DNA of 64,000 bases, taken from the IMG/VR virus record IMGVR_UViG_3300032315_001715, positions 186,001 through 250,000 of that record; one strand, written 5' to 3'. Positions 1-64,000 of this stretch are shown in pieces. Under the pieces are notes generated by a model, which was not told the DNA's origin, searched no databases, and worked only from the letters and a program-made list of their open reading frames with translations. Each line of letters opens with the position of its first letter. Positions within the stretch are counted from its first letter, which is position 1. Both the position numbers and the translations under genes were made by a program.

Positions 1-1
1 T

Positions 2-382
2 GATCAAAATCAAATCATATGGACACCGGACTCTGAAACATACCCAACACCGACATTGCCTGCCGTTAGTGCCATTGTTGACCCACACACCAGCGGGCCA
101 AACATAAACCTACCAGAAGCCGCCATTGGCCAACGATATCTGTTAACCGAGGATGCATCAGAAAGCAGCGTTGCGTGGGGTGCAATGACCAGCAAGGCCA
201 ACGATATCGTGGAATTTAACGGATCAAACTGGCAAGTGTCGTGGAATGCCGGAGATAACGCCAGTGCATTGGAGTACGTGTTAAACACGAGATCCAATCG
301 AACATACAGATGGCTTAATGGTTATTGGACCACTGTCATCGAGCCAAAGTATCTGCAAGGGTACTGGAGGATCAGCATGTGA
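2..382 (+). CDS. 5'-truncated ORF; C-terminus of a probable tail-completion/neck (gp15-like) virion protein
   Basis: Frame is open from base 2 (DQNQIIWTPDSETYPTPTLPAVSAIVDP...). The IVDPHTSGP..LP.A..GQRYLL and ANDIVEFNGSNW segments resemble C-terminal extensions of jumbo-phage neck proteins (recalled similarity only). Confidence 0.5.
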   Translation, partial: DQNQIIWTPDSETYPTPTLPAVSAIVDPHTSGPNINLPEAAIGQRYLLTEDASESSVAWGAMTSKANDIVEFNGSNWQVSWNAGDNASALEYVLNTRSNRTYRWLNGYWTTVIEPKYLQGYWRISM

Positions 383-1140
383 TGCAGACATCCCTGTTTG
401 AAATCAAAGGATCAATAGATGCCGAGTCGTTCGGCGCGATCTTCACACCAAATATCAAAAAAGTCATTAGGGTGGTAAGAAAGTACGGATTTGATATTCG
501 CGTGATCGGAGGGGCCGTTAGGGACTTTCTTCGCGGCAAAATGCCAAGAGATGTGGATTTTGCGACCAATGCCGAGCCGGCTGAACTGATGTTCATTTTT
601 GATCTCGAGGGCATCGAACATGACGATTGGGGCATTGCACACGGTACCATCAAGGCTGTTTTTGGTGATGAGGTGATTGATGTGACGTCAATCACGTATA
701 AGCTGCGAATTTCCGGTGATCGTATCAAGATAGATCGCAAGGCATCCTGGGAAACTGATGCTGCACGCAGGGATCTAACCATCAACGCAATGAGCGTTGA
801 TATGTACGGTAATTTATATGATTATCGAAACGGCCAAAAGGATTTAGCCGAACAATTGGTTAAATTCAATCCCGATGCGCAGGACAAGATCGACCAGGAC
901 CCATATACCATATTGCGATGGTTCAAGGCACTGGATTTGTTTGACGATCCAAAGTGGTTGAAAAAAGACAAGATGATCATCATGTCAAATGCCAGCAAGG
1001 TTTCGCGGGTTAAAAAAGAAAAACGCACGAGCAAGCTGCTAGCGTCACTGAAGCAGTCCAAAAAATGGCCAAAAATTCTCAAGCTCATGTGCGATACCGG
1101 GGTTGCAAAACAACTTGATCTAACTTGCACCGATGAATAA
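382..1140 (+). CDS. CCA-adding/poly(A) polymerase (class II) family nucleotidyltransferase, short (252 aa), with a degenerate templating motif
   Basis: GGAVRD...DVD (motif A), HGT, and RRDLTINAM. Start placed at ATG 382 (TGATG overlap, GGAGG at 366-370) rather than 325. Confidence 0.85.
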   Translation: MQTSLFEIKGSIDAESFGAIFTPNIKKVIRVVRKYGFDIRVIGGAVRDFLRGKMPRDVDFATNAEPAELMFIFDLEGIEHDDWGIAHGTIKAVFGDEVIDVTSITYKLRISGDRIKIDRKASWETDAARRDLTINAMSVDMYGNLYDYRNGQKDLAEQLVKFNPDAQDKIDQDPYTILRWFKALDLFDDPKWLKKDKMIIMSNASKVSRVKKEKRTSKLLASLKQSKKWPKILKLMCDTGVAKQLDLTCTDE

Positions 1141-1153
1141 CAATTGATATACT
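1125..1153 (+). promoter_or_regulatory. sigma70-type promoter for the glycosylation cluster
   Basis: TTGCAC-N17-TATACT; the ATG at 1160 lies 6 nt after the -10 element. Confidence 0.6.
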
Positions 1154-1159
1154 TGGTCC

Positions 1160-2017
1160 ATGGCGGACCGCACACAGCAAGATCTCATCATTTCAGCATA
1201 TACCAACTATGATTGGTCAAAACTAAAGTATTGGGCAAACAGCATCGATCGATGCGGGTTTACCGGGGATAAGGTCATGATCGTTTATAACAGCGATCCG
1301 GCAACAGTGCAAAAATTAGTTGATCTTGGATTTAAGATCTGGGCCTTTAATCGAGATTCAACTACCGGTAATTTTTTCTGGCCAACCGAACTAATCATAG
1401 TGGTGCAGAGATTTTACCATATGTGGTATTATCTAAATCAGCTTCCAGACGACCATTATCGATATGTCATTACCACCGATGCCAAGGATGTAGTATTCCA
1501 AACCAATCCGGTAAAATGGCTGGAAAACAATCTAGGCAACAAGGACATCGTGGCTAGCTGCGAAAGCATTCGCTACATGCACGAACCATGGGGCGATGAC
1601 AACCTAAATGGTAGCTATCCCATGGTACACCAACAGATGAGAAAAAATCCAATCTGGAATTGCGGAGTACAAGCAGGCCGACAGCGTGCTATCAAGGAGC
1701 TATGGCTACATATATGGTTAATGTGCAAGGCTGGCGGTAGGCCAAATCCTGACCAAGCCGCATATAACGTTCTTCTGGATACCAAAGCATGGAGCGAAAT
1801 AACCAAGTTCTCGATGAGCGAGGATGGGTGGGCTTGCCAGGCAGGTACCACCGTTGATCCAAAAAAGATCAATGATTATCGGTCACATCTGCTGGAAGCA
1901 GAACCAGTTTGGCACGACGGGCTTGCCAAGACCAGCCAGAATCATACACATTCCATCCTGCATCAGTGGGATCGCATACCAACATGGCTTCCGGATATTG
2001 AAAAGAGATATGGATAG
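1160..2017 (+). CDS. Putative GT-A-fold glycosyltransferase
   Basis: YVITTDAKDVVFQTNP DxxD-type motif and NCGV..G motif; first gene of the sugar cluster. Confidence 0.65.
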   Translation: MADRTQQDLIISAYTNYDWSKLKYWANSIDRCGFTGDKVMIVYNSDPATVQKLVDLGFKIWAFNRDSTTGNFFWPTELIIVVQRFYHMWYYLNQLPDDHYRYVITTDAKDVVFQTNPVKWLENNLGNKDIVASCESIRYMHEPWGDDNLNGSYPMVHQQMRKNPIWNCGVQAGRQRAIKELWLHIWLMCKAGGRPNPDQAAYNVLLDTKAWSEITKFSMSEDGWACQAGTTVDPKKINDYRSHLLEAEPVWHDGLAKTSQNHTHSILHQWDRIPTWLPDIEKRYG

Positions 2018-2020
2018 AAA

Positions 2021-3004
2021 ATGGAAACAAATCTACAACAGCTACACCTTGAACAAGAAACTGCCATCAAGACTCCAATACCCATGCCACAATATTTGGC
2101 CGGTAAAAGCATCGTAACCAGTTGTTATCGATCGGAGATTCCTGGTGCTTACATTTTATTAAGCGAGCTGCATCGCCTTGATTTCAACATTCCAATAGAG
2201 GTGTTTTATCGAGAAGGTGAGCTTAATCAAGATGAGATCAGCGAAATGCAAAAGATATCTCCGGGGCAGATAGTCTTTAAAAAGCTGCAAAGCCCTGCAA
2301 TGAATTTTGTTGATAGATGGGGTAACGTCAAGGGATGGAGCACCAAGGTGCTGGCGATATTTGAAAGCCAGTATGAGGAAAATCTATGGATTGATTGTGA
2401 TAATGTTCCGATACGTAACTGCATGGATCTATTCAGTGACACTGAATACCTGCAGAAAGGCTCCATGTTTTGGCGAGACGTGTACAGCATTGATCGTGCT
2501 GATCAATATTGGAGCGGCAGCGACATGTGGAAGATTTTTGATGTAGTGCCTAACGACGGCGAGCCATTTGAAAGCGGACAATTTCTCATCAACAAACCCA
2601 AGGTCTGGTTGCAGTTTTCGTTGATGCACTATTATACCACACGCAACGAAATCTATTATCAGTTCGGCGGAGACGCTGAGTGCTGGCGAATGGCATGGCA
2701 GCGTGTGTCGATATCCCAAAACGGTTATCATTCGAAATTCAACTATCATTCGAGCGATCAAGTTCCATATGGGCTAATGCCGTATGGTCCTTTCCACAAG
2801 GGTGTGCAAAATCCGTGGCACAAATACGGTGGCGGCAGCGTAATGGTACAGAGAGATCGCAAGGGTGACGAGCTGTTTAATCACCGTAATCTAAACAAGT
2901 GGCGATGGAAGGAAGAAAATCCGTTTAACCACGATGTACAAAACGAATTTTCCTACCATGCTATCATGCGACACATCAAATCCAAGTACGGAGTTACCAA
3001 TTAA
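2021..3004 (+). CDS. Mannosyltransferase-like protein (GT71, Mnn1/Mnn2-like)
   Basis: KVLAIFESQYEENLWIDCDN, GSMFWRD, FESGQFLINK and GDAECWRMAW match the K..A...S.FEEVL.LDADN / G..FWPD / ESGQ..I.K / GDKE.F..A pattern. Confidence 0.75.
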   Translation: METNLQQLHLEQETAIKTPIPMPQYLAGKSIVTSCYRSEIPGAYILLSELHRLDFNIPIEVFYREGELNQDEISEMQKISPGQIVFKKLQSPAMNFVDRWGNVKGWSTKVLAIFESQYEENLWIDCDNVPIRNCMDLFSDTEYLQKGSMFWRDVYSIDRADQYWSGSDMWKIFDVVPNDGEPFESGQFLINKPKVWLQFSLMHYYTTRNEIYYQFGGDAECWRMAWQRVSISQNGYHSKFNYHSSDQVPYGLMPYGPFHKGVQNPWHKYGGGSVMVQRDRKGDELFNHRNLNKWRWKEENPFNHDVQNEFSYHAIMRHIKSKYGVTN

Positions 3005-4203
3005 TGGTAGAGATGCTAAGCCGGTTTGTTTATCAGGAAGACTGGAAGGTTTCATATGATCCCGACCGAGAACCGCAAAAGGTGAAGAGAACGCCGGTAC
3101 GACCTAGGCATCTATGGGTATTTGATTTCGAGGAAAACTACGACTGGGATACCATATGGAATGACGCCGTGCAGATCAACAACGACACTGTGCTGTTGAT
3201 TGGTCCGCCGTTGTATGAACATGCTAACTGGTTGCAAACCAATCACCCTCTGTACCTAAAGAGTACCAACCGCACATTACCAATGGAAATACGGGAGCTC
3301 GACCGTACCTGCGTCACCATGGTGAAGGTCCCAGGAATCGTTGACGAGCTGTTTGTGGCAGGTGATCACGGCGAGAAAACCATCAAGGTCAATCAACCAT
3401 CGTTTGATTTTGCCGGAAAAAAGGTCATCGTCACCATCAGCAGGGATCACCCCATCGAGTGGCTGAAGCAGTGGATAGATTATCATCGGATGGTGCACAA
3501 TATTGACGGATTGTTACTTTATAACAATCGCAGCAAGATCTATACCTCGGCAGAACTTGAAGCAGCTATCAGTAGATCCGACATGATGATCAAGGTCGTC
3601 GACTACGACGTACCGTTTGGTTGCATGGGCGGAGGAGATTGGGAATGGCAAGGTAGGAGAGGAACATCCCTGCCGTGGGATAGCGATTTCTCCCAGTATG
3701 TCATGCTGGAACATGCCAAATGGAGATACTTACACTGTGCCGATTTGGTGATTAACGCCGATACCGACGAACTACTATACATAAAACACACCACGCTCGA
3801 CGGCATGTCAGAATATTGCAAGACCAGCTCAAACAGCGTGTGGCTTTACAAGGGCACATGGATAGAACCGGTTGATAGCCTCACCGGTGTTGTTGCTAGT
3901 GATTTATCATTTGACGATCGCAGGTTTGATCGTTACTGGCAAACCAATAATGCCAATCAACGAGGCATTGGTATCAAATGGATGCTTAATCCGCAACGCA
4001 ACATGAGCTACCAATGGCATCTGCATAAAACATTTGGACCACACATGATGACCGATGAGATCGGATTTGGCCACTATCTGGCCATGAATACATCGTGGAG
4101 CTGGCCTCGAGATGGATACCAAGGTGACAAATCAACGCTGGTAGATCATGCGGAAATGAAATCCCATCTGCTGAGATGGAATCCTAAATTTGGAGAAATG
4201 TAA
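3004..4203 (+). CDS. GT92/GT2-like glycosyltransferase
   Basis: WLKQWIDYHRMVHNIDGLLLYNN and a DTDE motif. Confidence 0.65.
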   Translation: MVEMLSRFVYQEDWKVSYDPDREPQKVKRTPVRPRHLWVFDFEENYDWDTIWNDAVQINNDTVLLIGPPLYEHANWLQTNHPLYLKSTNRTLPMEIRELDRTCVTMVKVPGIVDELFVAGDHGEKTIKVNQPSFDFAGKKVIVTISRDHPIEWLKQWIDYHRMVHNIDGLLLYNNRSKIYTSAELEAAISRSDMMIKVVDYDVPFGCMGGGDWEWQGRRGTSLPWDSDFSQYVMLEHAKWRYLHCADLVINADTDELLYIKHTTLDGMSEYCKTSSNSVWLYKGTWIEPVDSLTGVVASDLSFDDRRFDRYWQTNNANQRGIGIKWMLNPQRNMSYQWHLHKTFGPHMMTDEIGFGHYLAMNTSWSWPRDGYQGDKSTLVDHAEMKSHLLRWNPKFGEM

Positions 4204-4856
4204 TGCGCGGAACACTGGTAACCATACACGACAACAACTATGCAAAGCTAGCCGACTTAACGTGGACTAGAAATCGAACACAATATGCGCTGAAACACGG
4301 TTACGATGCCATAGCCAAGACCAGTGGGTTCGATACCTCCATGTCAATCGGCTTTGCTAAGATCGCACTGCTGCTTGAGATCATGCACAAGGGGCAGCAC
4401 GATGTGCTCCACTGGAGTGGCACCGATACGCTGATTACTAATTTTCATATACCATTGTCAGAATTCCTATACGATGGATATCACGTAACCATTGCTACCG
4501 ATTTTAACGGTATCCAAAGCGATAGCTTTGTGATACGCAATACCATGGAAGGTCGGGCATGGTTACAAATGATCATGGATAAAATGCCAGAATATCGAAA
4601 TCATCCATTTCTAGAACAAGGAGTGATGATGGAAACCTATCAACAATATCAACACATCGTCAAGGTTGTTCCGCAGAGATTTTTGAATAGCTATCACTAT
4701 CCCCTTTACAAAAACAAGGGGGCACGCAATAATCATGATAAACTAGGATTTAGCGGACAATGGCATGTTGGTGATTTTTTGATCCATTCTCCGGATCAAC
4801 CCATGCACATACGCATGGACCTATTCAATCAAATACTACCAATGGTGGTTACATAA
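4203..4856 (+). CDS. GT34 (GMA12/MNN10-like) glycosyltransferase
   Basis: FAKIALL, W...DTLITN, DFNGIQSDSFVIRNT, EQ, and W..GDFLIH.P. The DxD motif reads GTD. Confidence 0.7.
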   Translation: MRGTLVTIHDNNYAKLADLTWTRNRTQYALKHGYDAIAKTSGFDTSMSIGFAKIALLLEIMHKGQHDVLHWSGTDTLITNFHIPLSEFLYDGYHVTIATDFNGIQSDSFVIRNTMEGRAWLQMIMDKMPEYRNHPFLEQGVMMETYQQYQHIVKVVPQRFLNSYHYPLYKNKGARNNHDKLGFSGQWHVGDFLIHSPDQPMHIRMDLFNQILPMVVT

Positions 4857-4864
4857 GGATCCTA

Positions 4865-6190
4865 ATGCCAGATATCAGCGCAATCCTCGGTCTCGTCCAG
4901 GAACACATTACTGACAAGCACGCAACAAAGAGCTGGATACCTGGCGTTGATACCGTGCAATATGCCGGACCGTATTTTGACCATCGAGAATATGTCGCAG
5001 CGGTTGAAAGCCTCCTCGGCGGCTGGTTGGTCTTGGGCAAGGATGCACAGAAATTCGAGCACCATTTTCCTAGGCAATTCGGCAAACTACATGGGGTCCT
5101 TACCAACAGCGGCAGTTCCAGCAATTTAATACAAACGAATGCCTTACGCAGCAAGAGGTTATGGAATCTCCCGCAGGGTACCAAGGTGTTGACCCCAATA
5201 GCTGGTTTTCCAACAACCGTTAATCCAATTTTGCAGGTCGGATTTGTACCGGTCTGGGTTGATATCGACCTCGACGGGCTAAATCTCAATCTTGATCATG
5301 TTGAGCAGATCCTCGAGGACGATCCGGAGATACGCGTCATCACCTTTGCGCATGTCCTTGGTAATCCGCCAAACATGGCTCGATTGATGGAACTGGTTCA
5401 AAAACACCAGCTGATACTGCTAGAGGATTGTTGCGACGCGCTTGGCAGCACCTATGATGGAAAACCTCTGGGTAGTTTTGGCGAGATGGCATCCTGTTCG
5501 TTTTACCCTGCACATCACATCACCGGAGGGGAAGGTGGGTTCGTCGCCACTAGAACAGCTGAGCAGGAACAGGTTGTACGGAGCTTCCGTGAGTGGGGTC
5601 GAGGCTGCTACTGCGTCGGACCGAAGGCCAATCTTCTTAAGAATGGTACCTGTGGTTGCCGATTCAAGGAATGGGTTCCGGCCATGCCTGGTGAGATTTT
5701 TGATCACAAATACGTTTATGACGAAATTGGTTATAACTTAAAGCCAATTGAGCTACAGGCCAGCATGTTGTTGGTACAAATGGACAAGCTAGCCGAGATC
5801 GGTGCATTGAGACGCAGAAATCATGCATTGTTGCTTGATATATTCAAGCCTTACGAGCAGTTCTTTCATCTCCCATATGCAACACCGGCAAGCGATCCAA
5901 GCTGGTTTGCGTTTGCTTTAACCATACGAAACGGTGCACCGTTTGATCGCAGGCGATTCGTTGATCATGTCGAAAGCGCTAAGATCCAAACAAGACCGTA
6001 CTTTGCTGGCAACATCATGTTGCAACCAGCATATGATCATCTCGTCGATCCAGTTGCAACCGCTGCAAGATATCCCACGGCTACCAAGGTCATGCGAGAC
6101 ACGTTCTTCCTCGGAACCAGCCCGGTTATCACCATTGAGCAGATCGCGTACATTGGTGAGGTAGTGCGTGGATTCATGGAGACGATCTGA
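4865..6190 (+). CDS. rfbH: NDP-4-keto-6-deoxyglucose 3-dehydrase (RfbH/DdhC, E1), DegT/DnrJ/EryC1/StrS fold
   Basis: TNSGSSSNL, LLEDCCDALGS, SFYPAHHITGGEGG (His in place of the Schiff-base Lys), Cys cluster CYC..TCGCRF, HKYVYDEIGYNLKP. Confidence 0.9.
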   Translation: MPDISAILGLVQEHITDKHATKSWIPGVDTVQYAGPYFDHREYVAAVESLLGGWLVLGKDAQKFEHHFPRQFGKLHGVLTNSGSSSNLIQTNALRSKRLWNLPQGTKVLTPIAGFPTTVNPILQVGFVPVWVDIDLDGLNLNLDHVEQILEDDPEIRVITFAHVLGNPPNMARLMELVQKHQLILLEDCCDALGSTYDGKPLGSFGEMASCSFYPAHHITGGEGGFVATRTAEQEQVVRSFREWGRGCYCVGPKANLLKNGTCGCRFKEWVPAMPGEIFDHKYVYDEIGYNLKPIELQASMLLVQMDKLAEIGALRRRNHALLLDIFKPYEQFFHLPYATPASDPSWFAFALTIRNGAPFDRRRFVDHVESAKIQTRPYFAGNIMLQPAYDHLVDPVATAARYPTATKVMRDTFFLGTSPVITIEQIAYIGEVVRGFMETI

Positions 6191-6816
6191 TGATCAGCAA
6201 ACAAGAGATGATGGATTTTGAGGAAGAAATCGGCTATAGATTCAACAATCGAGAGATACGAGCGCCAATACATCTTTCATCCGGTAACGAGGATCAAATC
6301 ATTAGGATCTTTGCGGAATGTGGCGTTGACATCAACAACGATTGGGTGTGTTGTACATGGCGCAACCATTATCAAGCACTACTCAAGGGGGTGCCAGTTG
6401 ATATTCTACGTGATCAGATCATCTCCGGTAAGAGCATGGTGCTGAATTTACCAGAATACAAGTTTGTTGCATCCAGCATTGTCGGCGGTATCCCTAGCAT
6501 TGCCGTTGGTCTAGCACTGGCAGCAAAGCTTAGGAAGAGCAGCGAGCGAGTATGGTGCTGGACCGGAGACATGAGTGCCGAGACCGGCGCATGGCACGAA
6601 GCATACAAATATTCCGTCAACCACGATTTACCGATTACGTTTGTCGTTGAGGACAACGGTCTCAGCGTTCTAACTCCGACCTCGGAGATATGGGGTCGCC
6701 GCGTGCCGTATTATGCCGCTGACCAGGACTGGTACCAGGATCGACACCTGATTTACTATCGATATACCAACAACAAATGGCCGCATGCCGGTGCCGGGGT
6801 AAGGGTGCAGTTCTAA
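6190..6816 (+). CDS. TPP-dependent enzyme, E1-alpha/transketolase N-terminal-like subunit
   Basis: HLSSGNE, WRNH, SSIVGG, GD..AETGAWHEA...EDN TPP-binding region. Confidence 0.85.
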   Translation: MISKQEMMDFEEEIGYRFNNREIRAPIHLSSGNEDQIIRIFAECGVDINNDWVCCTWRNHYQALLKGVPVDILRDQIISGKSMVLNLPEYKFVASSIVGGIPSIAVGLALAAKLRKSSERVWCWTGDMSAETGAWHEAYKYSVNHDLPITFVVEDNGLSVLTPTSEIWGRRVPYYAADQDWYQDRHLIYYRYTNNKWPHAGAGVRVQF

Positions 6817-7358
6817 TGAGCAATCAGCTATATAACCGTCGACTTCGAGAGGCAATGAATTGGCTCGCCATGCAATCAAATACGGTATTTCTAGGACAAG
6901 CGGTTAGCTATGCCGGCACCGGATGCTACGAAAGCTTGACCGAGATACCATCTGAGAAAAAGATAGAATTTCCTGTTGCTGAAAATTTCCAAATCGGCGT
7001 CAGCATTGGCTTAGCAATGAATGGATTGATTCCGATCAGCGTCGTACCTCGTTGGAATTTTTTGTTGTGTGCTGCTGACCAAATCGTCAATCATCTTGAC
7101 AAGATGTCGTTGCTCAGTGACGGAGGATACCAACCAAAGGTCATCATACGTGTTGCGGTTGGTTCCGAGCATCCCGTTGATCCGCAGGATCAACACAAGG
7201 GTAATTTTTCCCAGGCGTTTCGATTGATGTGCAAGACCGTGGACATAATCGAAGTAACCAATCCAGGATCCATACTATCAGCATATCAGCTGGCATACAA
7301 TCGCACCGACGGCCGCAGCACCATCGTGGTTGAGTTTCCCGATTACATGAAGGACTGA
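6816..7358 (+). CDS. TPP-dependent enzyme, E1-beta/pyrimidine-binding subunit (no C-terminal domain)
   Basis: VFLGQAV, IEFPVAE..Q.G.SIGLA..G, DQIVNH, QH. ATG 6816 overlaps the upstream TAA. Confidence 0.85.
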   Translation: MSNQLYNRRLREAMNWLAMQSNTVFLGQAVSYAGTGCYESLTEIPSEKKIEFPVAENFQIGVSIGLAMNGLIPISVVPRWNFLLCAADQIVNHLDKMSLLSDGGYQPKVIIRVAVGSEHPVDPQDQHKGNFSQAFRLMCKTVDIIEVTNPGSILSAYQLAYNRTDGRSTIVVEFPDYMKD

Positions 7359-7360
7359 AT

Positions 7361-7390
7361 TTGCAAGGCCGAGCCAACGACTGTTACTAT
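7361..7390 (+). promoter_or_regulatory. Internal sigma70-type promoter
   Basis: TTGCAA-N18-TACTAT with an extended -10 TG, in the only sizeable gap of the cluster. Confidence 0.45.
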
Positions 7391-7408
7391 TGATAATATT
7401 TGGAGAAA

Positions 7409-8248
7409 ATGGTGGACGATCCGGTGATATTAATGACAGGTGCTGCTGGCATCGTCGGACGAGTGCTGTCGAGAGAACTTGCGCATCGACGCATCATCGG
7501 AATTAACAGCATTGATGCCGATCTATCCGATACGGCACAATTCTCAAGCATCATGGATAGATATCAACCTGACGTTCTCCTGCACTGCGCTGCTAGGGGA
7601 GGACGCCAACCAGCCGGTATCTTTAATCAAGATGACCTGATAAACAATCTACAGATAGTTGAAAACATAAGGTATCACCGTGATCGATTTAAACAGATCA
7701 TCAATATATCCAGCGGTGCTGAGTATGGTCTAGAACGTGCAATCGTCGATGTTGAGGAAATTTGGTTAAATCGCAACATGTATCCCCTACCAACTGATAG
7801 CTACGGATTGTCAAAGAGAATTTCATGGCAGATTTTTGAAGATATGGAGAATGCGATTAATGTTCGCATATTTGGTTGCTTTGATCCAACCGAATCCGAT
7901 TCTAGACTGTTGAGAAGATTTGTCAATTGTAAGACCAAGAAACAGGGAAATTTCCAATTACGCCACGATCGTCCGTTCAGTTGGATATCCATGGTTGATC
8001 TAGCCACGGTCATTGACTCGATCGTTGAGAACGGCGCACCAAGCACCATTAACGTTGCATATCCAGAAACTGCGTCCATGCTGTTAAGTGACTTTCTCAA
8101 TCGATGGTGCAAAATACACGGTGTTCCGCCGGATTACGAGATCGTTGATGAGATTGGACTTTCGTACACATGCAACAGTGCTATCATGCAATCTCTCATC
8201 AACCGACCGTTAAGGGGACTGGATGCTTGCCTAAAGGATTACACATGA
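7409..8248 (+). CDS. NAD-dependent epimerase/reductase (extended SDR)
   Basis: TGAAGIVG, HCAA, SSGAEYG, YGLSK. RBS GGAGA precedes ATG 7409. Confidence 0.85.
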   Translation: MVDDPVILMTGAAGIVGRVLSRELAHRRIIGINSIDADLSDTAQFSSIMDRYQPDVLLHCAARGGRQPAGIFNQDDLINNLQIVENIRYHRDRFKQIINISSGAEYGLERAIVDVEEIWLNRNMYPLPTDSYGLSKRISWQIFEDMENAINVRIFGCFDPTESDSRLLRRFVNCKTKKQGNFQLRHDRPFSWISMVDLATVIDSIVENGAPSTINVAYPETASMLLSDFLNRWCKIHGVPPDYEIVDEIGLSYTCNSAIMQSLINRPLRGLDACLKDYT

Positions 8249-9195
8249 CCAAAAAGGTTGTTTACATAACCGGTTGCCTAGGATTTATCGGTAGCTACAT
8301 CACCAGGAGTTGCCTCGACCGAGGTTGGTACGTGATGGGCATTGACTATGAGACCTATGCGGCAAATACGGAATATCTACAGGAGTTTAGTGGTTACGAA
8401 AACTTCACGTATCAACATAAAAATATCAATGATCTCAATATGCTTTATGACTGTGATTACATCATTAATACCGCAGCAGAGACCCATGTAGATAACAGCA
8501 TCGTCAACAGCAACGAGTTCATCCGTAGCAACATCGACGGCGTGCATAATCTTCTCAGATTGATACAAACCAAAAGCAGATTTCAAATGCCAACGCTGGT
8601 ACACTTCAGCACCGACGAAGTCTATGGCGATCTTGTTAATGGCAGCCACACCGAAAAGGATCTAATGAGGCCGAGCAATCCGTATTCGGCGACCAAGGCC
8701 AGCGCCGATATGCTGGTGCTAGCTTGGCATAGAACATATGGAATACCATACATCATCGTCCGTCCGACCAATAACTACGGTACCGGGCAATATGTTGAAA
8801 AATTCATACCAAAGGCCTGCAAGAGCCTCATGTTGGGACGAAAGTTACCAATGCACGAAAACGGTACTCCTATTAGAACTTGGCTACATGCACAGGATAC
8901 CGCAGATGCGGTGATCTTCCTGATAGAAAGCGGTAAGACCAATGACATATACAACATCAGCGGAAACTATGAAGATACCAATCTAAACGTGTTTAAAAAA
9001 ATACTTTCGTCTCACGGTGTAGATCCTGATTCATACTTGAAGCACGTTGATTTTTCATTTACGAGGCCCGGGCAAGACGTGCGCTACAGCGTCGATGACA
9101 CAAAACTGAGAAGCATCGGTTGGACGAATTCTAGATCGTTTGATGATGAGATACCAGCAATCGTCGCATACTATCGGTCTCGATTCATATGGTAA
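8245..9195 (+). CDS. rfbB: dTDP-glucose 4,6-dehydratase
   Basis: TGCLGFIG, AAETHVDNSI, STDEVYG, PSNPYSATK, NNYG, RPGQDVRYSVD. ATGA overlap at 8245. Confidence 0.9.
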   Translation: MTKKVVYITGCLGFIGSYITRSCLDRGWYVMGIDYETYAANTEYLQEFSGYENFTYQHKNINDLNMLYDCDYIINTAAETHVDNSIVNSNEFIRSNIDGVHNLLRLIQTKSRFQMPTLVHFSTDEVYGDLVNGSHTEKDLMRPSNPYSATKASADMLVLAWHRTYGIPYIIVRPTNNYGTGQYVEKFIPKACKSLMLGRKLPMHENGTPIRTWLHAQDTADAVIFLIESGKTNDIYNISGNYEDTNLNVFKKILSSHGVDPDSYLKHVDFSFTRPGQDVRYSVDDTKLRSIGWTNSRSFDDEIPAIVAYYRSRFIW

Positions 9196-10064
9196 ATCCC
9201 GTTATTGCGGTGCGATTTGGGCCCAAGGATGGTATCGTTGTTCGATGGCAGCTTAGAAATGCTCCTATAGCCAAGAGATGGCTAGCGTCATTGAAACAGG
9301 CTTTACCATACGGCATAAATGAACGAGATCGCATCTACAACATGCCAATACAACCATGGAATCGAAATACCATATGTGAAGAATTAACTGATTGCATGTC
9401 AAAAATTGAACGATTCTATCCAGATTTCTTTGATGTATGGCCAACACCTACAATGGATCATGAATCCACTAACGTAATGCATCTAGCATTTGAAAAACTA
9501 AGGGGATCCATTGAAGTTCCATCGGAACTCTATATCAATGCCCCGTATGATGTGCAAATGGAAATATGTCGGTACAATGTACTGATACACCGTTGGGAAA
9601 GCTTCGTGGGCAAAGGACCGCCCAGGGTGGTATGCACATTTAATAAGCCGTTTCGAACACCGTTGCTAGATGACGATTATTCATATTTTTCCGTCGGGCA
9701 CACATACGGAGCGCTGACGATCAATTATCCACAAGTTGGGAAACAACTGCTAGACGTATATCGAGATGATGATATGGTCGTCAGTGCCAAAGCCATAAGA
9801 CCCATGGATCATTATGCCGCTGGATTTGTTGCCCGATTTTTTGAAATCAATACCAATGCTACTGATTCAATTCTCGAATCGTTTGACAAATGGTATGACA
9901 CTAACCATACACACATGTTATCCCTTGGATTTGATCGAGATGATCCAAGGCTCGCCATAGGTTACATACAGGTAGCTGATCTAATCGAGGATCGCGATAG
10001 GACCGCGATGCTTTACAGCATTGGAAAGTCCGGTATAATCGGTGATGTTTGGATCGAAGAATGA
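9189..10064 (+). CDS. Hypothetical protein in the sugar cluster
   Basis: 291-aa ORF overlapping both neighbours; no motif recognised. Confidence 0.7.
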   Translation: MVNPVIAVRFGPKDGIVVRWQLRNAPIAKRWLASLKQALPYGINERDRIYNMPIQPWNRNTICEELTDCMSKIERFYPDFFDVWPTPTMDHESTNVMHLAFEKLRGSIEVPSELYINAPYDVQMEICRYNVLIHRWESFVGKGPPRVVCTFNKPFRTPLLDDDYSYFSVGHTYGALTINYPQVGKQLLDVYRDDDMVVSAKAIRPMDHYAAGFVARFFEINTNATDSILESFDKWYDTNHTHMLSLGFDRDDPRLAIGYIQVADLIEDRDRTAMLYSIGKSGIIGDVWIEE

Positions 10065-10768
10065 AAATAGCCCTACAGATCAGTGGTCGATTGCGATATA
10101 CCGCCGAAAGCATCGGATCTATCATGGCTAGCATTGTTGAGACGCACCAACCTGATATATTCTGTTCTTTTTGGAATGCAGAGAATGACGCAACTTTGAA
10201 AAATTGGTCAGACTATCTCAATCCCCTGTTGATCGAAACCGAAGATCAATCGTTGATAAGACCGTATCTAGACGAACTATTTCAATTTAATGTGCATGCT
10301 AACATGCCGAGCATGAGCTATAAGTTCCATCGAGTGTCAGCCATTCGACAGGCATACGAACGAGCAAACGATGTTAGATATGATGTTGTCATACAAGCTC
10401 GTGCCGACAACATATTCTTTGAAAAGCTTTCAGTTGACATGTTGTCAACGGTGTCAGACGCCGGCATCTATTGCGCCAACGGCAGCATCAACAGCACCAT
10501 AGACCCATATGTACGCCCAAGGATGGTTGATAACTTCTATCTTGGAGATCCTGCCAGCATTGATCTAGCTGCTAGCACATTCTGGCATCTAAGGCGACAG
10601 GCCCAGGAATATACCGCTGCCGGTATGTTGCATCATGTCAGGATTCCCGAAATAATACAAAGCAAGATATGGAATGATCTTGGCATCAATATTCGTCCAT
10701 TGCCAGGAAACAATCCATTTGGTAACTTCCATTACGATATAGATCGGCGTGACACGCCATGGAGATGA
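10061..10768 (+). CDS. Glycosyltransferase-like protein (MKIAL..SG..R family)
   Basis: MKIALQISGRLR N-terminus and YDVVIQARAD. ATGA overlap at 10061. Confidence 0.55.
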   Translation: MKIALQISGRLRYTAESIGSIMASIVETHQPDIFCSFWNAENDATLKNWSDYLNPLLIETEDQSLIRPYLDELFQFNVHANMPSMSYKFHRVSAIRQAYERANDVRYDVVIQARADNIFFEKLSVDMLSTVSDAGIYCANGSINSTIDPYVRPRMVDNFYLGDPASIDLAASTFWHLRRQAQEYTAAGMLHHVRIPEIIQSKIWNDLGINIRPLPGNNPFGNFHYDIDRRDTPWR

Positions 10769-10769
10769 T

Positions 10770-11738
10770 ATGAAGCTGCTGTATGTGGTACACCGATATG
10801 CACCGTACCCAGGAGGATCTGAAATCTATGTGCAAAACATGGCGGAAGAAAGCCTGCGCCGAGGTCACGAAGTTGCGGTGTTTGCTGGAGAACACCAAGG
10901 AGATTACAACGGTGTTAGGGTATCCAGTGATACCAACATCTTGCTATATAACTGGGACCTAATCATCGTCCATGGTGGAGACGTCAATGTACAGAATTTC
11001 GTTCTTTCCAATGCTAGGCGCATACCTAGCCCTGTGCTTTATCTTCTTGTTCTACCTAGTAACAGCGATGTTTGTGTTAAGGCTCTGCATGATTGCCAAT
11101 GGATCGGATGCAGCACGCTCGCTGACTGGCAACACTGCCAGCAGCACAACGTCAACCACAAGGCCGTCGAAATAAAGCACGGGATCGATTGGACAACGTC
11201 AATCGGCAGTACCGGGTTTAAGACCAAGCACGGCATTACCAAGCGGATGTTCCTAAGCTGTGGCGGGTACTGGCCAAACAAGGCCATGCGGAGGCTAGCT
11301 GATATATTTGAAGCGGCCGATATGCCTGATTCCGTGCTGGTAACCACCGGTTATGATAATCGGATGGATCTCATGCCCGCATCTCGAGGCAGCGTCATTC
11401 CAATGTTGATTGATGATCGCAACGAGGTACTGTCAGCAATGCATGACGCCGATTGCGTGATCATGCACAGCACCTCTGAAGGATTTGGGCTAGTTCTATT
11501 GGAGTCCATGCTTAATCAAACTCCGTGGATTGCCAGAAGCATAGCCGGAGCTGAATTTTTACACAGCAAAGGACACGGGCTAACATATCATAGTGATGAA
11601 GAATTAATGGCAATGCTCAGAGGGTTCAATCGAGGGCAGTTTGATATCAAGGGGGCATATGAATACGTGACAGCAAATCATTTGATATCAAACACGGTGT
11701 CTGATATAGAATCCGTTGCTAGCCGTAAAAGTTCCTAA
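10770..11738 (+). CDS. GT4 (GT-B fold) glycosyltransferase
   Basis: HRYAPYPGGSE...A..GHEVAV and EGFGLVLLESM (E-x7-E). Confidence 0.85.
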   Translation: MKLLYVVHRYAPYPGGSEIYVQNMAEESLRRGHEVAVFAGEHQGDYNGVRVSSDTNILLYNWDLIIVHGGDVNVQNFVLSNARRIPSPVLYLLVLPSNSDVCVKALHDCQWIGCSTLADWQHCQQHNVNHKAVEIKHGIDWTTSIGSTGFKTKHGITKRMFLSCGGYWPNKAMRRLADIFEAADMPDSVLVTTGYDNRMDLMPASRGSVIPMLIDDRNEVLSAMHDADCVIMHSTSEGFGLVLLESMLNQTPWIARSIAGAEFLHSKGHGLTYHSDEELMAMLRGFNRGQFDIKGAYEYVTANHLISNTVSDIESVASRKSS

Positions 11739-12402
11739 CCCGTTCCCAGACTCCATGCGGGCTGCCGGTTTCTAAATCAACGATCATGTAGCTTATCGTT
11801 ATTCGTTGACCGTCACCTTGAAATACCGTATGTGGCAGGTTGGTTCGAACAAATCCGCCGGGAATATCGGTTGAAACCGTATGCAGCGGATCTGGAATTT
11901 GATCCCAACTTAGTTTATTTCTAGACCATTCACTGATGTATCCGGTTCTCGTACCAATTTGTTTTCCATTTACCATCACCGGTCCGGTTTCCATGACCAC
12001 TTCTGCATCACTGCCCCACCAAGATATCAACCCTGGTGCCCGAGTTAATCCGTAAAAGCTAAATCTTGCTTCCAACATGCAAAGTTCATTTTTGTAGGTT
12101 AGCGCATCGCAGTGCAATCGCTGTATCTTTGCGGAACCGTTGGCAACAAACAGGGAAGCTTCCTTAATACGCAAGCCTGCTGGCGCTAGCATCGCATTAA
12201 CCATACAAGACGTTTTTGAAAAATGTTTCGTAACACCCGAGATATAAAACAAGCTGTTGGGTGCTGTCGATGCCTTCTTTAGAGACTCAAGAAGGATATT
12301 GCTACGGAGAAAACCCGTTGCTTCTTCTTGATCCGGTTGCATTTCAGATGGTATGAAGAAATTGTTGTTGGGTTCTGAAACCCTGATATTGTTAATATCC
12401 AT
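11719..12402 (-). CDS. Putative 2OG-Fe(II) oxygenase-like protein
   Basis: LHCD (HxD), a distal PH, and RITISY; late promoter directly upstream. Confidence 0.45.
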   Translation of the reverse strand: MDINNIRVSEPNNNFFIPSEMQPDQEEATGFLRSNILLESLKKASTAPNSLFYISGVTKHFSKTSCMVNAMLAPAGLRIKEASLFVANGSAKIQRLHCDALTYKNELCMLEARFSFYGLTRAPGLISWWGSDAEVVMETGPVMVNGKQIGTRTGYISEWSRNKLSWDQIPDPLHTVSTDIPGGFVRTNLPHTVFQGDGQRITISYMIVDLETGSPHGVWERVRNFYG

Positions 12403-12407
12403 GCAAA

Positions 12408-12416
12408 TATTTATTC
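12408..12416 (-). promoter_or_regulatory. T4-type late promoter
   Basis: GAATAAATA on the minus strand, 5 nt before ATG 12402. Confidence 0.6.
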
Positions 12417-12420
12417 AAGT

Positions 12421-13287
12421 CTAGGACGATGTTCGGCTTTTTAATATCTGATCAACGTAGTCGAATGGTTCCTTGCGTGGAGCGTCTCGTTTTAGATATC
12501 TATTTGCAGCCGGGATCGATCCGGTCCTAGAAAGCATATCACTATGTGTGCCAACGTTTTTGTTTTTTGGATTGAAAATCTTGTCCTCAACAAACGAAAC
12601 AAATTGTTTCGAACCGTTATTTTGTATGAATCGCTTGATCACATTGCTCAATGTGTCAATGCACTGATGATATGCTGCTGAATCAAACGGAGTTGATTGC
12701 GGACCGGTACCAAACAATCGCTGCCAGTCACTTTTAAACATGCCACCGGTACGTTGCACGTTATCCTTGAACAGTCCGGGATTGTCATATTGCGGAAAAT
12801 CAGCCCACAATGACTGTGGAACTATACCTAATGGTTCGCTTACGGTGACGAAATACACCGGATATTTGTTATCATTTATGATCTTGTTGTAGCTCTTGTA
12901 CAATCCTCGTGATGCACCGGCCCAAGGTTTGGTCTTTGCACAGGGAACAAATGCAACCATTGAATATTTGTCTGGAACCTTATACGCCGCTATCTCATCG
13001 TGCCATGCTTTTATAATTGGATTGTTTAAGAGGTGGATGGTTTCACCTGGGGTGTATGCGGTTAGTTCTGTATCTAACGACGGGTTTGATGCCAGGCTAC
13101 GATCTACCAGGAATCGTCGGAATCTTGGCCAGTCTTCGCGTGATATGAATCCCGGTGTTCCCAGTTGCCCAAGTTCAACCGAACTAAGTTTTGAGAATGC
13201 TGCGGTTGATTCTGCTGGAGAAAGTTCGTGCGAAGATTGAGGTTTAACGGACTTGATCGAAGCTTCTAATATTTCTGATATTCTCAT
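12421..13287 (-). CDS. DUF5591/archaeosine synthase (ArcS)-like protein with an MRISEILE N-terminus
   Basis: FVPCAKTKPW and VSEPLGIVP...YDNPG match the LLPCSA.KPY and TSPLGVVP...YD.P pattern. Confidence 0.7.
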   Translation of the reverse strand: MRISEILEASIKSVKPQSSHELSPAESTAAFSKLSSVELGQLGTPGFISREDWPRFRRFLVDRSLASNPSLDTELTAYTPGETIHLLNNPIIKAWHDEIAAYKVPDKYSMVAFVPCAKTKPWAGASRGLYKSYNKIINDNKYPVYFVTVSEPLGIVPQSLWADFPQYDNPGLFKDNVQRTGGMFKSDWQRLFGTGPQSTPFDSAAYHQCIDTLSNVIKRFIQNNGSKQFVSFVEDKIFNPKNKNVGTHSDMLSRTGSIPAANRYLKRDAPRKEPFDYVDQILKSRTSS

Positions 13288-13292
13288 GACGG

Positions 13293-13300
13293 TATTTATA
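13293..13300 (-). promoter_or_regulatory. T4-type late promoter (perfect consensus)
   Basis: TATAAATA on the minus strand, 5 nt before ATG 13287. Confidence 0.75.
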
Positions 13301-13368
13301 AAATCAACAACATACCCCTGCTTGATTTATTGGTATAAATGCTGCACACTTTAATTAGAGGTATGCTT

Positions 13369-14229
13369 ATGAAATTCACATGCATGGAATGCGGCCGAGA
13401 ATTTGACCAGATAACGGGCAAACACGTTAAAACGCACGGATTCAACACCGTAGCAGAATATCTTGAAAAACATCCTGGTGCCCAAACCGTCCAAGAACGC
13501 AAGGACTCCAAGGAAACCATCGAGCGAAAACGGATCGCCCGCCTTGGTAAGAAGCATAGCGACGAGGCCAAGGCACGCATAGGCGCCGGCAACAAGGGCA
13601 AGAAGATGAGTGCGGAAGCCATTGATAAATGGCGAGAGTCCTACAGGGAGTATCTCGACGAGCACGGAAGCCCCATGCTGGGCAAGGATCGCGGTGAGGC
13701 CTTCAAGGCAAAGATGAGTGCCATCGCCAAGGCACGGCCCAAGGAACTGGTCGATGCCAAGGTCGCGCAGATGCTGGCTGCGCGACGTGGCAGCAAGGCC
13801 ACTCCTGAGCAGAGGGAGAGGTATAGTGAAGCTCGATTAAAGTTCATTGCAGAAAATCCTGATAAGATGTTACCAAGATTATTCAATACAAAGCCTGAAC
13901 GAGAATTCAAAACGGTGTTAGATGAGATGAACATCTCATACAAACATAATGTTCGCGTTGGTAACAGATTGTATGATTTCCAAATTGGAACAAATGTTTT
14001 GATAGAGCTAGATGGCCCGTTTCATTACAATTATAAAATGTATGGTGATAAATCAATGCCAGACGAAGATCGCATGGCACTGTTTCTAGAAGCCAAAAAG
14101 AAGGACGAATACAAAACGGAATTAGCTAAATCGAACGGATATGTCTTGTATCGAATTATCGTTGGTGGCAATCTTCCTGATGATTGGAAAGCACAGCTTG
14201 AAAATCAAGGTTGCACTCTATTCAAATAA
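13369..14229 (+). mobile_element. Free-standing homing endonuclease (Zn-finger + NUMOD3-like repeats + DUF559/Vsr-like nuclease)
   Basis: CMECGREF...HVKTHG, KKHSDEAKARIG, TKPEREF, YDFQIG..LIELDGPFH. AGAGG RBS before ATG 13369. Confidence 0.75.
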
Positions 14230-14253
14230 AAACCCGGCATTTCTGCCGGGTTT
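14230..14253. terminator. Bidirectional intrinsic terminator between the endonuclease and gp23
   Basis: AAACCCGGCA-TTTC-TGCCGGGTTT, a perfect 10-bp stem; GAAA loop on the minus strand; T-runs on both sides. Confidence 0.85.
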
Positions 14254-14274
14254 CTATAGGATATTTTGTAGAGA

Positions 14275-14310
14275 TTGTTTTCAATGGGCCGTGTAACCCA
14301 TTGAAAACAA
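14275..14310. repeat. Perfect 14-bp inverted repeat just 3' of gp23
   Basis: TTGTTTTCAATGGG-N8-CCCATTGAAAACAA. Confidence 0.85.
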
Positions 14311-14316
14311 AAGATC

Positions 14317-15519
14317 TCACAAAAATTTCAAATGCGCTGTATTGATGCCGATTCCCGCCAGGTAGTCAGCCGCGTTACCAAGACTGCTTGCGGTGTTCGA
14401 CAGCTCCAGGTAACCATACCTGGACATGAAGCTAACCACCGGCTCGAACGTGTTCGGGTCGATGATAACTCCGGAGCTGGTCAGAGGCACATATGGGCAA
14501 TAGTACGCAGCAGCGTCGATCTCGCCTGCGCCCTTGTAACCAACGAGAACGTTGGTGTTATCAGCTGCATACTGGTCAACATAGACGCGCATGCTGTTGT
14601 TTAGGGTTCCAACGAACTTGGTGTTGGTCGGAGCCTCAAACGTTCCCTCGGTGGTACGAGCGAATGCAGAGGTAGTTGCGCTCTGCAGGATCGTTAGGGC
14701 AGTCGGGGAAACCACGACCCAGTTACCTGCGCCACGACGTGTGCGTGCAGCGATCAGGTTTGCACCACGGTTGATCAGCACTGCAAGAGCAGCGTGCTCG
14801 TCACCAACGTAAGTTGCCGTACCGGAAACCGCACCCTGGTCGTATGTCAGGGTGGTACCAGCCAGGCTACGCAGCGACACAAGGATTTCCTGATCGATTT
14901 CTGCGGTGATTTCCTGTGCCAGCGCTGCCATGATCTCGGCCTCGATGTCAATGCCCTGTTGTGCTTGTGCATCCTGGGCAGCTTCAAAGGTCCAGCGAGC
15001 GCTCAGCTTGCGGGTCTTTGCTTCAACCGTCTCCTTGAGGATCTGGATGTTCAAACGCTTACCAGCCGTACCTTCAAGCACGCTGGTTGCAGCGGCACGT
15101 GGGTTAACGGTGTCGCCGTTGCCGCTGTAGAAGCGAGCAATGTCGAACGGGCTCAGTGCTTCAGCACCGGCCACAACGCCCGGAGCTGGTGCACCAAAGG
15201 TGTCAGCATAACGAACGCGCAGGGTGTGGATCTGACCAACTGGGCCGCTCATTGGCTGCACGCCAATGATCTCGTTGGCGATAACGGTCGGCATAACTCG
15301 ACGGATTACCGGCAGGATCACCTTGTTCAGCGTGGCAACATTGCCTGCGCTGGTTGAGCCCGGGGTGGCGTTCTCAAACAGGATTCCGCTCTTTGCTTGC
15401 AGATCCTTACGTGTGTTCTCGAGGATGATTTCCATGACCTTCTTGCGATTGCCGTTTAGACCCTCGCAAAGGGCGGTCTTGGTAGCCGTCCAATGTGTTT
15501 CGAAGAGATTCTTACTCAT
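14317..15519 (-). CDS. gp23: Major capsid protein (T4 gp23-like)
   Basis: ILPVIRRVMP..IA..IIGVQPM.GP.GQI..LR, KTRKLSARWTFEAAQD, YCPYVPL, FEPVVSFMSRYG. Confidence 0.97.
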   Translation of the reverse strand: MSKNLFETHWTATKTALCEGLNGNRKKVMEIILENTRKDLQAKSGILFENATPGSTSAGNVATLNKVILPVIRRVMPTVIANEIIGVQPMSGPVGQIHTLRVRYADTFGAPAPGVVAGAEALSPFDIARFYSGNGDTVNPRAAATSVLEGTAGKRLNIQILKETVEAKTRKLSARWTFEAAQDAQAQQGIDIEAEIMAALAQEITAEIDQEILVSLRSLAGTTLTYDQGAVSGTATYVGDEHAALAVLINRGANLIAARTRRGAGNWVVVSPTALTILQSATTSAFARTTEGTFEAPTNTKFVGTLNNSMRVYVDQYAADNTNVLVGYKGAGEIDAAAYYCPYVPLTSSGVIIDPNTFEPVVSFMSRYGYLELSNTASSLGNAADYLAGIGINTAHLKFL

Positions 15520-15531
15520 TTCAATAGCTCC

Positions 15532-16743
15532 TTAATTCTTGATACCTGCGAGGTGTAGAATCACGCCAAGGTCATCAGGTGTCTTGGTCTCCTCTATCAC
15601 TGCTTTGGCTAGGGTGTTGTTCCTATCGCCGGTCCTGGCAACAGGGGTAGTTTGATTGCTGGCCTCAGAAAGCTGAGCCTTCTGTGGTGCGCGGGCACCG
15701 TTGACCACCGCCGGAAGATAGCGGGCAAAGGTTTCCTTCAAGTTTTGTGTCTTGACGTCCTTTAGCATATCTTCCATGATGGTCTTTTTATCGCGGGCCA
15801 AAGGTGCTAGCAGCTCATTCATGGTCTGCATCCTTTGTAAGCGATCGTTGGCAGCCCGCACCTTGGCATCAGCGGTCTCCATGAGCTTTGACTTCTCATT
15901 GAGCTTTGCCTGGGCCTCGGCCAGCGCAGCCTTCTGTTCCCGAAGCTGACGGTCCAGCTTCTTGACCTCGCTACCTTCGGAGAGATAGCTAGCCATGTAT
16001 TCGGCTGCTACTGCTTCGAAAATTCGGCGACCAAAGTTGTTCTGTCGAGCAACCTTGATATCATCTCGCCATTGCACTAGCTCGCTCTTGATCACTTCAT
16101 TCAGGGTCTTGTCGACCGCCGAAGTTGCGCGATTGATGAACTTGCTTTGGGTTTCGGCAAGTCTCTTCTTGCCTTCCTGTGCTAGCTTGATTCTCTGCTC
16201 AACCAGTGCCTTTTTATCAGCCTGGAATTCAGCGATTTCTTCGCTCAATTGCTTGAGCACGAAACCTTCTAACTTGTTGACGCGAGCAGATAGCTCGCGG
16301 GCGCTGCTTTCCCTAACGGTACGCAGTTCCTTTGCCATTTCACGACGCTGTGCCTGGAGGGTCTTGCGATCCTCAACGAACTCGGCGATTTCAGTCTTAA
16401 GCTGCTCAGCAATAAATGAATTGAGCTTCTTTGCGTGCTCAACCATCATTGTTGCATATAGCTTCCTAGACTCCATCGTTGCCTTGCTCAGCTTCGCACG
16501 TTGCTTGATCATAGCTGATCGGTCCTCAGCGAACTCGGTCAGCTCCGCGCGAATGGCATCACCCAGCATCTTGTCCATGGCCTCAACAAGCACCGCCTTG
16601 TCATTTGAATAACGGGCAGAATAGTCCTCCTGGAGCTTTTGCTCCATGGCCTTTACCTTGTTGTCAAAGGCCTCCTGAAGGGCAGTCTTGACTTCTTCGC
16701 CAAGCACTTCGGTCTCCAGGAGATCCTTAATTTCCTTTTCCAT
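15532..16743 (-). CDS. gp22: Prohead core scaffold protein (gp22-like)
   Basis: Coiled-coil, E/K-rich; lies between the protease and capsid genes. Confidence 0.85.
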   Translation of the reverse strand: MEKEIKDLLETEVLGEEVKTALQEAFDNKVKAMEQKLQEDYSARYSNDKAVLVEAMDKMLGDAIRAELTEFAEDRSAMIKQRAKLSKATMESRKLYATMMVEHAKKLNSFIAEQLKTEIAEFVEDRKTLQAQRREMAKELRTVRESSARELSARVNKLEGFVLKQLSEEIAEFQADKKALVEQRIKLAQEGKKRLAETQSKFINRATSAVDKTLNEVIKSELVQWRDDIKVARQNNFGRRIFEAVAAEYMASYLSEGSEVKKLDRQLREQKAALAEAQAKLNEKSKLMETADAKVRAANDRLQRMQTMNELLAPLARDKKTIMEDMLKDVKTQNLKETFARYLPAVVNGARAPQKAQLSEASNQTTPVARTGDRNNTLAKAVIEETKTPDDLGVILHLAGIKN

Positions 16744-16756
16744 AGGACGATACTCC

Positions 16757-17404
16757 TTATCTAAGTTTCAACTCGTCCACCCAACCCAAAAGTATCTTTT
16801 TGAGATGCTTTTGTGCTATGGCATCGCGCTTAACGCTCTCAGCCAATTCGTGGACCTTCCAGCCGTGCTTGCGGTTCATGATTGCCTCATACACTGGTGT
16901 GGGATATGCATTTGGCGCAGACGGCTTAGCCACTATGTCGACGGTAAGCATGTCAAATTCAGAAACACGCCCGTTGTCATCAACGTTACCTGATCCACGA
17001 GAGCTTACACCGAGCTTAATCCCGCAATCAATCAACGTCTTAACGATGTTGCCGCACGGTGTTGGAAGTATTTGAAGCTTCCCAAATCCGTTGGCACCAT
17101 CCATCCACATCTGGGTAATTTTGTGGCTAACCCTATCCAGATGTATTTGCAATTCTTGCGGATGATCACATTCACCCAACACGCCATTATCTTGTTTAAT
17201 GGCCTCGTTAATTTGCTCAACGGCCTTTCGGATTTCGCCTACTGGATATACTCGACCGTTGTGATTACGTAGATCACCTTGGATGAAAATGCCCTTCATG
17301 TAGACGTTTTTAATTCCGCCCTGCTCGATGTTATCCTCCAAGATGATCTCAGCCTTTGCTGAGTCATAGTTGAGTGTTTCGATCAGTAAATTTTGATTCC
17401 TCAT
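16757..17404 (-). CDS. gp21: Prohead protease (gp21-like)
   Basis: GIFIQG..RNHNGRVYP, LGECDHP, VSH, GVSSRGSG, TVDIVAKPSAPNA. Confidence 0.95.
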   Translation of the reverse strand: MRNQNLLIETLNYDSAKAEIILEDNIEQGGIKNVYMKGIFIQGDLRNHNGRVYPVGEIRKAVEQINEAIKQDNGVLGECDHPQELQIHLDRVSHKITQMWMDGANGFGKLQILPTPCGNIVKTLIDCGIKLGVSSRGSGNVDDNGRVSEFDMLTVDIVAKPSAPNAYPTPVYEAIMNRKHGWKVHELAESVKRDAIAQKHLKKILLGWVDELKLR

Positions 17405-17471
17405 GAATGCCCTTGAAATCCAAAGATTAATCTCAATTCTATTTAATAGAATTAGTCAAATAGTCGTAAAT

Positions 17472-17512
17472 TAATGGAGATTTTCGCAGTATTTCCACGA
17501 AAATCTCCATTA
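17472..17512. terminator. Perfect 15-bp inverted repeat after the core-protein gene (terminator or processing site)
   Basis: TAATGGAGATTTTCG-N11-CGAAAATCTCCATTA. Confidence 0.7.
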
Positions 17513-17519
17513 TATGGTT

Positions 17520-18449
17520 TTACTTTAGATTTTGACCGCCCTTGCTCAGCGGGCTCATGGTGTTGATTGCACCAAAACCGTCGCTGGTTGCCTTGTTGAT
17601 CAGCGCGGAGCTGTCGCCTTCCTTGCTGACCTTCAACGCACCGTCAGTGCTCTTCTTGCGACGGTTGTCACCAAGACCCTGATCGGCACTCTTTGGTGCT
17701 GCCTTGAGGCTGTAACCATTTTCAGTTGGCCCCTTGCCGGTTTCTACCGGACCTGCTCCCATGCGGCTGGTCTGGCTCTTCGGCACTGGGCTCTTGGCGT
17801 CGTTGCCGGTGGTCATACCACCGGAAGCTGCACCAACATCCTTTGCGGTCTTATTGGCCTTGAGAACATCGCGCTCAATGACCTCAAGGTCCAAGCTTTC
17901 TGCTAGATCATCAAAGTCCTCGTCGAGCTCCCAGGATTCGTCCTGCTCTTCCTCACCGCCTTCCTCTTCACCGGCTTCTTCGCCTTCCTCTGACGCTTGG
18001 AGCTTTTCAAATTCAGCCTTTAGGGCTGATAGGGCTGCTTCAAAATCGTTCATCTTGTCTTCGACCGAATCAAAGGATGCTTCACCCTCGTCGTCGGCCG
18101 GCTCGTCACCAACCGCAACCATTTCAAAATCATCGACGTCGTCGTCTTCCATGGTCATGGTTTCTTCAGCTTCGATCTCGTCGTCCATGACTTCAATCTC
18201 GTTGGTGAGATCCCTGCCCATGTCTCCGCTTCCGCCAACGGTTTCGTCCATTTCTTCATCAACGGACTCATCCATTTCTTCCTCAGCAACCGCTGATTCC
18301 TCTTCTGCATCCTCATCCATTGACATCAGTTCCTCATGGATGGCGCGTGCCTTCTCAATGAAAACCTGATGGAGAAGCTCGCGTGCCTTCTCCTCATCGT
18401 TCTTGATCAAATATTCAAGTACCTTAGTGAGCTTTGTGTTCGTCGTCAT
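17520..18449 (-). CDS. Highly acidic prohead core-like protein (gp67/68-like position)
   Basis: E/D-rich 309-aa ORF upstream of gp21, with an RBS. Confidence 0.65.
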   Translation of the reverse strand: MTTNTKLTKVLEYLIKNDEEKARELLHQVFIEKARAIHEELMSMDEDAEEESAVAEEEMDESVDEEMDETVGGSGDMGRDLTNEIEVMDDEIEAEETMTMEDDDVDDFEMVAVGDEPADDEGEASFDSVEDKMNDFEAALSALKAEFEKLQASEEGEEAGEEEGGEEEQDESWELDEDFDDLAESLDLEVIERDVLKANKTAKDVGAASGGMTTGNDAKSPVPKSQTSRMGAGPVETGKGPTENGYSLKAAPKSADQGLGDNRRKKSTDGALKVSKEGDSSALINKATSDGFGAINTMSPLSKGGQNLK

Positions 18450-18573
18450 GGTTGTACTCCTTTGCCAAATGTGTAGACAGACTCAGATTTATTTAAGCCT
18501 ATCGTAGCTATCGCCGTATATCAGAGGTAAAAACCGGTATATTTTTGGAAAAATACCAAATATATCAGCCCGG

Positions 18574-19656
18574 TTATTCAATTCTCATTATGAATCTTGT
18601 CGGGCCAATCTGATATGGCACCAAGTTTGGAGTATTTATCACACCCGCCGACGTGGTAACGGTTTGGCCGTTGCACCATGCCCACTTGTTTGGTACCAAT
18701 ATATCGTCCCACAGCACGATACTCTTGACCGGGACTGGTAGATCATTGCTGCCGCTTATCACGCGACCAGTACCATCGACCGTCACATTGTTGTAGGTGC
18801 CAGGTGTTACTATCGTGCTGTTTAAGCTTACATTGATCGAGTAAACGGTACCGTTTGCAACCGCATTACCAATGGCATCACCGACGATCATCACATCGCT
18901 AGGGGGTGTGTATCCCAGCGCATAGAAAACATCCTGATCAATGAGAACGTTTGCATCAGAGATCGTGCCGTTTGAGTTGATTAAAACCTTGCTCCAATAA
19001 GAGCTGGTATTGATGTTTGAGTTTAATACATTGACCAAATTTGTTGTGATCACAACATCGTTGCTGCCATCAAACTTCACATTGCCGGTAACTGATCCGT
19101 CCAATGTAATGTTGCGCCCTGTGGCTAGAACGTTAGCCGATGTTGCGGTGCCGACAAACCGATAGCCGTTGGCATCAACCGCCATGGTGACACCTGGCAT
19201 GATACCTGATGGGAATCGAGACTTGAGGGCATAAGATGCGCCAGCTATTTCAACCTCATTAGAAAGCTGTGCCGGGCTCAACACATCATGGCTGATAGCA
19301 CAGATGATCTGCGCGGCGCTTAGGATCAAGGCAATTTCCACCGTAGGCGTGATGCTAACCGTAGCCGTTCCGGCATTGCCATTAAATGGCGGTGTTACCA
19401 CCAACCATTTTGATCCTTCCCAGACCTTTAAGCTTGAGCTCACCGTATCAAACCATACCTGCCCGGTAACCGGCATCGGCGGTGGGCTAGAGTTTGCAAA
19501 ATGCTGCATCAGAGCAACGAAATTCTCGTTTAAGGCCAGCCCAAAATTAACCGCATTTCGGCCGATCAGTGAGATGCTGGTCGACGTTGTATCAAGCGTG
19601 GAATCTTGCACCGATGCCAGAGGAGTACCGTCATAATTGGTAACGTTATAAACCAT
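18574..19656 (-). CDS. Fibre-like virion protein with a C-terminal tail-collar-type motif
   Basis: N-terminus paralogous to the ORFs at 60820 and 62658 (NYDGT.L..V.D..DTTS.SI); C-terminal PVKSIVLW...WAWCNGQ...TPNL. Confidence 0.7.
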   Translation of the reverse strand: MVYNVTNYDGTPLASVQDSTLDTTSTSISLIGRNAVNFGLALNENFVALMQHFANSSPPPMPVTGQVWFDTVSSSLKVWEGSKWLVVTPPFNGNAGTATVSITPTVEIALILSAAQIICAISHDVLSPAQLSNEVEIAGASYALKSRFPSGIMPGVTMAVDANGYRFVGTATSANVLATGRNITLDGSVTGNVKFDGSNDVVITTNLVNVLNSNINTSSYWSKVLINSNGTISDANVLIDQDVFYALGYTPPSDVMIVGDAIGNAVANGTVYSINVSLNSTIVTPGTYNNVTVDGTGRVISGSNDLPVPVKSIVLWDDILVPNKWAWCNGQTVTTSAGVINTPNLVPYQIGPTRFIMRIE

Positions 19657-19658
19657 TG

Positions 19659-19880
19659 TTAGATACCGCCTCCAGCTGCTTGATCCTCTGCGGATCCATA
19701 GATGATTTCAAGAAAATCTCCGCGCATGAGATTTTCTAAATCCTTTGCTGCTCGCATCTTCTTAAGCTTGTTCAGCGACAAGAGGGTGATGGTCGGCTTG
19801 CGACTGTCTTGAAAATCGCGCTGCATCAGCATGTCCTGATCGTCATTCCTAAAAGTAGGATTCAGTTCGGTAGCTTTCAT
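19659..19880 (-). CDS. Small portal-adjacent protein
   Basis: 73 aa with an RBS and late promoter; RKP.ITL..LNKLKKMR motif. Confidence 0.7.
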   Translation of the reverse strand: MKATELNPTFRNDDQDMLMQRDFQDSRKPTITLLSLNKLKKMRAAKDLENLMRGDFLEIIYGSAEDQAAGGGI

Positions 19881-19901
19881 GTGGTTCCCCTAAGATGCTG
19901 G

Positions 19902-19909
19902 TATTTATC
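19902..19909 (-). promoter_or_regulatory. Late promoter
   Basis: GATAAATA on the minus strand. Confidence 0.6.
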
Positions 19910-21680
19910 ACGATTCTACCGGTCCGAGCGCACCGGTGGCTGCTTCAGCACCACTTTCTCCGCCCTCAACAGGAGAAGTACCACCTGCTGCCCCAGGTTC
20001 GGCTTCCTCACCTCCCAGTGCCGCTTCCGGAGATTCAGCAGGCGCCGGACGTATCCCAACGGTTCTCAATCCAGGGTGATCCGAATCAGACACCGTAACA
20101 CCGATCTTTTCCTTGACCCGCTTGGCATTTTCTTGTTTCCACATTTCTTCGTTCTTGAGAACGTCGTCTTCGGACCATCCCAAATATCTCGTCATCGCAA
20201 ATCTCTTGCTGATGTATCGAGCCGCATCAGTCTGCATTAGGTTTGAGAACACCGAGATCTGTTCGGTATCAAGGGACATCTGTCGATACTGAGAAAAGCT
20301 CTGTGGCTCCCAAAATTGCAGCTCAAACGCACCGCTTTCAACTTCTATGCCTCGGCTCTTTAGATACAGCTTGAATTCCCTGTCTAGGACCGGAGCTAAC
20401 AGATTTTGTAATCGTTGGCAATACTTGGCAAAGCGGAATTCCTGCACATACGCTGTGCCGACCTTGCCGTCGTTGTAAACCGTAGAACCGTCATCCGGAC
20501 CTGTTGGGAGATAGCTCGAAGGTATGCCAAGTCCTCGTATCATCTTGTTGTTGAAATACTTAAGGTCATCGATCTGTCCCAGATTTTCACCACCCTGCAG
20601 GGTTTCAATGCGGGTTCCCTTGCCTTCTGAGTTGGTAGCCAGGAAATAATCCTCGTTGATTGCCAGTGGGCTGTAAGCCGCATCAAGGATGCTTTGACCG
20701 CCTCCGGTGCGGCTTGGTATGCGCCGCTGATAGATTTCATTCTTCATCCGCTCGACCACGGCTTGTGCTCGAGGTCCGCTTAGGCTGCCAGTGTCGATGT
20801 AAAACACGCGGCGTTCCGGTGCTCGAACGATTCGATAAATCAATATCGAGTCTTCTAGCAGATCCTTTTGCTTGTAAACCTTATAGATGCTTTCCAACAA
20901 CGAGGTACCAAATGGCCACTGGCTATCCATGCCTTCGCTGAGCGATAGATGGATGACGTGCGCTGCGTCGATGGCGATCTGATTAGGCATGCTGTCAAAT
21001 CGGCTGGTCCGAGAACCAGGACTGCTTGGTACACCATAGTTAATGGTACCTGCACCGGCTGCTGGGTTTGAGCTTCGAGGATACCCACCAGGGAAACTGT
21101 ATTGATCATGCACCAGCATGTTGGTACCAACCAATGACATTAGGTTGATGTCTAGATCCTTGATGACATATTGTTCAACTTCCTTGCCCTTGGCCTCGTT
21201 AACGATGATCTTTTCAACCTTAGTTGGATCAATCCATATGAGCTTGAAGGTTTCTGGATCCCTGATGTAGATTTGATCACCATACTTGATGGTGTTGCGA
21301 AATGCACGCCATACGCGCTGTTGCCAACGATTGAGACTACACCATTGGCCAAGCATCTCCTTGAGAAGCTTGATCTCAGTGTCGCTCATGTTCTCTTTAT
21401 AGGTAATGGTAAACGGTTCGGCACCAGGTTCATGGTTCTGGGTTGAATAATCAGCAATGATATCAAGACCTTTGTTGATTTCAGAATCGAGATCCATTTG
21501 TTCATATTGGATGTATCTCTCAACCCTGTTTGGGGCACCGCTATAGACTTCTGGTAGATAGCTTGAATATTTGGCTCCAGAACCTGCCGATCCACCTGAC
21601 TGCCCGTTCCTGCTGTCTATACGCTGTACCAACCTCTGTTGTGTTGGTACCGTTGAGAAATATTTCTTCCATGAGGCCAT
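19908..21680 (-). CDS. gp20: Portal protein (gp20-like)
   Basis: LLEDSILIYRIVRAPERRVFYIDTG, EDYFL...EGKGTRIETLQGGENLGQIDDLKYF...L.IPSSYL. Confidence 0.96.
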   Translation of the reverse strand: MASWKKYFSTVPTQQRLVQRIDSRNGQSGGSAGSGAKYSSYLPEVYSGAPNRVERYIQYEQMDLDSEINKGLDIIADYSTQNHEPGAEPFTITYKENMSDTEIKLLKEMLGQWCSLNRWQQRVWRAFRNTIKYGDQIYIRDPETFKLIWIDPTKVEKIIVNEAKGKEVEQYVIKDLDINLMSLVGTNMLVHDQYSFPGGYPRSSNPAAGAGTINYGVPSSPGSRTSRFDSMPNQIAIDAAHVIHLSLSEGMDSQWPFGTSLLESIYKVYKQKDLLEDSILIYRIVRAPERRVFYIDTGSLSGPRAQAVVERMKNEIYQRRIPSRTGGGQSILDAAYSPLAINEDYFLATNSEGKGTRIETLQGGENLGQIDDLKYFNNKMIRGLGIPSSYLPTGPDDGSTVYNDGKVGTAYVQEFRFAKYCQRLQNLLAPVLDREFKLYLKSRGIEVESGAFELQFWEPQSFSQYRQMSLDTEQISVFSNLMQTDAARYISKRFAMTRYLGWSEDDVLKNEEMWKQENAKRVKEKIGVTVSDSDHPGLRTVGIRPAPAESPEAALGGEEAEPGAAGGTSPVEGGESGAEAATGALGPVES

Positions 21681-21712
21681 TTGATAATATCCGCCGTGTT
21701 AAACTTGGCAGA

Positions 21713-21720
21713 TATTTATC
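21713..21720 (-). promoter_or_regulatory. Late promoter for the portal gene
   Basis: GATAAATA on the minus strand, upstream of ATG 21680. Confidence 0.6.
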
Positions 21721-21753
21721 GTGAAAGATCGAGTTGCGTTTTTAACCGTGCAT

Positions 21754-24700
21754 TTACACGGTTGGGCCGCTCCTATAAATCGCAGTGGCGATCTTGTCCG
21801 AGTTAGAAGTCGCTTCGTCTCGGGTCTTATCAAGGACGTAATTAGCACGTTCCAATGCCGCTATCATCATGTTCATTCGAAGCAGGCTTTCGTCGTAGTA
21901 TTTTACCGTACGATTGTTAAGCTCCTCGGTCGTTAAGATCGGAGCAACGGTCTTAACCGTTTCGGTGGTCTCATTTTTCTTAAAGGATTCATTTATCAGG
22001 GAAGATATTGAGCCAAGATATGGGTCCGGATTTTTGAATGCCACACCGGTCATGTTCTCCATTGGATTCGATGATTGGCTAAATTCAGATCTTATTGAGT
22101 CAAGGGTGTTTTCAACACTGCGAATCTGCTGAAGATCAGCAGATATACCTGCTATTGAATTGTGCATCATTCCAAATCGTTGCACCATACCGGCTATGTA
22201 TGATTCACTTTCAAAGTCAACACGGATCTTTTCTAGATCAAGCATGATTGCTGCCAATGATGTTCGAACAAGTCCAAATCCATCCAACATCTTCGTCATG
22301 TCGATTGGATCAATTCGGATCTTTTCTAGATCAAGCTTGATTGCTGCCAATGATGTTCGAACAAGTCCAAATCCATCCAACATCTTCGTCATGTCGATGT
22401 CAATTGGGTCAACACGGATCTTTTCTAGATCAAGCATGATTGCTGCTAGTGATGTTTGAATCAATCCAAATCCATCAGCAATGGTTGTTAAATAAGATTC
22501 TTTAGCGATTTCTGATGTAATGGATCGCATAGTATCCAATGATTCAACGGTTTCGTAAAACCCTTCGGCATCATTGATGACTTCTTGCCAAGCCGACGAC
22601 ATTGTTGATACCGCCTCATAAACACCCTCAGCATCGTTGATAACTTCCTGCCAACCGGCATCCATCGACATTGGTCGCACAAGTGGATTAAAATCGTTGA
22701 TAATTTCTTGCTGATCAAAATTCATTGACATGGGTCTTGCAAGGGATTCGGCACCAAACGGTGACCCAAGCAACCCACCGGGGCTTGATACTGGATTGAT
22801 TTCAGACATTAACGATCTAATCGTTTCAATTGTTGATTGTAGACGTTCTCGACTTAGATCCGAATTGAGTATTGTACCAATGTTACCAAGAAGTGTTGCC
22901 ATTTGCCTAAGTCGATCAAAACTTTGTTCCGGTATCGTCATCAGCTGTTCGGTAGTTACTGCGCTAATCTGGCGTACCAACGATGATACAACATCTATTA
23001 ACGGTTGTACCTGTCGCGTGTTAATACCTCCCCTGAATATTTGGCCAATTCGGTCAAACATGTTACCAATCGTGTTGATCCGTGCCAGGTTTGCGTCGTT
23101 AAGCAGTGTCAACAGATCTGATATCTTATCCCTAAATTGTGTGATATTGGTTGAAGATTCGTCTAACGCTAGTCCGACACTGACCAATCTATCTAGTTTT
23201 GTCGCAGGATCAACCGTTATAAGTCGACCTAACCCTTCGCTGAGGCTTTGCAATATTCCTGGATTAAATCCTTCTAGAGCGCGTTTCATGGCTTCAATGC
23301 CACGAGCAGAACCTTCTAAGTTATTGCTAGAAATTTCGCTGAGGGCAGTGATTTGCCTCGTAGTAGCGTCAACGTTAGCGGTTCGCAGTTCCCTAAAAGA
23401 ATTGACCATGTTTGAAAGCTGGGTACCAACTGACGTAACAACCTGAGATACACCAGAGAATGCCGAATCAATTGCCTTTCCAACGCTGTTCACCAGCGCA
23501 GAAACTCCTTCAAATCCAGATCTAATTCCAGTACCAAAACTCTGTGCTGCTGATCCAACACTCCGCAATAGTTCGCCTGCTCCGGATAGTCCTTGGTTGA
23601 TTGCAGTACCAAAACTCTGTGCTGCTGATCCAACACTCCGCAATAGTTCGCCTGCTCCGGATAGTCCTTGGTTGATTGCAGTACCAATACCGGTAAGAAG
23701 TGCGCCTGCCCCGGATAGTCCATCCCTGATAAAGGTTCCAATATTTCCGATAACCGACCCAAAGCTTTGAACGATTGCCGCACCACCGACAAATACTTCT
23801 CGTATCATCTTACCAAGTGGTTCAAGTGCGGGCGCGGCTAATCTCAACGCACCGGCCAATCCAATTATTGCAGCGGTTATGATCGCTATGGCAGGAGCTG
23901 CTGCAACCACCGCTGCGCTAAAGGAGGCAGCAGCTGGTACCAATGCCCTAAGCGTACCGCCAAGTCCCCGAGCCGCTGCTGCTGTTCCTGCGCCCCTGGC
24001 GGCGCCTGCGGCCGCGCCGCCACCTCCCGCCGCAGCAGCGCCACCACCACTGCTAAGACCGCCGAGCCTACCTAATCCTCGTAATGCACCAAGACCGGTT
24101 CTGACCATTAACAATCCCATAAGTGCCACGGCTGCTGTGATAACCGCAGGCGCTGCTAGTATTCCGGCAGCCATTATCGCATATCCTGTACCGGCACCTC
24201 CGCCGAACATTCCGCCAAGACCTTTAGAAAACTCGTGAATGGATCCAAAATCAGGCAACATAGCCCTAATGGCGGTGCCAAATTCTCGAACGTCTTTCAT
24301 GAAATCGCTAAATCCGCCTTGGCCCTCTTCCTTGTCTAACCACTTGAAGAAGTCATCAAATGCCGTTGTTATTCTAGTGATTATGGATTCCATATTATTT
24401 TTTAGATAATCACCGAATCTAGTTATATACGGTCCGAGTTTTTCTCTAATGGTTGTTGATGCTGTTGTTAGAGATCGTCCAAACTGTCGCAGAATCGGAG
24501 CAAGGCCTCTTGCCACATCACCTAGCAGTGCTGTTACCGTGTTGCCAATTGAACTAATTCCGGCATTAAATTCATTGAATGCTTCTTGGCTCTCGGACAA
24601 GTTTCGCCGTTGGATATCCTCGGCTTCCCGTTCTTCGGTCGTGAGCAATGCTCGGCGTGCCTGCTCTTGTCTAAACGCTTCTGATCCCTGCTGCAAACCT

Positions 24701-25989
24701 CGAACGAAATTATAAAGCTCTGGTCTTGCTGCACGCAGGGCTTTCATTTGATCTTCTGTCATGTTAGCAAAGATAGCAGACATGCGTTCAGATGCCTGTT
24801 GCGCATCTAGGTTGCCGGATCTTAATCCGGCCGTAACATCCTCGAGAGATGTTGCAAATCCGGGGACAATTGACAGCAGCGGACGCATGGATTCACTGAT
24901 CAACGCAGGTCCGCCCATGAACATGCCTTCTATCATTTCTCCTAACTGTCCGGCACCTGCGGCGCCAAAAGTAGCGTTCAACGCCGCGGTTAAACCTCGA
25001 ACACTACCGGCACCTGCCGTGCCTGCTGCGCGCTGTAGTCCATACATTCTTGTGGTTCTTAACAATTCTGCGGTTGATTTTCTTAGCTCGTCTCGATTCC
25101 TACCAGTTGCTTGGCTCAGTTGATCGAAGTTTCTCACCGTATCCATCGTTCGACCGACGATCTGTTGATCAGTAAGACCCCGTATCTCACCGCTTTGGCG
25201 CATCATTTCGATGGTTTCTAGCGATGCGGTGGTCATTTCGCCCTGCGTCATTATGAAATCAGCACCGCGCCGAGACATCTGGCTCATCTGTCCAGCCAAT
25301 CTCTGCACACGTTGAGTACCAAGAGATGCGGTAACCGCACCAAAGTTACCCATGATACGGCTAAACGCACCGAGCCCTAAGCCAGCTTGCGTAGCAGCAT
25401 CTGCAAATGAATTAAACCCTCCCTCGGCTGGCCGTATGCCCTGTGCATATAATCCACGAGACATGTCGGTGGTGGTCTTGAGTGCGTCGATCAATCCTCC
25501 GGTAACCACGGTAAGTGTTGCAAACGCGCTGGTAACTATACCGAGACCTGTACCAAAGACGGGTACATTGTTTCGTAAAACCTGGCCAAATCTACCAATT
25601 CCTGCCCCGGCATCAGTTAGCGACCTGCTGAAATCAGTTGTATCAGATTGTCCAATTTTCATACCGGCTTGCATGTTGGTGAGAATTGACTTACCTTGCT
25701 TTGCCGCCGGCGGTAATTTATCATCACGATCGCGACTGCTGCCCCGTCGGCGATATTCATTGTTGGTTTGACGCGTTTGTTGATTGGTGTTTTGTATTTC
25801 CTTGGTCAGCTTGTCGATAGCAGCTTGGTCCAACCCACCTGACTTTGCCAGCTGACCGAGCAGTCTCAAACTGATGTTGGAATTTCTAAGGATGCTTTCA
25901 AGCGTGGTTTCCTTGGCCCACCCTAGGGTGCCCAGTTGGCGCAGTGCTTGATCGTCTATGTTTGTTATGCTGGAATCTTGATCTGCCAT
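21754..25989 (-). CDS. Tape-measure-like protein (1411 aa)
   Basis: Long A/G/Q-rich helical ORF with hydrophobic segments and internal repeats; divergent from the gp26-like gene. Confidence 0.75.
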   Translation of the reverse strand: MADQDSSITNIDDQALRQLGTLGWAKETTLESILRNSNISLRLLGQLAKSGGLDQAAIDKLTKEIQNTNQQTRQTNNEYRRRGSSRDRDDKLPPAAKQGKSILTNMQAGMKIGQSDTTDFSRSLTDAGAGIGRFGQVLRNNVPVFGTGLGIVTSAFATLTVVTGGLIDALKTTTDMSRGLYAQGIRPAEGGFNSFADAATQAGLGLGAFSRIMGNFGAVTASLGTQRVQRLAGQMSQMSRRGADFIMTQGEMTTASLETIEMMRQSGEIRGLTDQQIVGRTMDTVRNFDQLSQATGRNRDELRKSTAELLRTTRMYGLQRAAGTAGAGSVRGLTAALNATFGAAGAGQLGEMIEGMFMGGPALISESMRPLLSIVPGFATSLEDVTAGLRSGNLDAQQASERMSAIFANMTEDQMKALRAARPELYNFVRGLQQGSEAFRQEQARRALLTTEEREAEDIQRRNLSESQEAFNEFNAGISSIGNTVTALLGDVARGLAPILRQFGRSLTTASTTIREKLGPYITRFGDYLKNNMESIITRITTAFDDFFKWLDKEEGQGGFSDFMKDVREFGTAIRAMLPDFGSIHEFSKGLGGMFGGGAGTGYAIMAAGILAAPAVITAAVALMGLLMVRTGLGALRGLGRLGGLSSGGGAAAAGGGGAAAGAARGAGTAAAARGLGGTLRALVPAAASFSAAVVAAAPAIAIITAAIIGLAGALRLAAPALEPLGKMIREVFVGGAAIVQSFGSVIGNIGTFIRDGLSGAGALLTGIGTAINQGLSGAGELLRSVGSAAQSFGTAINQGLSGAGELLRSVGSAAQSFGTGIRSGFEGVSALVNSVGKAIDSAFSGVSQVVTSVGTQLSNMVNSFRELRTANVDATTRQITALSEISSNNLEGSARGIEAMKRALEGFNPGILQSLSEGLGRLITVDPATKLDRLVSVGLALDESSTNITQFRDKISDLLTLLNDANLARINTIGNMFDRIGQIFRGGINTRQVQPLIDVVSSLVRQISAVTTEQLMTIPEQSFDRLRQMATLLGNIGTILNSDLSRERLQSTIETIRSLMSEINPVSSPGGLLGSPFGAESLARPMSMNFDQQEIINDFNPLVRPMSMDAGWQEVINDAEGVYEAVSTMSSAWQEVINDAEGFYETVESLDTMRSITSEIAKESYLTTIADGFGLIQTSLAAIMLDLEKIRVDPIDIDMTKMLDGFGLVRTSLAAIKLDLEKIRIDPIDMTKMLDGFGLVRTSLAAIMLDLEKIRVDFESESYIAGMVQRFGMMHNSIAGISADLQQIRSVENTLDSIRSEFSQSSNPMENMTGVAFKNPDPYLGSISSLINESFKKNETTETVKTVAPILTTEELNNRTVKYYDESLLRMNMMIAALERANYVLDKTRDEATSNSDKIATAIYRSGPTV
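22217..22474. repeat. Three near-identical 93/99-bp in-frame repeats in the tape-measure gene
   Basis: CGGATCTTTTCTAGATCAAGC recurs at 22223, 22316 and 22415 (LAAIMLDLEKIRVD.. units). Confidence 0.9.
23529..23687. repeat. Exact 75-bp tandem duplication in the tape-measure gene
   Basis: CAGTACCAA unit starts at 23529, 23604 and 23679; encodes GTAINQGLSGAGELLRSVGSAAQSF twice. Confidence 0.92.
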
Positions 25990-26029
25990 ATTTCTTACCG
26001 CATTGATGGAAATATACCCGGTTAATCCT

Positions 26030-26037
26030 GGTAAATA
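26030..26037 (+). promoter_or_regulatory. Late promoter
   Basis: GGTAAATA upstream of the gp26-like gene. Confidence 0.5.
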
Positions 26038-26067
26038 CCCATGACTTCTATTTATGGGACCAAAACC

Positions 26068-26922
26068 ATGTCATCAAATCCACTCAAGAGATACTTTCGC
26101 CAACCGTCACTGTATGTGAGACTACCAAGCCGAGGGCTTTGGTACAAGAACGGTGAGGTTAGCATGACCGAGGACAATGAAGTAGCCGTGTATCCCATGG
26201 CTGCCATCGACGACATCATGCTCAACACTCCAGATGCCATGCTCAACGGACAAGCGCTGGAAAAGGTTGTTACCAGCTGCGTGCCAGACGTGAAGAACGT
26301 CAAGCGATTAACCCTGCCGGACCTCGAAGCCATTTTTGTCGGCATCAAGTCAGCTACCAACAACGGCAAGGTCGAATACGATCGCAAGTGCCCAAGCTGC
26401 TCACACGAAAACACCTTTGATTTAAACTGCCAAGCCTTGCTTGACAACACATCCTTTGTTGACGACGGTGATCTTGCCATGAAGTTCAATGACGATCTCA
26501 TCGTGCATGTGAAGCCGTATGATTTTGAAATGCGCCAGCTGTTCATCAAGCGAGAGTTTGAGGAAGAACGCGCCATGCGTGCGTTAGAAATGTCCAATCA
26601 GGAAATGGACGACATCACCAAGGCCGCGGTGCTGGGTGAAAGCGTTGATCGTCTCAGCCACATCACCTTTGAGCTAGTAAGCCGCAGCATTGAAAAGATT
26701 GAATTGATCAAGGAAGGCGCTACAGTAACTGATCGAGCACATATCAGTGAATGGTTGATGGGTATCAGCAAGCAACAAGCCGATTTGGTCATCGAGGCGG
26801 TAAACAAGCTCAATGCCGTGGGAGTTACCAAGAAGGTGCCAGTGGTTTGCGAAAGCTGTGGTAACCAGTGGGAGGATGCGCTGAGCTTTGACCCAACAAG
26901 TTTTTTCGCCAAACGCTCCTAA
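26068..26922 (+). CDS. gp26: Baseplate hub assembly protein/tail assembly chaperone (gp26-like)
   Basis: NPLKRYFRQP.LYVRLPS.G, M...D...L.TPD...NG, CPSCSHEN, C..CG...E..L.FDPTSFF. Start could also be 26041. Confidence 0.85.
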   Translation: MSSNPLKRYFRQPSLYVRLPSRGLWYKNGEVSMTEDNEVAVYPMAAIDDIMLNTPDAMLNGQALEKVVTSCVPDVKNVKRLTLPDLEAIFVGIKSATNNGKVEYDRKCPSCSHENTFDLNCQALLDNTSFVDDGDLAMKFNDDLIVHVKPYDFEMRQLFIKREFEEERAMRALEMSNQEMDDITKAAVLGESVDRLSHITFELVSRSIEKIELIKEGATVTDRAHISEWLMGISKQQADLVIEAVNKLNAVGVTKKVPVVCESCGNQWEDALSFDPTSFFAKRS

Positions 26923-26948
26923 CCGGTGATCCAGATCTCATTGTTGAG

Positions 26949-27143
26949 ATGATCAACACGATGGAGCGCAATCGAAAGGCCATAACCAAGGATCTTTCCA
27001 CATTGGTTTTCTACATGCAGGGCGGGCTTAGTTTCGAGGACAGCCATTTGTTGTCTGCTGATCAGCGATCAGCCATGTCAAAGGTCATTGAGAAACACTA
27101 CGAAGCGGCAAGCGGCAAGAGCAACAGCAAGCTAATTGGGTGA
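26949..27143 (+). CDS. gp51-like small hub assembly protein; probably also made as the -1 frameshift extension of gp26
   Basis: YMQGGLSFEDSH.LS..QR pattern; the frame is open back through the slippery site at 26901-26907; weak RBS. Confidence 0.65.
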   Translation: MINTMERNRKAITKDLSTLVFYMQGGLSFEDSHLLSADQRSAMSKVIEKHYEAASGKSNSKLIG

Positions 27144-27620
27144 TGGGCTAACGCCCATCAGTTGTGTGTTTCTTTCGATTCGCAAGCTCATCTCTTTCAA
27201 CACACAACGCATTTATCTACGTCTGATTCTGATAGATTTGAAGCCATTCTTCTCCCCTTGCGGGGAGAGGATTGGTCCGCTTCTGATGAGTCGTCGGCCA
27301 TGCTGCAATCACCCTTGGTTCTGATCAACCAGCTGGCGGAACGCCTATTTCCAGCTTGCGGGTGCTACTCTCGGGACCATCAGTCCCACGTTCGGTTATG
27401 GATTTTCTCCAAGCCGCGAGGCTACCATGCAGGGGCAGGCCACGCGTCACGGGGGTGTTGTCACACGGATCCCGTGATCCTTTTCGCGATTTTTCTGGCG
27501 GGAGCTGTCAGCAGATCTCCCGTGGTGAGTTTGATAACCTCGCCGTTATCCTTTCACCAGGTGGCAACACCACCATGATTGGGCCAGTATGTGATCAGTA
27601 TAGTCTAGATGATATGTTGT
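27141..27620. ncRNA. Candidate large structured non-coding RNA (strand unresolved, minus favoured)
   Basis: Dense stems with no credible ORF: TGATGGGC/GCCCATCA, GTTGTGTGTT/AACACACAAC, TCTCCCC/GGGGAGA, AGCTGG/CCAGCT, GGGAC/GTCCC, TCACGGG/CCCGTGA, CGGGAG/CTCCCG, GATAAC/GTTATC, GGTG/CACC. Confidence 0.55.
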
Positions 27621-27623
27621 ATT

Positions 27624-28047
27624 TTAGATGGTGGGGAGATTTTCATGAGCCTGTATGAGTGCGTTTGTGAGCCTGGTTTTTGGTTCTAGTGAGCTTGGTT
27701 GTTTCATTAAGTGTGGACTTGTTAGGGTCCATAGAATTTGACGACGTTCGGTCGACAAACCATTGTATGTCTCATTTACGATGAGATCAAATTCTCTTCG
27801 GTAATTAAAACACAATGCAGCGTCAATGGTCGAAAATCTTGATTGGCATGATCTCGATCGTTGCTGTGGTCGTGGTATTGATTGTTTCATGGATTTTGGG
27901 AAAAATCTCAAGCTTTATAGACCTTCTATTGGTGTTTTTACATACTAGTCTTGTGAACGTCCTGAGCCAACGTTCCGTTATAACTGAGCCGAGTGCAACA
28001 GGGCAGGTTTTATACCTGCCCTGTTTTTTATCTCCGCTTTCGCTCAT
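27624..28047 (-). pseudogene. Two overlapping short ORFs (28047-27823 and 27911-27624), possibly one frame-disrupted gene
   Basis: The ORFs overlap by ~90 nt in frames offset by +1; both look protein-like, but no family was recognised. Confidence 0.3.
27997..28029 (+). terminator. 12-bp hairpin with a plus-strand T-tract
   Basis: AACAGGGCAGGT-TTTAT-ACCTGCCCTGTT followed by TTTT; sits at the stop codon of the TnpB-like gene. Confidence 0.7.
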
Positions 28048-28813
28048 TGTGATCACTCAGTGTCACGGAATATCCGCCAGTATCCTTGAAATCGATGTAC
28101 CACTTGCCGTCACCATTGATTGGATGTGGTGCTCGAATGATGGCCGATTTAAAGGTTATATCGCTGATGTCAAATCCGTTGATGCGTAACGGATCAACGG
28201 TGTATGGTATCGATACCATGCTGCTGTTGGTTTCTTGATCGAAACTAACCTTGATCAAATCGCCTGGTATTTGCAAATGGCGCTTGGTATCCAAGCTTTG
28301 GGTATGTAGAAGCTGTGTTGGTGATCGAAGTCCTTCCGTTTTCATACCGGCGTGCAAGGTATCAGCTTGGTTGATCATGTATTTCAATATTTCCAGAGCC
28401 ATCGCACGTCTCACGCTTTTATGCAATCGTGCCGGTTCGGCCGCGATCTTCATGATGGTTATCTGTGCTGGTGATATCTTCGGAGAACCATCTGGCTCTC
28501 GAATGGAGCTGGCAAAGGTCCTAAGATGTTCCGGCCATTGTTCGGTCGGATGATCCAGCAATTTTTGCGGATCAACCGCATTCTCAGCGCAGATCTCCCA
28601 GATCTTTCGTTCCTTGTCCTTGAGTCCCATGAAGACCTGTGGGAACGCTCGAAGTGGAGGAGTTAGCTTTTCGACTAACACATTAAAATAACCAAGCTCT
28701 TGGTTAATAAAATACTTCAAATGATGTTCGACATTGCGATTAACGTCTATTTCAAATGTACGTCGATTGGTAGACCGCCGCTTTGGTTGAGTTGTTTCTG
28801 GATTATTTCTCAT
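28028..28813 (-). CDS. TnpB/Cas12f-like REC+wedge protein lacking the RuvC nuclease domain (261 aa)
   Basis: RTFEIDVN....HHLKYFINQELGYFNVL resembles the TnpB N-terminus. LHKSVRRAMALEILKY resembles the REC helix. VSIPY...LRI...FKSAIIR...GKWYIDF resembles the wedge strands. The ORF ends ~19 aa later. AGGAAGG RBS before ATG 28813. Confidence 0.6.
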   Translation of the reverse strand: MRNNPETTQPKRRSTNRRTFEIDVNRNVEHHLKYFINQELGYFNVLVEKLTPPLRAFPQVFMGLKDKERKIWEICAENAVDPQKLLDHPTEQWPEHLRTFASSIREPDGSPKISPAQITIMKIAAEPARLHKSVRRAMALEILKYMINQADTLHAGMKTEGLRSPTQLLHTQSLDTKRHLQIPGDLIKVSFDQETNSSMVSIPYTVDPLRINGFDISDITFKSAIIRAPHPINGDGKWYIDFKDTGGYSVTLSDHNERKRR

Positions 28814-28834
28814 TTGCCTTCCTAACATTTTATT

Positions 28835-28864
28835 AGTGTACCTTGGCCGGTAAAAATATGTCAA
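28835..28864 (-). promoter_or_regulatory. sigma70-type promoter for the TnpB-like gene
   Basis: TTGACA-N18-TACACT on the minus strand. Confidence 0.55.
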
Positions 28865-28984
28865 CACCGGTGAAATACGCCGTTGATGCTCGATCTAGGC
28901 GATACATAGTCAAGCACATGGTATAACGGTACTTGATATCTAATACCTGGATGAAAATATTTCTTGCCACATAGGAAATTAGAC

Positions 28985-29470
28985 ATGAACAGTAAAAACA
29001 AGGGCAACAGCTTCGAACGAAAGATCGCAAATCTGTTATCGTCTCGGTTTGAATTAAAAACCGGTATCAAGAAGGCATTTCGTCGTAATGCTGACTCTGG
29101 CAGCTTTTTTGGAGGATCAAACCAAAAGAGATTGGAAACATATGATACCGAGAAGGCCAGCTTAGGCGATGTCATATGCCCGCAGACCTTTGTTTATACC
29201 GTTGAATGCAAGCATTATAAATCGGCGCCGTTGTTTAAGAACATCATGCAACAGGAATGCAAGGAATGGGACGGATGGATCAAGCAAGCCGAGCAGGACA
29301 GCCAAAACAGCGGAAAGAAAATGCTGCTCATAATCAAATACAACAATGTCGATGAGATCGTCATTGCCACTGAACCAGTTCCAAACGCCTACAATCTTCC
29401 TTACAAGACCTATTTCGTTTCATCGTTGTCATCATGCCTTGCCCAGGACGACTCGGTATTTTTTGACTGA
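28985..29470 (+). CDS. PD-(D/E)xK nuclease, Holliday-junction resolvase-like
   Basis: SKNKGNSFERKIA, GDVICP, VECKHY, W..QAEQD. Confidence 0.75.
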   Translation: MNSKNKGNSFERKIANLLSSRFELKTGIKKAFRRNADSGSFFGGSNQKRLETYDTEKASLGDVICPQTFVYTVECKHYKSAPLFKNIMQQECKEWDGWIKQAEQDSQNSGKKMLLIIKYNNVDEIVIATEPVPNAYNLPYKTYFVSSLSSCLAQDDSVFFD

Positions 29471-29472
29471 CA

Positions 29473-31251
29473 TCAGCTTGCGGCTGAATGATCAACGCTG
29501 AATGTCGTGAAGCTGTTTTCTTTGATAACGGTTAACACGGCGCCGACACGATTGATCAGTTCCTCTCGGTGGCTAATCACGAAAATGTTCTTGTTTCGTT
29601 CGCGTTCCATCTTTTTAAGTATCTCGATAGCACCCTCAAGACCCTGAGGATCCATTCCGCTGTCAAGCAGCTCGTCAACGAATATCAAATTTATAGCATG
29701 CATGGTATTTTCGAAGATGTCCCTGAATGCCCAGCTTAGTCCAAGTATCAACCGTGTGCGCTCCCCTCGAGAAAGATTGTCGAAATCCAATTCCTGTCCA
29801 TTTAAGCTGATTTCAACTGATAGATCATTGATAAACTTGATCTGATGTGGTAATCCAAGCTTGTCTAGATACTCGTTGAGACGTAGGTTTAGATATGCTA
29901 GATTTTGATCGATGATACGCTTTCGAATGAAGCTGTCCTTGTTGGTCAGCAGCTTAAACAAAAATTCTTGGTGATCTCGATCCTTAATCAGTTGGTTGAG
30001 ATCGTCGTATGTTACCTCTTGCATGGTACCGGCTAGGCTGGTATTTTGATCTCGATATGGATTAACTGATACGACCTCCTTTTCCAATTCCTTGATCAGC
30101 TGTTCCAGCGTGTTTCGATGATTTAGAGCTTGTTCCAGGGTCTGATATGCGGTCATCGGTTTGGTCATTTCATTTAACACGCGGTCTAGCTCGGCTAGCT
30201 GAGTTTTGCTAATATCGACCTCTTCTTGCTCGGCCTTGGTCTGGGTGTCAAGTTGCATGATCTTGGTTTCTAGACCAGTTCGTATCCTTTCGTGCTCCTG
30301 ATCATGGATGCCTTGTCCGCATGTTGGGCATTCGTGATTAACGGCCTTGTCGTAGTCAGTTAAGGCAGCATTGAGCTGCGTGGACATCTGCTGTAGGTGC
30401 CGACCTTTCATGGCAAGATCCCTGGTGATCTGTGACTTTGACGATACTAGTTGGTTATACAGATCCAAATCTCGATGGGATTGCAGCTCTCGCTCAATGT
30501 CAAGGGTCTCAAGGCTCTCGATGGCCTTGGCTAGCTCATCAATGGTTGACTGCCTGGTGATGTCCCAATTATCGGCCTTTCGTGCGATATCCTGCATGGT
30601 TAGTCGAATTCGATCGTTGCTTTGCTTCACGGTCCTTATTCGAAAATCCTCCTGCTCAATGGAGGTTTTAGTGATCTTGATCATCTCCTTGAGATTTTCA
30701 GCCTTTTGGCTTAACAGGGTGATGGTCAGCAGCTCCTCGATGATCTCTCGTTGCTTTGATGCACCCAGGCTGAGGAATGGTTCCGTGTAGGTATTGAGCG
30801 CAAGTATGTGCTTGAACAGAGAATGGCTCATACCGAGGATATTATCTATTTCCTTTTGGGTTTCACGGTTTTCGCCCTGTGCGTCGTCGGTGCTTTCGTC
30901 AACATTCTTGTCATCAACGATATATCGAAAGAAATTTGGCTTGCGCCCCCGTTCAATGCGATACTGATGACCGTCCTTTTCAAATTCAACGGCCACCATC
31001 ATGTTCTTTTGATTGATGTTGTTTATGAGATTATTAACCCTGATGTTGGTAAGGCTTTGCCCGTATAGGCCAAATGATATGGCCTGCAGGATGGTGCTTT
31101 TGCCGACCCCGTTTCGTGATCCGTTACCTCCCATGTCGAGATTCTCACCGAGGACCAAGCTCAATCCGGTTTTGTTAAGCTCAACGGTTTGTGTGGCGTT
31201 GCCGCAGCTTAGAAAATTTTTGATGATTACGTTTTTAATTATGAGAGCCAT
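29473..31251 (-). CDS. gp46: Recombination endonuclease ATPase subunit (gp46/SbcC/Rad50)
   Basis: Walker A GNGSRNGVGKS, zinc hook CPTCGQ, signature LSRGE, Walker B FVDELLD, ISH. Confidence 0.95.
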   Translation of the reverse strand: MALIIKNVIIKNFLSCGNATQTVELNKTGLSLVLGENLDMGGNGSRNGVGKSTILQAISFGLYGQSLTNIRVNNLINNINQKNMMVAVEFEKDGHQYRIERGRKPNFFRYIVDDKNVDESTDDAQGENRETQKEIDNILGMSHSLFKHILALNTYTEPFLSLGASKQREIIEELLTITLLSQKAENLKEMIKITKTSIEQEDFRIRTVKQSNDRIRLTMQDIARKADNWDITRQSTIDELAKAIESLETLDIERELQSHRDLDLYNQLVSSKSQITRDLAMKGRHLQQMSTQLNAALTDYDKAVNHECPTCGQGIHDQEHERIRTGLETKIMQLDTQTKAEQEEVDISKTQLAELDRVLNEMTKPMTAYQTLEQALNHRNTLEQLIKELEKEVVSVNPYRDQNTSLAGTMQEVTYDDLNQLIKDRDHQEFLFKLLTNKDSFIRKRIIDQNLAYLNLRLNEYLDKLGLPHQIKFINDLSVEISLNGQELDFDNLSRGERTRLILGLSWAFRDIFENTMHAINLIFVDELLDSGMDPQGLEGAIEILKKMERERNKNIFVISHREELINRVGAVLTVIKENSFTTFSVDHSAAS

Positions 31252-31813
31252 TGTAATACCTCATCAGATTGTCCTTCCATGGAAGCATTCTAAGGTTTTC
31301 TATCGACGATGCTTCCTCTACGGTCATACCTCTAGCAAAGCATTCCTTGATTGAGATAATATGATCGAGTTGCCATCCACCTTCTACACCACAAAGGGTT
31401 CGCGGGTGTCGATTAGGATTGATCCTATCGATGTTTGCTTCATAAATCCGTTGACTCGCACCATGGACATTACGTAGGTATCTCTTCCAGGTCGACATGT
31501 TTAGATTTCGTTTTCTGGGCGCTTTTCTTGTCAACCAACTTTTTCGAGTCAAGGCCTGGCATCGATGAGAACAGAATCGTTTCTTAACCGATGGAACGGT
31601 GACAAATGAATTGTTACATCCTTCTGCAACACACGTCCTTGCTTCTCGTTTAATCCGTTTAGGTACCGCTTTGCCGGGTTTAGCACCTATTGACATCTTG
31701 ATTCCAAGTTTTTTGCGCCATCGCCATATTGTAATTGGATGAACTTCTAATTTTACGGCAACTTCTCTTGCCGTCATAGAAATATCCCACAAGCACGGAT
31801 CGGGTATCAACAT
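31235..31813 (-). mobile_element. HNH homing endonuclease (HTH + Zn ribbon + HNH) between gp47 and gp46
   Basis: HTH (TAREVAVKLEVHPITIWRW), C..EGC...FCS..C, WQLDHIISI...NLRMLPW.DN. Confidence 0.75.
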
Positions 31814-31814
31814 A

Positions 31815-32834
31815 TCAAATACCTTGGTATATCTTGACCAGCTCGTTTTTATCCATTGTGTTGGATTCGATGCTTTGAAGATGGCTTATCACGATGGTAT
31901 CGACACTTTCAAAATTGATGTCGGCTTCGTCCAGCATGTCAGGATCGCTGTTCTTGGGGGTTATTATCTGCACCTCTCGAGCATTGAGCTCATTTTCCAG
32001 CAGTTCTTTGATAAAATTAACGTCCTCATACGAAGCGTTGATATCCATGGTGATCTTGGCAAAGGTTCGATCATCGATAAATTGGGACGGATCGGCCACG
32101 ACCTGGCTCATGGTTAGGGTTCTATATTTTGGTGTTTCAGGCCATGTGATAAAATCTGGGTCCTGTCCCGGTGTCCACACCATCATCCCGCGATCATCAT
32201 CCCAGGCATCGGCAAAATTGTGAGGGAATGCGTTTCCAATGTACCATATTTTGCCCTTGTTTTGTCTTTTGTGGAAATGTCCGGAAAATACCTGAGTTTG
32301 GTTAACAAAGTGTGCGGCATTGAGCAGTCCGTGATCTGGCATTTCTACCATTGCATTCATCTTGAATTTTGGTAGCTCAAAGTGACCAAACATATATGGG
32401 GATTTGAGATTTGGCACTTTTTTCCATTGATCAGCAACCAACCATGGCACAAATGCAACCCCGTCCATTTCGGTCATGGTAGAGATCGTGTGTATTTTTG
32501 GAAACTGTGTGATGTATGGCAGGCTGTGTATTTCGTACTTGTCTCGATAAAACAAATCGTGGTTACCGAGGATGAAGAACGTGTTGTCAAAATAGTCGTT
32601 AAGCAGCTTGAGGCCGCTAACCGAATAGTTCAATGTTGAAATGTTGATGGCGGATCTAACATGGTGAAAGTCCCCGCCGAAGATGCAGGTTCGAATACCC
32701 CGGTCCTCGCTTTGCTGGATCATCCATTTGATGAATCTCTCGCAACTGTCATTATGATCACGGCTGTTGTTTCGCATGCCATAGTGCAGATCGGTGAACA
32801 CCGCTACTTTTGAAAAGTCTGGATTGATTGCCAT
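31815..32834 (-). CDS. gp47: Recombination endonuclease nuclease subunit (gp47/SbcD/Mre11)
   Basis: FTDLHYG, GGDFHH, GNHD, FGHFE, SGHFH. Confidence 0.95.
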   Translation of the reverse strand: MAINPDFSKVAVFTDLHYGMRNNSRDHNDSCERFIKWMIQQSEDRGIRTCIFGGDFHHVRSAINISTLNYSVSGLKLLNDYFDNTFFILGNHDLFYRDKYEIHSLPYITQFPKIHTISTMTEMDGVAFVPWLVADQWKKVPNLKSPYMFGHFELPKFKMNAMVEMPDHGLLNAAHFVNQTQVFSGHFHKRQNKGKIWYIGNAFPHNFADAWDDDRGMMVWTPGQDPDFITWPETPKYRTLTMSQVVADPSQFIDDRTFAKITMDINASYEDVNFIKELLENELNAREVQIITPKNSDPDMLDEADINFESVDTIVISHLQSIESNTMDKNELVKIYQGI

Positions 32835-32856
32835 GATAGATCCCTAGCTAGAATCT

Positions 32857-32885
32857 ATTTTACCTCACCGTACGATCGGTAGCAA
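32857..32885 (-). promoter_or_regulatory. sigma70-type promoter for gp47
   Basis: TTGCTA-N17-TAAAAT. Confidence 0.55.
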
Positions 32886-32924
32886 TAAAGCCGTCGATAA
32901 TAACACGGCGCATGGCAGTCGTTT

Positions 32925-33749
32925 TCAAGCTTCCTTTGGTGGGATCTTTTGGGCTATCTCGTTATCAACCATTCTGGTATAGCTTGGCGATGCTCCGTGC
33001 ATGATCAAGATATCATCGCGGATGTTTTGATTTTTCTTTTCAATATTCAGTATGCGCATGAAGCTATTGGTAATGGTTTGCGTGTAGTAGGCAAATGGAT
33101 TTGGTGTATCTGATCGGCTTTCATCGAACTGTAATCCAACCTGGGATAGCTGCAACAGTGCCTGGCACTTCATTTCATCGATGTAGGTATAGCCGCGCCA
33201 GTTACCGCGATGCCCGTACCGATCAACCAGTTTCATGAACATCAATGCTAGATTATTGGTCATCTTTCCGTGGTCTCGACAGAAATGACCATTTTCTAGC
33301 CCGCCTTTCCAATGGCTTTTGAGTACACAGGTCAGTACGTCTTCTTTCATGATGTAGTGTTGGAATGGAGGAAAATTGCATCGCATGTGTCGCTCAGCTA
33401 CGGTCTTGGCTTTATCAACCTTGTCAGGATTGATCGGTATGTGCGTGTGTGTCATCAGCCTAATCACTATCGACTCAATTGGTACATCATCTAGGGTTAT
33501 GGTTATTTTAGGATCCTTGATCCCTTGGGAGATCTGTGCCTTTTTCTCGATCATCTGTAGTTCAGCAAGCTTTTTCTTTCTAGCTTCTTCTACCCTGGTC
33601 GGCGTTATCAGCTTGATGTCATTGACGATAAAATCGTATCGGGCATAAATGGGGTCTGGATAGGAACAATACGATGTTTTGCTACGGTGGATCTCTTCCA
33701 ACAGATCCTTGTTGGTTAGATATTTGATTTTTACTGGGGCTATGGCCAT
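32925..33749 (-). CDS. gp55: Late-transcription sigma factor (gp55-like)
   Basis: YLTNKDLLEEI, NWRGYTYIDEM...A, FD...NPFAYYTQ...NSF.R....EKK. Confidence 0.85.
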   Translation of the reverse strand: MAIAPVKIKYLTNKDLLEEIHRSKTSYCSYPDPIYARYDFIVNDIKLITPTRVEEARKKKLAELQMIEKKAQISQGIKDPKITITLDDVPIESIVIRLMTHTHIPINPDKVDKAKTVAERHMRCNFPPFQHYIMKEDVLTCVLKSHWKGGLENGHFCRDHGKMTNNLALMFMKLVDRYGHRGNWRGYTYIDEMKCQALLQLSQVGLQFDESRSDTPNPFAYYTQTITNSFMRILNIEKKNQNIRDDILIMHGASPSYTRMVDNEIAQKIPPKEA

Positions 33750-33779
33750 GCTTGTTTCCTATCAAGTGAAAGTGTTGTT

Positions 33780-33808
33780 ATTGTAACTATTTTGAACTAT
33801 TGAGTCAA
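33780..33808 (-). promoter_or_regulatory. sigma70-type promoter for gp55
   Basis: TTGACT-N17-TACAAT. Confidence 0.7.
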
Positions 33809-33845
33809 ACCAGACCATTTGGTTAACATGGTGGTTTATAGAGGT

Positions 33846-33853
33846 GATAAATA
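33846..33853 (+). promoter_or_regulatory. Late promoter for the baseplate operon
   Basis: GATAAATA. Confidence 0.6.
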
Positions 33854-33887
33854 TCGTCAACAGACCTGGATTTTGGAATATAATACG

Positions 33888-34778
33888 ATGGTAGAAGGAA
33901 CAAACACGCCTCCGAACATACAAGAAGCCCTTTCTGCATACCAGCGGGCATCGGCGCAGGGCGGCGATGTGCAAGGAACCCTTCGAAACTTGCAGACAGC
34001 TATACAATCTCTTTATTTTTTGCAAGATCTAGGTGCTGCACCATCGGCTCCACAAAACTTACAAGATACTGCTGGCAGACGCGTTCGACTTAGGGCTAAA
34101 CCGGGGTCTACTGGTATAGTATATGGAACGGGGTTGATGAAACCACTGTTGGATACCAACGGAGTTGTATTTCCCTATCAACCAACTATCACATATCAAC
34201 AAGATGTGACCTACACGCCTATGGAGTTGGTACATACTAACCAGGATTTTCATAGCTATACTCGCACCCCGGCGCTAAAACTGTCGGTTGATGGGCAATT
34301 CACCGTTCAAAGCCAGGCAGAAGGTGCATACGCTATGGCATGCATTCATTTTCTCCGAACATCAACAAAGATGTGGTTTGGTGGAGCACAGGGATCTGAT
34401 GCCGAAAAATACCAAGGGACTCCCCCACCGGTTCTGTTGTTTGACGCCTACGGTCAATACATGTTCAACGCTCTACCGGTGATCATCACCCAGTTTTCAG
34501 TTACGTTGCCAAACGACGTCGATTACGTTCCGGTTAAAATCAACGCAGATCAAGGCGGAAGCCCCCAACCTGCTAGTCCAAATGAGCTATATTCGGTTCT
34601 TAATTCGATCAACAGTACCAATATAAGCTCACAAACAAATGATGGATATGCCTGGTTACCGGCCCTATTCAACATACAGGTGCAGCTGATCGTGCAAAAT
34701 ACCCCGAGGCGGCTGAGAGCATTCGATCTTTCACAATTCAGGGATGGATCGCTGCTGAGAGGAGGTACCTGGGTATGA
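33888..34778 (+). CDS. Baseplate tail-tube initiator/cap (gp48/gp54-like)
   Basis: VFPYQP.I, HFLR..TKM.FG, G.PPPVL...AYG..MF..LPV.IT.F.V.LP.DVDY. Start placed after the late promoter. Confidence 0.7.
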   Translation: MVEGTNTPPNIQEALSAYQRASAQGGDVQGTLRNLQTAIQSLYFLQDLGAAPSAPQNLQDTAGRRVRLRAKPGSTGIVYGTGLMKPLLDTNGVVFPYQPTITYQQDVTYTPMELVHTNQDFHSYTRTPALKLSVDGQFTVQSQAEGAYAMACIHFLRTSTKMWFGGAQGSDAEKYQGTPPPVLLFDAYGQYMFNALPVIITQFSVTLPNDVDYVPVKINADQGGSPQPASPNELYSVLNSINSTNISSQTNDGYAWLPALFNIQVQLIVQNTPRRLRAFDLSQFRDGSLLRGGTWV

Positions 34779-35086
34779 CAACGGTAAATTATCAACCGGC
34801 TAGCCCGTATGCTGGCACTGATCAGGTAAACGTATATCTCGAATATTTGGATTTTTGGAACGGTCCATTTGTTTTACCGCAGACTGACGATCAATTATAT
34901 ACGGTACAAGCAAAATACGACAAACGTCCGGATCTGTTAGCATTTGATCAATATGGATCAACCGGTTGGTGGTGGATTTTTGCCGTTCGAAATCCAAACA
35001 CCATCAAGGACCCGATCTACGATTTGAAGGCAGGTATTACCATTTATCTACCTAATAAAGCAAACTTACCTAGATTGAGAGTTTAA
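34775..35086 (+). CDS. Baseplate wedge protein (gp53-like, LysM-like)
   Basis: RPDLLAFDQYG...WWIFA.RN...DP..DL.AG..I.LP. Confidence 0.8.
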   Translation: MTTVNYQPASPYAGTDQVNVYLEYLDFWNGPFVLPQTDDQLYTVQAKYDKRPDLLAFDQYGSTGWWWIFAVRNPNTIKDPIYDLKAGITIYLPNKANLPRLRV

Positions 35087-35088
35087 CG

Positions 35089-37767
35089 ATGCCAACTGGC
35101 CCAAGATCATCAGCACCTCTAACGCCACCTGAACAGGTTCGGGCAGCAAGTGCGATCCCACCAGTATCACCAACTCAGGTTGATCGTGGATCGGTGACTG
35201 CGGCTGCCCAAGCGGCATTTTCCCCGATATTTCCTGGATCTGGTAACGCGATTACGTTTTCCGATGCACAGGGTGCATTGCAGAATCTAGTTTCCGGTGA
35301 TGCATATCAAGGTGCGGCACAGATAGGACAGATATCCCAAAATTTTAGATCTCAGGTCACGTCGACTCCAGGTCGACAAGTTGAAGCATATCCAAATGTG
35401 TTGCATCAATTTGCTAACTATACCTATCATGTCAGATGGAGCTTAACTGATGATTTAGTCGGATCAAGCATTGCTTCGGCTCTTGAGTTTCAATCTACCA
35501 AAAAGGTTGTCATAGCTGAAAGCGGTGTAACCGCCGGATTTAACATCACTGATTTTGAAATAGAAAACATCTGTGCTCCAACGCAGCGGGTGCAATCTAT
35601 GCTGCATACTAAATTTAAGATGACGCTGAAGGAACCGTACGGTCTCAGCCTGATTGATCGAATCTATTCCCTGTCTAGAAGAATGGGGGTTAGGAATCAT
35701 CTAACTAACTCGACCTTTATCGAGATATGGTTTACCGGATATGATGAGGCCGGAAATATCACTACGCCTGACATGAAAGTTGGATTGTATAAGCTTTTCA
35801 GGATTAACGTAACCAAGTTAGAGTCTGACACAACTAGCAGCGGTACCGAGTACAACATCGAGGGCATGTTAGACGGCATGTATGCAAATTCTGATCACGT
35901 TGCTATGTTACCTAGTGGTGTTAATATCGGAAACTTAAATCCGCCAACGATTGGTGAATTTTTCCGTCGATTACAACAGGTCATGAATGATCAGCAATTG
36001 AACCTGGAAAACGACAATGTGCGCCGAATTGAATATGAATTCGTTTTACCAAACGACATGGGCGACTGGCGATTTTCCACCGTACCGACCACTGATCAAC
36101 GAAACAGCAGCATTAGTTTGACCGATCCGGCAAATTTCGCCAATCCAACATTTAGCCTATCCAGAGGCATGGATATCAGTACCGTGTTATATTTCGTCAT
36201 CAGCATGACCGAACGCGGGCGACAGTTTGTAGCCGGTGAAGATCGTCAACCCGGGCAACCTAGCCAAGCACGTCCGGGACAAAGCCAAGCAAGCATACGA
36301 GCAAATGGTATGGCAAACATGTTTGCTATACATGCTAGATCTCAGATCGTTGGTTTTGATTATCTAACGGATGATTATGTTCGAAAGGTTACCTACACGG
36401 TTACCGAATATCCCACAACTAGGGCTATCGTTGATCAACAAAATGCTGTTGCCACACAGCAGCCGGCGCAGCAACAGGATCGACAAAACACACTGGTTAG
36501 ATCCAAGAGATATAACAAGGTCTACGACTACATCTTTACCGGGACAAATCTTGATGTAATCAAGCTTGATATCAAGCTTGAATGGTTTTGGCAAGCATCA
36601 GTTCCGACACAACTTGGCCAAAACGTTTACAGCAACTATACCATTGGGCCTCAGGTCGATCCGACCAGCATTGCATTTGCATCGGCTAATCAATATCGTC
36701 GAGCTAGGGCAGAGGTACAGACAGCTCGGCAAAATCTCAGTGCCCTGCAGAATGCTCGAAATGCCCAGCAAAATCAGCCACAGATTGAATCGGCACAGCA
36801 AACCCTTCAGGAAGCCGAGCGCTTATTATCTCAATATGGCAACGACGCTAGGAGATTCCAGGAACGCTGGGAAAATCGCAGCCCTGGAGAACAGATGTTG
36901 CAGGGCTTGCAGGTACAGGTTGGTAACGATGACATCAGAGGTGCAGCAGTACAAAATTTTGCCACCAGAGCTGCGTGGGATCTATCCACACGAAATCGTC
37001 AGAATCTCTATCTTGAGGACGCTAGGGTGGCAAATTTTTATTCAACACCTCTACCGGTGAGCCTGCGACCGGTATCAGCTCCGATCGGTCAGATCGCTAC
37101 CATGGCTGGTGCGGCTCAATCAGAGCAAGCTTCGGCACGGGCTAATCTAGAAAGCCTTCCTAGGAATCGAAGTTTGGTAGCAGCGGTATTGAACGACGTC
37201 ATGTCAACGCCTTATTTTGTTGAAGTTAACATTGAAATACGTGGTGATCCATACTGGATTGGGTTGGGGAACATTGAGGAAAATTCAGCTATCGCAACAG
37301 CAGCGCGGCAGTCTGAGCTACAATACTCACCACAAGCGGCATTTTTCTACGGAGGCGAAACTGGGTTCTTTTTGAATTTTAGGACCGGAGAAGCTCCGAA
37401 TGAGGAAACCGGTTACGTTGAATTTAATACCAGCAGCATTGCATTTAACGGTATCTACAGCGCGATAGAAATACGCAGCATTTTCAAAGATGGCAAGTTC
37501 ACACAGGCTATCAAGGCGATCAAGGATCCATTGTTGCAGTCTAGTTCCGTGCAAGGAAACCCTGCCGTTAATCCCGCGCCGGCGACCAGTATTGCTGCGC
37601 AACAAGCTGCCGGTGCAGCAGGCGCAGCTCCGGCAGCGACAGCTTCTCCAACACCAGCTGCTGCCCCTAGCGTTAGTGTGGTTCCGCCTGCGGTAAACAC
37701 CAACCCCTACAGCCAAGAAAATAATCCCCTTACATCACCGTCTGGGATGAATTTTGGCCTATTTTAA
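35089..37767 (+). CDS. Baseplate hub protein (gp27-like)
   Basis: NVLH.FANYTYH, IAESGVT, Y.YIFTG.N.DV, IEIRGDPYW, G.Y....I.S.FKDGKFTQ; lies between gp53 and gp5. Confidence 0.7.
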   Translation: MPTGPRSSAPLTPPEQVRAASAIPPVSPTQVDRGSVTAAAQAAFSPIFPGSGNAITFSDAQGALQNLVSGDAYQGAAQIGQISQNFRSQVTSTPGRQVEAYPNVLHQFANYTYHVRWSLTDDLVGSSIASALEFQSTKKVVIAESGVTAGFNITDFEIENICAPTQRVQSMLHTKFKMTLKEPYGLSLIDRIYSLSRRMGVRNHLTNSTFIEIWFTGYDEAGNITTPDMKVGLYKLFRINVTKLESDTTSSGTEYNIEGMLDGMYANSDHVAMLPSGVNIGNLNPPTIGEFFRRLQQVMNDQQLNLENDNVRRIEYEFVLPNDMGDWRFSTVPTTDQRNSSISLTDPANFANPTFSLSRGMDISTVLYFVISMTERGRQFVAGEDRQPGQPSQARPGQSQASIRANGMANMFAIHARSQIVGFDYLTDDYVRKVTYTVTEYPTTRAIVDQQNAVATQQPAQQQDRQNTLVRSKRYNKVYDYIFTGTNLDVIKLDIKLEWFWQASVPTQLGQNVYSNYTIGPQVDPTSIAFASANQYRRARAEVQTARQNLSALQNARNAQQNQPQIESAQQTLQEAERLLSQYGNDARRFQERWENRSPGEQMLQGLQVQVGNDDIRGAAVQNFATRAAWDLSTRNRQNLYLEDARVANFYSTPLPVSLRPVSAPIGQIATMAGAAQSEQASARANLESLPRNRSLVAAVLNDVMSTPYFVEVNIEIRGDPYWIGLGNIEENSAIATAARQSELQYSPQAAFFYGGETGFFLNFRTGEAPNEETGYVEFNTSSIAFNGIYSAIEIRSIFKDGKFTQAIKAIKDPLLQSSSVQGNPAVNPAPATSIAAQQAAGAAGAAPAATASPTPAAAPSVSVVPPAVNTNPYSQENNPLTSPSGMNFGLF

Positions 37768-37779
37768 CCAAGGAATATC

Positions 37780-40700
37780 ATGGTAACCCTAACAAGACAC
37801 ATCAATGCTCCGCGCAGCTATGATCTTGAGCTTCCTGGCCGAGGAACCTTGCAGGACAAATTTTATGTTGGATTTATCAAGGTAGCTGATGATGTTCTAC
37901 GCATGGGCCGACTGAAGGTCTGGATACCAGAACTCAACGGTGACCCAAATGACGAAAATGGTTGGTTCATCGTTAGCTACTGTTCACCGTTTGCTGGTGC
38001 GACTAGCATTTATGACAATAAAAACGAAAACACCTTTGCAGGCACGCAAAAAAGCTACGGCATGTGGTTCATACCGCCAGATGTGAACAACGAGGTAGTT
38101 TGCGCATTCATCAATGGGGATCCGGCTAGAGGAATATGGCTAGGGTGTTTATACCAGCAAAACATGAACCACATGGTGCCTGGATTGCCCGGGCAAGACA
38201 GCACTGCTAGCACTCCAGTTGCCGAATACAACAAGAAAGTTGTTAACACCAATTTAAATAATCCGGTAAGACCGGAATATTCTCCATTGGCCGAGGGTCT
38301 CTTAAGGCAGGGATTAAACGTTGATACCATAAGAGGAGTCAGTGACAGTGGTGCCCGCAGGGCCGAACCGGCTAATTCGATTTACGGTATATTAACACCG
38401 GGCGGTAGCCAAATGGTGTTCGATGACAGTCCTACCAATAACTACATCAGATTTAGAACGCAAAGCGGCGCTCAAATCATGATTAACGACACGTCTGGAT
38501 TTATCTATCTAAACAGCGTTGATGGTAAGAACTGGATCAGCATGGATGCAACTGGCAAGGTTGACATCTATGCACAGGATGATATCACCTTGAGGAGCCA
38601 GGGCAGCATTAACATACGGGGCGACCTAGATGTTAACATTGAAGCTGGTCGTGACATTAACATGCGTGCTCGCGGAAAACCGACAACTGCGGGAGTATCG
38701 TCTACGGCTGGTGTCCCGCCACCGTCGCTGCCAGCAACTGGTAACATTGTTGTGGTCGGAGACAGCATTGCACAGGGAGTTGGCTCCAGAATAGAAGGCG
38801 CGGTAGTATCAGCCGTGGTAGGCGAATCGTCAACGGAGATTGCCGTACGGGTTAGGGAAAACACCAGCATTCAAAATTCCGTGAATGCCATACTCAGCGT
38901 TGGTAGCAATGACGGGCCACAGGGAAATCAATCAACATTAACGTCTAACCTCGATTCAATTCGAACTTCTCTAGCATCTAATAATTATATTTGGCTGCTA
39001 CCATACGACGATGTGTTGAAAGCAACGGTTAAAACATTTGCTGACAGCAAGGGGGATAAGACCCTTAATCTCAGCCGATACCCGTCGTCGGATAATCTGC
39101 ATCCCAGGGATTACGCGCTGGTGGCCAATGATGCGCGGGCCTTGTGCATACCGTCGCCGGATGCGGTAGTTAACGGTGTAACTGGTGCAAGCGCCGGAGG
39201 TGTTGGCCAAACGCCATATGGACCATATAATACGGGTACCTTTAGGTCGCTGGAGGATGCTGAAGCTAAAGCAGCCCAGTATAGATCTGCGGTTGAGTTT
39301 GGGCGGGCCAATCCAAGCCTTTATACCCCGGCAGAGATGCGGGCAATGTTGTATTTGGAATCAGCTGCTAATACAGAAGTGCAGAGATTGCGCGGTCAAA
39401 ACGCAACAACCCCTGCGACCATACAATCGCAACAAACTGGACCAACTGGCCCGGTTGCTCCTGGTGCGGCTGCTTCACCCACAAGTGCAACCGGAGCTAG
39501 TGAAAATCTCAACTACATCTCCATTGCATCGCAGTTTATCAAACAGGAAGAAGGTCGAGGCCAACCGTCGCTGCGAGCGTATCGCGATCCGCCTCGCCAG
39601 TCGATAAACTATGCAATTGCCTTCGGCCATAACATGGGCATGAACGAGCTGTCGTCTAGAAGCAGGCAACGGGCATATATCGATGCCGGTTTTGCCGGAC
39701 AGGTACCGATCGTTGGCACCTATGGAGAAAATACCACATGTAATGCTGAACAGGCAGAGGGCATATTCCAGGTTGATCTACGTAAGTACGAACAAACTGC
39801 ACAAAATGTTTTACGAGGTACCTACGATCAGCTCGGTCCGTATCAAAAAGCATCAATGATCAGCTTTTGTTACAACGCAGGAGGTGGTGGTCTAGGAAGA
39901 TTACGTGATGCAGGATTAAGCAATTTCGTCAATCAACGGGACATAGAAAGCGCCGCAGCACTGATTGAACAAACCATAACCAGGGCATCGGACGGAACCG
40001 ATCTAACAAGGCGACGCCGAAACGAAGCTAACTTGTTCCGCAACCGCCCTGAGTTGGCGGGCATAGGTGCTGGCGGCAGGGAGGTCGACGGATATACGCG
40101 CGGTGTTAACGATACCACCCGTGCATCAGCCCAGGACCAACCGCTGAGCTCACCTGACACTACCGTTGTTGGCGGGTACATTAAGATGCAAAGCCGAAAC
40201 AGCATGCACCTTTTGTCTGAGCAGCACATGTTCATAACTTCGGCCAAGGACATGCATCGGTTGGCAGGAAATAATCTGTTTGATTCAGCCGGACAGAACA
40301 TCAACAGGGCTGCTGGCGGCTTTGTTCACGAATCGGCAAGAGGCGCGTGGACTGTCGGTGCTGCCGGTCAGATCAACATCAACGGGCCTAGGATAGATCT
40401 CAATGGCGCTCCACCGCCACCTGCTACCGCTGCTGCGCTGGCAGAAGGACCTGCCAGCCGTCCGCAGTCTGACATAGTTCTCAATTCCCTTGGCAATGCG
40501 GTGGTGGTGCTAACCGATACGATACTACCCCACTTGCCACATCACGAGCCCTATGAAAATCACGGCGGACGTAACTTCCAGAATCTACGTGATTCCACGC
40601 AAATCAATAACAACACTGGTCTTCGAGATGGCGAAATAGCGCTAAACAGCAATGCACCTCTTGACATATATGGTAGCCCGCGCAGTGACATGCCGCCGGC

Positions 40701-41415
40701 GGTCTATCGCGGAGTTGCGTACAATTCTAGGAATCAGCCGCTGTATAGATACGAGGCAACGTTGATCGGACGGGCTAACGTTATGACATCCAACAGCTTG
40801 GTTCTAAGCGATGAAGGTCGACAGTTCATAGTTTCCAGGGAAAACGGTAGCTATCGTCCGATAGAGGTAGGTAACCCACCGAAGCAAGAAATTGGCTATG
40901 GACATACGCTAACACCTGAGGAACTCTCTGCCCAGACTATTAGGATTGGTAGCGACAATGTGCAATTGAATGCACCTCTGACCCAACAACAGATTAACGA
41001 ATTGTTTGATCAGGACATACAAGTCGTTCAACAATGGGTTCGTCCAGAAATTACACAGGGAGTTAGCCAGACACAATACGACATGTTTTGTAGCCTGGCA
41101 TTCAACATCGGCGAAAACAATTTTAAACGCTCAGATGCGCTGAAAAATTTCAATGAAAACAACCTCTCAAAGGTACCAAATACATGGATGCAGCATACTG
41201 TTAACGCCGTTGGTCAGGTACTGCCCGGCTTGGTGTTGAGACGCCGGGCTGAGATCATAAACTTTATATCTGGACCAGCAACGGATTTCCGCGGCGGAGA
41301 GAGCCAGTCAGATCTCATTGGCAGCTACACAGACGGACTTCGACAGGTAACTGGTCCAACCGGAGTTACCATCATGTCAACTGCACCGTTGGCAGTTACT
41401 GGCCCGACCGGTTAA
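37780..41415 (+). CDS. gp5: Baseplate central spike (gp5-like) with SGNH hydrolase and two GH24 lysozyme-like domains
   Basis: OB-fold (GRLKVWIP, MWFIPPDVNNEV.CAFINGD); GDS..GSND..DNLHP; EEG...AYRDP...FGH...YNAG...RRRNE; RE...IGYGH...FNIG...LVLRRRAE. Confidence 0.85.
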   Translation: MVTLTRHINAPRSYDLELPGRGTLQDKFYVGFIKVADDVLRMGRLKVWIPELNGDPNDENGWFIVSYCSPFAGATSIYDNKNENTFAGTQKSYGMWFIPPDVNNEVVCAFINGDPARGIWLGCLYQQNMNHMVPGLPGQDSTASTPVAEYNKKVVNTNLNNPVRPEYSPLAEGLLRQGLNVDTIRGVSDSGARRAEPANSIYGILTPGGSQMVFDDSPTNNYIRFRTQSGAQIMINDTSGFIYLNSVDGKNWISMDATGKVDIYAQDDITLRSQGSINIRGDLDVNIEAGRDINMRARGKPTTAGVSSTAGVPPPSLPATGNIVVVGDSIAQGVGSRIEGAVVSAVVGESSTEIAVRVRENTSIQNSVNAILSVGSNDGPQGNQSTLTSNLDSIRTSLASNNYIWLLPYDDVLKATVKTFADSKGDKTLNLSRYPSSDNLHPRDYALVANDARALCIPSPDAVVNGVTGASAGGVGQTPYGPYNTGTFRSLEDAEAKAAQYRSAVEFGRANPSLYTPAEMRAMLYLESAANTEVQRLRGQNATTPATIQSQQTGPTGPVAPGAAASPTSATGASENLNYISIASQFIKQEEGRGQPSLRAYRDPPRQSINYAIAFGHNMGMNELSSRSRQRAYIDAGFAGQVPIVGTYGENTTCNAEQAEGIFQVDLRKYEQTAQNVLRGTYDQLGPYQKASMISFCYNAGGGGLGRLRDAGLSNFVNQRDIESAAALIEQTITRASDGTDLTRRRRNEANLFRNRPELAGIGAGGREVDGYTRGVNDTTRASAQDQPLSSPDTTVVGGYIKMQSRNSMHLLSEQHMFITSAKDMHRLAGNNLFDSAGQNINRAAGGFVHESARGAWTVGAAGQININGPRIDLNGAPPPPATAAALAEGPASRPQSDIVLNSLGNAVVVLTDTILPHLPHHEPYENHGGRNFQNLRDSTQINNNTGLRDGEIALNSNAPLDIYGSPRSDMPPAVYRGVAYNSRNQPLYRYEATLIGRANVMTSNSLVLSDEGRQFIVSRENGSYRPIEVGNPPKQEIGYGHTLTPEELSAQTIRIGSDNVQLNAPLTQQQINELFDQDIQVVQQWVRPEITQGVSQTQYDMFCSLAFNIGENNFKRSDALKNFNENNLSKVPNTWMQHTVNAVGQVLPGLVLRRRAEIINFISGPATDFRGGESQSDLIGSYTDGLRQVTGPTGVTIMSTAPLAVTGPTG

Positions 41416-43016
41416 GCAGACACCTTTAGATCCAGGGTATTAACCGCCCGCCCGGCATCAAGAACCGCATCGAGAACCTGCCCCTTGCTGATCAACATGT
41501 CGGCCATCTCTTCTTCGACGGTTCCTTCGGCAACAAGGTTGAATACTGTTACGGTGTCGGCAACCTGCCCGATGCGGTGAATGCGATCCGCGCACTGGCT
41601 GATCTCACCTGGTGTCCAGGGGAGCTGGACAAACGCCACCGCCTTGGCCGCAGTAAGCGTGAGACCAAATCCGCCAGCGGTGATACCCACGAGGATCACA
41701 CGGACCGTTGGGTCCTCCTGGAACGCCAGCACAGCATCGGCCCGTGCTTCGTCCTTGATGCCGCCGTAGATGACACCAACCGCGCCCTGGTAGTCCTCTT
41801 CATTTTCAAGCGAATCTCGGATGGTGTCGATCACTAACCGATTATGTGCGAAAACAACGATCTTCTCGCCTTCCTCGGTGTAGTCTCGGATCCACTCGAT
41901 GGTAGAATCCAGCTTGGCATAAGCTGCAATCTCGCGCAACTTTTGGATGGCAACGATAGCATCATCACTCTTGGGCGCATTTCCGCCCATGCGGATGATG
42001 GTCTCCATCCCTGCCTTCCAATTAATACCGTTGAATGCGGATTCGACCTTGTCGTATTCCCTGCGATCAAAATCCAGCGGAATGGTGCGGTACACCTTGG
42101 GCGGCAGATCCTTGAGAACGTCTACCTTGAGGCGGCGCAGCATGATGTGCTGCGCTAGCAATCCATTGAGCTCGTCGATGTTGCTAGCACCATTGAAATC
42201 CCAGCCGTATCCGTTATTCTTTGGATTACAATAGCGGAATCCAAATCGACTCCATTTGCTGAATTCCGGCACCCAGCTACCAATGCTACGCACGGTGGTC
42301 CACAGCTCCTTGGGACGGTTCACCATCGGTGTTCCACTCATCAGCACGACCTTTTGAACGCCTTGACCGATCTTGACGGTTTCGTACCGCCCTGCCTTTT
42401 TTTCATCGATCTCGCCAATGGCAAGGCGTGTATAGGCCTTGGTGCGCTTGGCGTCCGGATTCTTGATCTTGTGGCTTTCATCCACGGCCATGAACCGTAG
42501 ATTCAGCGCTTCAAGCGCATCCACGTTGGCAGCCAGGATATCATAGTTGATGATGTAGATGTCGCAGCCGTTTTCGGGCACCTTGCTGTACACCACGTTG
42601 GGATGCCGTAATGCACGCTTTTCGGTCTGGCGCCGGCTGTAAACTTTACCAATGATGTTGATGCGATATGTCTGGCCGGTCATGGCGATGATCTCATTTC
42701 GCCAGTTGTATTTCAACGTGTTTGGACACACCACCAACATGGGGAACATATGATTCTTGTGGGCGTAAGCCATGACTTGGACGGTCTTACCGGTGCCCTG
42801 TTCGTCCGCAAGCAGCCCAGTGCCAAGCTGGCTTTCTAGCCAGGCAACGCCGTCGGCTTGGAAATCCTTGAGCTCGAACTTAAAACCTGGGATGCATCGC
42901 ACGCGCGGTATGCTGTTCAAGACCTCATGGATTTGCGGATCGACCTTCAAGCCGTGCTTGGTAGCGATCCTCAATACCTTGCGTGTGTTTTCAACGGTAG
43001 CATTAACCGAAAGCAT
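41412..43016 (-). CDS. SNF2-family (SMARCAL1/HARP-like) helicase ATPase
   Basis: LLADEQGTGKT, VDESH, LMSGTPMVNRP.ELW, RRLK.DVL.DLPPK, G.TLTAA, QCADRIHRIGQ. Confidence 0.93.
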   Translation of the reverse strand: MLSVNATVENTRKVLRIATKHGLKVDPQIHEVLNSIPRVRCIPGFKFELKDFQADGVAWLESQLGTGLLADEQGTGKTVQVMAYAHKNHMFPMLVVCPNTLKYNWRNEIIAMTGQTYRINIIGKVYSRRQTEKRALRHPNVVYSKVPENGCDIYIINYDILAANVDALEALNLRFMAVDESHKIKNPDAKRTKAYTRLAIGEIDEKKAGRYETVKIGQGVQKVVLMSGTPMVNRPKELWTTVRSIGSWVPEFSKWSRFGFRYCNPKNNGYGWDFNGASNIDELNGLLAQHIMLRRLKVDVLKDLPPKVYRTIPLDFDRREYDKVESAFNGINWKAGMETIIRMGGNAPKSDDAIVAIQKLREIAAYAKLDSTIEWIRDYTEEGEKIVVFAHNRLVIDTIRDSLENEEDYQGAVGVIYGGIKDEARADAVLAFQEDPTVRVILVGITAGGFGLTLTAAKAVAFVQLPWTPGEISQCADRIHRIGQVADTVTVFNLVAEGTVEEEMADMLISKGQVLDAVLDAGRAVNTLDLKVSA

Positions 43017-43045
43017 ATTGAACTGCTCCCCTTGTTTGAGCCTGT

Positions 43046-43074
43046 AAACTAGCAGATCTTGTGAGTTCGGTCAA
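43046..43074 (-). promoter_or_regulatory. sigma70-type promoter for the SNF2 gene
   Basis: TTGACC-N17-TAGTTT; GGGGAG RBS downstream. Confidence 0.5.
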
Positions 43075-43080
43075 GCGAAT

Positions 43081-43362
43081 TTAGTTGATCACATGCGGAG
43101 AAAATTCGTCCAGGTCTTCATCGTCGTCAACGATCCCGGAGATAAATTCCTCAACATATTCGGGCCATACAGCGTGGCAGTCTGGACAGACCTTGTCCAA
43201 CCAGGTTACGACGGCTTCCTTTGAACGTGCGAAACGAGGAGTTTCACACACTCCGCACCAACGGCGTCCGTCATCGAAGGTTTCTCCGTGCCGAACGCCG
43301 AGTTCGTCGAACATCTGGATCAGCGTGTCTCGGTCGTCGTATGAATTAATCGTTGAGTGCAT
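43081..43362 (-). CDS. Small hypothetical protein with two CxxC motifs
   Basis: CGVC and CPDC; GAGG RBS before ATG 43362. Confidence 0.55.
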   Translation of the reverse strand: MHSTINSYDDRDTLIQMFDELGVRHGETFDDGRRWCGVCETPRFARSKEAVVTWLDKVCPDCHAVWPEYVEEFISGIVDDDEDLDEFSPHVIN

Positions 43363-44056
43363 TTTCAAATTCCTCGAGAATGGCCGCATCGGCGACCGAG
43401 ATCATGATTTTGTCTGATACCACTACCACATGCCTGTTGTCGTTCAACGACAACAGGGTGCGGCTTTCCTGCGTCTTTTCTTGGATTTTTTCCAAGTAGT
43501 CGATGAATCGCTGTTCGACGTCAAATCCAAATCGTTCAGCAACATCCATGATGGGTGCGATGCTGGTCTCATTTACCGGTACTGACCAGCATTTTTTGTC
43601 CGGATGCCATGATGCCCAAAACTTTTTGCCGCCGTGCTCTCCTTTGAGATCAGTTTTAATAGACTGTACCACCTGGGCATCATATCGAAAGATAAACAAC
43701 GCGTCGCTTTGGCTACTGACCAGTTTTCGATCAGCAGTTGCATCCGTTGTTGTGCGTTCAAGCGGATCGATTGGTTTTTGGCAAAAGATCGGAGATTGCA
43801 GCCAGTTGTCCATGAAATCTTGCCCGCCTAGCTGGCGCTGATATTTTCGAAGCAACTTCAATGCTGCTGTGGCCTGCTTAACGCTCCATGCGCGATTGTT
43901 GGATGCTTGCTGGGCCAATGAGTGCCCAAACGCTGAGTCCAGTCTGGAAAATCCAGAACCGTCCAAGGTGCTAGCGTGATTACACACCCCAGCAAGTTGT
44001 TGTATCATGCGTTCGGCCGTGTTTGGCGAATTGGCGTCCGTGGTCCATGATGTCAT
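43346..44056 (-). CDS. Stand-alone HARP-like/N-terminal domain of the kind normally fused to phage SNF2 helicases
   Basis: LAGVC..A..LDG.GF...D..FG.SLA and FRYD...V..IK...W....K.W.VP. GAGGA RBS before ATG 44056. Confidence 0.6.
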   Translation of the reverse strand: MTSWTTDANSPNTAERMIQQLAGVCNHASTLDGSGFSRLDSAFGHSLAQQASNNRAWSVKQATAALKLLRKYQRQLGGQDFMDNWLQSPIFCQKPIDPLERTTTDATADRKLVSSQSDALFIFRYDAQVVQSIKTDLKGEHGGKKFWASWHPDKKCWSVPVNETSIAPIMDVAERFGFDVEQRFIDYLEKIQEKTQESRTLLSLNDNRHVVVVSDKIMISVADAAILEEFENALND

Positions 44057-44082
44057 AGTATGGTCCTCGTTGGTCATGACAG

Positions 44083-44110
44083 ATACTAACACGTTGCATT
44101 GTGCTGTCAA
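44083..44110 (-). promoter_or_regulatory. sigma70-type promoter
   Basis: TTGACA-N16-TAGTAT with an extended -10 TG. Confidence 0.55.
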
Positions 44111-44137
44111 CCGATCATTTCGAGGACTTGATCGTAG

Positions 44138-44632
44138 TTAGAACACTTCCTTTAGCCACGGTTTTGAATGGTGACCGCGATCAACGGCCCATTGGTACAC
44201 CAAGCCTTTTTCCCTACCATGGGCTTCGATTTCCCATGGTAGATCCCAATAGTCTAGCTCATCGTCTGGTATCTTGCTGCCATGCCATTTTGGTTTTCCG
44301 GTTTTTCCGCAGAATGACAGCTCTTTTTTAGCATGCTGTTTGACATGGACCATCTCATGTGCAAGGATCATGAGGCTTCGTAGGATGGCAAATCTATTGG
44401 TTATCTTGATGATGAAATTTCTTGGACGATCCCAATCATCGTCCTCGTTGATATCAGTAAGGCCGTACTGTCTATCCTGATCAAACATCTTTGGACCAAC
44501 GATGTGTATGATCACTGACATGTTTCTCTGCATCTGACGGCTGATCAGCTTGTGTCCGCACCATTCGGTGAAATCAATCATCAATTGGCGCTTTTCATCA
44601 GAAAAATACCGACCCTTGATGGTTATTTTCAT
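44138..44632 (-). CDS. HExxH zinc-metallopeptidase-like protein
   Basis: LAHEMVHVKQ and Y...PWE.EA. Confidence 0.75.
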   Translation of the reverse strand: MKITIKGRYFSDEKRQLMIDFTEWCGHKLISRQMQRNMSVIIHIVGPKMFDQDRQYGLTDINEDDDWDRPRNFIIKITNRFAILRSLMILAHEMVHVKQHAKKELSFCGKTGKPKWHGSKIPDDELDYWDLPWEIEAHGREKGLVYQWAVDRGHHSKPWLKEVF

Positions 44633-44661
44633 TTCATTTCCGTTACCAGTTCACGGGATAT

Positions 44662-44871
44662 TTATTTGAGCAGATTTATCCCAACTGGAGTGACGAGCAG
44701 TTTCTTTGAAACAAGAAGGTCCAGCACGGCTCGCGCCTGACCTCGGCAAAAATTCCGTTGGACTTCGCTGGTTCTTTTCCAGTGTTCTGGTGTGCAAGTC
44801 CCGTATTGCGTGTAGCTATCGCAATAAATGGTCTTGGCAACTTCCTCAATCAATTCAGAACTGATCATCAA
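44662..44871 (-). CDS. Small hypothetical protein
   Basis: 69 aa, translationally coupled to the ACP gene. Confidence 0.6.
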   Translation of the reverse strand: MMISSELIEEVAKTIYCDSYTQYGTCTPEHWKRTSEVQRNFCRGQARAVLDLLVSKKLLVTPVGINLLK

Positions 44872-45113
44872 TCGATACCGTATTTGTCTCGGATTGAATC
44901 TATTAGATGCCCGACGGTGTCGGACAATCTTATATTGTCGTCGTCGTCGTCGACTGTGATTCCAAGCTTTTCTTCGAGATGCATGGTGAGCTCAATTACA
45001 TCTAAGCTATCCATTGCTAGATCATCGGATAGTAGATGGTTGAGTTGTACTTCGGTGCTGATCAGTTTTGATTCGTTTAAATATCCGAGAACGGCTTCTT
45101 CTACGGTCGGCAT
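44868..45113 (-). CDS. acpP: Acyl carrier protein
   Basis: DDLAMDSLDVIELTMHLEEKLGI (phosphopantetheine-accepting DSL Ser), acidic, 81 aa, GGAG RBS. Confidence 0.85.
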   Translation of the reverse strand: MPTVEEAVLGYLNESKLISTEVQLNHLLSDDLAMDSLDVIELTMHLEEKLGITVDDDDDNIRLSDTVGHLIDSIRDKYGID

Positions 45114-45199
45114 GTGACATCTCCATGTTTGTGCTGTCTTGCAATTTTTATCTATCTTTCGTCGATAGTCAAGATGTCAAAAACGGTCATTCTAGCTAG

Positions 45200-45207
45200 G
45201 ATAAATA
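45200..45207 (+). promoter_or_regulatory. Late promoter for the gp25-gp6-wedge operon
   Basis: GATAAATA, 8 nt before ATG 45216. Confidence 0.65.
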
Positions 45208-45215
45208 TCAATGAC

Positions 45216-45608
45216 ATGGCAAACTTAACCACTAGAAATCTGTTCGTTGGATATTCAACCGTTGGTGCCCCAAAGGGTCAACAATTGGTGGATCTCAAGC
45301 TGGTAGAACAGGACCTTTTGAATCATTTTTATACCAAACGCAACGAGAGGTTAATGATGCCCGGTTGGGGATGCGGTATCTGGGATTATCTTTTTGAGCC
45401 TCTGGATGCCGTTAGAAATGACATAATATATGAAGCACAGAAAGTCATTGATGCTGATCCCAGGGTCAAGCTCCAATCGATTAATGTAACCGAGCAAGAT
45501 CACGGAATGCGCATACAAATGGTTTTATTGTATGTACCATTGAACGCAATTAGCTCTTTTTCGGTGGATTTTGATCGTCGCAGCCTTGCTCAAAGCGAGA
45601 CAATGTGA
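45216..45608 (+). CDS. gp25: Baseplate wedge protein gp25
   Basis: DLLNHF.T...ER.M.P.WG..IW..LFEP and I..DPRV. Confidence 0.9.
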   Translation: MANLTTRNLFVGYSTVGAPKGQQLVDLKLVEQDLLNHFYTKRNERLMMPGWGCGIWDYLFEPLDAVRNDIIYEAQKVIDADPRVKLQSINVTEQDHGMRIQMVLLYVPLNAISSFSVDFDRRSLAQSETM

Positions 45609-45623
45609 TCTAAGGAAAGAAGA

Positions 45624-48600
45624 ATGGCAACTACACAGCAGGTCAGGCAAAGTCAGTTATTTGCCGGAGAAGATTGGAGGGTCATATACACGGCCTTCAC
45701 TCAGGTAAATTTCAATGCATACGACTTTGAAACCATTCGTTCTGCGATGGTTGATTATGTTCGTCTAAATTATCCGGAAGATTTCAACGACTGGATCGAA
45801 AGTTCCGAGTTTGTTGCGTTGATCGATCTGCTGGCATATCTTGGACAAAGCCTTGCGTTTCGTATGGATCTCAATACCAGGGAAAACTTCCTAGATACGG
45901 CCACCAGGCGGGAAAGCGTTTTTCGATTAGCAAGGATGTTGAGCTATCAGCCACAGCGATCAATACCTGCAAGCGGGCTGTTAAAAATCACCACAACGAT
46001 TACCAATCAATCGATTTATGATTCGTATGGTAACAATTTGCAGAACGTGCAGATCATCTGGAATGACCAGAATAACGCTGATTGGTTTGAACAGTTCATA
46101 TTGGTCATCAATGCCACGTTAAACGCAACCAATACCTTTGGAGATCCGGCCAAGAGCGGAATCGTGCAAGGCGTCCCTACTGAACTCTACCAGATGAACA
46201 ACACGTCGATACCAACCGGTGTCGTGCCTTTCACTGCTAGTGTTGCTGGTAATAACTTGTCAATGGAATTGGCAAACGTTAGCTTTGATGAGGGGTCGAT
46301 CACCAATCTGGCTAACAGCGGTTCGTTTTATGAGATTGATCCAGACCCTCTCAATTCCTGGAGCATTGTCTATCGAAATGACGGAAATGGCTATTCAAGT
46401 CCAAATTCTGGATTTTTTCTGTACTTCAAGCAGGGAAATATGCAGTTCAAGGATTATCAGTGCAGCCTTCCGGTTCCAAATCGAGTGATCGACGTGAATG
46501 CAGATGGCGTTAATCAGACCGATGTATGGGTTCAAAACATTGATACTACCGGGCTTGTTAATAAGAAGTGGAAAAAGGTACCGGCCATTAACGGATACAA
46601 CGTGATCTACAACAGCCTGGACAAGGGCGAGCGAGACATTTTCAGCGTTATAAGCCGGGATAACAATGGTAATGATCAGGTCAGCATTAGATTTGCTGAC
46701 GGAAATTTTGGTAATGTTCCCATAGGTGTGATCAGGGTGTGGTATAGAACCAGCAACAATCTCACCTATCAAATACGCCCGAGTGACATTTCAAATCAGA
46801 CCTTTGCATTTAGCTATGTTGATAACCTCAACAACGTATGGAACGTAGCGTTTACCACTAACCTAAGCTACACGGTTAATAATGCACAGGGAACCGAAAG
46901 CAATTTTAGGATTGCCCAGAATGCACCGCAGATCTATTACACCCAGGATAGAATGGTCAACGGAGAAGACTACAATCTTTTCCCACTACAGGATGGTCGG
47001 GTACTGAAGAACAAGGCCGTAAACCGAATTTACAGCGGTCAAAGCCGTTATCTAGATGTGACAGATCCGACCGGTAGTTACAATGATCTAAACGTATTTG
47101 GCACCGACGGGATACTTTACAGCGAAAATGATCTCAACATGCGCGATGTTGTTACATCGCCGGGTATCAACTACACGGTGGTCGTGAACACGCAGATACA
47201 ACCTCTTCTCAACGGCAGCCTTGGTAATCAAACACAGGCCCTCGAGCTTAAGAACTTTTATTATTACAACTATCCAAGAGTTGCGATACCGGCTGGTTAT
47301 ACGTGGAAAACCATTACCAGCCTTACCAAGAGCACCACTGGTGCATTTTTTGATCAAAGCACGGCAGTACCACTTGGTAGCTATGCAAGCACGCAGTCAG
47401 CTTGGCACTATGTTTCACAAGGGTCGTTGATGAAATTTTCCAGTGGCAAGCAAGCATCGGTCGTTGGTATAATCGGCAACGGCACAGGTGTTGGTTTAAC
47501 TGGTAAGCTGGTCACGAATCAGGGCGCGGTAACATTGAGCAATCTTATAAACACCGGCGATATTCCGGTTAGCGTTATTGCAGCCTTCCGCACGACCTTA
47601 ACGACCTCGGAAGTTTCTAACATAGCATCGGCGCTAGGTACCAAGCAGACCTTTGGAATTCGATATGATTCCGGTGATATGGTTTGGAAGATCATATCAC
47701 CGGATAATCTAAGTTCGAGCGACACGTTTAGCTTGGATTTTGCCGGTGATACCAGCAGCATGAACAAGGATGCTAGCTGGTTGGTCAAGGTCATATGGAC
47801 CGGGTCTGGATGGCGCATATACACGCGATCCATGCGTTATATCTTTGAAAGTGTTCGACAGAATCGATTCTATTTTGAAAACACCAAGAAGGTGTATGAT
47901 CCAAATACCAGTTCAGCAAAGCTTGACTACATATCGGTCCTCAGCATTAATCCTGATCCGATCACTGGACTGGCACTTGGTAAGGATTATCAATGGCAAA
48001 TCACCGGTCAGCAGATATATCCGGACGGTTATGCTGATCCACGAAGCGTTCGTTTGACCATGTGGGAAGGTAACAACTTTGGGATACCCGACGACCCGGA
48101 GGAATTCAATGAGATAGTTGATCCATCGGTCTCACCGGAAAAGATGGTGTTTTGGCAACGCATAACCAGTTCCGACGGTTATCAATACTGGCAGCCAATT
48201 GATATTCCCATATCCAGGATATATCTCAATCCGTCCTTGATCCCTCCAACTAACTCTACCAATCCAGCGTGGAAGGAGGGTGACATAGCATATGTCATCA
48301 GTACCCAAAGCTTTTTTCGATACAGCAAGAGCATGCTATACAACGTCACCAACGAATATCGCATGAGGATTGGTCGAAAAAACATCAGCTTTTTATGGAA
48401 GCATTATGCACCATCTGAGCAACGCATCAATCCCGCGGTGATGAACCTCATAGATATGTATGTTCTAACATCGGCATACAATACAGACGTTAGAAACTGG
48501 ATCGCCACAAATGGATCAACAACGACCATTCCTCAGCCACCGACCAGTGCTGATCTCAAGGCAGATTTCATCGATCTCGAAGCTTACAAGCAAATGACCG

Positions 48601-49004
48601 ATCAGATGGTATGGCATCCGGTTAGATACAAGGTTCTGTTTGGTAGCCAAGCAGAACAGGAACTGCAAGCCAAGTTCAAGGTCGTTAAAACACCCGGTAC
48701 CACGGTAACCGACAACGAGGTGAAAAGCCTGGTCATTGCTGCGGTAAATGATTATTTTAGCCTGTCCAACTGGGATTTTGGCCAAAGTTTCTACTTTACT
48801 GAGCTTGCGGCTTATATACATCAGAGATTGGCTACCATAGTTGGTTCGGTGGTGATCACTCCCTTGAATGCACAGGCAAAATTTGGAGATCTTTTTGAAA
48901 TCACCTGTAATGCTGATGAGGTTTTCATCAGCAGCGCACGAGTGACCGATGTTCAGATAGTACCAGCACTAACAGAAACGGTTCTAGGAATAACAAATGG
49001 TTGA
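45624..49004 (+). CDS. gp6: Baseplate wedge protein gp6-like
   Basis: DFETIR, DF.D.IESSE...L.DLLAY, NFLDTA.RRESV..LA, I.F.DG.FG, RMV..EDY. Confidence 0.88.
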   Translation: MATTQQVRQSQLFAGEDWRVIYTAFTQVNFNAYDFETIRSAMVDYVRLNYPEDFNDWIESSEFVALIDLLAYLGQSLAFRMDLNTRENFLDTATRRESVFRLARMLSYQPQRSIPASGLLKITTTITNQSIYDSYGNNLQNVQIIWNDQNNADWFEQFILVINATLNATNTFGDPAKSGIVQGVPTELYQMNNTSIPTGVVPFTASVAGNNLSMELANVSFDEGSITNLANSGSFYEIDPDPLNSWSIVYRNDGNGYSSPNSGFFLYFKQGNMQFKDYQCSLPVPNRVIDVNADGVNQTDVWVQNIDTTGLVNKKWKKVPAINGYNVIYNSLDKGERDIFSVISRDNNGNDQVSIRFADGNFGNVPIGVIRVWYRTSNNLTYQIRPSDISNQTFAFSYVDNLNNVWNVAFTTNLSYTVNNAQGTESNFRIAQNAPQIYYTQDRMVNGEDYNLFPLQDGRVLKNKAVNRIYSGQSRYLDVTDPTGSYNDLNVFGTDGILYSENDLNMRDVVTSPGINYTVVVNTQIQPLLNGSLGNQTQALELKNFYYYNYPRVAIPAGYTWKTITSLTKSTTGAFFDQSTAVPLGSYASTQSAWHYVSQGSLMKFSSGKQASVVGIIGNGTGVGLTGKLVTNQGAVTLSNLINTGDIPVSVIAAFRTTLTTSEVSNIASALGTKQTFGIRYDSGDMVWKIISPDNLSSSDTFSLDFAGDTSSMNKDASWLVKVIWTGSGWRIYTRSMRYIFESVRQNRFYFENTKKVYDPNTSSAKLDYISVLSINPDPITGLALGKDYQWQITGQQIYPDGYADPRSVRLTMWEGNNFGIPDDPEEFNEIVDPSVSPEKMVFWQRITSSDGYQYWQPIDIPISRIYLNPSLIPPTNSTNPAWKEGDIAYVISTQSFFRYSKSMLYNVTNEYRMRIGRKNISFLWKHYAPSEQRINPAVMNLIDMYVLTSAYNTDVRNWIATNGSTTTIPQPPTSADLKADFIDLEAYKQMTDQMVWHPVRYKVLFGSQAEQELQAKFKVVKTPGTTVTDNEVKSLVIAAVNDYFSLSNWDFGQSFYFTELAAYIHQRLATIVGSVVITPLNAQAKFGDLFEITCNADEVFISSARVTDVQIVPALTETVLGITNG

Positions 49005-52000
49005 TAAGCGTCGAACTATTGAGCTCCTTCCAGGGCATCTACGTACTGAAACACTTACCAAGGTATTTGCGGCCACGGTTGATCATCTTTTTCAACCGGA
49101 AAGTGTTGAGTTTTTAACCGGGTATGTTGGTAATAGACCAGCATGGTACGATCCAGTTAAGGATTTTTACATCGGTGAGCCTACCAAGAATCGCGCGGAT
49201 TATCAATTTTCACCGACGATCGTTAGCAAGGATTACCAGAGCGGATTGCTGACCAATGCATTGTTTTACGAGGATCTACTGGGTCAGTTGCGATTTCAAG
49301 GCGCACTGGTTGATAATCATAATCGATTGTTTGAACAGGAATACTACTCGTGGAGTCCTCCGATAGATGCTGATAAGTTTGTTAACTTTTATAACTACTA
49401 TTGGTTACCATACGGCCCGGCGGCAATTGAATTGCTAGACACAACTGATCTTCTAAATGATGTGGTTGATGCCCTTAACTACACTTATACCGGAACGATA
49501 AAGTACGAGTCGACCGGCGAAGTGGTCGAGACTACATTACCGTTTACCACTGGAATGAAAATCGTACCTCGGGCAGATCGAACTGATTCGATCAATGGTC
49601 GAGAATTTATCATTGAGCTTGTTGGTCAAGGGATACAGCTTGTTGAGATATTTTCACTGGCAAACCCAGGATGGGATTTAACTTCGTGGGATACGTCCAG
49701 CTGGGGCGGAGACGATTCACTTGAATACAAGCAATACATAACCATCAATCGAGCTAGCAAGGATGGAAATCAATGGAGTTCGACCAATAGATGGTTCCAC
49801 GTTGATGTTATCAAGTTCAGCAAGGAAGTCAATCCAGATCCGTATCAACAACAAGCCCGTCGCCCTATCATTGAGTTTGACAGCAACATCAATTTGTACA
49901 AGTACGGTTTTCGAAACCAAGGATCGGTGGATCTTGTTGATACTACCAATGGCGATTTCCTGGGATCTATCGTTGGGCAGCCATCGTGGTCTATCGACGG
50001 TGTTCCTCTGCGCGACGGTATGCGAGTGTTGCCACTGGCCGATGAAAATCTCAATACCAACGGAAAGATATATGAGGTATCGGGACAGATCGCCGGGGCA
50101 ATTGAGCTCACTGTTGTTCAATTGAATGGCGATCAAAACGGATCTCCGATGTACGGTGATCGAGTTAACGTTAAGTTTGGCGCCCTACAGGGATATAATC
50201 TCTATTATGATGGAATGAATTGGTCGTCATCTGGCCAGCAAAAACAGGGCACGACGATACCTCCGTTATTCATACTGTATGACATCAACGGCAATGCAAT
50301 GGACGATCCTAGCATTTATCCGTCGAGCACATTTGCTGGCAGCCATGTGTTTGGATATACGTTGGATCAGAATTCATCCTTCGATTCGGAGCTTGGGATT
50401 AATGCCAAGCTCGACCAGTTCGGTGATTATGTTTTTATCAACAATTTAGCATCAGACACCGTAAACTACATCAGCGATAATCGCCAGCAGACCTATAGCG
50501 GTTATCTGTTTGCCGGTATCGGCGACGATCAGTTTTCGAACTCGTGGTATTCTGCCCCCACATCAAGCAGGCAATACATCGTTAACGAATTTGTTGTAAC
50601 CAGAAATCAAGCTGAATATCGCATCGATCAGACCCCGGCTGTGCAGATACCAAATACCCTGCCGACCATAATGGTATATTCAATAACGCCAAATGGCACC
50701 CAAACTGAACTGAGAAACGGCAGTGACTACTTGGTTAGTGGAAATATAGTATCGATAATTTCGTCGATCATACCAGGATCAAGATTGATAGTTAAAAGCT
50801 GGAACAGCACCGCACCGTCAGAACTAATTGGATATTACGAAATTCCGCTCAATTTACGCGCAAATCCGAACAACGATGAAATCGTGTCAACCACTCGTAG
50901 CCAATTTTTGCAACAGTTCATCGATATTATCAGCAACCAAACAGGTCTTACCGGCACAACTCTTGGTAGCAACAACTATCGAGATACTGCAAAAAATCGT
51001 GGGCTAGGTCTGTCGATATTACAACACCGTGCTCCGATGATCAAGCTTGCTCTGATGAACACCATTCGTATCAACGATGCAACATCAACACAAGGGCCAG
51101 CCGATCCGATAGCAGCGATGCAGTTTGCACAGAGATCGTATCAAAGATTTTACAATCGATTCCTGCAAGCGTTGTTTAGCCAGTCGACTAAGCAGGGATT
51201 CTCAGCGTCCTCCTCTGGATCGTGCGATCCTTATGTGGTCGCACAATGGGTCTCTTCCGCCCTGGCACAAATCAATGTTGGGAAGACCCAAGCAAGCCCG
51301 TGGGCTAATAGTGGTCCAGATGGTATGCCCGGATCATATTGCTCGATGAAAAGCTCGTCTCCGACCTATGTTCCGGCATCGCCTGCTCGATTGGGACTAA
51401 CTCCGGTTTATCAGCCGGTTGTTTATCTAGACTCGTGGACCTATACAGATACTAGATTGGTGATACAAACACACGACGGTGCGCGCATCGTCATGGTGAA
51501 CGATCAAGGTGAACAGCTAGGTACGTTTGTTCATGGACAAACCTCGACGACAAATCCAGAAGAATTGACCAACCCGGTTGCAGCAGCATGGTTGAAATTT
51601 GAGCTAGATTTGTACAACGGGCTTCCAACCGGATATCGAGATCCAGACGCTGCACTGGTATTTGATACCAGGGAATACATGCCAGGAAAATGGCGCTCTA
51701 GCGACTACAGCCGCAGTGAGACCTTGCGGCTCCAACGATCATTCTTTGATAAATGGACGATCAACGGCCAGATCGAGTTTAGGGCGAATACAGGATACGA
51801 TACAACCAATCAATTTTCTTACAACTATCGAAGTGTTCTCGATCTCAATGGCCAAGCGGTGCCTGGTCATTGGCAAGGGATCTATCGATGGTTTTACGAT
51901 ACTGATCGACCAAATACACATCCATGGGAAATGCTCGGGTTTACCCAAAAGCCGGCTTGGTGGGATGCACAGTACGGGTCGTCTCCGTACACTCGAGGTA

Positions 52001-55000
52001 ACACTGCATTGTGGGAAGATCTTCGAGATGGCATCATCAGGCAAGGCGCACGTGCCGGTCAACATCAAGCATGGGCTCGCCCAGGTCTGATGAGTTCAAT
52101 ACCAGTTGATGATCAAGGAAATCTACTGCCTCCTTATGCAGCTGGTTGTGTGGCATCTATACCAGATGTGTATTCGTCTAGATCTGAATGGATATTTGGT
52201 GATGGCTCACCGGTTGAGAGCGCATGGACATATTCTCAGGACTATTCCTTTGTAATCTCTCAGGTTAGCTATCTCATGAAGCCGGCTCGATTCGTTGAAT
52301 ACACCTGGGATTCACTGCGAACCGTTGACTCGTTCGCTAATACATCAAGTTCACAATGGCTGTACATTGATACCAATTCTCGCCGCGGTAGCAATGAGTT
52401 TTATGTACACAGGGAGAAACCAAACACCCTGTCGATAGGTGTTACCATACCAAACGAAAGCGATCTTTCTTATTTTGGTAGCTGTGGATTCCAGCACTGG
52501 ATATCCGAATACCTTGTTAGCCAAGGATTAGATGTTACTAACTATTTTGGTAATCTCATCAGGGGAGGTAACGTACAGCTTGCCCAACGAATGGCAGGCT
52601 ACATCAACAGCAATAGCCTTAGAGTAACCGTGGACAGTTTTGGAGATCTTGGATACAATAGCCAGATAGTTCCAAATGAAAACATCAATACATACCTCTA
52701 CAAAAGCACCAGCATCGGAGAAAGCATCTATAGCGGCGTGGTCGTCGAGCAGGTAAAGAACGGATGGCGGGTTTACGGATATGATCCGGTTGGTCAGATC
52801 TTCACCATCATACCTAGCAATACCAATGGTGCAAAAAATTCAATAGTGATTGGTAATCAAAAGGCAATCGAATACAAGATTGGATTACCAACAACATCCT
52901 ACGTGCCATACGGTAAGGTGTTTTCCACTAGGCAAGATGTTTACGACTTTTTGATCAGCTATGGTAGATGGTTGACTGATCAAGGGTGGGTCTTTGATCA
53001 ATACAGCGAAGATGCAAACGTTGTATTGAACTGGAGCCAAAGCGCCAAGGAATTTTTGTTTTGGAGCCAAGGTTCCTGGGACAACGGTACGTTTATTACA
53101 CTGAGTCCAAGTGCTGACAGCGTAAGATTTTTTCAGCAATATGGTAATATACAATATGTTAACGGGATAACGGCAGGGACCTATCCGATCGTGGACAGGG
53201 CTGGATCTCCGGTACAACCTCAAAACGTTACGATTATCAGGGATGAGGGTGCTATTACCGTTAAACCAAATAACTCTCAGGGAATCTACGGTCTTCGACT
53301 TTATAGAACAACGCTCGAACATGCGGTATTTTTTGATAACATCACGGCCTTTGGAGATATAGTATATCAGCCTTTGTATAATCTCAGGCAGGAACGTGTT
53401 AAGATATATGCATACAGGACCAATGATTGGAATGGGCGAGTTGATGCTCCCGGGTATTTCCTGACCCAGAATGCCAACACGGGTACGTGGAGCATGACAA
53501 CCAATCTTGAAACCACGGCTAATGATGTACGCAAGTATTTCAACATTGACCAACCGAAGAATTATAACGAAATTAATCCGATAAATGGTGCGATCGTACA
53601 AAAGACCACCGAACTCGGTGTGGTCGATCGAACCGATATCAGAAATCTTGCAAAGCATCTGATCGGTTATCAGGATCGGGTTTACATGCAAAATCTCTTG
53701 CTAGAGGATGCCACGCAGTTTGAGTTTTATCAGGGATTCATTAGGCAAAAAGGTACCAGAAGCACCATTGATAGGCTGCTTCGCAATACCTCGATAATAC
53801 CGGCTGACAGTTCTTTTAATTACTATGAGGAATGGTTGATACGTACCGGATGGTATGGTGCAACCAGCCTTAACAACGTCATTGAATACAGATTACCACA
53901 GGCAAAGGTCGTCAACGATCCGCAGTGGATTAGGCTGTTTAGTACCAGTGACAGTGACTACAGCGGTGATCAGGTTCTTGACATAGTGCCTGGCGATCCG
54001 TTGATAGTAACACCTCCTGAAAGTTATCAAGATCGCCTATTTGCGCTGAGAACCAGCTATGCTATTAATCCACAAACTGATCTACCAACCGCCGGCTATG
54101 CCATGCTTGGTGAGACCACTTGGTTTGTAACAAACACAGCCGGATTGTTTAGTTTGTATTCTGATAGGCGCTCACAACTAATACCGCTGCAAGAACGCGA
54201 CACGGTATGGCAATTTATCAACAATACCGGAGGCTGGAACGCTTGGATATTAACCAAGGCGGTAAGCCAAATTGATATCACCATACCTAGCCAGGTTAAT
54301 GACACGCCTACTATCATTACAACCATTGCTGAGCACGGATTGCTTGATGGTGATATAGTAGTCATATATGGCGTTTTTGGATTAGCAATACTAAATGGTA
54401 CCTATGTGATCAGCGGTGTGACGCCAAAGACCTTTCAGATACCAGTTACTACCTTTGAACAGGGTATAGGCGGAACGATATTAGTTTATCGACCAATGAG
54501 ATTTGCCACGATATTTGATCGAGATAGCGGCGAGCCACCAGGAGGTTGGATGGACGGCGACATCGTTTATGTCGACGAGGGAGGAATCGTTCCAGGAGCA
54601 TGGACGGTCTACACAAGAAGCTTTAATAAGTGGTATCCATATCGGCAACAGGAATACCGAGTGGCAGCTAGCCAGATGGTTGAATCTCGGTTGTATGATT
54701 CTGATAGCAAGGCACTGATTTCGTTGGTTGGATACCATGATCCGATACAGGGTCGTATTTCTGGTAAGGCTGATGCTGAAATCAGCTACAAGACTGATTT
54801 CGATCCGGCCAAGTATAACAAAGGAAATTCAAGTGGCTACGCACTAAGCGAAAGCGAGGCATGGAGCAGCGCCCAGCTCGGCGAGGTGTGGTGGGATCTT
54901 TCAACGGCGAGGTATATTGATTATGGCATCGGAGATGAACAATACAGGATACAACATTGGGGAAAGATCGCCCCTGGAACAAGTGTTGACGTGTATGAAT

Positions 55001-58000
55001 GGATACGAAGCCCTATACCGCCTTCAGATTGGGCTAGTTATGCTGCGCAAGGCGAAAGCATCTCAGATGGAAGCAGAACTTTTATCCCTACAGGAAGTAT
55101 CAGAAATCCTACAAATCCGAGCTGGTCAGAGATAGTCGAATACGGCTCCGGTGGTTCTGCGACGACATATTACTATTTCTGGGTAAAAAATAGCTCGATG
55201 GCACCCTGGTCTCCCACGAGGAAACTAACGACCATAAACATTTCGACCCTAATACAAAATCCAGATTCTGACGATATGCCGTGGTATGCTGCTGTGAGCA
55301 GCCGAAGCATTGTGATGGGTAATGTTCAGCGGCTGTTGAATGCTAATCGTCTCATACATCAGATAACGTACTCGTCAACTCCGAACGAAAACAACACGTT
55401 TGGCGAGTGGGAACTGATACGCGAAGGCGATCCAATGAGCCCCATTAACGATACAGCATGGGGTAAGCTGAAAAGCAGCCTAACAACCATTGACGGTCTA
55501 AACAACGATGTACCGGATTACCATCTTCCGGAAATGCAAAAATACGGTACGATGGTACGTCCTCGCCAGACCTGGTTTGAAAACAGGGAAGCTGCTAGCA
55601 AGGTGTTTGTTAACGCATTTAACACGCTTATAAGCATAAGCTTGACTCCAATGGTCGACAACCCTGCGATGACCGGTTGGAAGATCTATTTTGAGGCGGC
55701 GGAACCAATTCCGCCCCAAGCCGGCAACTGGGACTATCGTGTTACGGATCTTGGGCAGCGGGATGCACTAATTGGTGCTATATTGCCGGGGCAAGTGGTA
55801 TTAGTGGACCCGGTGTCTGCTACCGGTAATCTATGGACCATGTGGGTGTATCAACCCGGATCGTCGCCTTGGACGATGATTAGGAAACAAGCATATAACA
55901 CCAACAACTACTGGAATTATGTCGATTGGTATCTAGTTGGATATGGTCCAAATACCAACATTAACTACACCGTAGCAACCATTGGTGAACTAAGCACGAT
56001 AGACAACCCATCTGTCGGAAAGACCGTCCGTGTGCTTGACAACGGCAGCAACAAATGGCAGATCTTCGCATGGAACGGCGAATGGCGATTGGTTGGTCAA
56101 CAAGACGGCAGTATCGAGGTTCTTTCCCAGATCTATACATGGGCAGAAACACTTGGTGGATTTGATGATCTTGCGTTTGATAGCACCATGTTTGATCCAA
56201 CTGCTTCTATTGAGTTTGGTAATGTTATTGATGGTATCACGAATGCCATTTATCCCGAGCCAGATTCAATTGAGATGAATAGCTTGTTCTTCTCGATGCT
56301 CAGCTACGTTGTATCAGAACAAGGACAGGTTGATTGGTTGGTTAAGACCAGTAACATTGTCCTAAAAGGATTTGATCAATCTCTCACAACATCAAAGCTT
56401 CTGGCCGCTGACAACATTAACAGCATTATTGGGTTCGTTAACGAGGCTAAACCGTACCATTCCAAGGTCAGGGAGTTTGTTTCTGGCAAGAAATCGGATG
56501 ATCTAGCAAGCCTCAATATCATTGACTTTGATTACCCACCCGGACTTCCATATGATGTAATACCAGACGAAGGAACCGTTGAACGTATCTACTACGATAC
56601 CTACCAGTCTTGGGCCAATAATTATCTGACCAATCCGGAATTGGTTAGAAAGCTTACTACCACATTGATTTTCGATAGGATCAGCACGCCAAGTCTTAGG
56701 AAAGGCTGGGGTCGCATTTGGGCGGTGTTTGGTTGGGACGACAGCTATGGACAGAATTTTGGTGCCATAGATCGCATCGACGAATATTACGAACCAACAC
56801 CTGGTATGATACCGAAGATCATTGAAGATCTAATGGGCGGTGTTACGTATAAAGGTTACCGCTTAAATGCTCTTGGATTTAATGTGGAAACTGGCTGGGG
56901 TATTGGACCTTGGGGAGGTCTCCTTGGATGGGATCCAGATCCTCTTGCGGTTGAAAGCTATCTTGATCAAATCATACAGGGTGGAGATGCACCGACATAC
57001 GACGTTGGTGTAGGCAATGGTATCACTCGTAACTTCCCCATCGTTCGAGATGTTACTAACCCACACAACATAGTTGTTTGGAGTGACGGAAGCCTTCGGA
57101 CCTACGGAATTGACTGGATCGTACCGACATACGCGCAGAGCGCAACGGTTGTTGACGGCGGCAGTGGTTATTCGATTGGTGACCAGCTTGACCTAATTGC
57201 AGGTAACGGCATAGCTGCTGCTAGGCTGCGAGTAACAGCGGTTGATCATGGTATGATTACCGCTGTTGAAATAGTTGGACGAGGTTCATATTCAACGGTT
57301 CTTAGAGGACCGTATTTGGCACAGTATCCTTTTGCATATCCGGGTACTGGTAGCAATGCACAGTTCGGTGTTAATTGGTTTTGTAATAACATTGAGTTTG
57401 CCACAGCACCAGACAGCAGCAGTGTTGCTAATATATTCATGTTGTATGTCGGTACGACATTTGGTCCGGCTCCAGAAGGCAGCAGTGACACGATATATGA
57501 CGGTAATGAATTCATACAACCATTCGTTGATGACAATCATCCGGAAGAACTCTATCCGTTCCGTGCAAGAGATGCCGTCATGATGGATGTCATGACCAGG
57601 CGCGCTGGCGGCCAGCCATTGATAAACGTCGGGGTTTACACAACTGACGGTATAACTGACCAATATGACCTATCAATCGTACCCCAGGATGACGATGCGG
57701 TCATGGCATATCTAGACGGGCAACCGTTGGTTGCCGGGTTAGCCGGTGATTTTGTGATCAACTATGATACCAGACGAATGGTGTTCCTATCAACTCCGCT
57801 GAGCGATAAGATCTTGCATGTTTTTGTCATCGGTACCGGCGGTAGCAGCAGGCTTGCGGGCGAAGCGTATGTAGCATCTCCGGGAATCGGTTATCTACCA
57901 GGAGACGTTGTAACGCTTGACAGCGAGATTGGACAGGTACCAGCTAGCGTGCAGATATCAACCGTAACCGCGGTATCGATCTCGATAACATCGCCTGGCA

Positions 58001-60027
58001 TGGGATACGTTGTGGGTGACCTATTGGTGCTAGAAGGTGGTACTCCGCTACCTGATACAGCAACGGTTTTGCGCGTAACCGATGTTGGTCCAAACGGTGA
58101 GCTGCAATCGGTAATGATTGAAGTTGCTGGCGAATGGTCTGCGGTACCATCTCTTCCGTATTCGTGGAATGTTTCTAGAGCGGTCGGAAACGGATTTGTC
58201 GCTGCTGGAATTACCATAGGTTGGGGTGCAAATACCGCAGTAATTGTGGGATCGGGTAGATACGCTAGGATTCCAGAACAACCAATGACACAGGTGTCGG
58301 CACCGGCGTCGGGCGGAATTGGAGCAACATGGAATCTAATTTTCCTTGGAAAGATAAACACCTACAATTTTGTTGGCAACGGTGCAACCACTGATTTTTA
58401 CATTCCGAATACCAGCGAATTGTCATCAAACCAATTCATGGTTGTTATTGACGGTGTAATATCCTATGTTAATAGCGTATTGATAAATGGTGTGAGATTG
58501 CCGTACGCACCAGCGTATGGTGCTAAGATCACGGTGACACTGTTTGGTTCGGCTGAATATAGCCAAATTATCGAAACTACCATCAACATCACCAATCCAT
58601 TGGTATTGAGCTATCCGCTATCTCAGACTCCAGCAAGCACATTACCGACCTACATCAGCACACTGGTTAGAAAAAATGGTGATCTACTAGAACCACCGTT
58701 GTTACAGCAGTTCCGTGGAAATGGATCAATGAGATCGTGGAGGATGACGATCGATCTTACCGGATATTTGGATGTTAGGGTTTATGTTGATCAAGTCCTA
58801 CAATCTGGGACCATCACGGCATTGACAGAAGTTGAGCCGCTTCCTGGATATGATTATATCATCGACGGAGATAACCGTTTAATATTTGCATCTCCAAACG
58901 CTAACGATGCTGACATACAGGTACTTTGCATCAAATCAACAACTGAATACACCATTAGTGGTTCGACCATCATATTCAACGGCTCTGCAATTTCCAACGG
59001 AGATCAAATCATAGTTACTTCCTACAATCAGGATCTTGACTATGAATTCCATACGGAGGAGTTTGAACCAAGTGTGACCAATCGCTATCCTCTTACCAAG
59101 ATACCGTATGATAGGAATTCTATACGTGTATGGCAGGACGGCAAGCTGTTGGTACCAATGAAGGATTACACGATTGAATTTGATCCGGCTAATAGCGGGT
59201 GGGATATAACATCGTGGGATCAATGGGGTTGGGACGTGCCGACAGACGATCGAGATGTCGTGAAGATCGGTGAATCCTTGGTCACTGCTGATCAAGTGGT
59301 TGTAACATACATGGTTGGGTTGCCAGAACGCCCGGCTGTTGCATGGAGGACATTGACCACCGAAACCGCTAGCCTAACGACTGCGTTGGATTCGACTAGA
59401 GAAACCATACTCCTCAGCAATGTGTTTACATTCAGTTCAACCATTGAGATTGCTGATTATACAACGTTAACAGCACCAACTCTCACTGATCCTGGGTATG
59501 TTTATATAAACAACGAATTAATTGGATTCACGGGGATACAATCGTCCCCTAGCATGGCTAACCCAAAGCGGGCATTCCTAACAGGATTGCAGAGAAATCG
59601 AATGGGAACCTCCGGATCACCAACAACATTGTATAACGTGCAGTTCTATGACGGCGACAACAGCACCGTGTATTTTGCAACAGAGGCATTTAATCAAGCG
59701 ATATCAAGGACCGTTTGGGTTAACGAGGTGTTGCAAGTTGAGGGAGTTGATTACGAGTTTGTGATAATGTCTTCTCCGCCGTTGGTAGGTGAATATGTGA
59801 AATTCTTATCTCCACCATCGGCCGGATACAGAAATGTAAAGATATCCAATCTAAATCGTGATAGCATTGAAACAAATGTCAGCCATGTTGTTCTCAGCAC
59901 GGTCATTGATGCCGGTACAATGGTTAGATTCCCAACTCCTTATGCTTGGGAACCGGCACCTCGTGGATTGCAGTATAGCAAGAGTGATCAAGCCATGTTC
60001 ATTCTAAACCACCAATCTAGCGGATAA
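48997..60027 (+). CDS. Giant baseplate wedge/scaffold protein (3676 aa, gp7-like position)
   Basis: Uninterrupted ORF directly after gp6; repeated G(D/N)G.T..F and G.GY..GD modules; KPYHSKVR motif. Confidence 0.75.
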   Translation: MVDKRRTIELLPGHLRTETLTKVFAATVDHLFQPESVEFLTGYVGNRPAWYDPVKDFYIGEPTKNRADYQFSPTIVSKDYQSGLLTNALFYEDLLGQLRFQGALVDNHNRLFEQEYYSWSPPIDADKFVNFYNYYWLPYGPAAIELLDTTDLLNDVVDALNYTYTGTIKYESTGEVVETTLPFTTGMKIVPRADRTDSINGREFIIELVGQGIQLVEIFSLANPGWDLTSWDTSSWGGDDSLEYKQYITINRASKDGNQWSSTNRWFHVDVIKFSKEVNPDPYQQQARRPIIEFDSNINLYKYGFRNQGSVDLVDTTNGDFLGSIVGQPSWSIDGVPLRDGMRVLPLADENLNTNGKIYEVSGQIAGAIELTVVQLNGDQNGSPMYGDRVNVKFGALQGYNLYYDGMNWSSSGQQKQGTTIPPLFILYDINGNAMDDPSIYPSSTFAGSHVFGYTLDQNSSFDSELGINAKLDQFGDYVFINNLASDTVNYISDNRQQTYSGYLFAGIGDDQFSNSWYSAPTSSRQYIVNEFVVTRNQAEYRIDQTPAVQIPNTLPTIMVYSITPNGTQTELRNGSDYLVSGNIVSIISSIIPGSRLIVKSWNSTAPSELIGYYEIPLNLRANPNNDEIVSTTRSQFLQQFIDIISNQTGLTGTTLGSNNYRDTAKNRGLGLSILQHRAPMIKLALMNTIRINDATSTQGPADPIAAMQFAQRSYQRFYNRFLQALFSQSTKQGFSASSSGSCDPYVVAQWVSSALAQINVGKTQASPWANSGPDGMPGSYCSMKSSSPTYVPASPARLGLTPVYQPVVYLDSWTYTDTRLVIQTHDGARIVMVNDQGEQLGTFVHGQTSTTNPEELTNPVAAAWLKFELDLYNGLPTGYRDPDAALVFDTREYMPGKWRSSDYSRSETLRLQRSFFDKWTINGQIEFRANTGYDTTNQFSYNYRSVLDLNGQAVPGHWQGIYRWFYDTDRPNTHPWEMLGFTQKPAWWDAQYGSSPYTRGNTALWEDLRDGIIRQGARAGQHQAWARPGLMSSIPVDDQGNLLPPYAAGCVASIPDVYSSRSEWIFGDGSPVESAWTYSQDYSFVISQVSYLMKPARFVEYTWDSLRTVDSFANTSSSQWLYIDTNSRRGSNEFYVHREKPNTLSIGVTIPNESDLSYFGSCGFQHWISEYLVSQGLDVTNYFGNLIRGGNVQLAQRMAGYINSNSLRVTVDSFGDLGYNSQIVPNENINTYLYKSTSIGESIYSGVVVEQVKNGWRVYGYDPVGQIFTIIPSNTNGAKNSIVIGNQKAIEYKIGLPTTSYVPYGKVFSTRQDVYDFLISYGRWLTDQGWVFDQYSEDANVVLNWSQSAKEFLFWSQGSWDNGTFITLSPSADSVRFFQQYGNIQYVNGITAGTYPIVDRAGSPVQPQNVTIIRDEGAITVKPNNSQGIYGLRLYRTTLEHAVFFDNITAFGDIVYQPLYNLRQERVKIYAYRTNDWNGRVDAPGYFLTQNANTGTWSMTTNLETTANDVRKYFNIDQPKNYNEINPINGAIVQKTTELGVVDRTDIRNLAKHLIGYQDRVYMQNLLLEDATQFEFYQGFIRQKGTRSTIDRLLRNTSIIPADSSFNYYEEWLIRTGWYGATSLNNVIEYRLPQAKVVNDPQWIRLFSTSDSDYSGDQVLDIVPGDPLIVTPPESYQDRLFALRTSYAINPQTDLPTAGYAMLGETTWFVTNTAGLFSLYSDRRSQLIPLQERDTVWQFINNTGGWNAWILTKAVSQIDITIPSQVNDTPTIITTIAEHGLLDGDIVVIYGVFGLAILNGTYVISGVTPKTFQIPVTTFEQGIGGTILVYRPMRFATIFDRDSGEPPGGWMDGDIVYVDEGGIVPGAWTVYTRSFNKWYPYRQQEYRVAASQMVESRLYDSDSKALISLVGYHDPIQGRISGKADAEISYKTDFDPAKYNKGNSSGYALSESEAWSSAQLGEVWWDLSTARYIDYGIGDEQYRIQHWGKIAPGTSVDVYEWIRSPIPPSDWASYAAQGESISDGSRTFIPTGSIRNPTNPSWSEIVEYGSGGSATTYYYFWVKNSSMAPWSPTRKLTTINISTLIQNPDSDDMPWYAAVSSRSIVMGNVQRLLNANRLIHQITYSSTPNENNTFGEWELIREGDPMSPINDTAWGKLKSSLTTIDGLNNDVPDYHLPEMQKYGTMVRPRQTWFENREAASKVFVNAFNTLISISLTPMVDNPAMTGWKIYFEAAEPIPPQAGNWDYRVTDLGQRDALIGAILPGQVVLVDPVSATGNLWTMWVYQPGSSPWTMIRKQAYNTNNYWNYVDWYLVGYGPNTNINYTVATIGELSTIDNPSVGKTVRVLDNGSNKWQIFAWNGEWRLVGQQDGSIEVLSQIYTWAETLGGFDDLAFDSTMFDPTASIEFGNVIDGITNAIYPEPDSIEMNSLFFSMLSYVVSEQGQVDWLVKTSNIVLKGFDQSLTTSKLLAADNINSIIGFVNEAKPYHSKVREFVSGKKSDDLASLNIIDFDYPPGLPYDVIPDEGTVERIYYDTYQSWANNYLTNPELVRKLTTTLIFDRISTPSLRKGWGRIWAVFGWDDSYGQNFGAIDRIDEYYEPTPGMIPKIIEDLMGGVTYKGYRLNALGFNVETGWGIGPWGGLLGWDPDPLAVESYLDQIIQGGDAPTYDVGVGNGITRNFPIVRDVTNPHNIVVWSDGSLRTYGIDWIVPTYAQSATVVDGGSGYSIGDQLDLIAGNGIAAARLRVTAVDHGMITAVEIVGRGSYSTVLRGPYLAQYPFAYPGTGSNAQFGVNWFCNNIEFATAPDSSSVANIFMLYVGTTFGPAPEGSSDTIYDGNEFIQPFVDDNHPEELYPFRARDAVMMDVMTRRAGGQPLINVGVYTTDGITDQYDLSIVPQDDDAVMAYLDGQPLVAGLAGDFVINYDTRRMVFLSTPLSDKILHVFVIGTGGSSRLAGEAYVASPGIGYLPGDVVTLDSEIGQVPASVQISTVTAVSISITSPGMGYVVGDLLVLEGGTPLPDTATVLRVTDVGPNGELQSVMIEVAGEWSAVPSLPYSWNVSRAVGNGFVAAGITIGWGANTAVIVGSGRYARIPEQPMTQVSAPASGGIGATWNLIFLGKINTYNFVGNGATTDFYIPNTSELSSNQFMVVIDGVISYVNSVLINGVRLPYAPAYGAKITVTLFGSAEYSQIIETTINITNPLVLSYPLSQTPASTLPTYISTLVRKNGDLLEPPLLQQFRGNGSMRSWRMTIDLTGYLDVRVYVDQVLQSGTITALTEVEPLPGYDYIIDGDNRLIFASPNANDADIQVLCIKSTTEYTISGSTIIFNGSAISNGDQIIVTSYNQDLDYEFHTEEFEPSVTNRYPLTKIPYDRNSIRVWQDGKLLVPMKDYTIEFDPANSGWDITSWDQWGWDVPTDDRDVVKIGESLVTADQVVVTYMVGLPERPAVAWRTLTTETASLTTALDSTRETILLSNVFTFSSTIEIADYTTLTAPTLTDPGYVYINNELIGFTGIQSSPSMANPKRAFLTGLQRNRMGTSGSPTTLYNVQFYDGDNSTVYFATEAFNQAISRTVWVNEVLQVEGVDYEFVIMSSPPLVGEYVKFLSPPSAGYRNVKISNLNRDSIETNVSHVVLSTVIDAGTMVRFPTPYAWEPAPRGLQYSKSDQAMFILNHQSSG

Positions 60028-60030
60028 ATA
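60023..60030 (+). promoter_or_regulatory. Late promoter
   Basis: GATAAATA, overlapping the wedge stop codon and 4 nt before ATG 60035. Confidence 0.65.
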
Positions 60031-60034
60031 GCTG

Positions 60035-60187
60035 ATGGTTAATAACAACGGCCAGGATCGATCGACTCCTAACACAGCGGATCAACCAGAATCGAGCACC
60101 GATGAAAAACTTGGTGTTATGGTTTATGGTAATCTCAAGATATTCGATGTGTCTACGGGAGAAGTGTTGGTAAACAAGAGAGCTTGA
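60035..60187 (+). CDS. 50-aa protein missing from the ORF track
   Basis: MVNNNGQDRSTPNTADQPESSTDEKLGVMVYGNLKIFDVSTGEVLVNKRA; late promoter upstream; TGATG coupling to the next gene. Confidence 0.7.
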   Translation: MVNNNGQDRSTPNTADQPESSTDEKLGVMVYGNLKIFDVSTGEVLVNKRA

Positions 60188-60789
60188 TGAGAAACGAAAT
60201 GAATGATACCCTAGCGAGCTTTGTAAGAGGTCACGTTTTAATAACGGATGTTGCTACCGGAGAAACACTGGTCGACAAATACAATGCCATTAACTATGAA
60301 AATTTTTCCATCAGCTTGACGAGAACCATCGCAAATCGTACCGATAGCTGGATACAAGACATGGTTTTTGGAAACGGTGCTGCGACGGTAAGTGGCACAG
60401 GTACCATAACGTATCTCCCACCAAATGTGGTCGGTGCATCAGCACAGCTTTATAATGAAACATATTCAAAATGTGTGGACGATATTAGTCCATTAAATTT
60501 AGACCCGTCCTCTAATTACATTACCACCGCACACATCAATGGTACGACATACAGTGATGTTATCATCACTTGTAATCTTGGAGTTGGAGAACCATCCGGA
60601 CAGGATGCATTTGATAATGCAACCACATTAACTGGTCCATATGTTTTCAATGAAATTGGATTGAAAGCATACGATCCTCGAGGACCAGCCCAAGGGCGGT
60701 TGCTTAGCCATGTGATTTTTAGTCCGGTACAAAAGAGTTTGAATCGGCAGCTAGCCATAGTCTATACCATAAGAATACAAACGGTGTGA
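60187..60789 (+). CDS. Baseplate/tail-fibre attachment-type structural protein
   Basis: GHV.I.D..TGE.LVDK.NAI, EP.GQDAFD, F.E.GL, SHVIF.PVQKSLNR...I.YT.RIQ. Confidence 0.65.
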   Translation: MRNEMNDTLASFVRGHVLITDVATGETLVDKYNAINYENFSISLTRTIANRTDSWIQDMVFGNGAATVSGTGTITYLPPNVVGASAQLYNETYSKCVDDISPLNLDPSSNYITTAHINGTTYSDVIITCNLGVGEPSGQDAFDNATTLTGPYVFNEIGLKAYDPRGPAQGRLLSHVIFSPVQKSLNRQLAIVYTIRIQTV

Positions 60790-60819
60790 TCTGTGATTTC
60801 TATAAGGAATGATTGTTAA

Positions 60820-62589
60820 ATGGCTACAAACATATTCAACTATAACGGAACAAAACTAACCACGGTCCCGGATGGTCGCATTGATACTACCAGCGCGAGT
60901 ATTAAATTTCCCGGTTACGGATATATCAACTACGGCGAGGCCGTAAATGAAAACATGCTGTGGATCATGCAAAATTTTGCAGGATCGACACCACCGACAA
61001 ATCCAACCTTGGGACAAACATGGTACGACACGTCGGCTGTGTCCCTAAAGGTCTTTGATGGAACAAATTGGACGGATGCAACCGGTATATCAACCGGACC
61101 GACCCAGCCTGTATCGCCGGCTGATTCCGGGTCTCTTTGGTTTGATACCGTCAACAAGCAGCTTAATGTCTATTCTGGATCGTCTTGGTTGTTGGTTGGT
61201 CCGCTTGGTAGTGCTAACAATACCGATCCCGTTAATCCTGCTATACCGACCTATAACATGATAGATGCTGCCCGAATTTCGGATGGCACCACAACCCATT
61301 CGGTATGGCGTCTCAGCCTCGGGGGCATCCTGCTTGCTATAATGAGCGTTGATACCGAATTTATCCCAATTCCAAATATTTCCGGATTTTCGACGATCAA
61401 GCCTGGGCTGAATCTCAATGGATCAGTTGCTGGGGTTAGCATTACCGGCGATTTAACATTGTTTCGAAACAATTCCGATAATGTACCGAGTGCAACGGAT
61501 ACATACGATCTTGGAACTAGCAGCAGTCGTTTTAAAACGGTCTATGCTACTAAATTTAACGGCATAGCAACCAGTGCGGAAGTGGCCACTTCCGCAGGTA
61601 CAGCTACCATTGCACAGAACAGCGATCAATTGGGCGGCATTGACGCGTCAAAATTCCTCAGGACGAATCAACATAACATACCAGACACTAATCTAGCATA
61701 TGATCTTGGTAGCCAATCACAACAATGGAAAACCGTGTATGCCGGAAACTTAGTGCTCAATGGCGTATCATTGAGCACGGGTAACATAGTTAGCATATCC
61801 GGCACGGCGAATCAGGTCATCGTCACCGGAACAGCTAATGCCGTATTAAGCCTTCCGCAAAGCATAGCTCCGGCTAGCTCAGTTCGATTCTCGTCTATTG
61901 GATTGAATCAAGCAGCAGGTGCAGCCGGATCGTTGACGTTCGGCGACGGCACGATGCAAAGCACAGCCTATATCCCGGGTACGGGGTATAATCTAAATTC
62001 GTCACCTCCGCCTTCGAACATCAATCTATCTATTGGACAAAAGATCATATTGAATTTTACCAATCTAACAAATTTACCGCTGTACACCGCTTGCTCCCAG
62101 GGTATCTATAAGGTCTATTTGGTATGCACCCAAACCAATTCTCCAAACGTTACCATTGAATGGTTCCCAAACAGCGTGTTGACACCGAGTGCTATTTCAG
62201 ATGAGTTTGAGACCACCGGTATCTTGACGAATACCGCCAGTGGAGGATTTAGCACAACGCCCATTGCTCAGAACAACAAAAAGCCTGGTGCATTTTATTT
62301 TGATTTAGTAAATGGACCAAATGATGCGGTATCTGACAAGGGGCCGTTCATGGCGGAATTTATCGCCAGCACATATACAGCGGCTAAGATGATTAAAGCA
62401 TCGACGATTATTGCGCTTGGATCAAGCATCAATAACAGCATGTGGTTGAATGGAATCGGTACAGGTTCCGGATCGGCACGGCTTAATACCACAACAGCGT
62501 GGACCAGCCTGGGAGTGATTCGGTTCGAACCGTCTGCATCGCCGAGCAGCGTCATGACCGGTACGGTTGTGATAGAACGGCTTGCGTAA
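60820..62589 (+). CDS. Tail fibre-like protein
   Basis: Shared NYNGT..T.VPDG.IDTTS anchor, G.LWFDT repeats, ADQLGG-type linker, S/T/N-rich distal domain. Confidence 0.75.
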   Translation: MATNIFNYNGTKLTTVPDGRIDTTSASIKFPGYGYINYGEAVNENMLWIMQNFAGSTPPTNPTLGQTWYDTSAVSLKVFDGTNWTDATGISTGPTQPVSPADSGSLWFDTVNKQLNVYSGSSWLLVGPLGSANNTDPVNPAIPTYNMIDAARISDGTTTHSVWRLSLGGILLAIMSVDTEFIPIPNISGFSTIKPGLNLNGSVAGVSITGDLTLFRNNSDNVPSATDTYDLGTSSSRFKTVYATKFNGIATSAEVATSAGTATIAQNSDQLGGIDASKFLRTNQHNIPDTNLAYDLGSQSQQWKTVYAGNLVLNGVSLSTGNIVSISGTANQVIVTGTANAVLSLPQSIAPASSVRFSSIGLNQAAGAAGSLTFGDGTMQSTAYIPGTGYNLNSSPPPSNINLSIGQKIILNFTNLTNLPLYTACSQGIYKVYLVCTQTNSPNVTIEWFPNSVLTPSAISDEFETTGILTNTASGGFSTTPIAQNNKKPGAFYFDLVNGPNDAVSDKGPFMAEFIASTYTAAKMIKASTIIALGSSINNSMWLNGIGTGSGSARLNTTTAWTSLGVIRFEPSASPSSVMTGTVVIERLA

Positions 62590-62622
62590 ATGTCACAGCA
62601 TCCGCACCGTTCAAACTTCATG

Positions 62623-62630
62623 GATAAATA
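62623..62630 (+). promoter_or_regulatory. Late promoter
   Basis: GATAAATA. Confidence 0.6.
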
Positions 62631-62657
62631 ACTCAACATAGACAAGGGTAATTACGA

Positions 62658-63812
62658 ATGGCTACCAACATTTATAACTACGATGGAACGTTGCTCGCAA
62701 CGGTCCCTGATGGTAGTATCGATACCACCAGCGCCAGCATAAAGTTTCCGGGCCGAGGCTATGTAAATTACGGTGCACCGGTCAACGAGGATCTTCTGTG
62801 GATCTTACAAAACTTTGCGTCTGGATCGTCGCCGGCTAACCCAACAAACGGTCAGCTCTGGTATGATACATCGACAAAATTGATCAAGGTCTACGACTCA
62901 ACAGCCTTAGCATGGGTGTCAGTTGGCGGCGTTGTCAGATCAAGCACGGCACCGATCACTGGTTCAAATGTCGGTGCGCTTTGGTACGATACAACCAAAA
63001 ATCAGTTACACGTTTGGTCCGGAACGGCCTGGTTGCTTCTAGGTCCACTGGGGGCTAGCGATAATTTGGATCCGTTGAATCCCACCAACCCAACCTACAG
63101 TAGGATTGATTCAGCAAGAATATCTGATGGTACGACAAATCATCCAATTTGGAGGATAACCATCGGAAATACCGTCTTCGCTATCATCAGCAAGGATGCA
63201 TCGTTCGTTCCTAATCCGTCAATATCTGGATTCGCGCAGCTTAATCCGGGTATCAATTTCAACACCAACGTAGCGGGTGTCGGTATCACCGGCGACACCG
63301 CACTGTTTAAGAACAATCAAAATAACCTACCTATATCAAACAATGTTTATGATATGGGTAGCTCGACCTATAGATTTGCTAACATGTATGCAACTCTGTT
63401 TGACGGGGTTGCTACGTCAGCAAGGTATGCTGACCTTGCGGAAAGATATGAAGCTGATCGAGTTTATCCATCCGGGACGGTTGTGTGTCTAGGCGGGGCA
63501 AAGGAGATTACTGCATCTAATCAACCGGGTGATGATTCGGTGTTTGGGGTCATTTCGACATCACCCGCACACTTGATGAATTCGGGTGCCGGGGACGATG
63601 ACACACATCCAGCCGTTGCATTAACCGGACGTGTACCATGTAAGGTCGTTGGCCAGGTTAAGAAACATCAGCGATTGATGGCTAGCTCCATGGAAGGTGT
63701 TGCATGTGCGTGGGATCCGGCGTTTGGAATCCTTGCGATAATTGGCAGAACCCTTGTCGAAAAAACGACACACGGAGTTGATTTAATAGAGATCGTTGTA
63801 GGCAAGAACTAA
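62658..63812 (+). CDS. Tail fibre-like protein with a C-terminal intramolecular-chaperone-like domain
   Basis: Paralogous to 60820 over the N-terminal ~250 aa; ATSARYADLAERY...GTVV...VAL.GRVP.KV.G. Confidence 0.8.
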   Translation: MATNIYNYDGTLLATVPDGSIDTTSASIKFPGRGYVNYGAPVNEDLLWILQNFASGSSPANPTNGQLWYDTSTKLIKVYDSTALAWVSVGGVVRSSTAPITGSNVGALWYDTTKNQLHVWSGTAWLLLGPLGASDNLDPLNPTNPTYSRIDSARISDGTTNHPIWRITIGNTVFAIISKDASFVPNPSISGFAQLNPGINFNTNVAGVGITGDTALFKNNQNNLPISNNVYDMGSSTYRFANMYATLFDGVATSARYADLAERYEADRVYPSGTVVCLGGAKEITASNQPGDDSVFGVISTSPAHLMNSGAGDDDTHPAVALTGRVPCKVVGQVKKHQRLMASSMEGVACAWDPAFGILAIIGRTLVEKTTHGVDLIEIVVGKN

Positions 63813-63813
63813 C

Positions 63814-64000
63814 ATGACTTATAGCCCCGGGCAACTGATATTAGCGGACGATTTCACGGCATTTAGGGGATCGATAGCTCCGAGCTCTCCGTATCCAAGC
63901 CTAGTGAACGCTGCAAATAAGGTAGCTGCCCTGGTAGGTGTCGGATATGGTAACCGCGGTTACGGCCAGATCTCAACACCGCTAACCGGGGTTTCAGTTG
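63814..64000 (+). CDS. 3'-truncated structural protein
   Basis: MTYSPGQLILADDF...GVGYGNRGYGQ, open to the window end. Confidence 0.7.
   Translation, partial: MTYSPGQLILADDFTAFRGSIAPSSPYPSLVNAANKVAALVGVGYGNRGYGQISTPLTGVSV

Follow-up and report, generated by a model that had tools for sequence, protein, structure and literature searches.

The gp26-like baseplate-hub gene of a 453-kb freshwater jumbo phage very probably encodes two proteins, a slippery T_TTT_TTC site at its 3' end allowing some ribosomes to slip back one base and to add a gp51-like tail of about 80 residues. The same design recurs in every relative examined that has a single gp26-family gene, whereas phage T4 makes the two forms from two separate genes. 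The DNA analyzed here, called the window, is a stretch of 64,000 nucleotides corresponding to bases 186001-250000 of a 452,799-bp viral genome (IMGVR_UViG_3300032315_001715) assembled from freshwater metagenomes and estimated complete.

ORF 26041..26922 (+) matches the Pfam family T4_baseplate (PF12322, E 1e-16, 61.7 bits for a cut-off of 24.5) and phrog_150, annotated as baseplate hub (E 6e-19), and the FF and CxxC at its C-terminal end are invariant in the alignment with T4 gp26. It is the only PF12322 gene in the genome. Homologues begin with MSxNPL and mostly start at the position of ATG 26068, and residues 1-9 have a pLDDT below 50 in an AlphaFold model of mean pLDDT 87, so 26068 is the likelier start, giving a product of 284 aa. 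On the opposite strand, with start codons 52 nt apart, lies a 1411-aa gene (21754..25989, -) that hits three tail length tape measure families (phrog_1272, phrog_58 and phrog_4200) and is followed by the portal gene. A large divergent gene is found at this position in RaK2, GAP32, 121Q, Munch, MIJ3, Phosso, SCTP-2 and RsoM2USA; that of RaK2 is noted as tape-measure-like and two others are labelled structural or virion proteins. A DNA search of positions 25500-28000 against phage records found nothing.

The gp26-like ORF ends with AGT TTT TTC, four sense codons (AKRS) and TAA. T_TTT_TTC (26901-26907) is therefore in X_XXY_YYZ register, on the wobble base of Ser287 and on Phe288-Phe289. The -1 frame has a TGA at 26889-91 and is then open from 26892 to the TGA at 27141-43, reading FFRQTLLTGDPDLIVEM..., so that the extension (26901..27143, +) consists of FF plus 78 codons plus TGA. 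The predicted transframe product is 367 aa long from ATG 26041 or 358 aa from ATG 26068, with ...DPTSFFRQTLLTGDPD... at the junction. After a 6-nt spacer (26908..26913), a two-tier stem-loop (26914..26968) is the probable frameshift stimulator: the minimum-energy fold of 26908-26990 pairs CGCUCC (26914-19) with GGAGCG (26963-68) around an inner AUCUCA-UUGU-UGAGAU hairpin, with an energy of -23.2 kcal/mol and a z-score of -2.9 against shuffles. The first ATG of the -1 ORF (26949..26951, codon 17 of the extension), which is the start used by gene callers, is enclosed in the 3' half of this structure and has no good Shine-Dalgarno sequence. A terminator-like hairpin with an 8-bp stem, five G-C pairs and a T-rich tail (27141..27160) overlaps the stop of the -1 ORF. 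The heptamer, its distance to the stop, the open -1 frame, the stem and the fusion length of about 358 aa had all been pointed out in the initial annotation, and every one of these sequence statements holds.

Conservation of the heptamer and of the -1 overlap, proposed beforehand as a test, was then examined in relatives. By tblastn the -1 peptide finds jumbo phages, and in every case the match begins before the stop of the hub gene. We read the junction in 13 isolates (Atu_ph07, Phosso, MIJ3, Xoo-sp13, RAS14, RaK2, 121Q, GAP32, Munch, XacN1, RsoM2USA, SCTP-2 and Turkey5), whose gp26 is only 23-32% identical to that of the window. All have T_TTT_TTC or T_TTT_TTT on the same Phe-Phe, a -1 frame open for 72-84 codons and a closed +1 frame. 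The codon before the FF is AGT, CAT, GCT, CGT, AAT, GTT or GAT, and thus always ends in T, although in the window AGT makes up 9.7% of Ser codons (TTT represents 64.5% of Phe codons). In metagenomes, a search with the single protein found only two viral contigs and no metagenome locus, while an alignment of close homologues retrieved 37 loci that contain the junction, all 37 with the heptamer (35 with a final C, 2 with T). Four further metagenome loci (L016, L035, L037 and L038) have it too, and a fifth (L036) has A_AAT_TTT three bases upstream; there the 0 frame reads NFS and only the shifted product restores NFF. Altogether, the 56 junctions read (13 isolates, 42 metagenome relatives and the window) all keep a shift-prone motif and a 72-84-codon -1 ORF, the motif being T_TTT_TTY in 55 of them. 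These heptamers belong to the H_HH.U_UU.Y class, which is among the most efficient in E. coli (PMC4066793). As a control, T4 gp26 keeps the FF but encodes it as TTC TTT and has no -1 ORF, indicating that amino-acid conservation alone does not give the heptamer.

Several results indicate that the long product is what is conserved. From the FF onward, the -1 peptides align almost without gaps (one single-residue insertion in 15 sequences) with the pattern FFRxxLLxxxPxxI, I14 being invariant, while the 0-frame tails are 1-11 unrelated residues. No independent start is conserved: the first ATG, GTG or TTG of the -1 ORF falls at codon 4, 5, 15, 17, 21, 33 or 50 in different phages (codon 33 in RaK2, codon 50 in RsoM2USA), and there is none in the 75 codons of the MIJ3/PA5oct-type extension. 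Stops in the -1 frame lie 0-5 codons upstream of the heptamer in most of the relatives. In 32 relatives of the window, the stretch between the 0-frame stop and ATG 26949 varies most at the third codon position of the -1 frame (entropy 1.11/0.97/1.64, P 0.002), a pattern identical to that seen after the ATG. Downstream structure is also enriched, since the 70 nt downstream are more stable than control windows from the same genes (-17.0 vs -10.4 kcal/mol, P 2e-13), and across 49 distinct relatives the first helix of 4 bp or more mostly starts at +6 to +9. L016, 68% identical, keeps the architecture with a compensatory change in the inner hairpin (z -3.8). However, there is no single consensus fold: only subsets of relatives share helices and show compensatory changes, and the structure is weak or absent in the RaK2 group (z -0.6 to +1.4).

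In addition, one natural relative, P0016 (331 aa, locus L034), encodes core and tail in a single frame (AAT TTT CGG) without a heptamer. It is colinear with a profile of the conceptual fusions over positions 38-347 of 352 (198 bits), and it follows a tail-less paralogue and a large divergent gene. A search for further in-frame fusions with the tail of P0016 found only P0016 itself, and a mixed core-plus-tail alignment for this protein was visibly misaligned and was set aside.

We next asked how the extension relates to T4 gp51. T4 gp26 and gp51 both match T4_baseplate and phrog_150; gp26 ends two residues after the profile, whereas gp51 is a T4_baseplate core (residues 1-201) carrying 48 more residues, annotated in its homologues as Gp51_C (PF28602), that begin right after the [FV]F. 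The window's 0-frame product likewise ends just after the invariant FF, as gp26 does, and its transframe product would have the architecture of gp51, except that core and tail are not in one continuous frame, a situation found only in T4-type gp51 and in P0016. The genome of the window, four jumbo isolates (Atu_ph07, RaK2, MIJ3 and XacN1), S-PM2, P-SSM2, KVP40, phiM12 and Vi01 each have one PF12322 gene, while T4 has two, divergent from each other. In S-PM2, P-SSM2, KVP40 and phiM12 the gp26 gene ends with the same heptamer on FF, and the -1 ORF aligns without gaps to the T4 gp51 tail (YxIN...YSL...MxPxER). In the first three, this ORF is the annotated "gp51 baseplate hub assembly catalyst", treated in public records as an independent gene of 55-57 aa that starts at an ATG 4-6 codons after the FF. 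Vi01 has a T_TTC tetramer variant.

Unlike the tails of the cyanophages and KVP40, which are clearly T4-like, the tail of the window is of a jumbo type, about 20 residues longer than the T4 tail and only weakly similar to it in sequence, so its link to Gp51_C is less certain. Local hhalign comparison of jumbo-type with T4-type tails gave P 2e-4 to 9e-4 with a probability of 22-46%, the full-length global comparison was colinear with a probability of 93%, and a direct profile comparison with the single T4 gp51 sequence was insignificant (probability 1.5%). Scans of single sequences found nothing: Pfam (in a copy without the PF28602 model) and PHROGs gave no family above noise for the extension peptides, apart from a RaK2-group PHROG of unknown function. 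Forty of the 100 ESM Atlas clusters nearest to the window's tail are in the set carrying Gp51_C (score 0.92, 184 of 256 features). A single-sequence AlphaFold model of the extension was of low confidence (pLDDT 67) and was left out of the fold search. Because the gene, the codon pair, the frame and the position are all the same, we treat the tails as the same element.

We therefore propose, with high but not full confidence, that the gene is decoded in two ways. Most ribosomes would read through Phe288-Phe289, add AKRS and stop, giving a short protein equivalent to T4 gp26. A fraction would pause over the stem-loop, their tRNAs would slip back one base on U_UUU_UUC, and 78 more codons would be read in the -1 frame, giving a long protein of 358-367 aa, equivalent to T4 gp51, made of the gp26 core and a predicted all-helical Gp51_C-like tail. 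By homology with T4 gp26 and gp51, both listed as hub-assembly chaperones with gp51 absent from particles (PMC3004832), both forms would act during assembly of the central hub and tape measure and would not be kept in the virion. In agreement with this, the hub protein was not found in XacN1 or RaK2 virions (PMC5852040) and carries no mass spectrometry flag in PA5oct. What our analysis establishes is the signal and its conservation, the conserved coding of the -1 ORF from the slip site onward, the lack of a conserved start, the natural in-frame fusion and the one-gene versus two-gene pattern; that slipping occurs on the ribosome and yields the long protein, how often it does so, and what the two forms do or bind are inferred.

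Other explanations were considered. The small ORF could be translated on its own, from ATG 26949 or by stop-start coupling, as a free gp51-like peptide, the heptamer being a by-product of the conserved Phe-Phe. Gene callers and public records do annotate such small ORFs, an ATG lies 4-6 codons after the FF in Atu_ph07, Phosso, 121Q, Turkey5, the cyanophages, KVP40 and phiM12, sometimes in an ATGA stop-start overlap, so that a free small gp51 could also be made there, and in some metagenome relatives an ATG 11 codons upstream opens the -1 frame. However, this seems unlikely as the sole explanation, since RsoM2USA and RaK2 would lose 49 and 32 residues of the conserved domain and MIJ3/PA5oct-type phages have no start at all, residues 3-16 of the extension are conserved and constrained although they precede the window's ATG, the wobble T and the TTT choice are conserved, and T4 gp51 and P0016 carry the tail covalently on a gp26-like core.

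It is also possible, but unlikely, that the fusion is made at the RNA level, RNA polymerase slipping on the T6-T7 run to insert one U or drop two, since transcriptional slippage is an alternative route to the same kind of product in bacteria and mobile elements (reviewed in PMC5009743). Yet the run is short, with only 5 T in L036 and only ATTTTC in Vi01, all variants fall in the tRNA re-pairing classes X_XXY_YYZ or Z_ZZN, and polymerase slippage has no use for a stable stem-loop enriched at the canonical 6-9 nt spacing. Finally, a homopolymer sequencing or assembly error, or a recent mutation splitting one gp51-like gene, could be suspected in a metagenome-derived genome, all the more since an in-frame version exists in P0016. 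This is in practice refuted, because the same frame relation is found in 56 of 56 junctions, including complete isolate genomes sequenced by many laboratories, with the 0-frame stop following within 1-11 codons everywhere, and because an independently assembled contig from another study, about 91% identical, crosses the site without any indel. Judged from sequence signals and conservation, a programmed -1 frameshift fusing gp26 to the downstream ORF is the only reading that fits all relatives.

The initial annotation further interpreted gp26 and gp51 as a G/GT-type chaperone pair head-to-head with the tape-measure gene, and this interpretation is only partly supported. The frameshift, the gp51-like nature of the downstream ORF and the head-to-head position next to a tape-measure-like gene are supported, but a G/GT-type pair is not supported as stated. 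In lambda G/GT, P2 E/E+E' and Mu, a -1 frameshift on an X_XXY_YYZ heptamer close to the 3' end of a tail-assembly gene next to the tape-measure gene yields a minor C-terminally extended isoform sharing its N-terminal body with the major form, and the proteins are absent from virions; sequence signals and conservation suggest that design here. In contrast, Pfam and PHROGs give only baseplate-hub families and no tail-assembly-chaperone (TAC) family, and the body is a ~285-aa protein, predicted to be a zinc-ribbon-containing alpha/beta fold, instead of a ~140-aa TAC. No member of the family has a solved structure, and the confident model of the core has no Foldseek match at E below 0.4 and only generic helical-hairpin matches with VIA-align (Z of 7.9 or less). 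Moreover, the gene is divergent from the tape-measure gene rather than on the same strand between the tube and tape-measure genes, and in T4 genes 26 and 51 are divergent paralogues, not tandem neighbours. The resemblance to G/GT is thus an analogy of design, namely two C-terminal isoforms of a tail-assembly factor. In the G/GT type the short form binds the tape measure and the extension binds the tube protein, whereas any such binding here would be by analogy only. The site also recalls the dnaX tau/gamma and IS3/IS911 cassettes, with a bacterial-type heptamer and a downstream stem-loop at 6-9 nt, U_UU.U_UU.C being used by some IS elements (PMC4066793). However, no upstream Shine-Dalgarno-like stimulator is evident here (GGGAGGA lies about 26 nt upstream), and the frameshift would lengthen the product whereas in dnaX it shortens it.

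Frameshift cassettes of this design are known, but we found no report of a gp26/gp51 frameshift in literature searches, which did not cover subscription journals, and none of the roughly 25 public records examined annotates a slippage, several of them leaving the 200-250 bases after gp26 empty. A broader reading, which we hold to be somewhat more likely than not, is that the -1 frameshift at the gp26 Phe-Phe is ancestral to the whole T4-like superfamily (jumbo RaK2/Atu_ph07/PA5oct/XacN1-like phages, cyanophages, KVP40-like phages, phiM12-like phages and Ackermannviridae) and is their counterpart of the conserved G/GT tail-assembly frameshift. In this view, gp51 would not be a separate gene in most of these phages but the transframe isoform of gp26, T4 and its close relatives would be the derived state in which duplication fixed the two isoforms as two genes, and the low frameshift frequency would explain why gp51 acts "catalytically" in hub assembly.

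The finding would add a new, widely conserved recoding site to phage biology, in a gene family (T4_baseplate, gp26 and gp51) whose roles in T4 hub assembly have stayed unclear for decades. On this reading, it explains why most T4-like and RaK2-like genomes seem to have only a fragment of gene 51, or no gene 51 at all, and it corrects the annotation of dozens of reference genomes. The ratio of two isoforms set by one heptamer would also give a direct experimental handle on how the central hub and tape measure are assembled in contractile-tail phages, including marine cyanophages and therapeutic jumbo phages.

Regarding the 5' end of the gene, the gp26 ORF probably starts at ATG 26068 and not at 26041 (window 26041-26070), since most of the 120 homologues listed begin with MSxNPL or a near variant, as judged from a sample of these sequences, and residues 1-9 have a pLDDT below 50. 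At the other end of the protein, a single one of the 120 close homologues, the metagenome relative P0201, ends with ...SYFGKRS instead of ...SFF..., a change which, inferred from the protein sequence alone, would break the heptamer. We also observed that the bases located just after the heptamer (GGCAAACGCTC; window 26908-26918, columns 8-18 of alignment A4) are conserved beyond what the -1 codons need. For example, the third base of ACG is kept in at least 90% of 32 relatives. This conservation may reflect dual coding with the 0-frame GKRS tail, although another explanation could be an RNA-level constraint in the spacer and the 5' arm of the stem. Among the 19 Phe-Phe dicodons in the long ORFs of the window, one other besides that of gp26 is written T_TTT_TTC in frame.

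About 650 bases following the terminator-like hairpin (window 27160-27810) have no convincing ORF and carry two more terminator-like hairpins (27464-27488). Further along the window, a single ORF of 3676 aa is found at 48997-60027 (+), preceded by ORFs of 1126 aa and 1211 aa, and such giant genes are typical of jumbo phages.

Locus L034 (NCBI GCA_902386595.1, contig CABMJN010000146, positions 1988-3996) contains two tandem genes of the gp26 family, one without the tail and one with the tail in frame. These genes are carried by a 23-kb contig whose protein is labelled 'uncultured archaeon'; it looks like a phage contig binned into a genome assembly. In Ackermannviridae, as seen at the gp26 3' end of Salmonella phage Vi01, the sequence is GAA ATT TTC ATT TAA. 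This provides only a T_TTC tetramer, but a gp51-like -1 ORF (…YSIFEISESMPWH…) opens exactly at this position. Finally, we examined the public records of MIJ3, Ettore, PA5oct, RaK2 and RsoM2USA, which leave the roughly 190-240 bases after the hub gene unannotated, and the -1 extension accounts for most or all of that gap.
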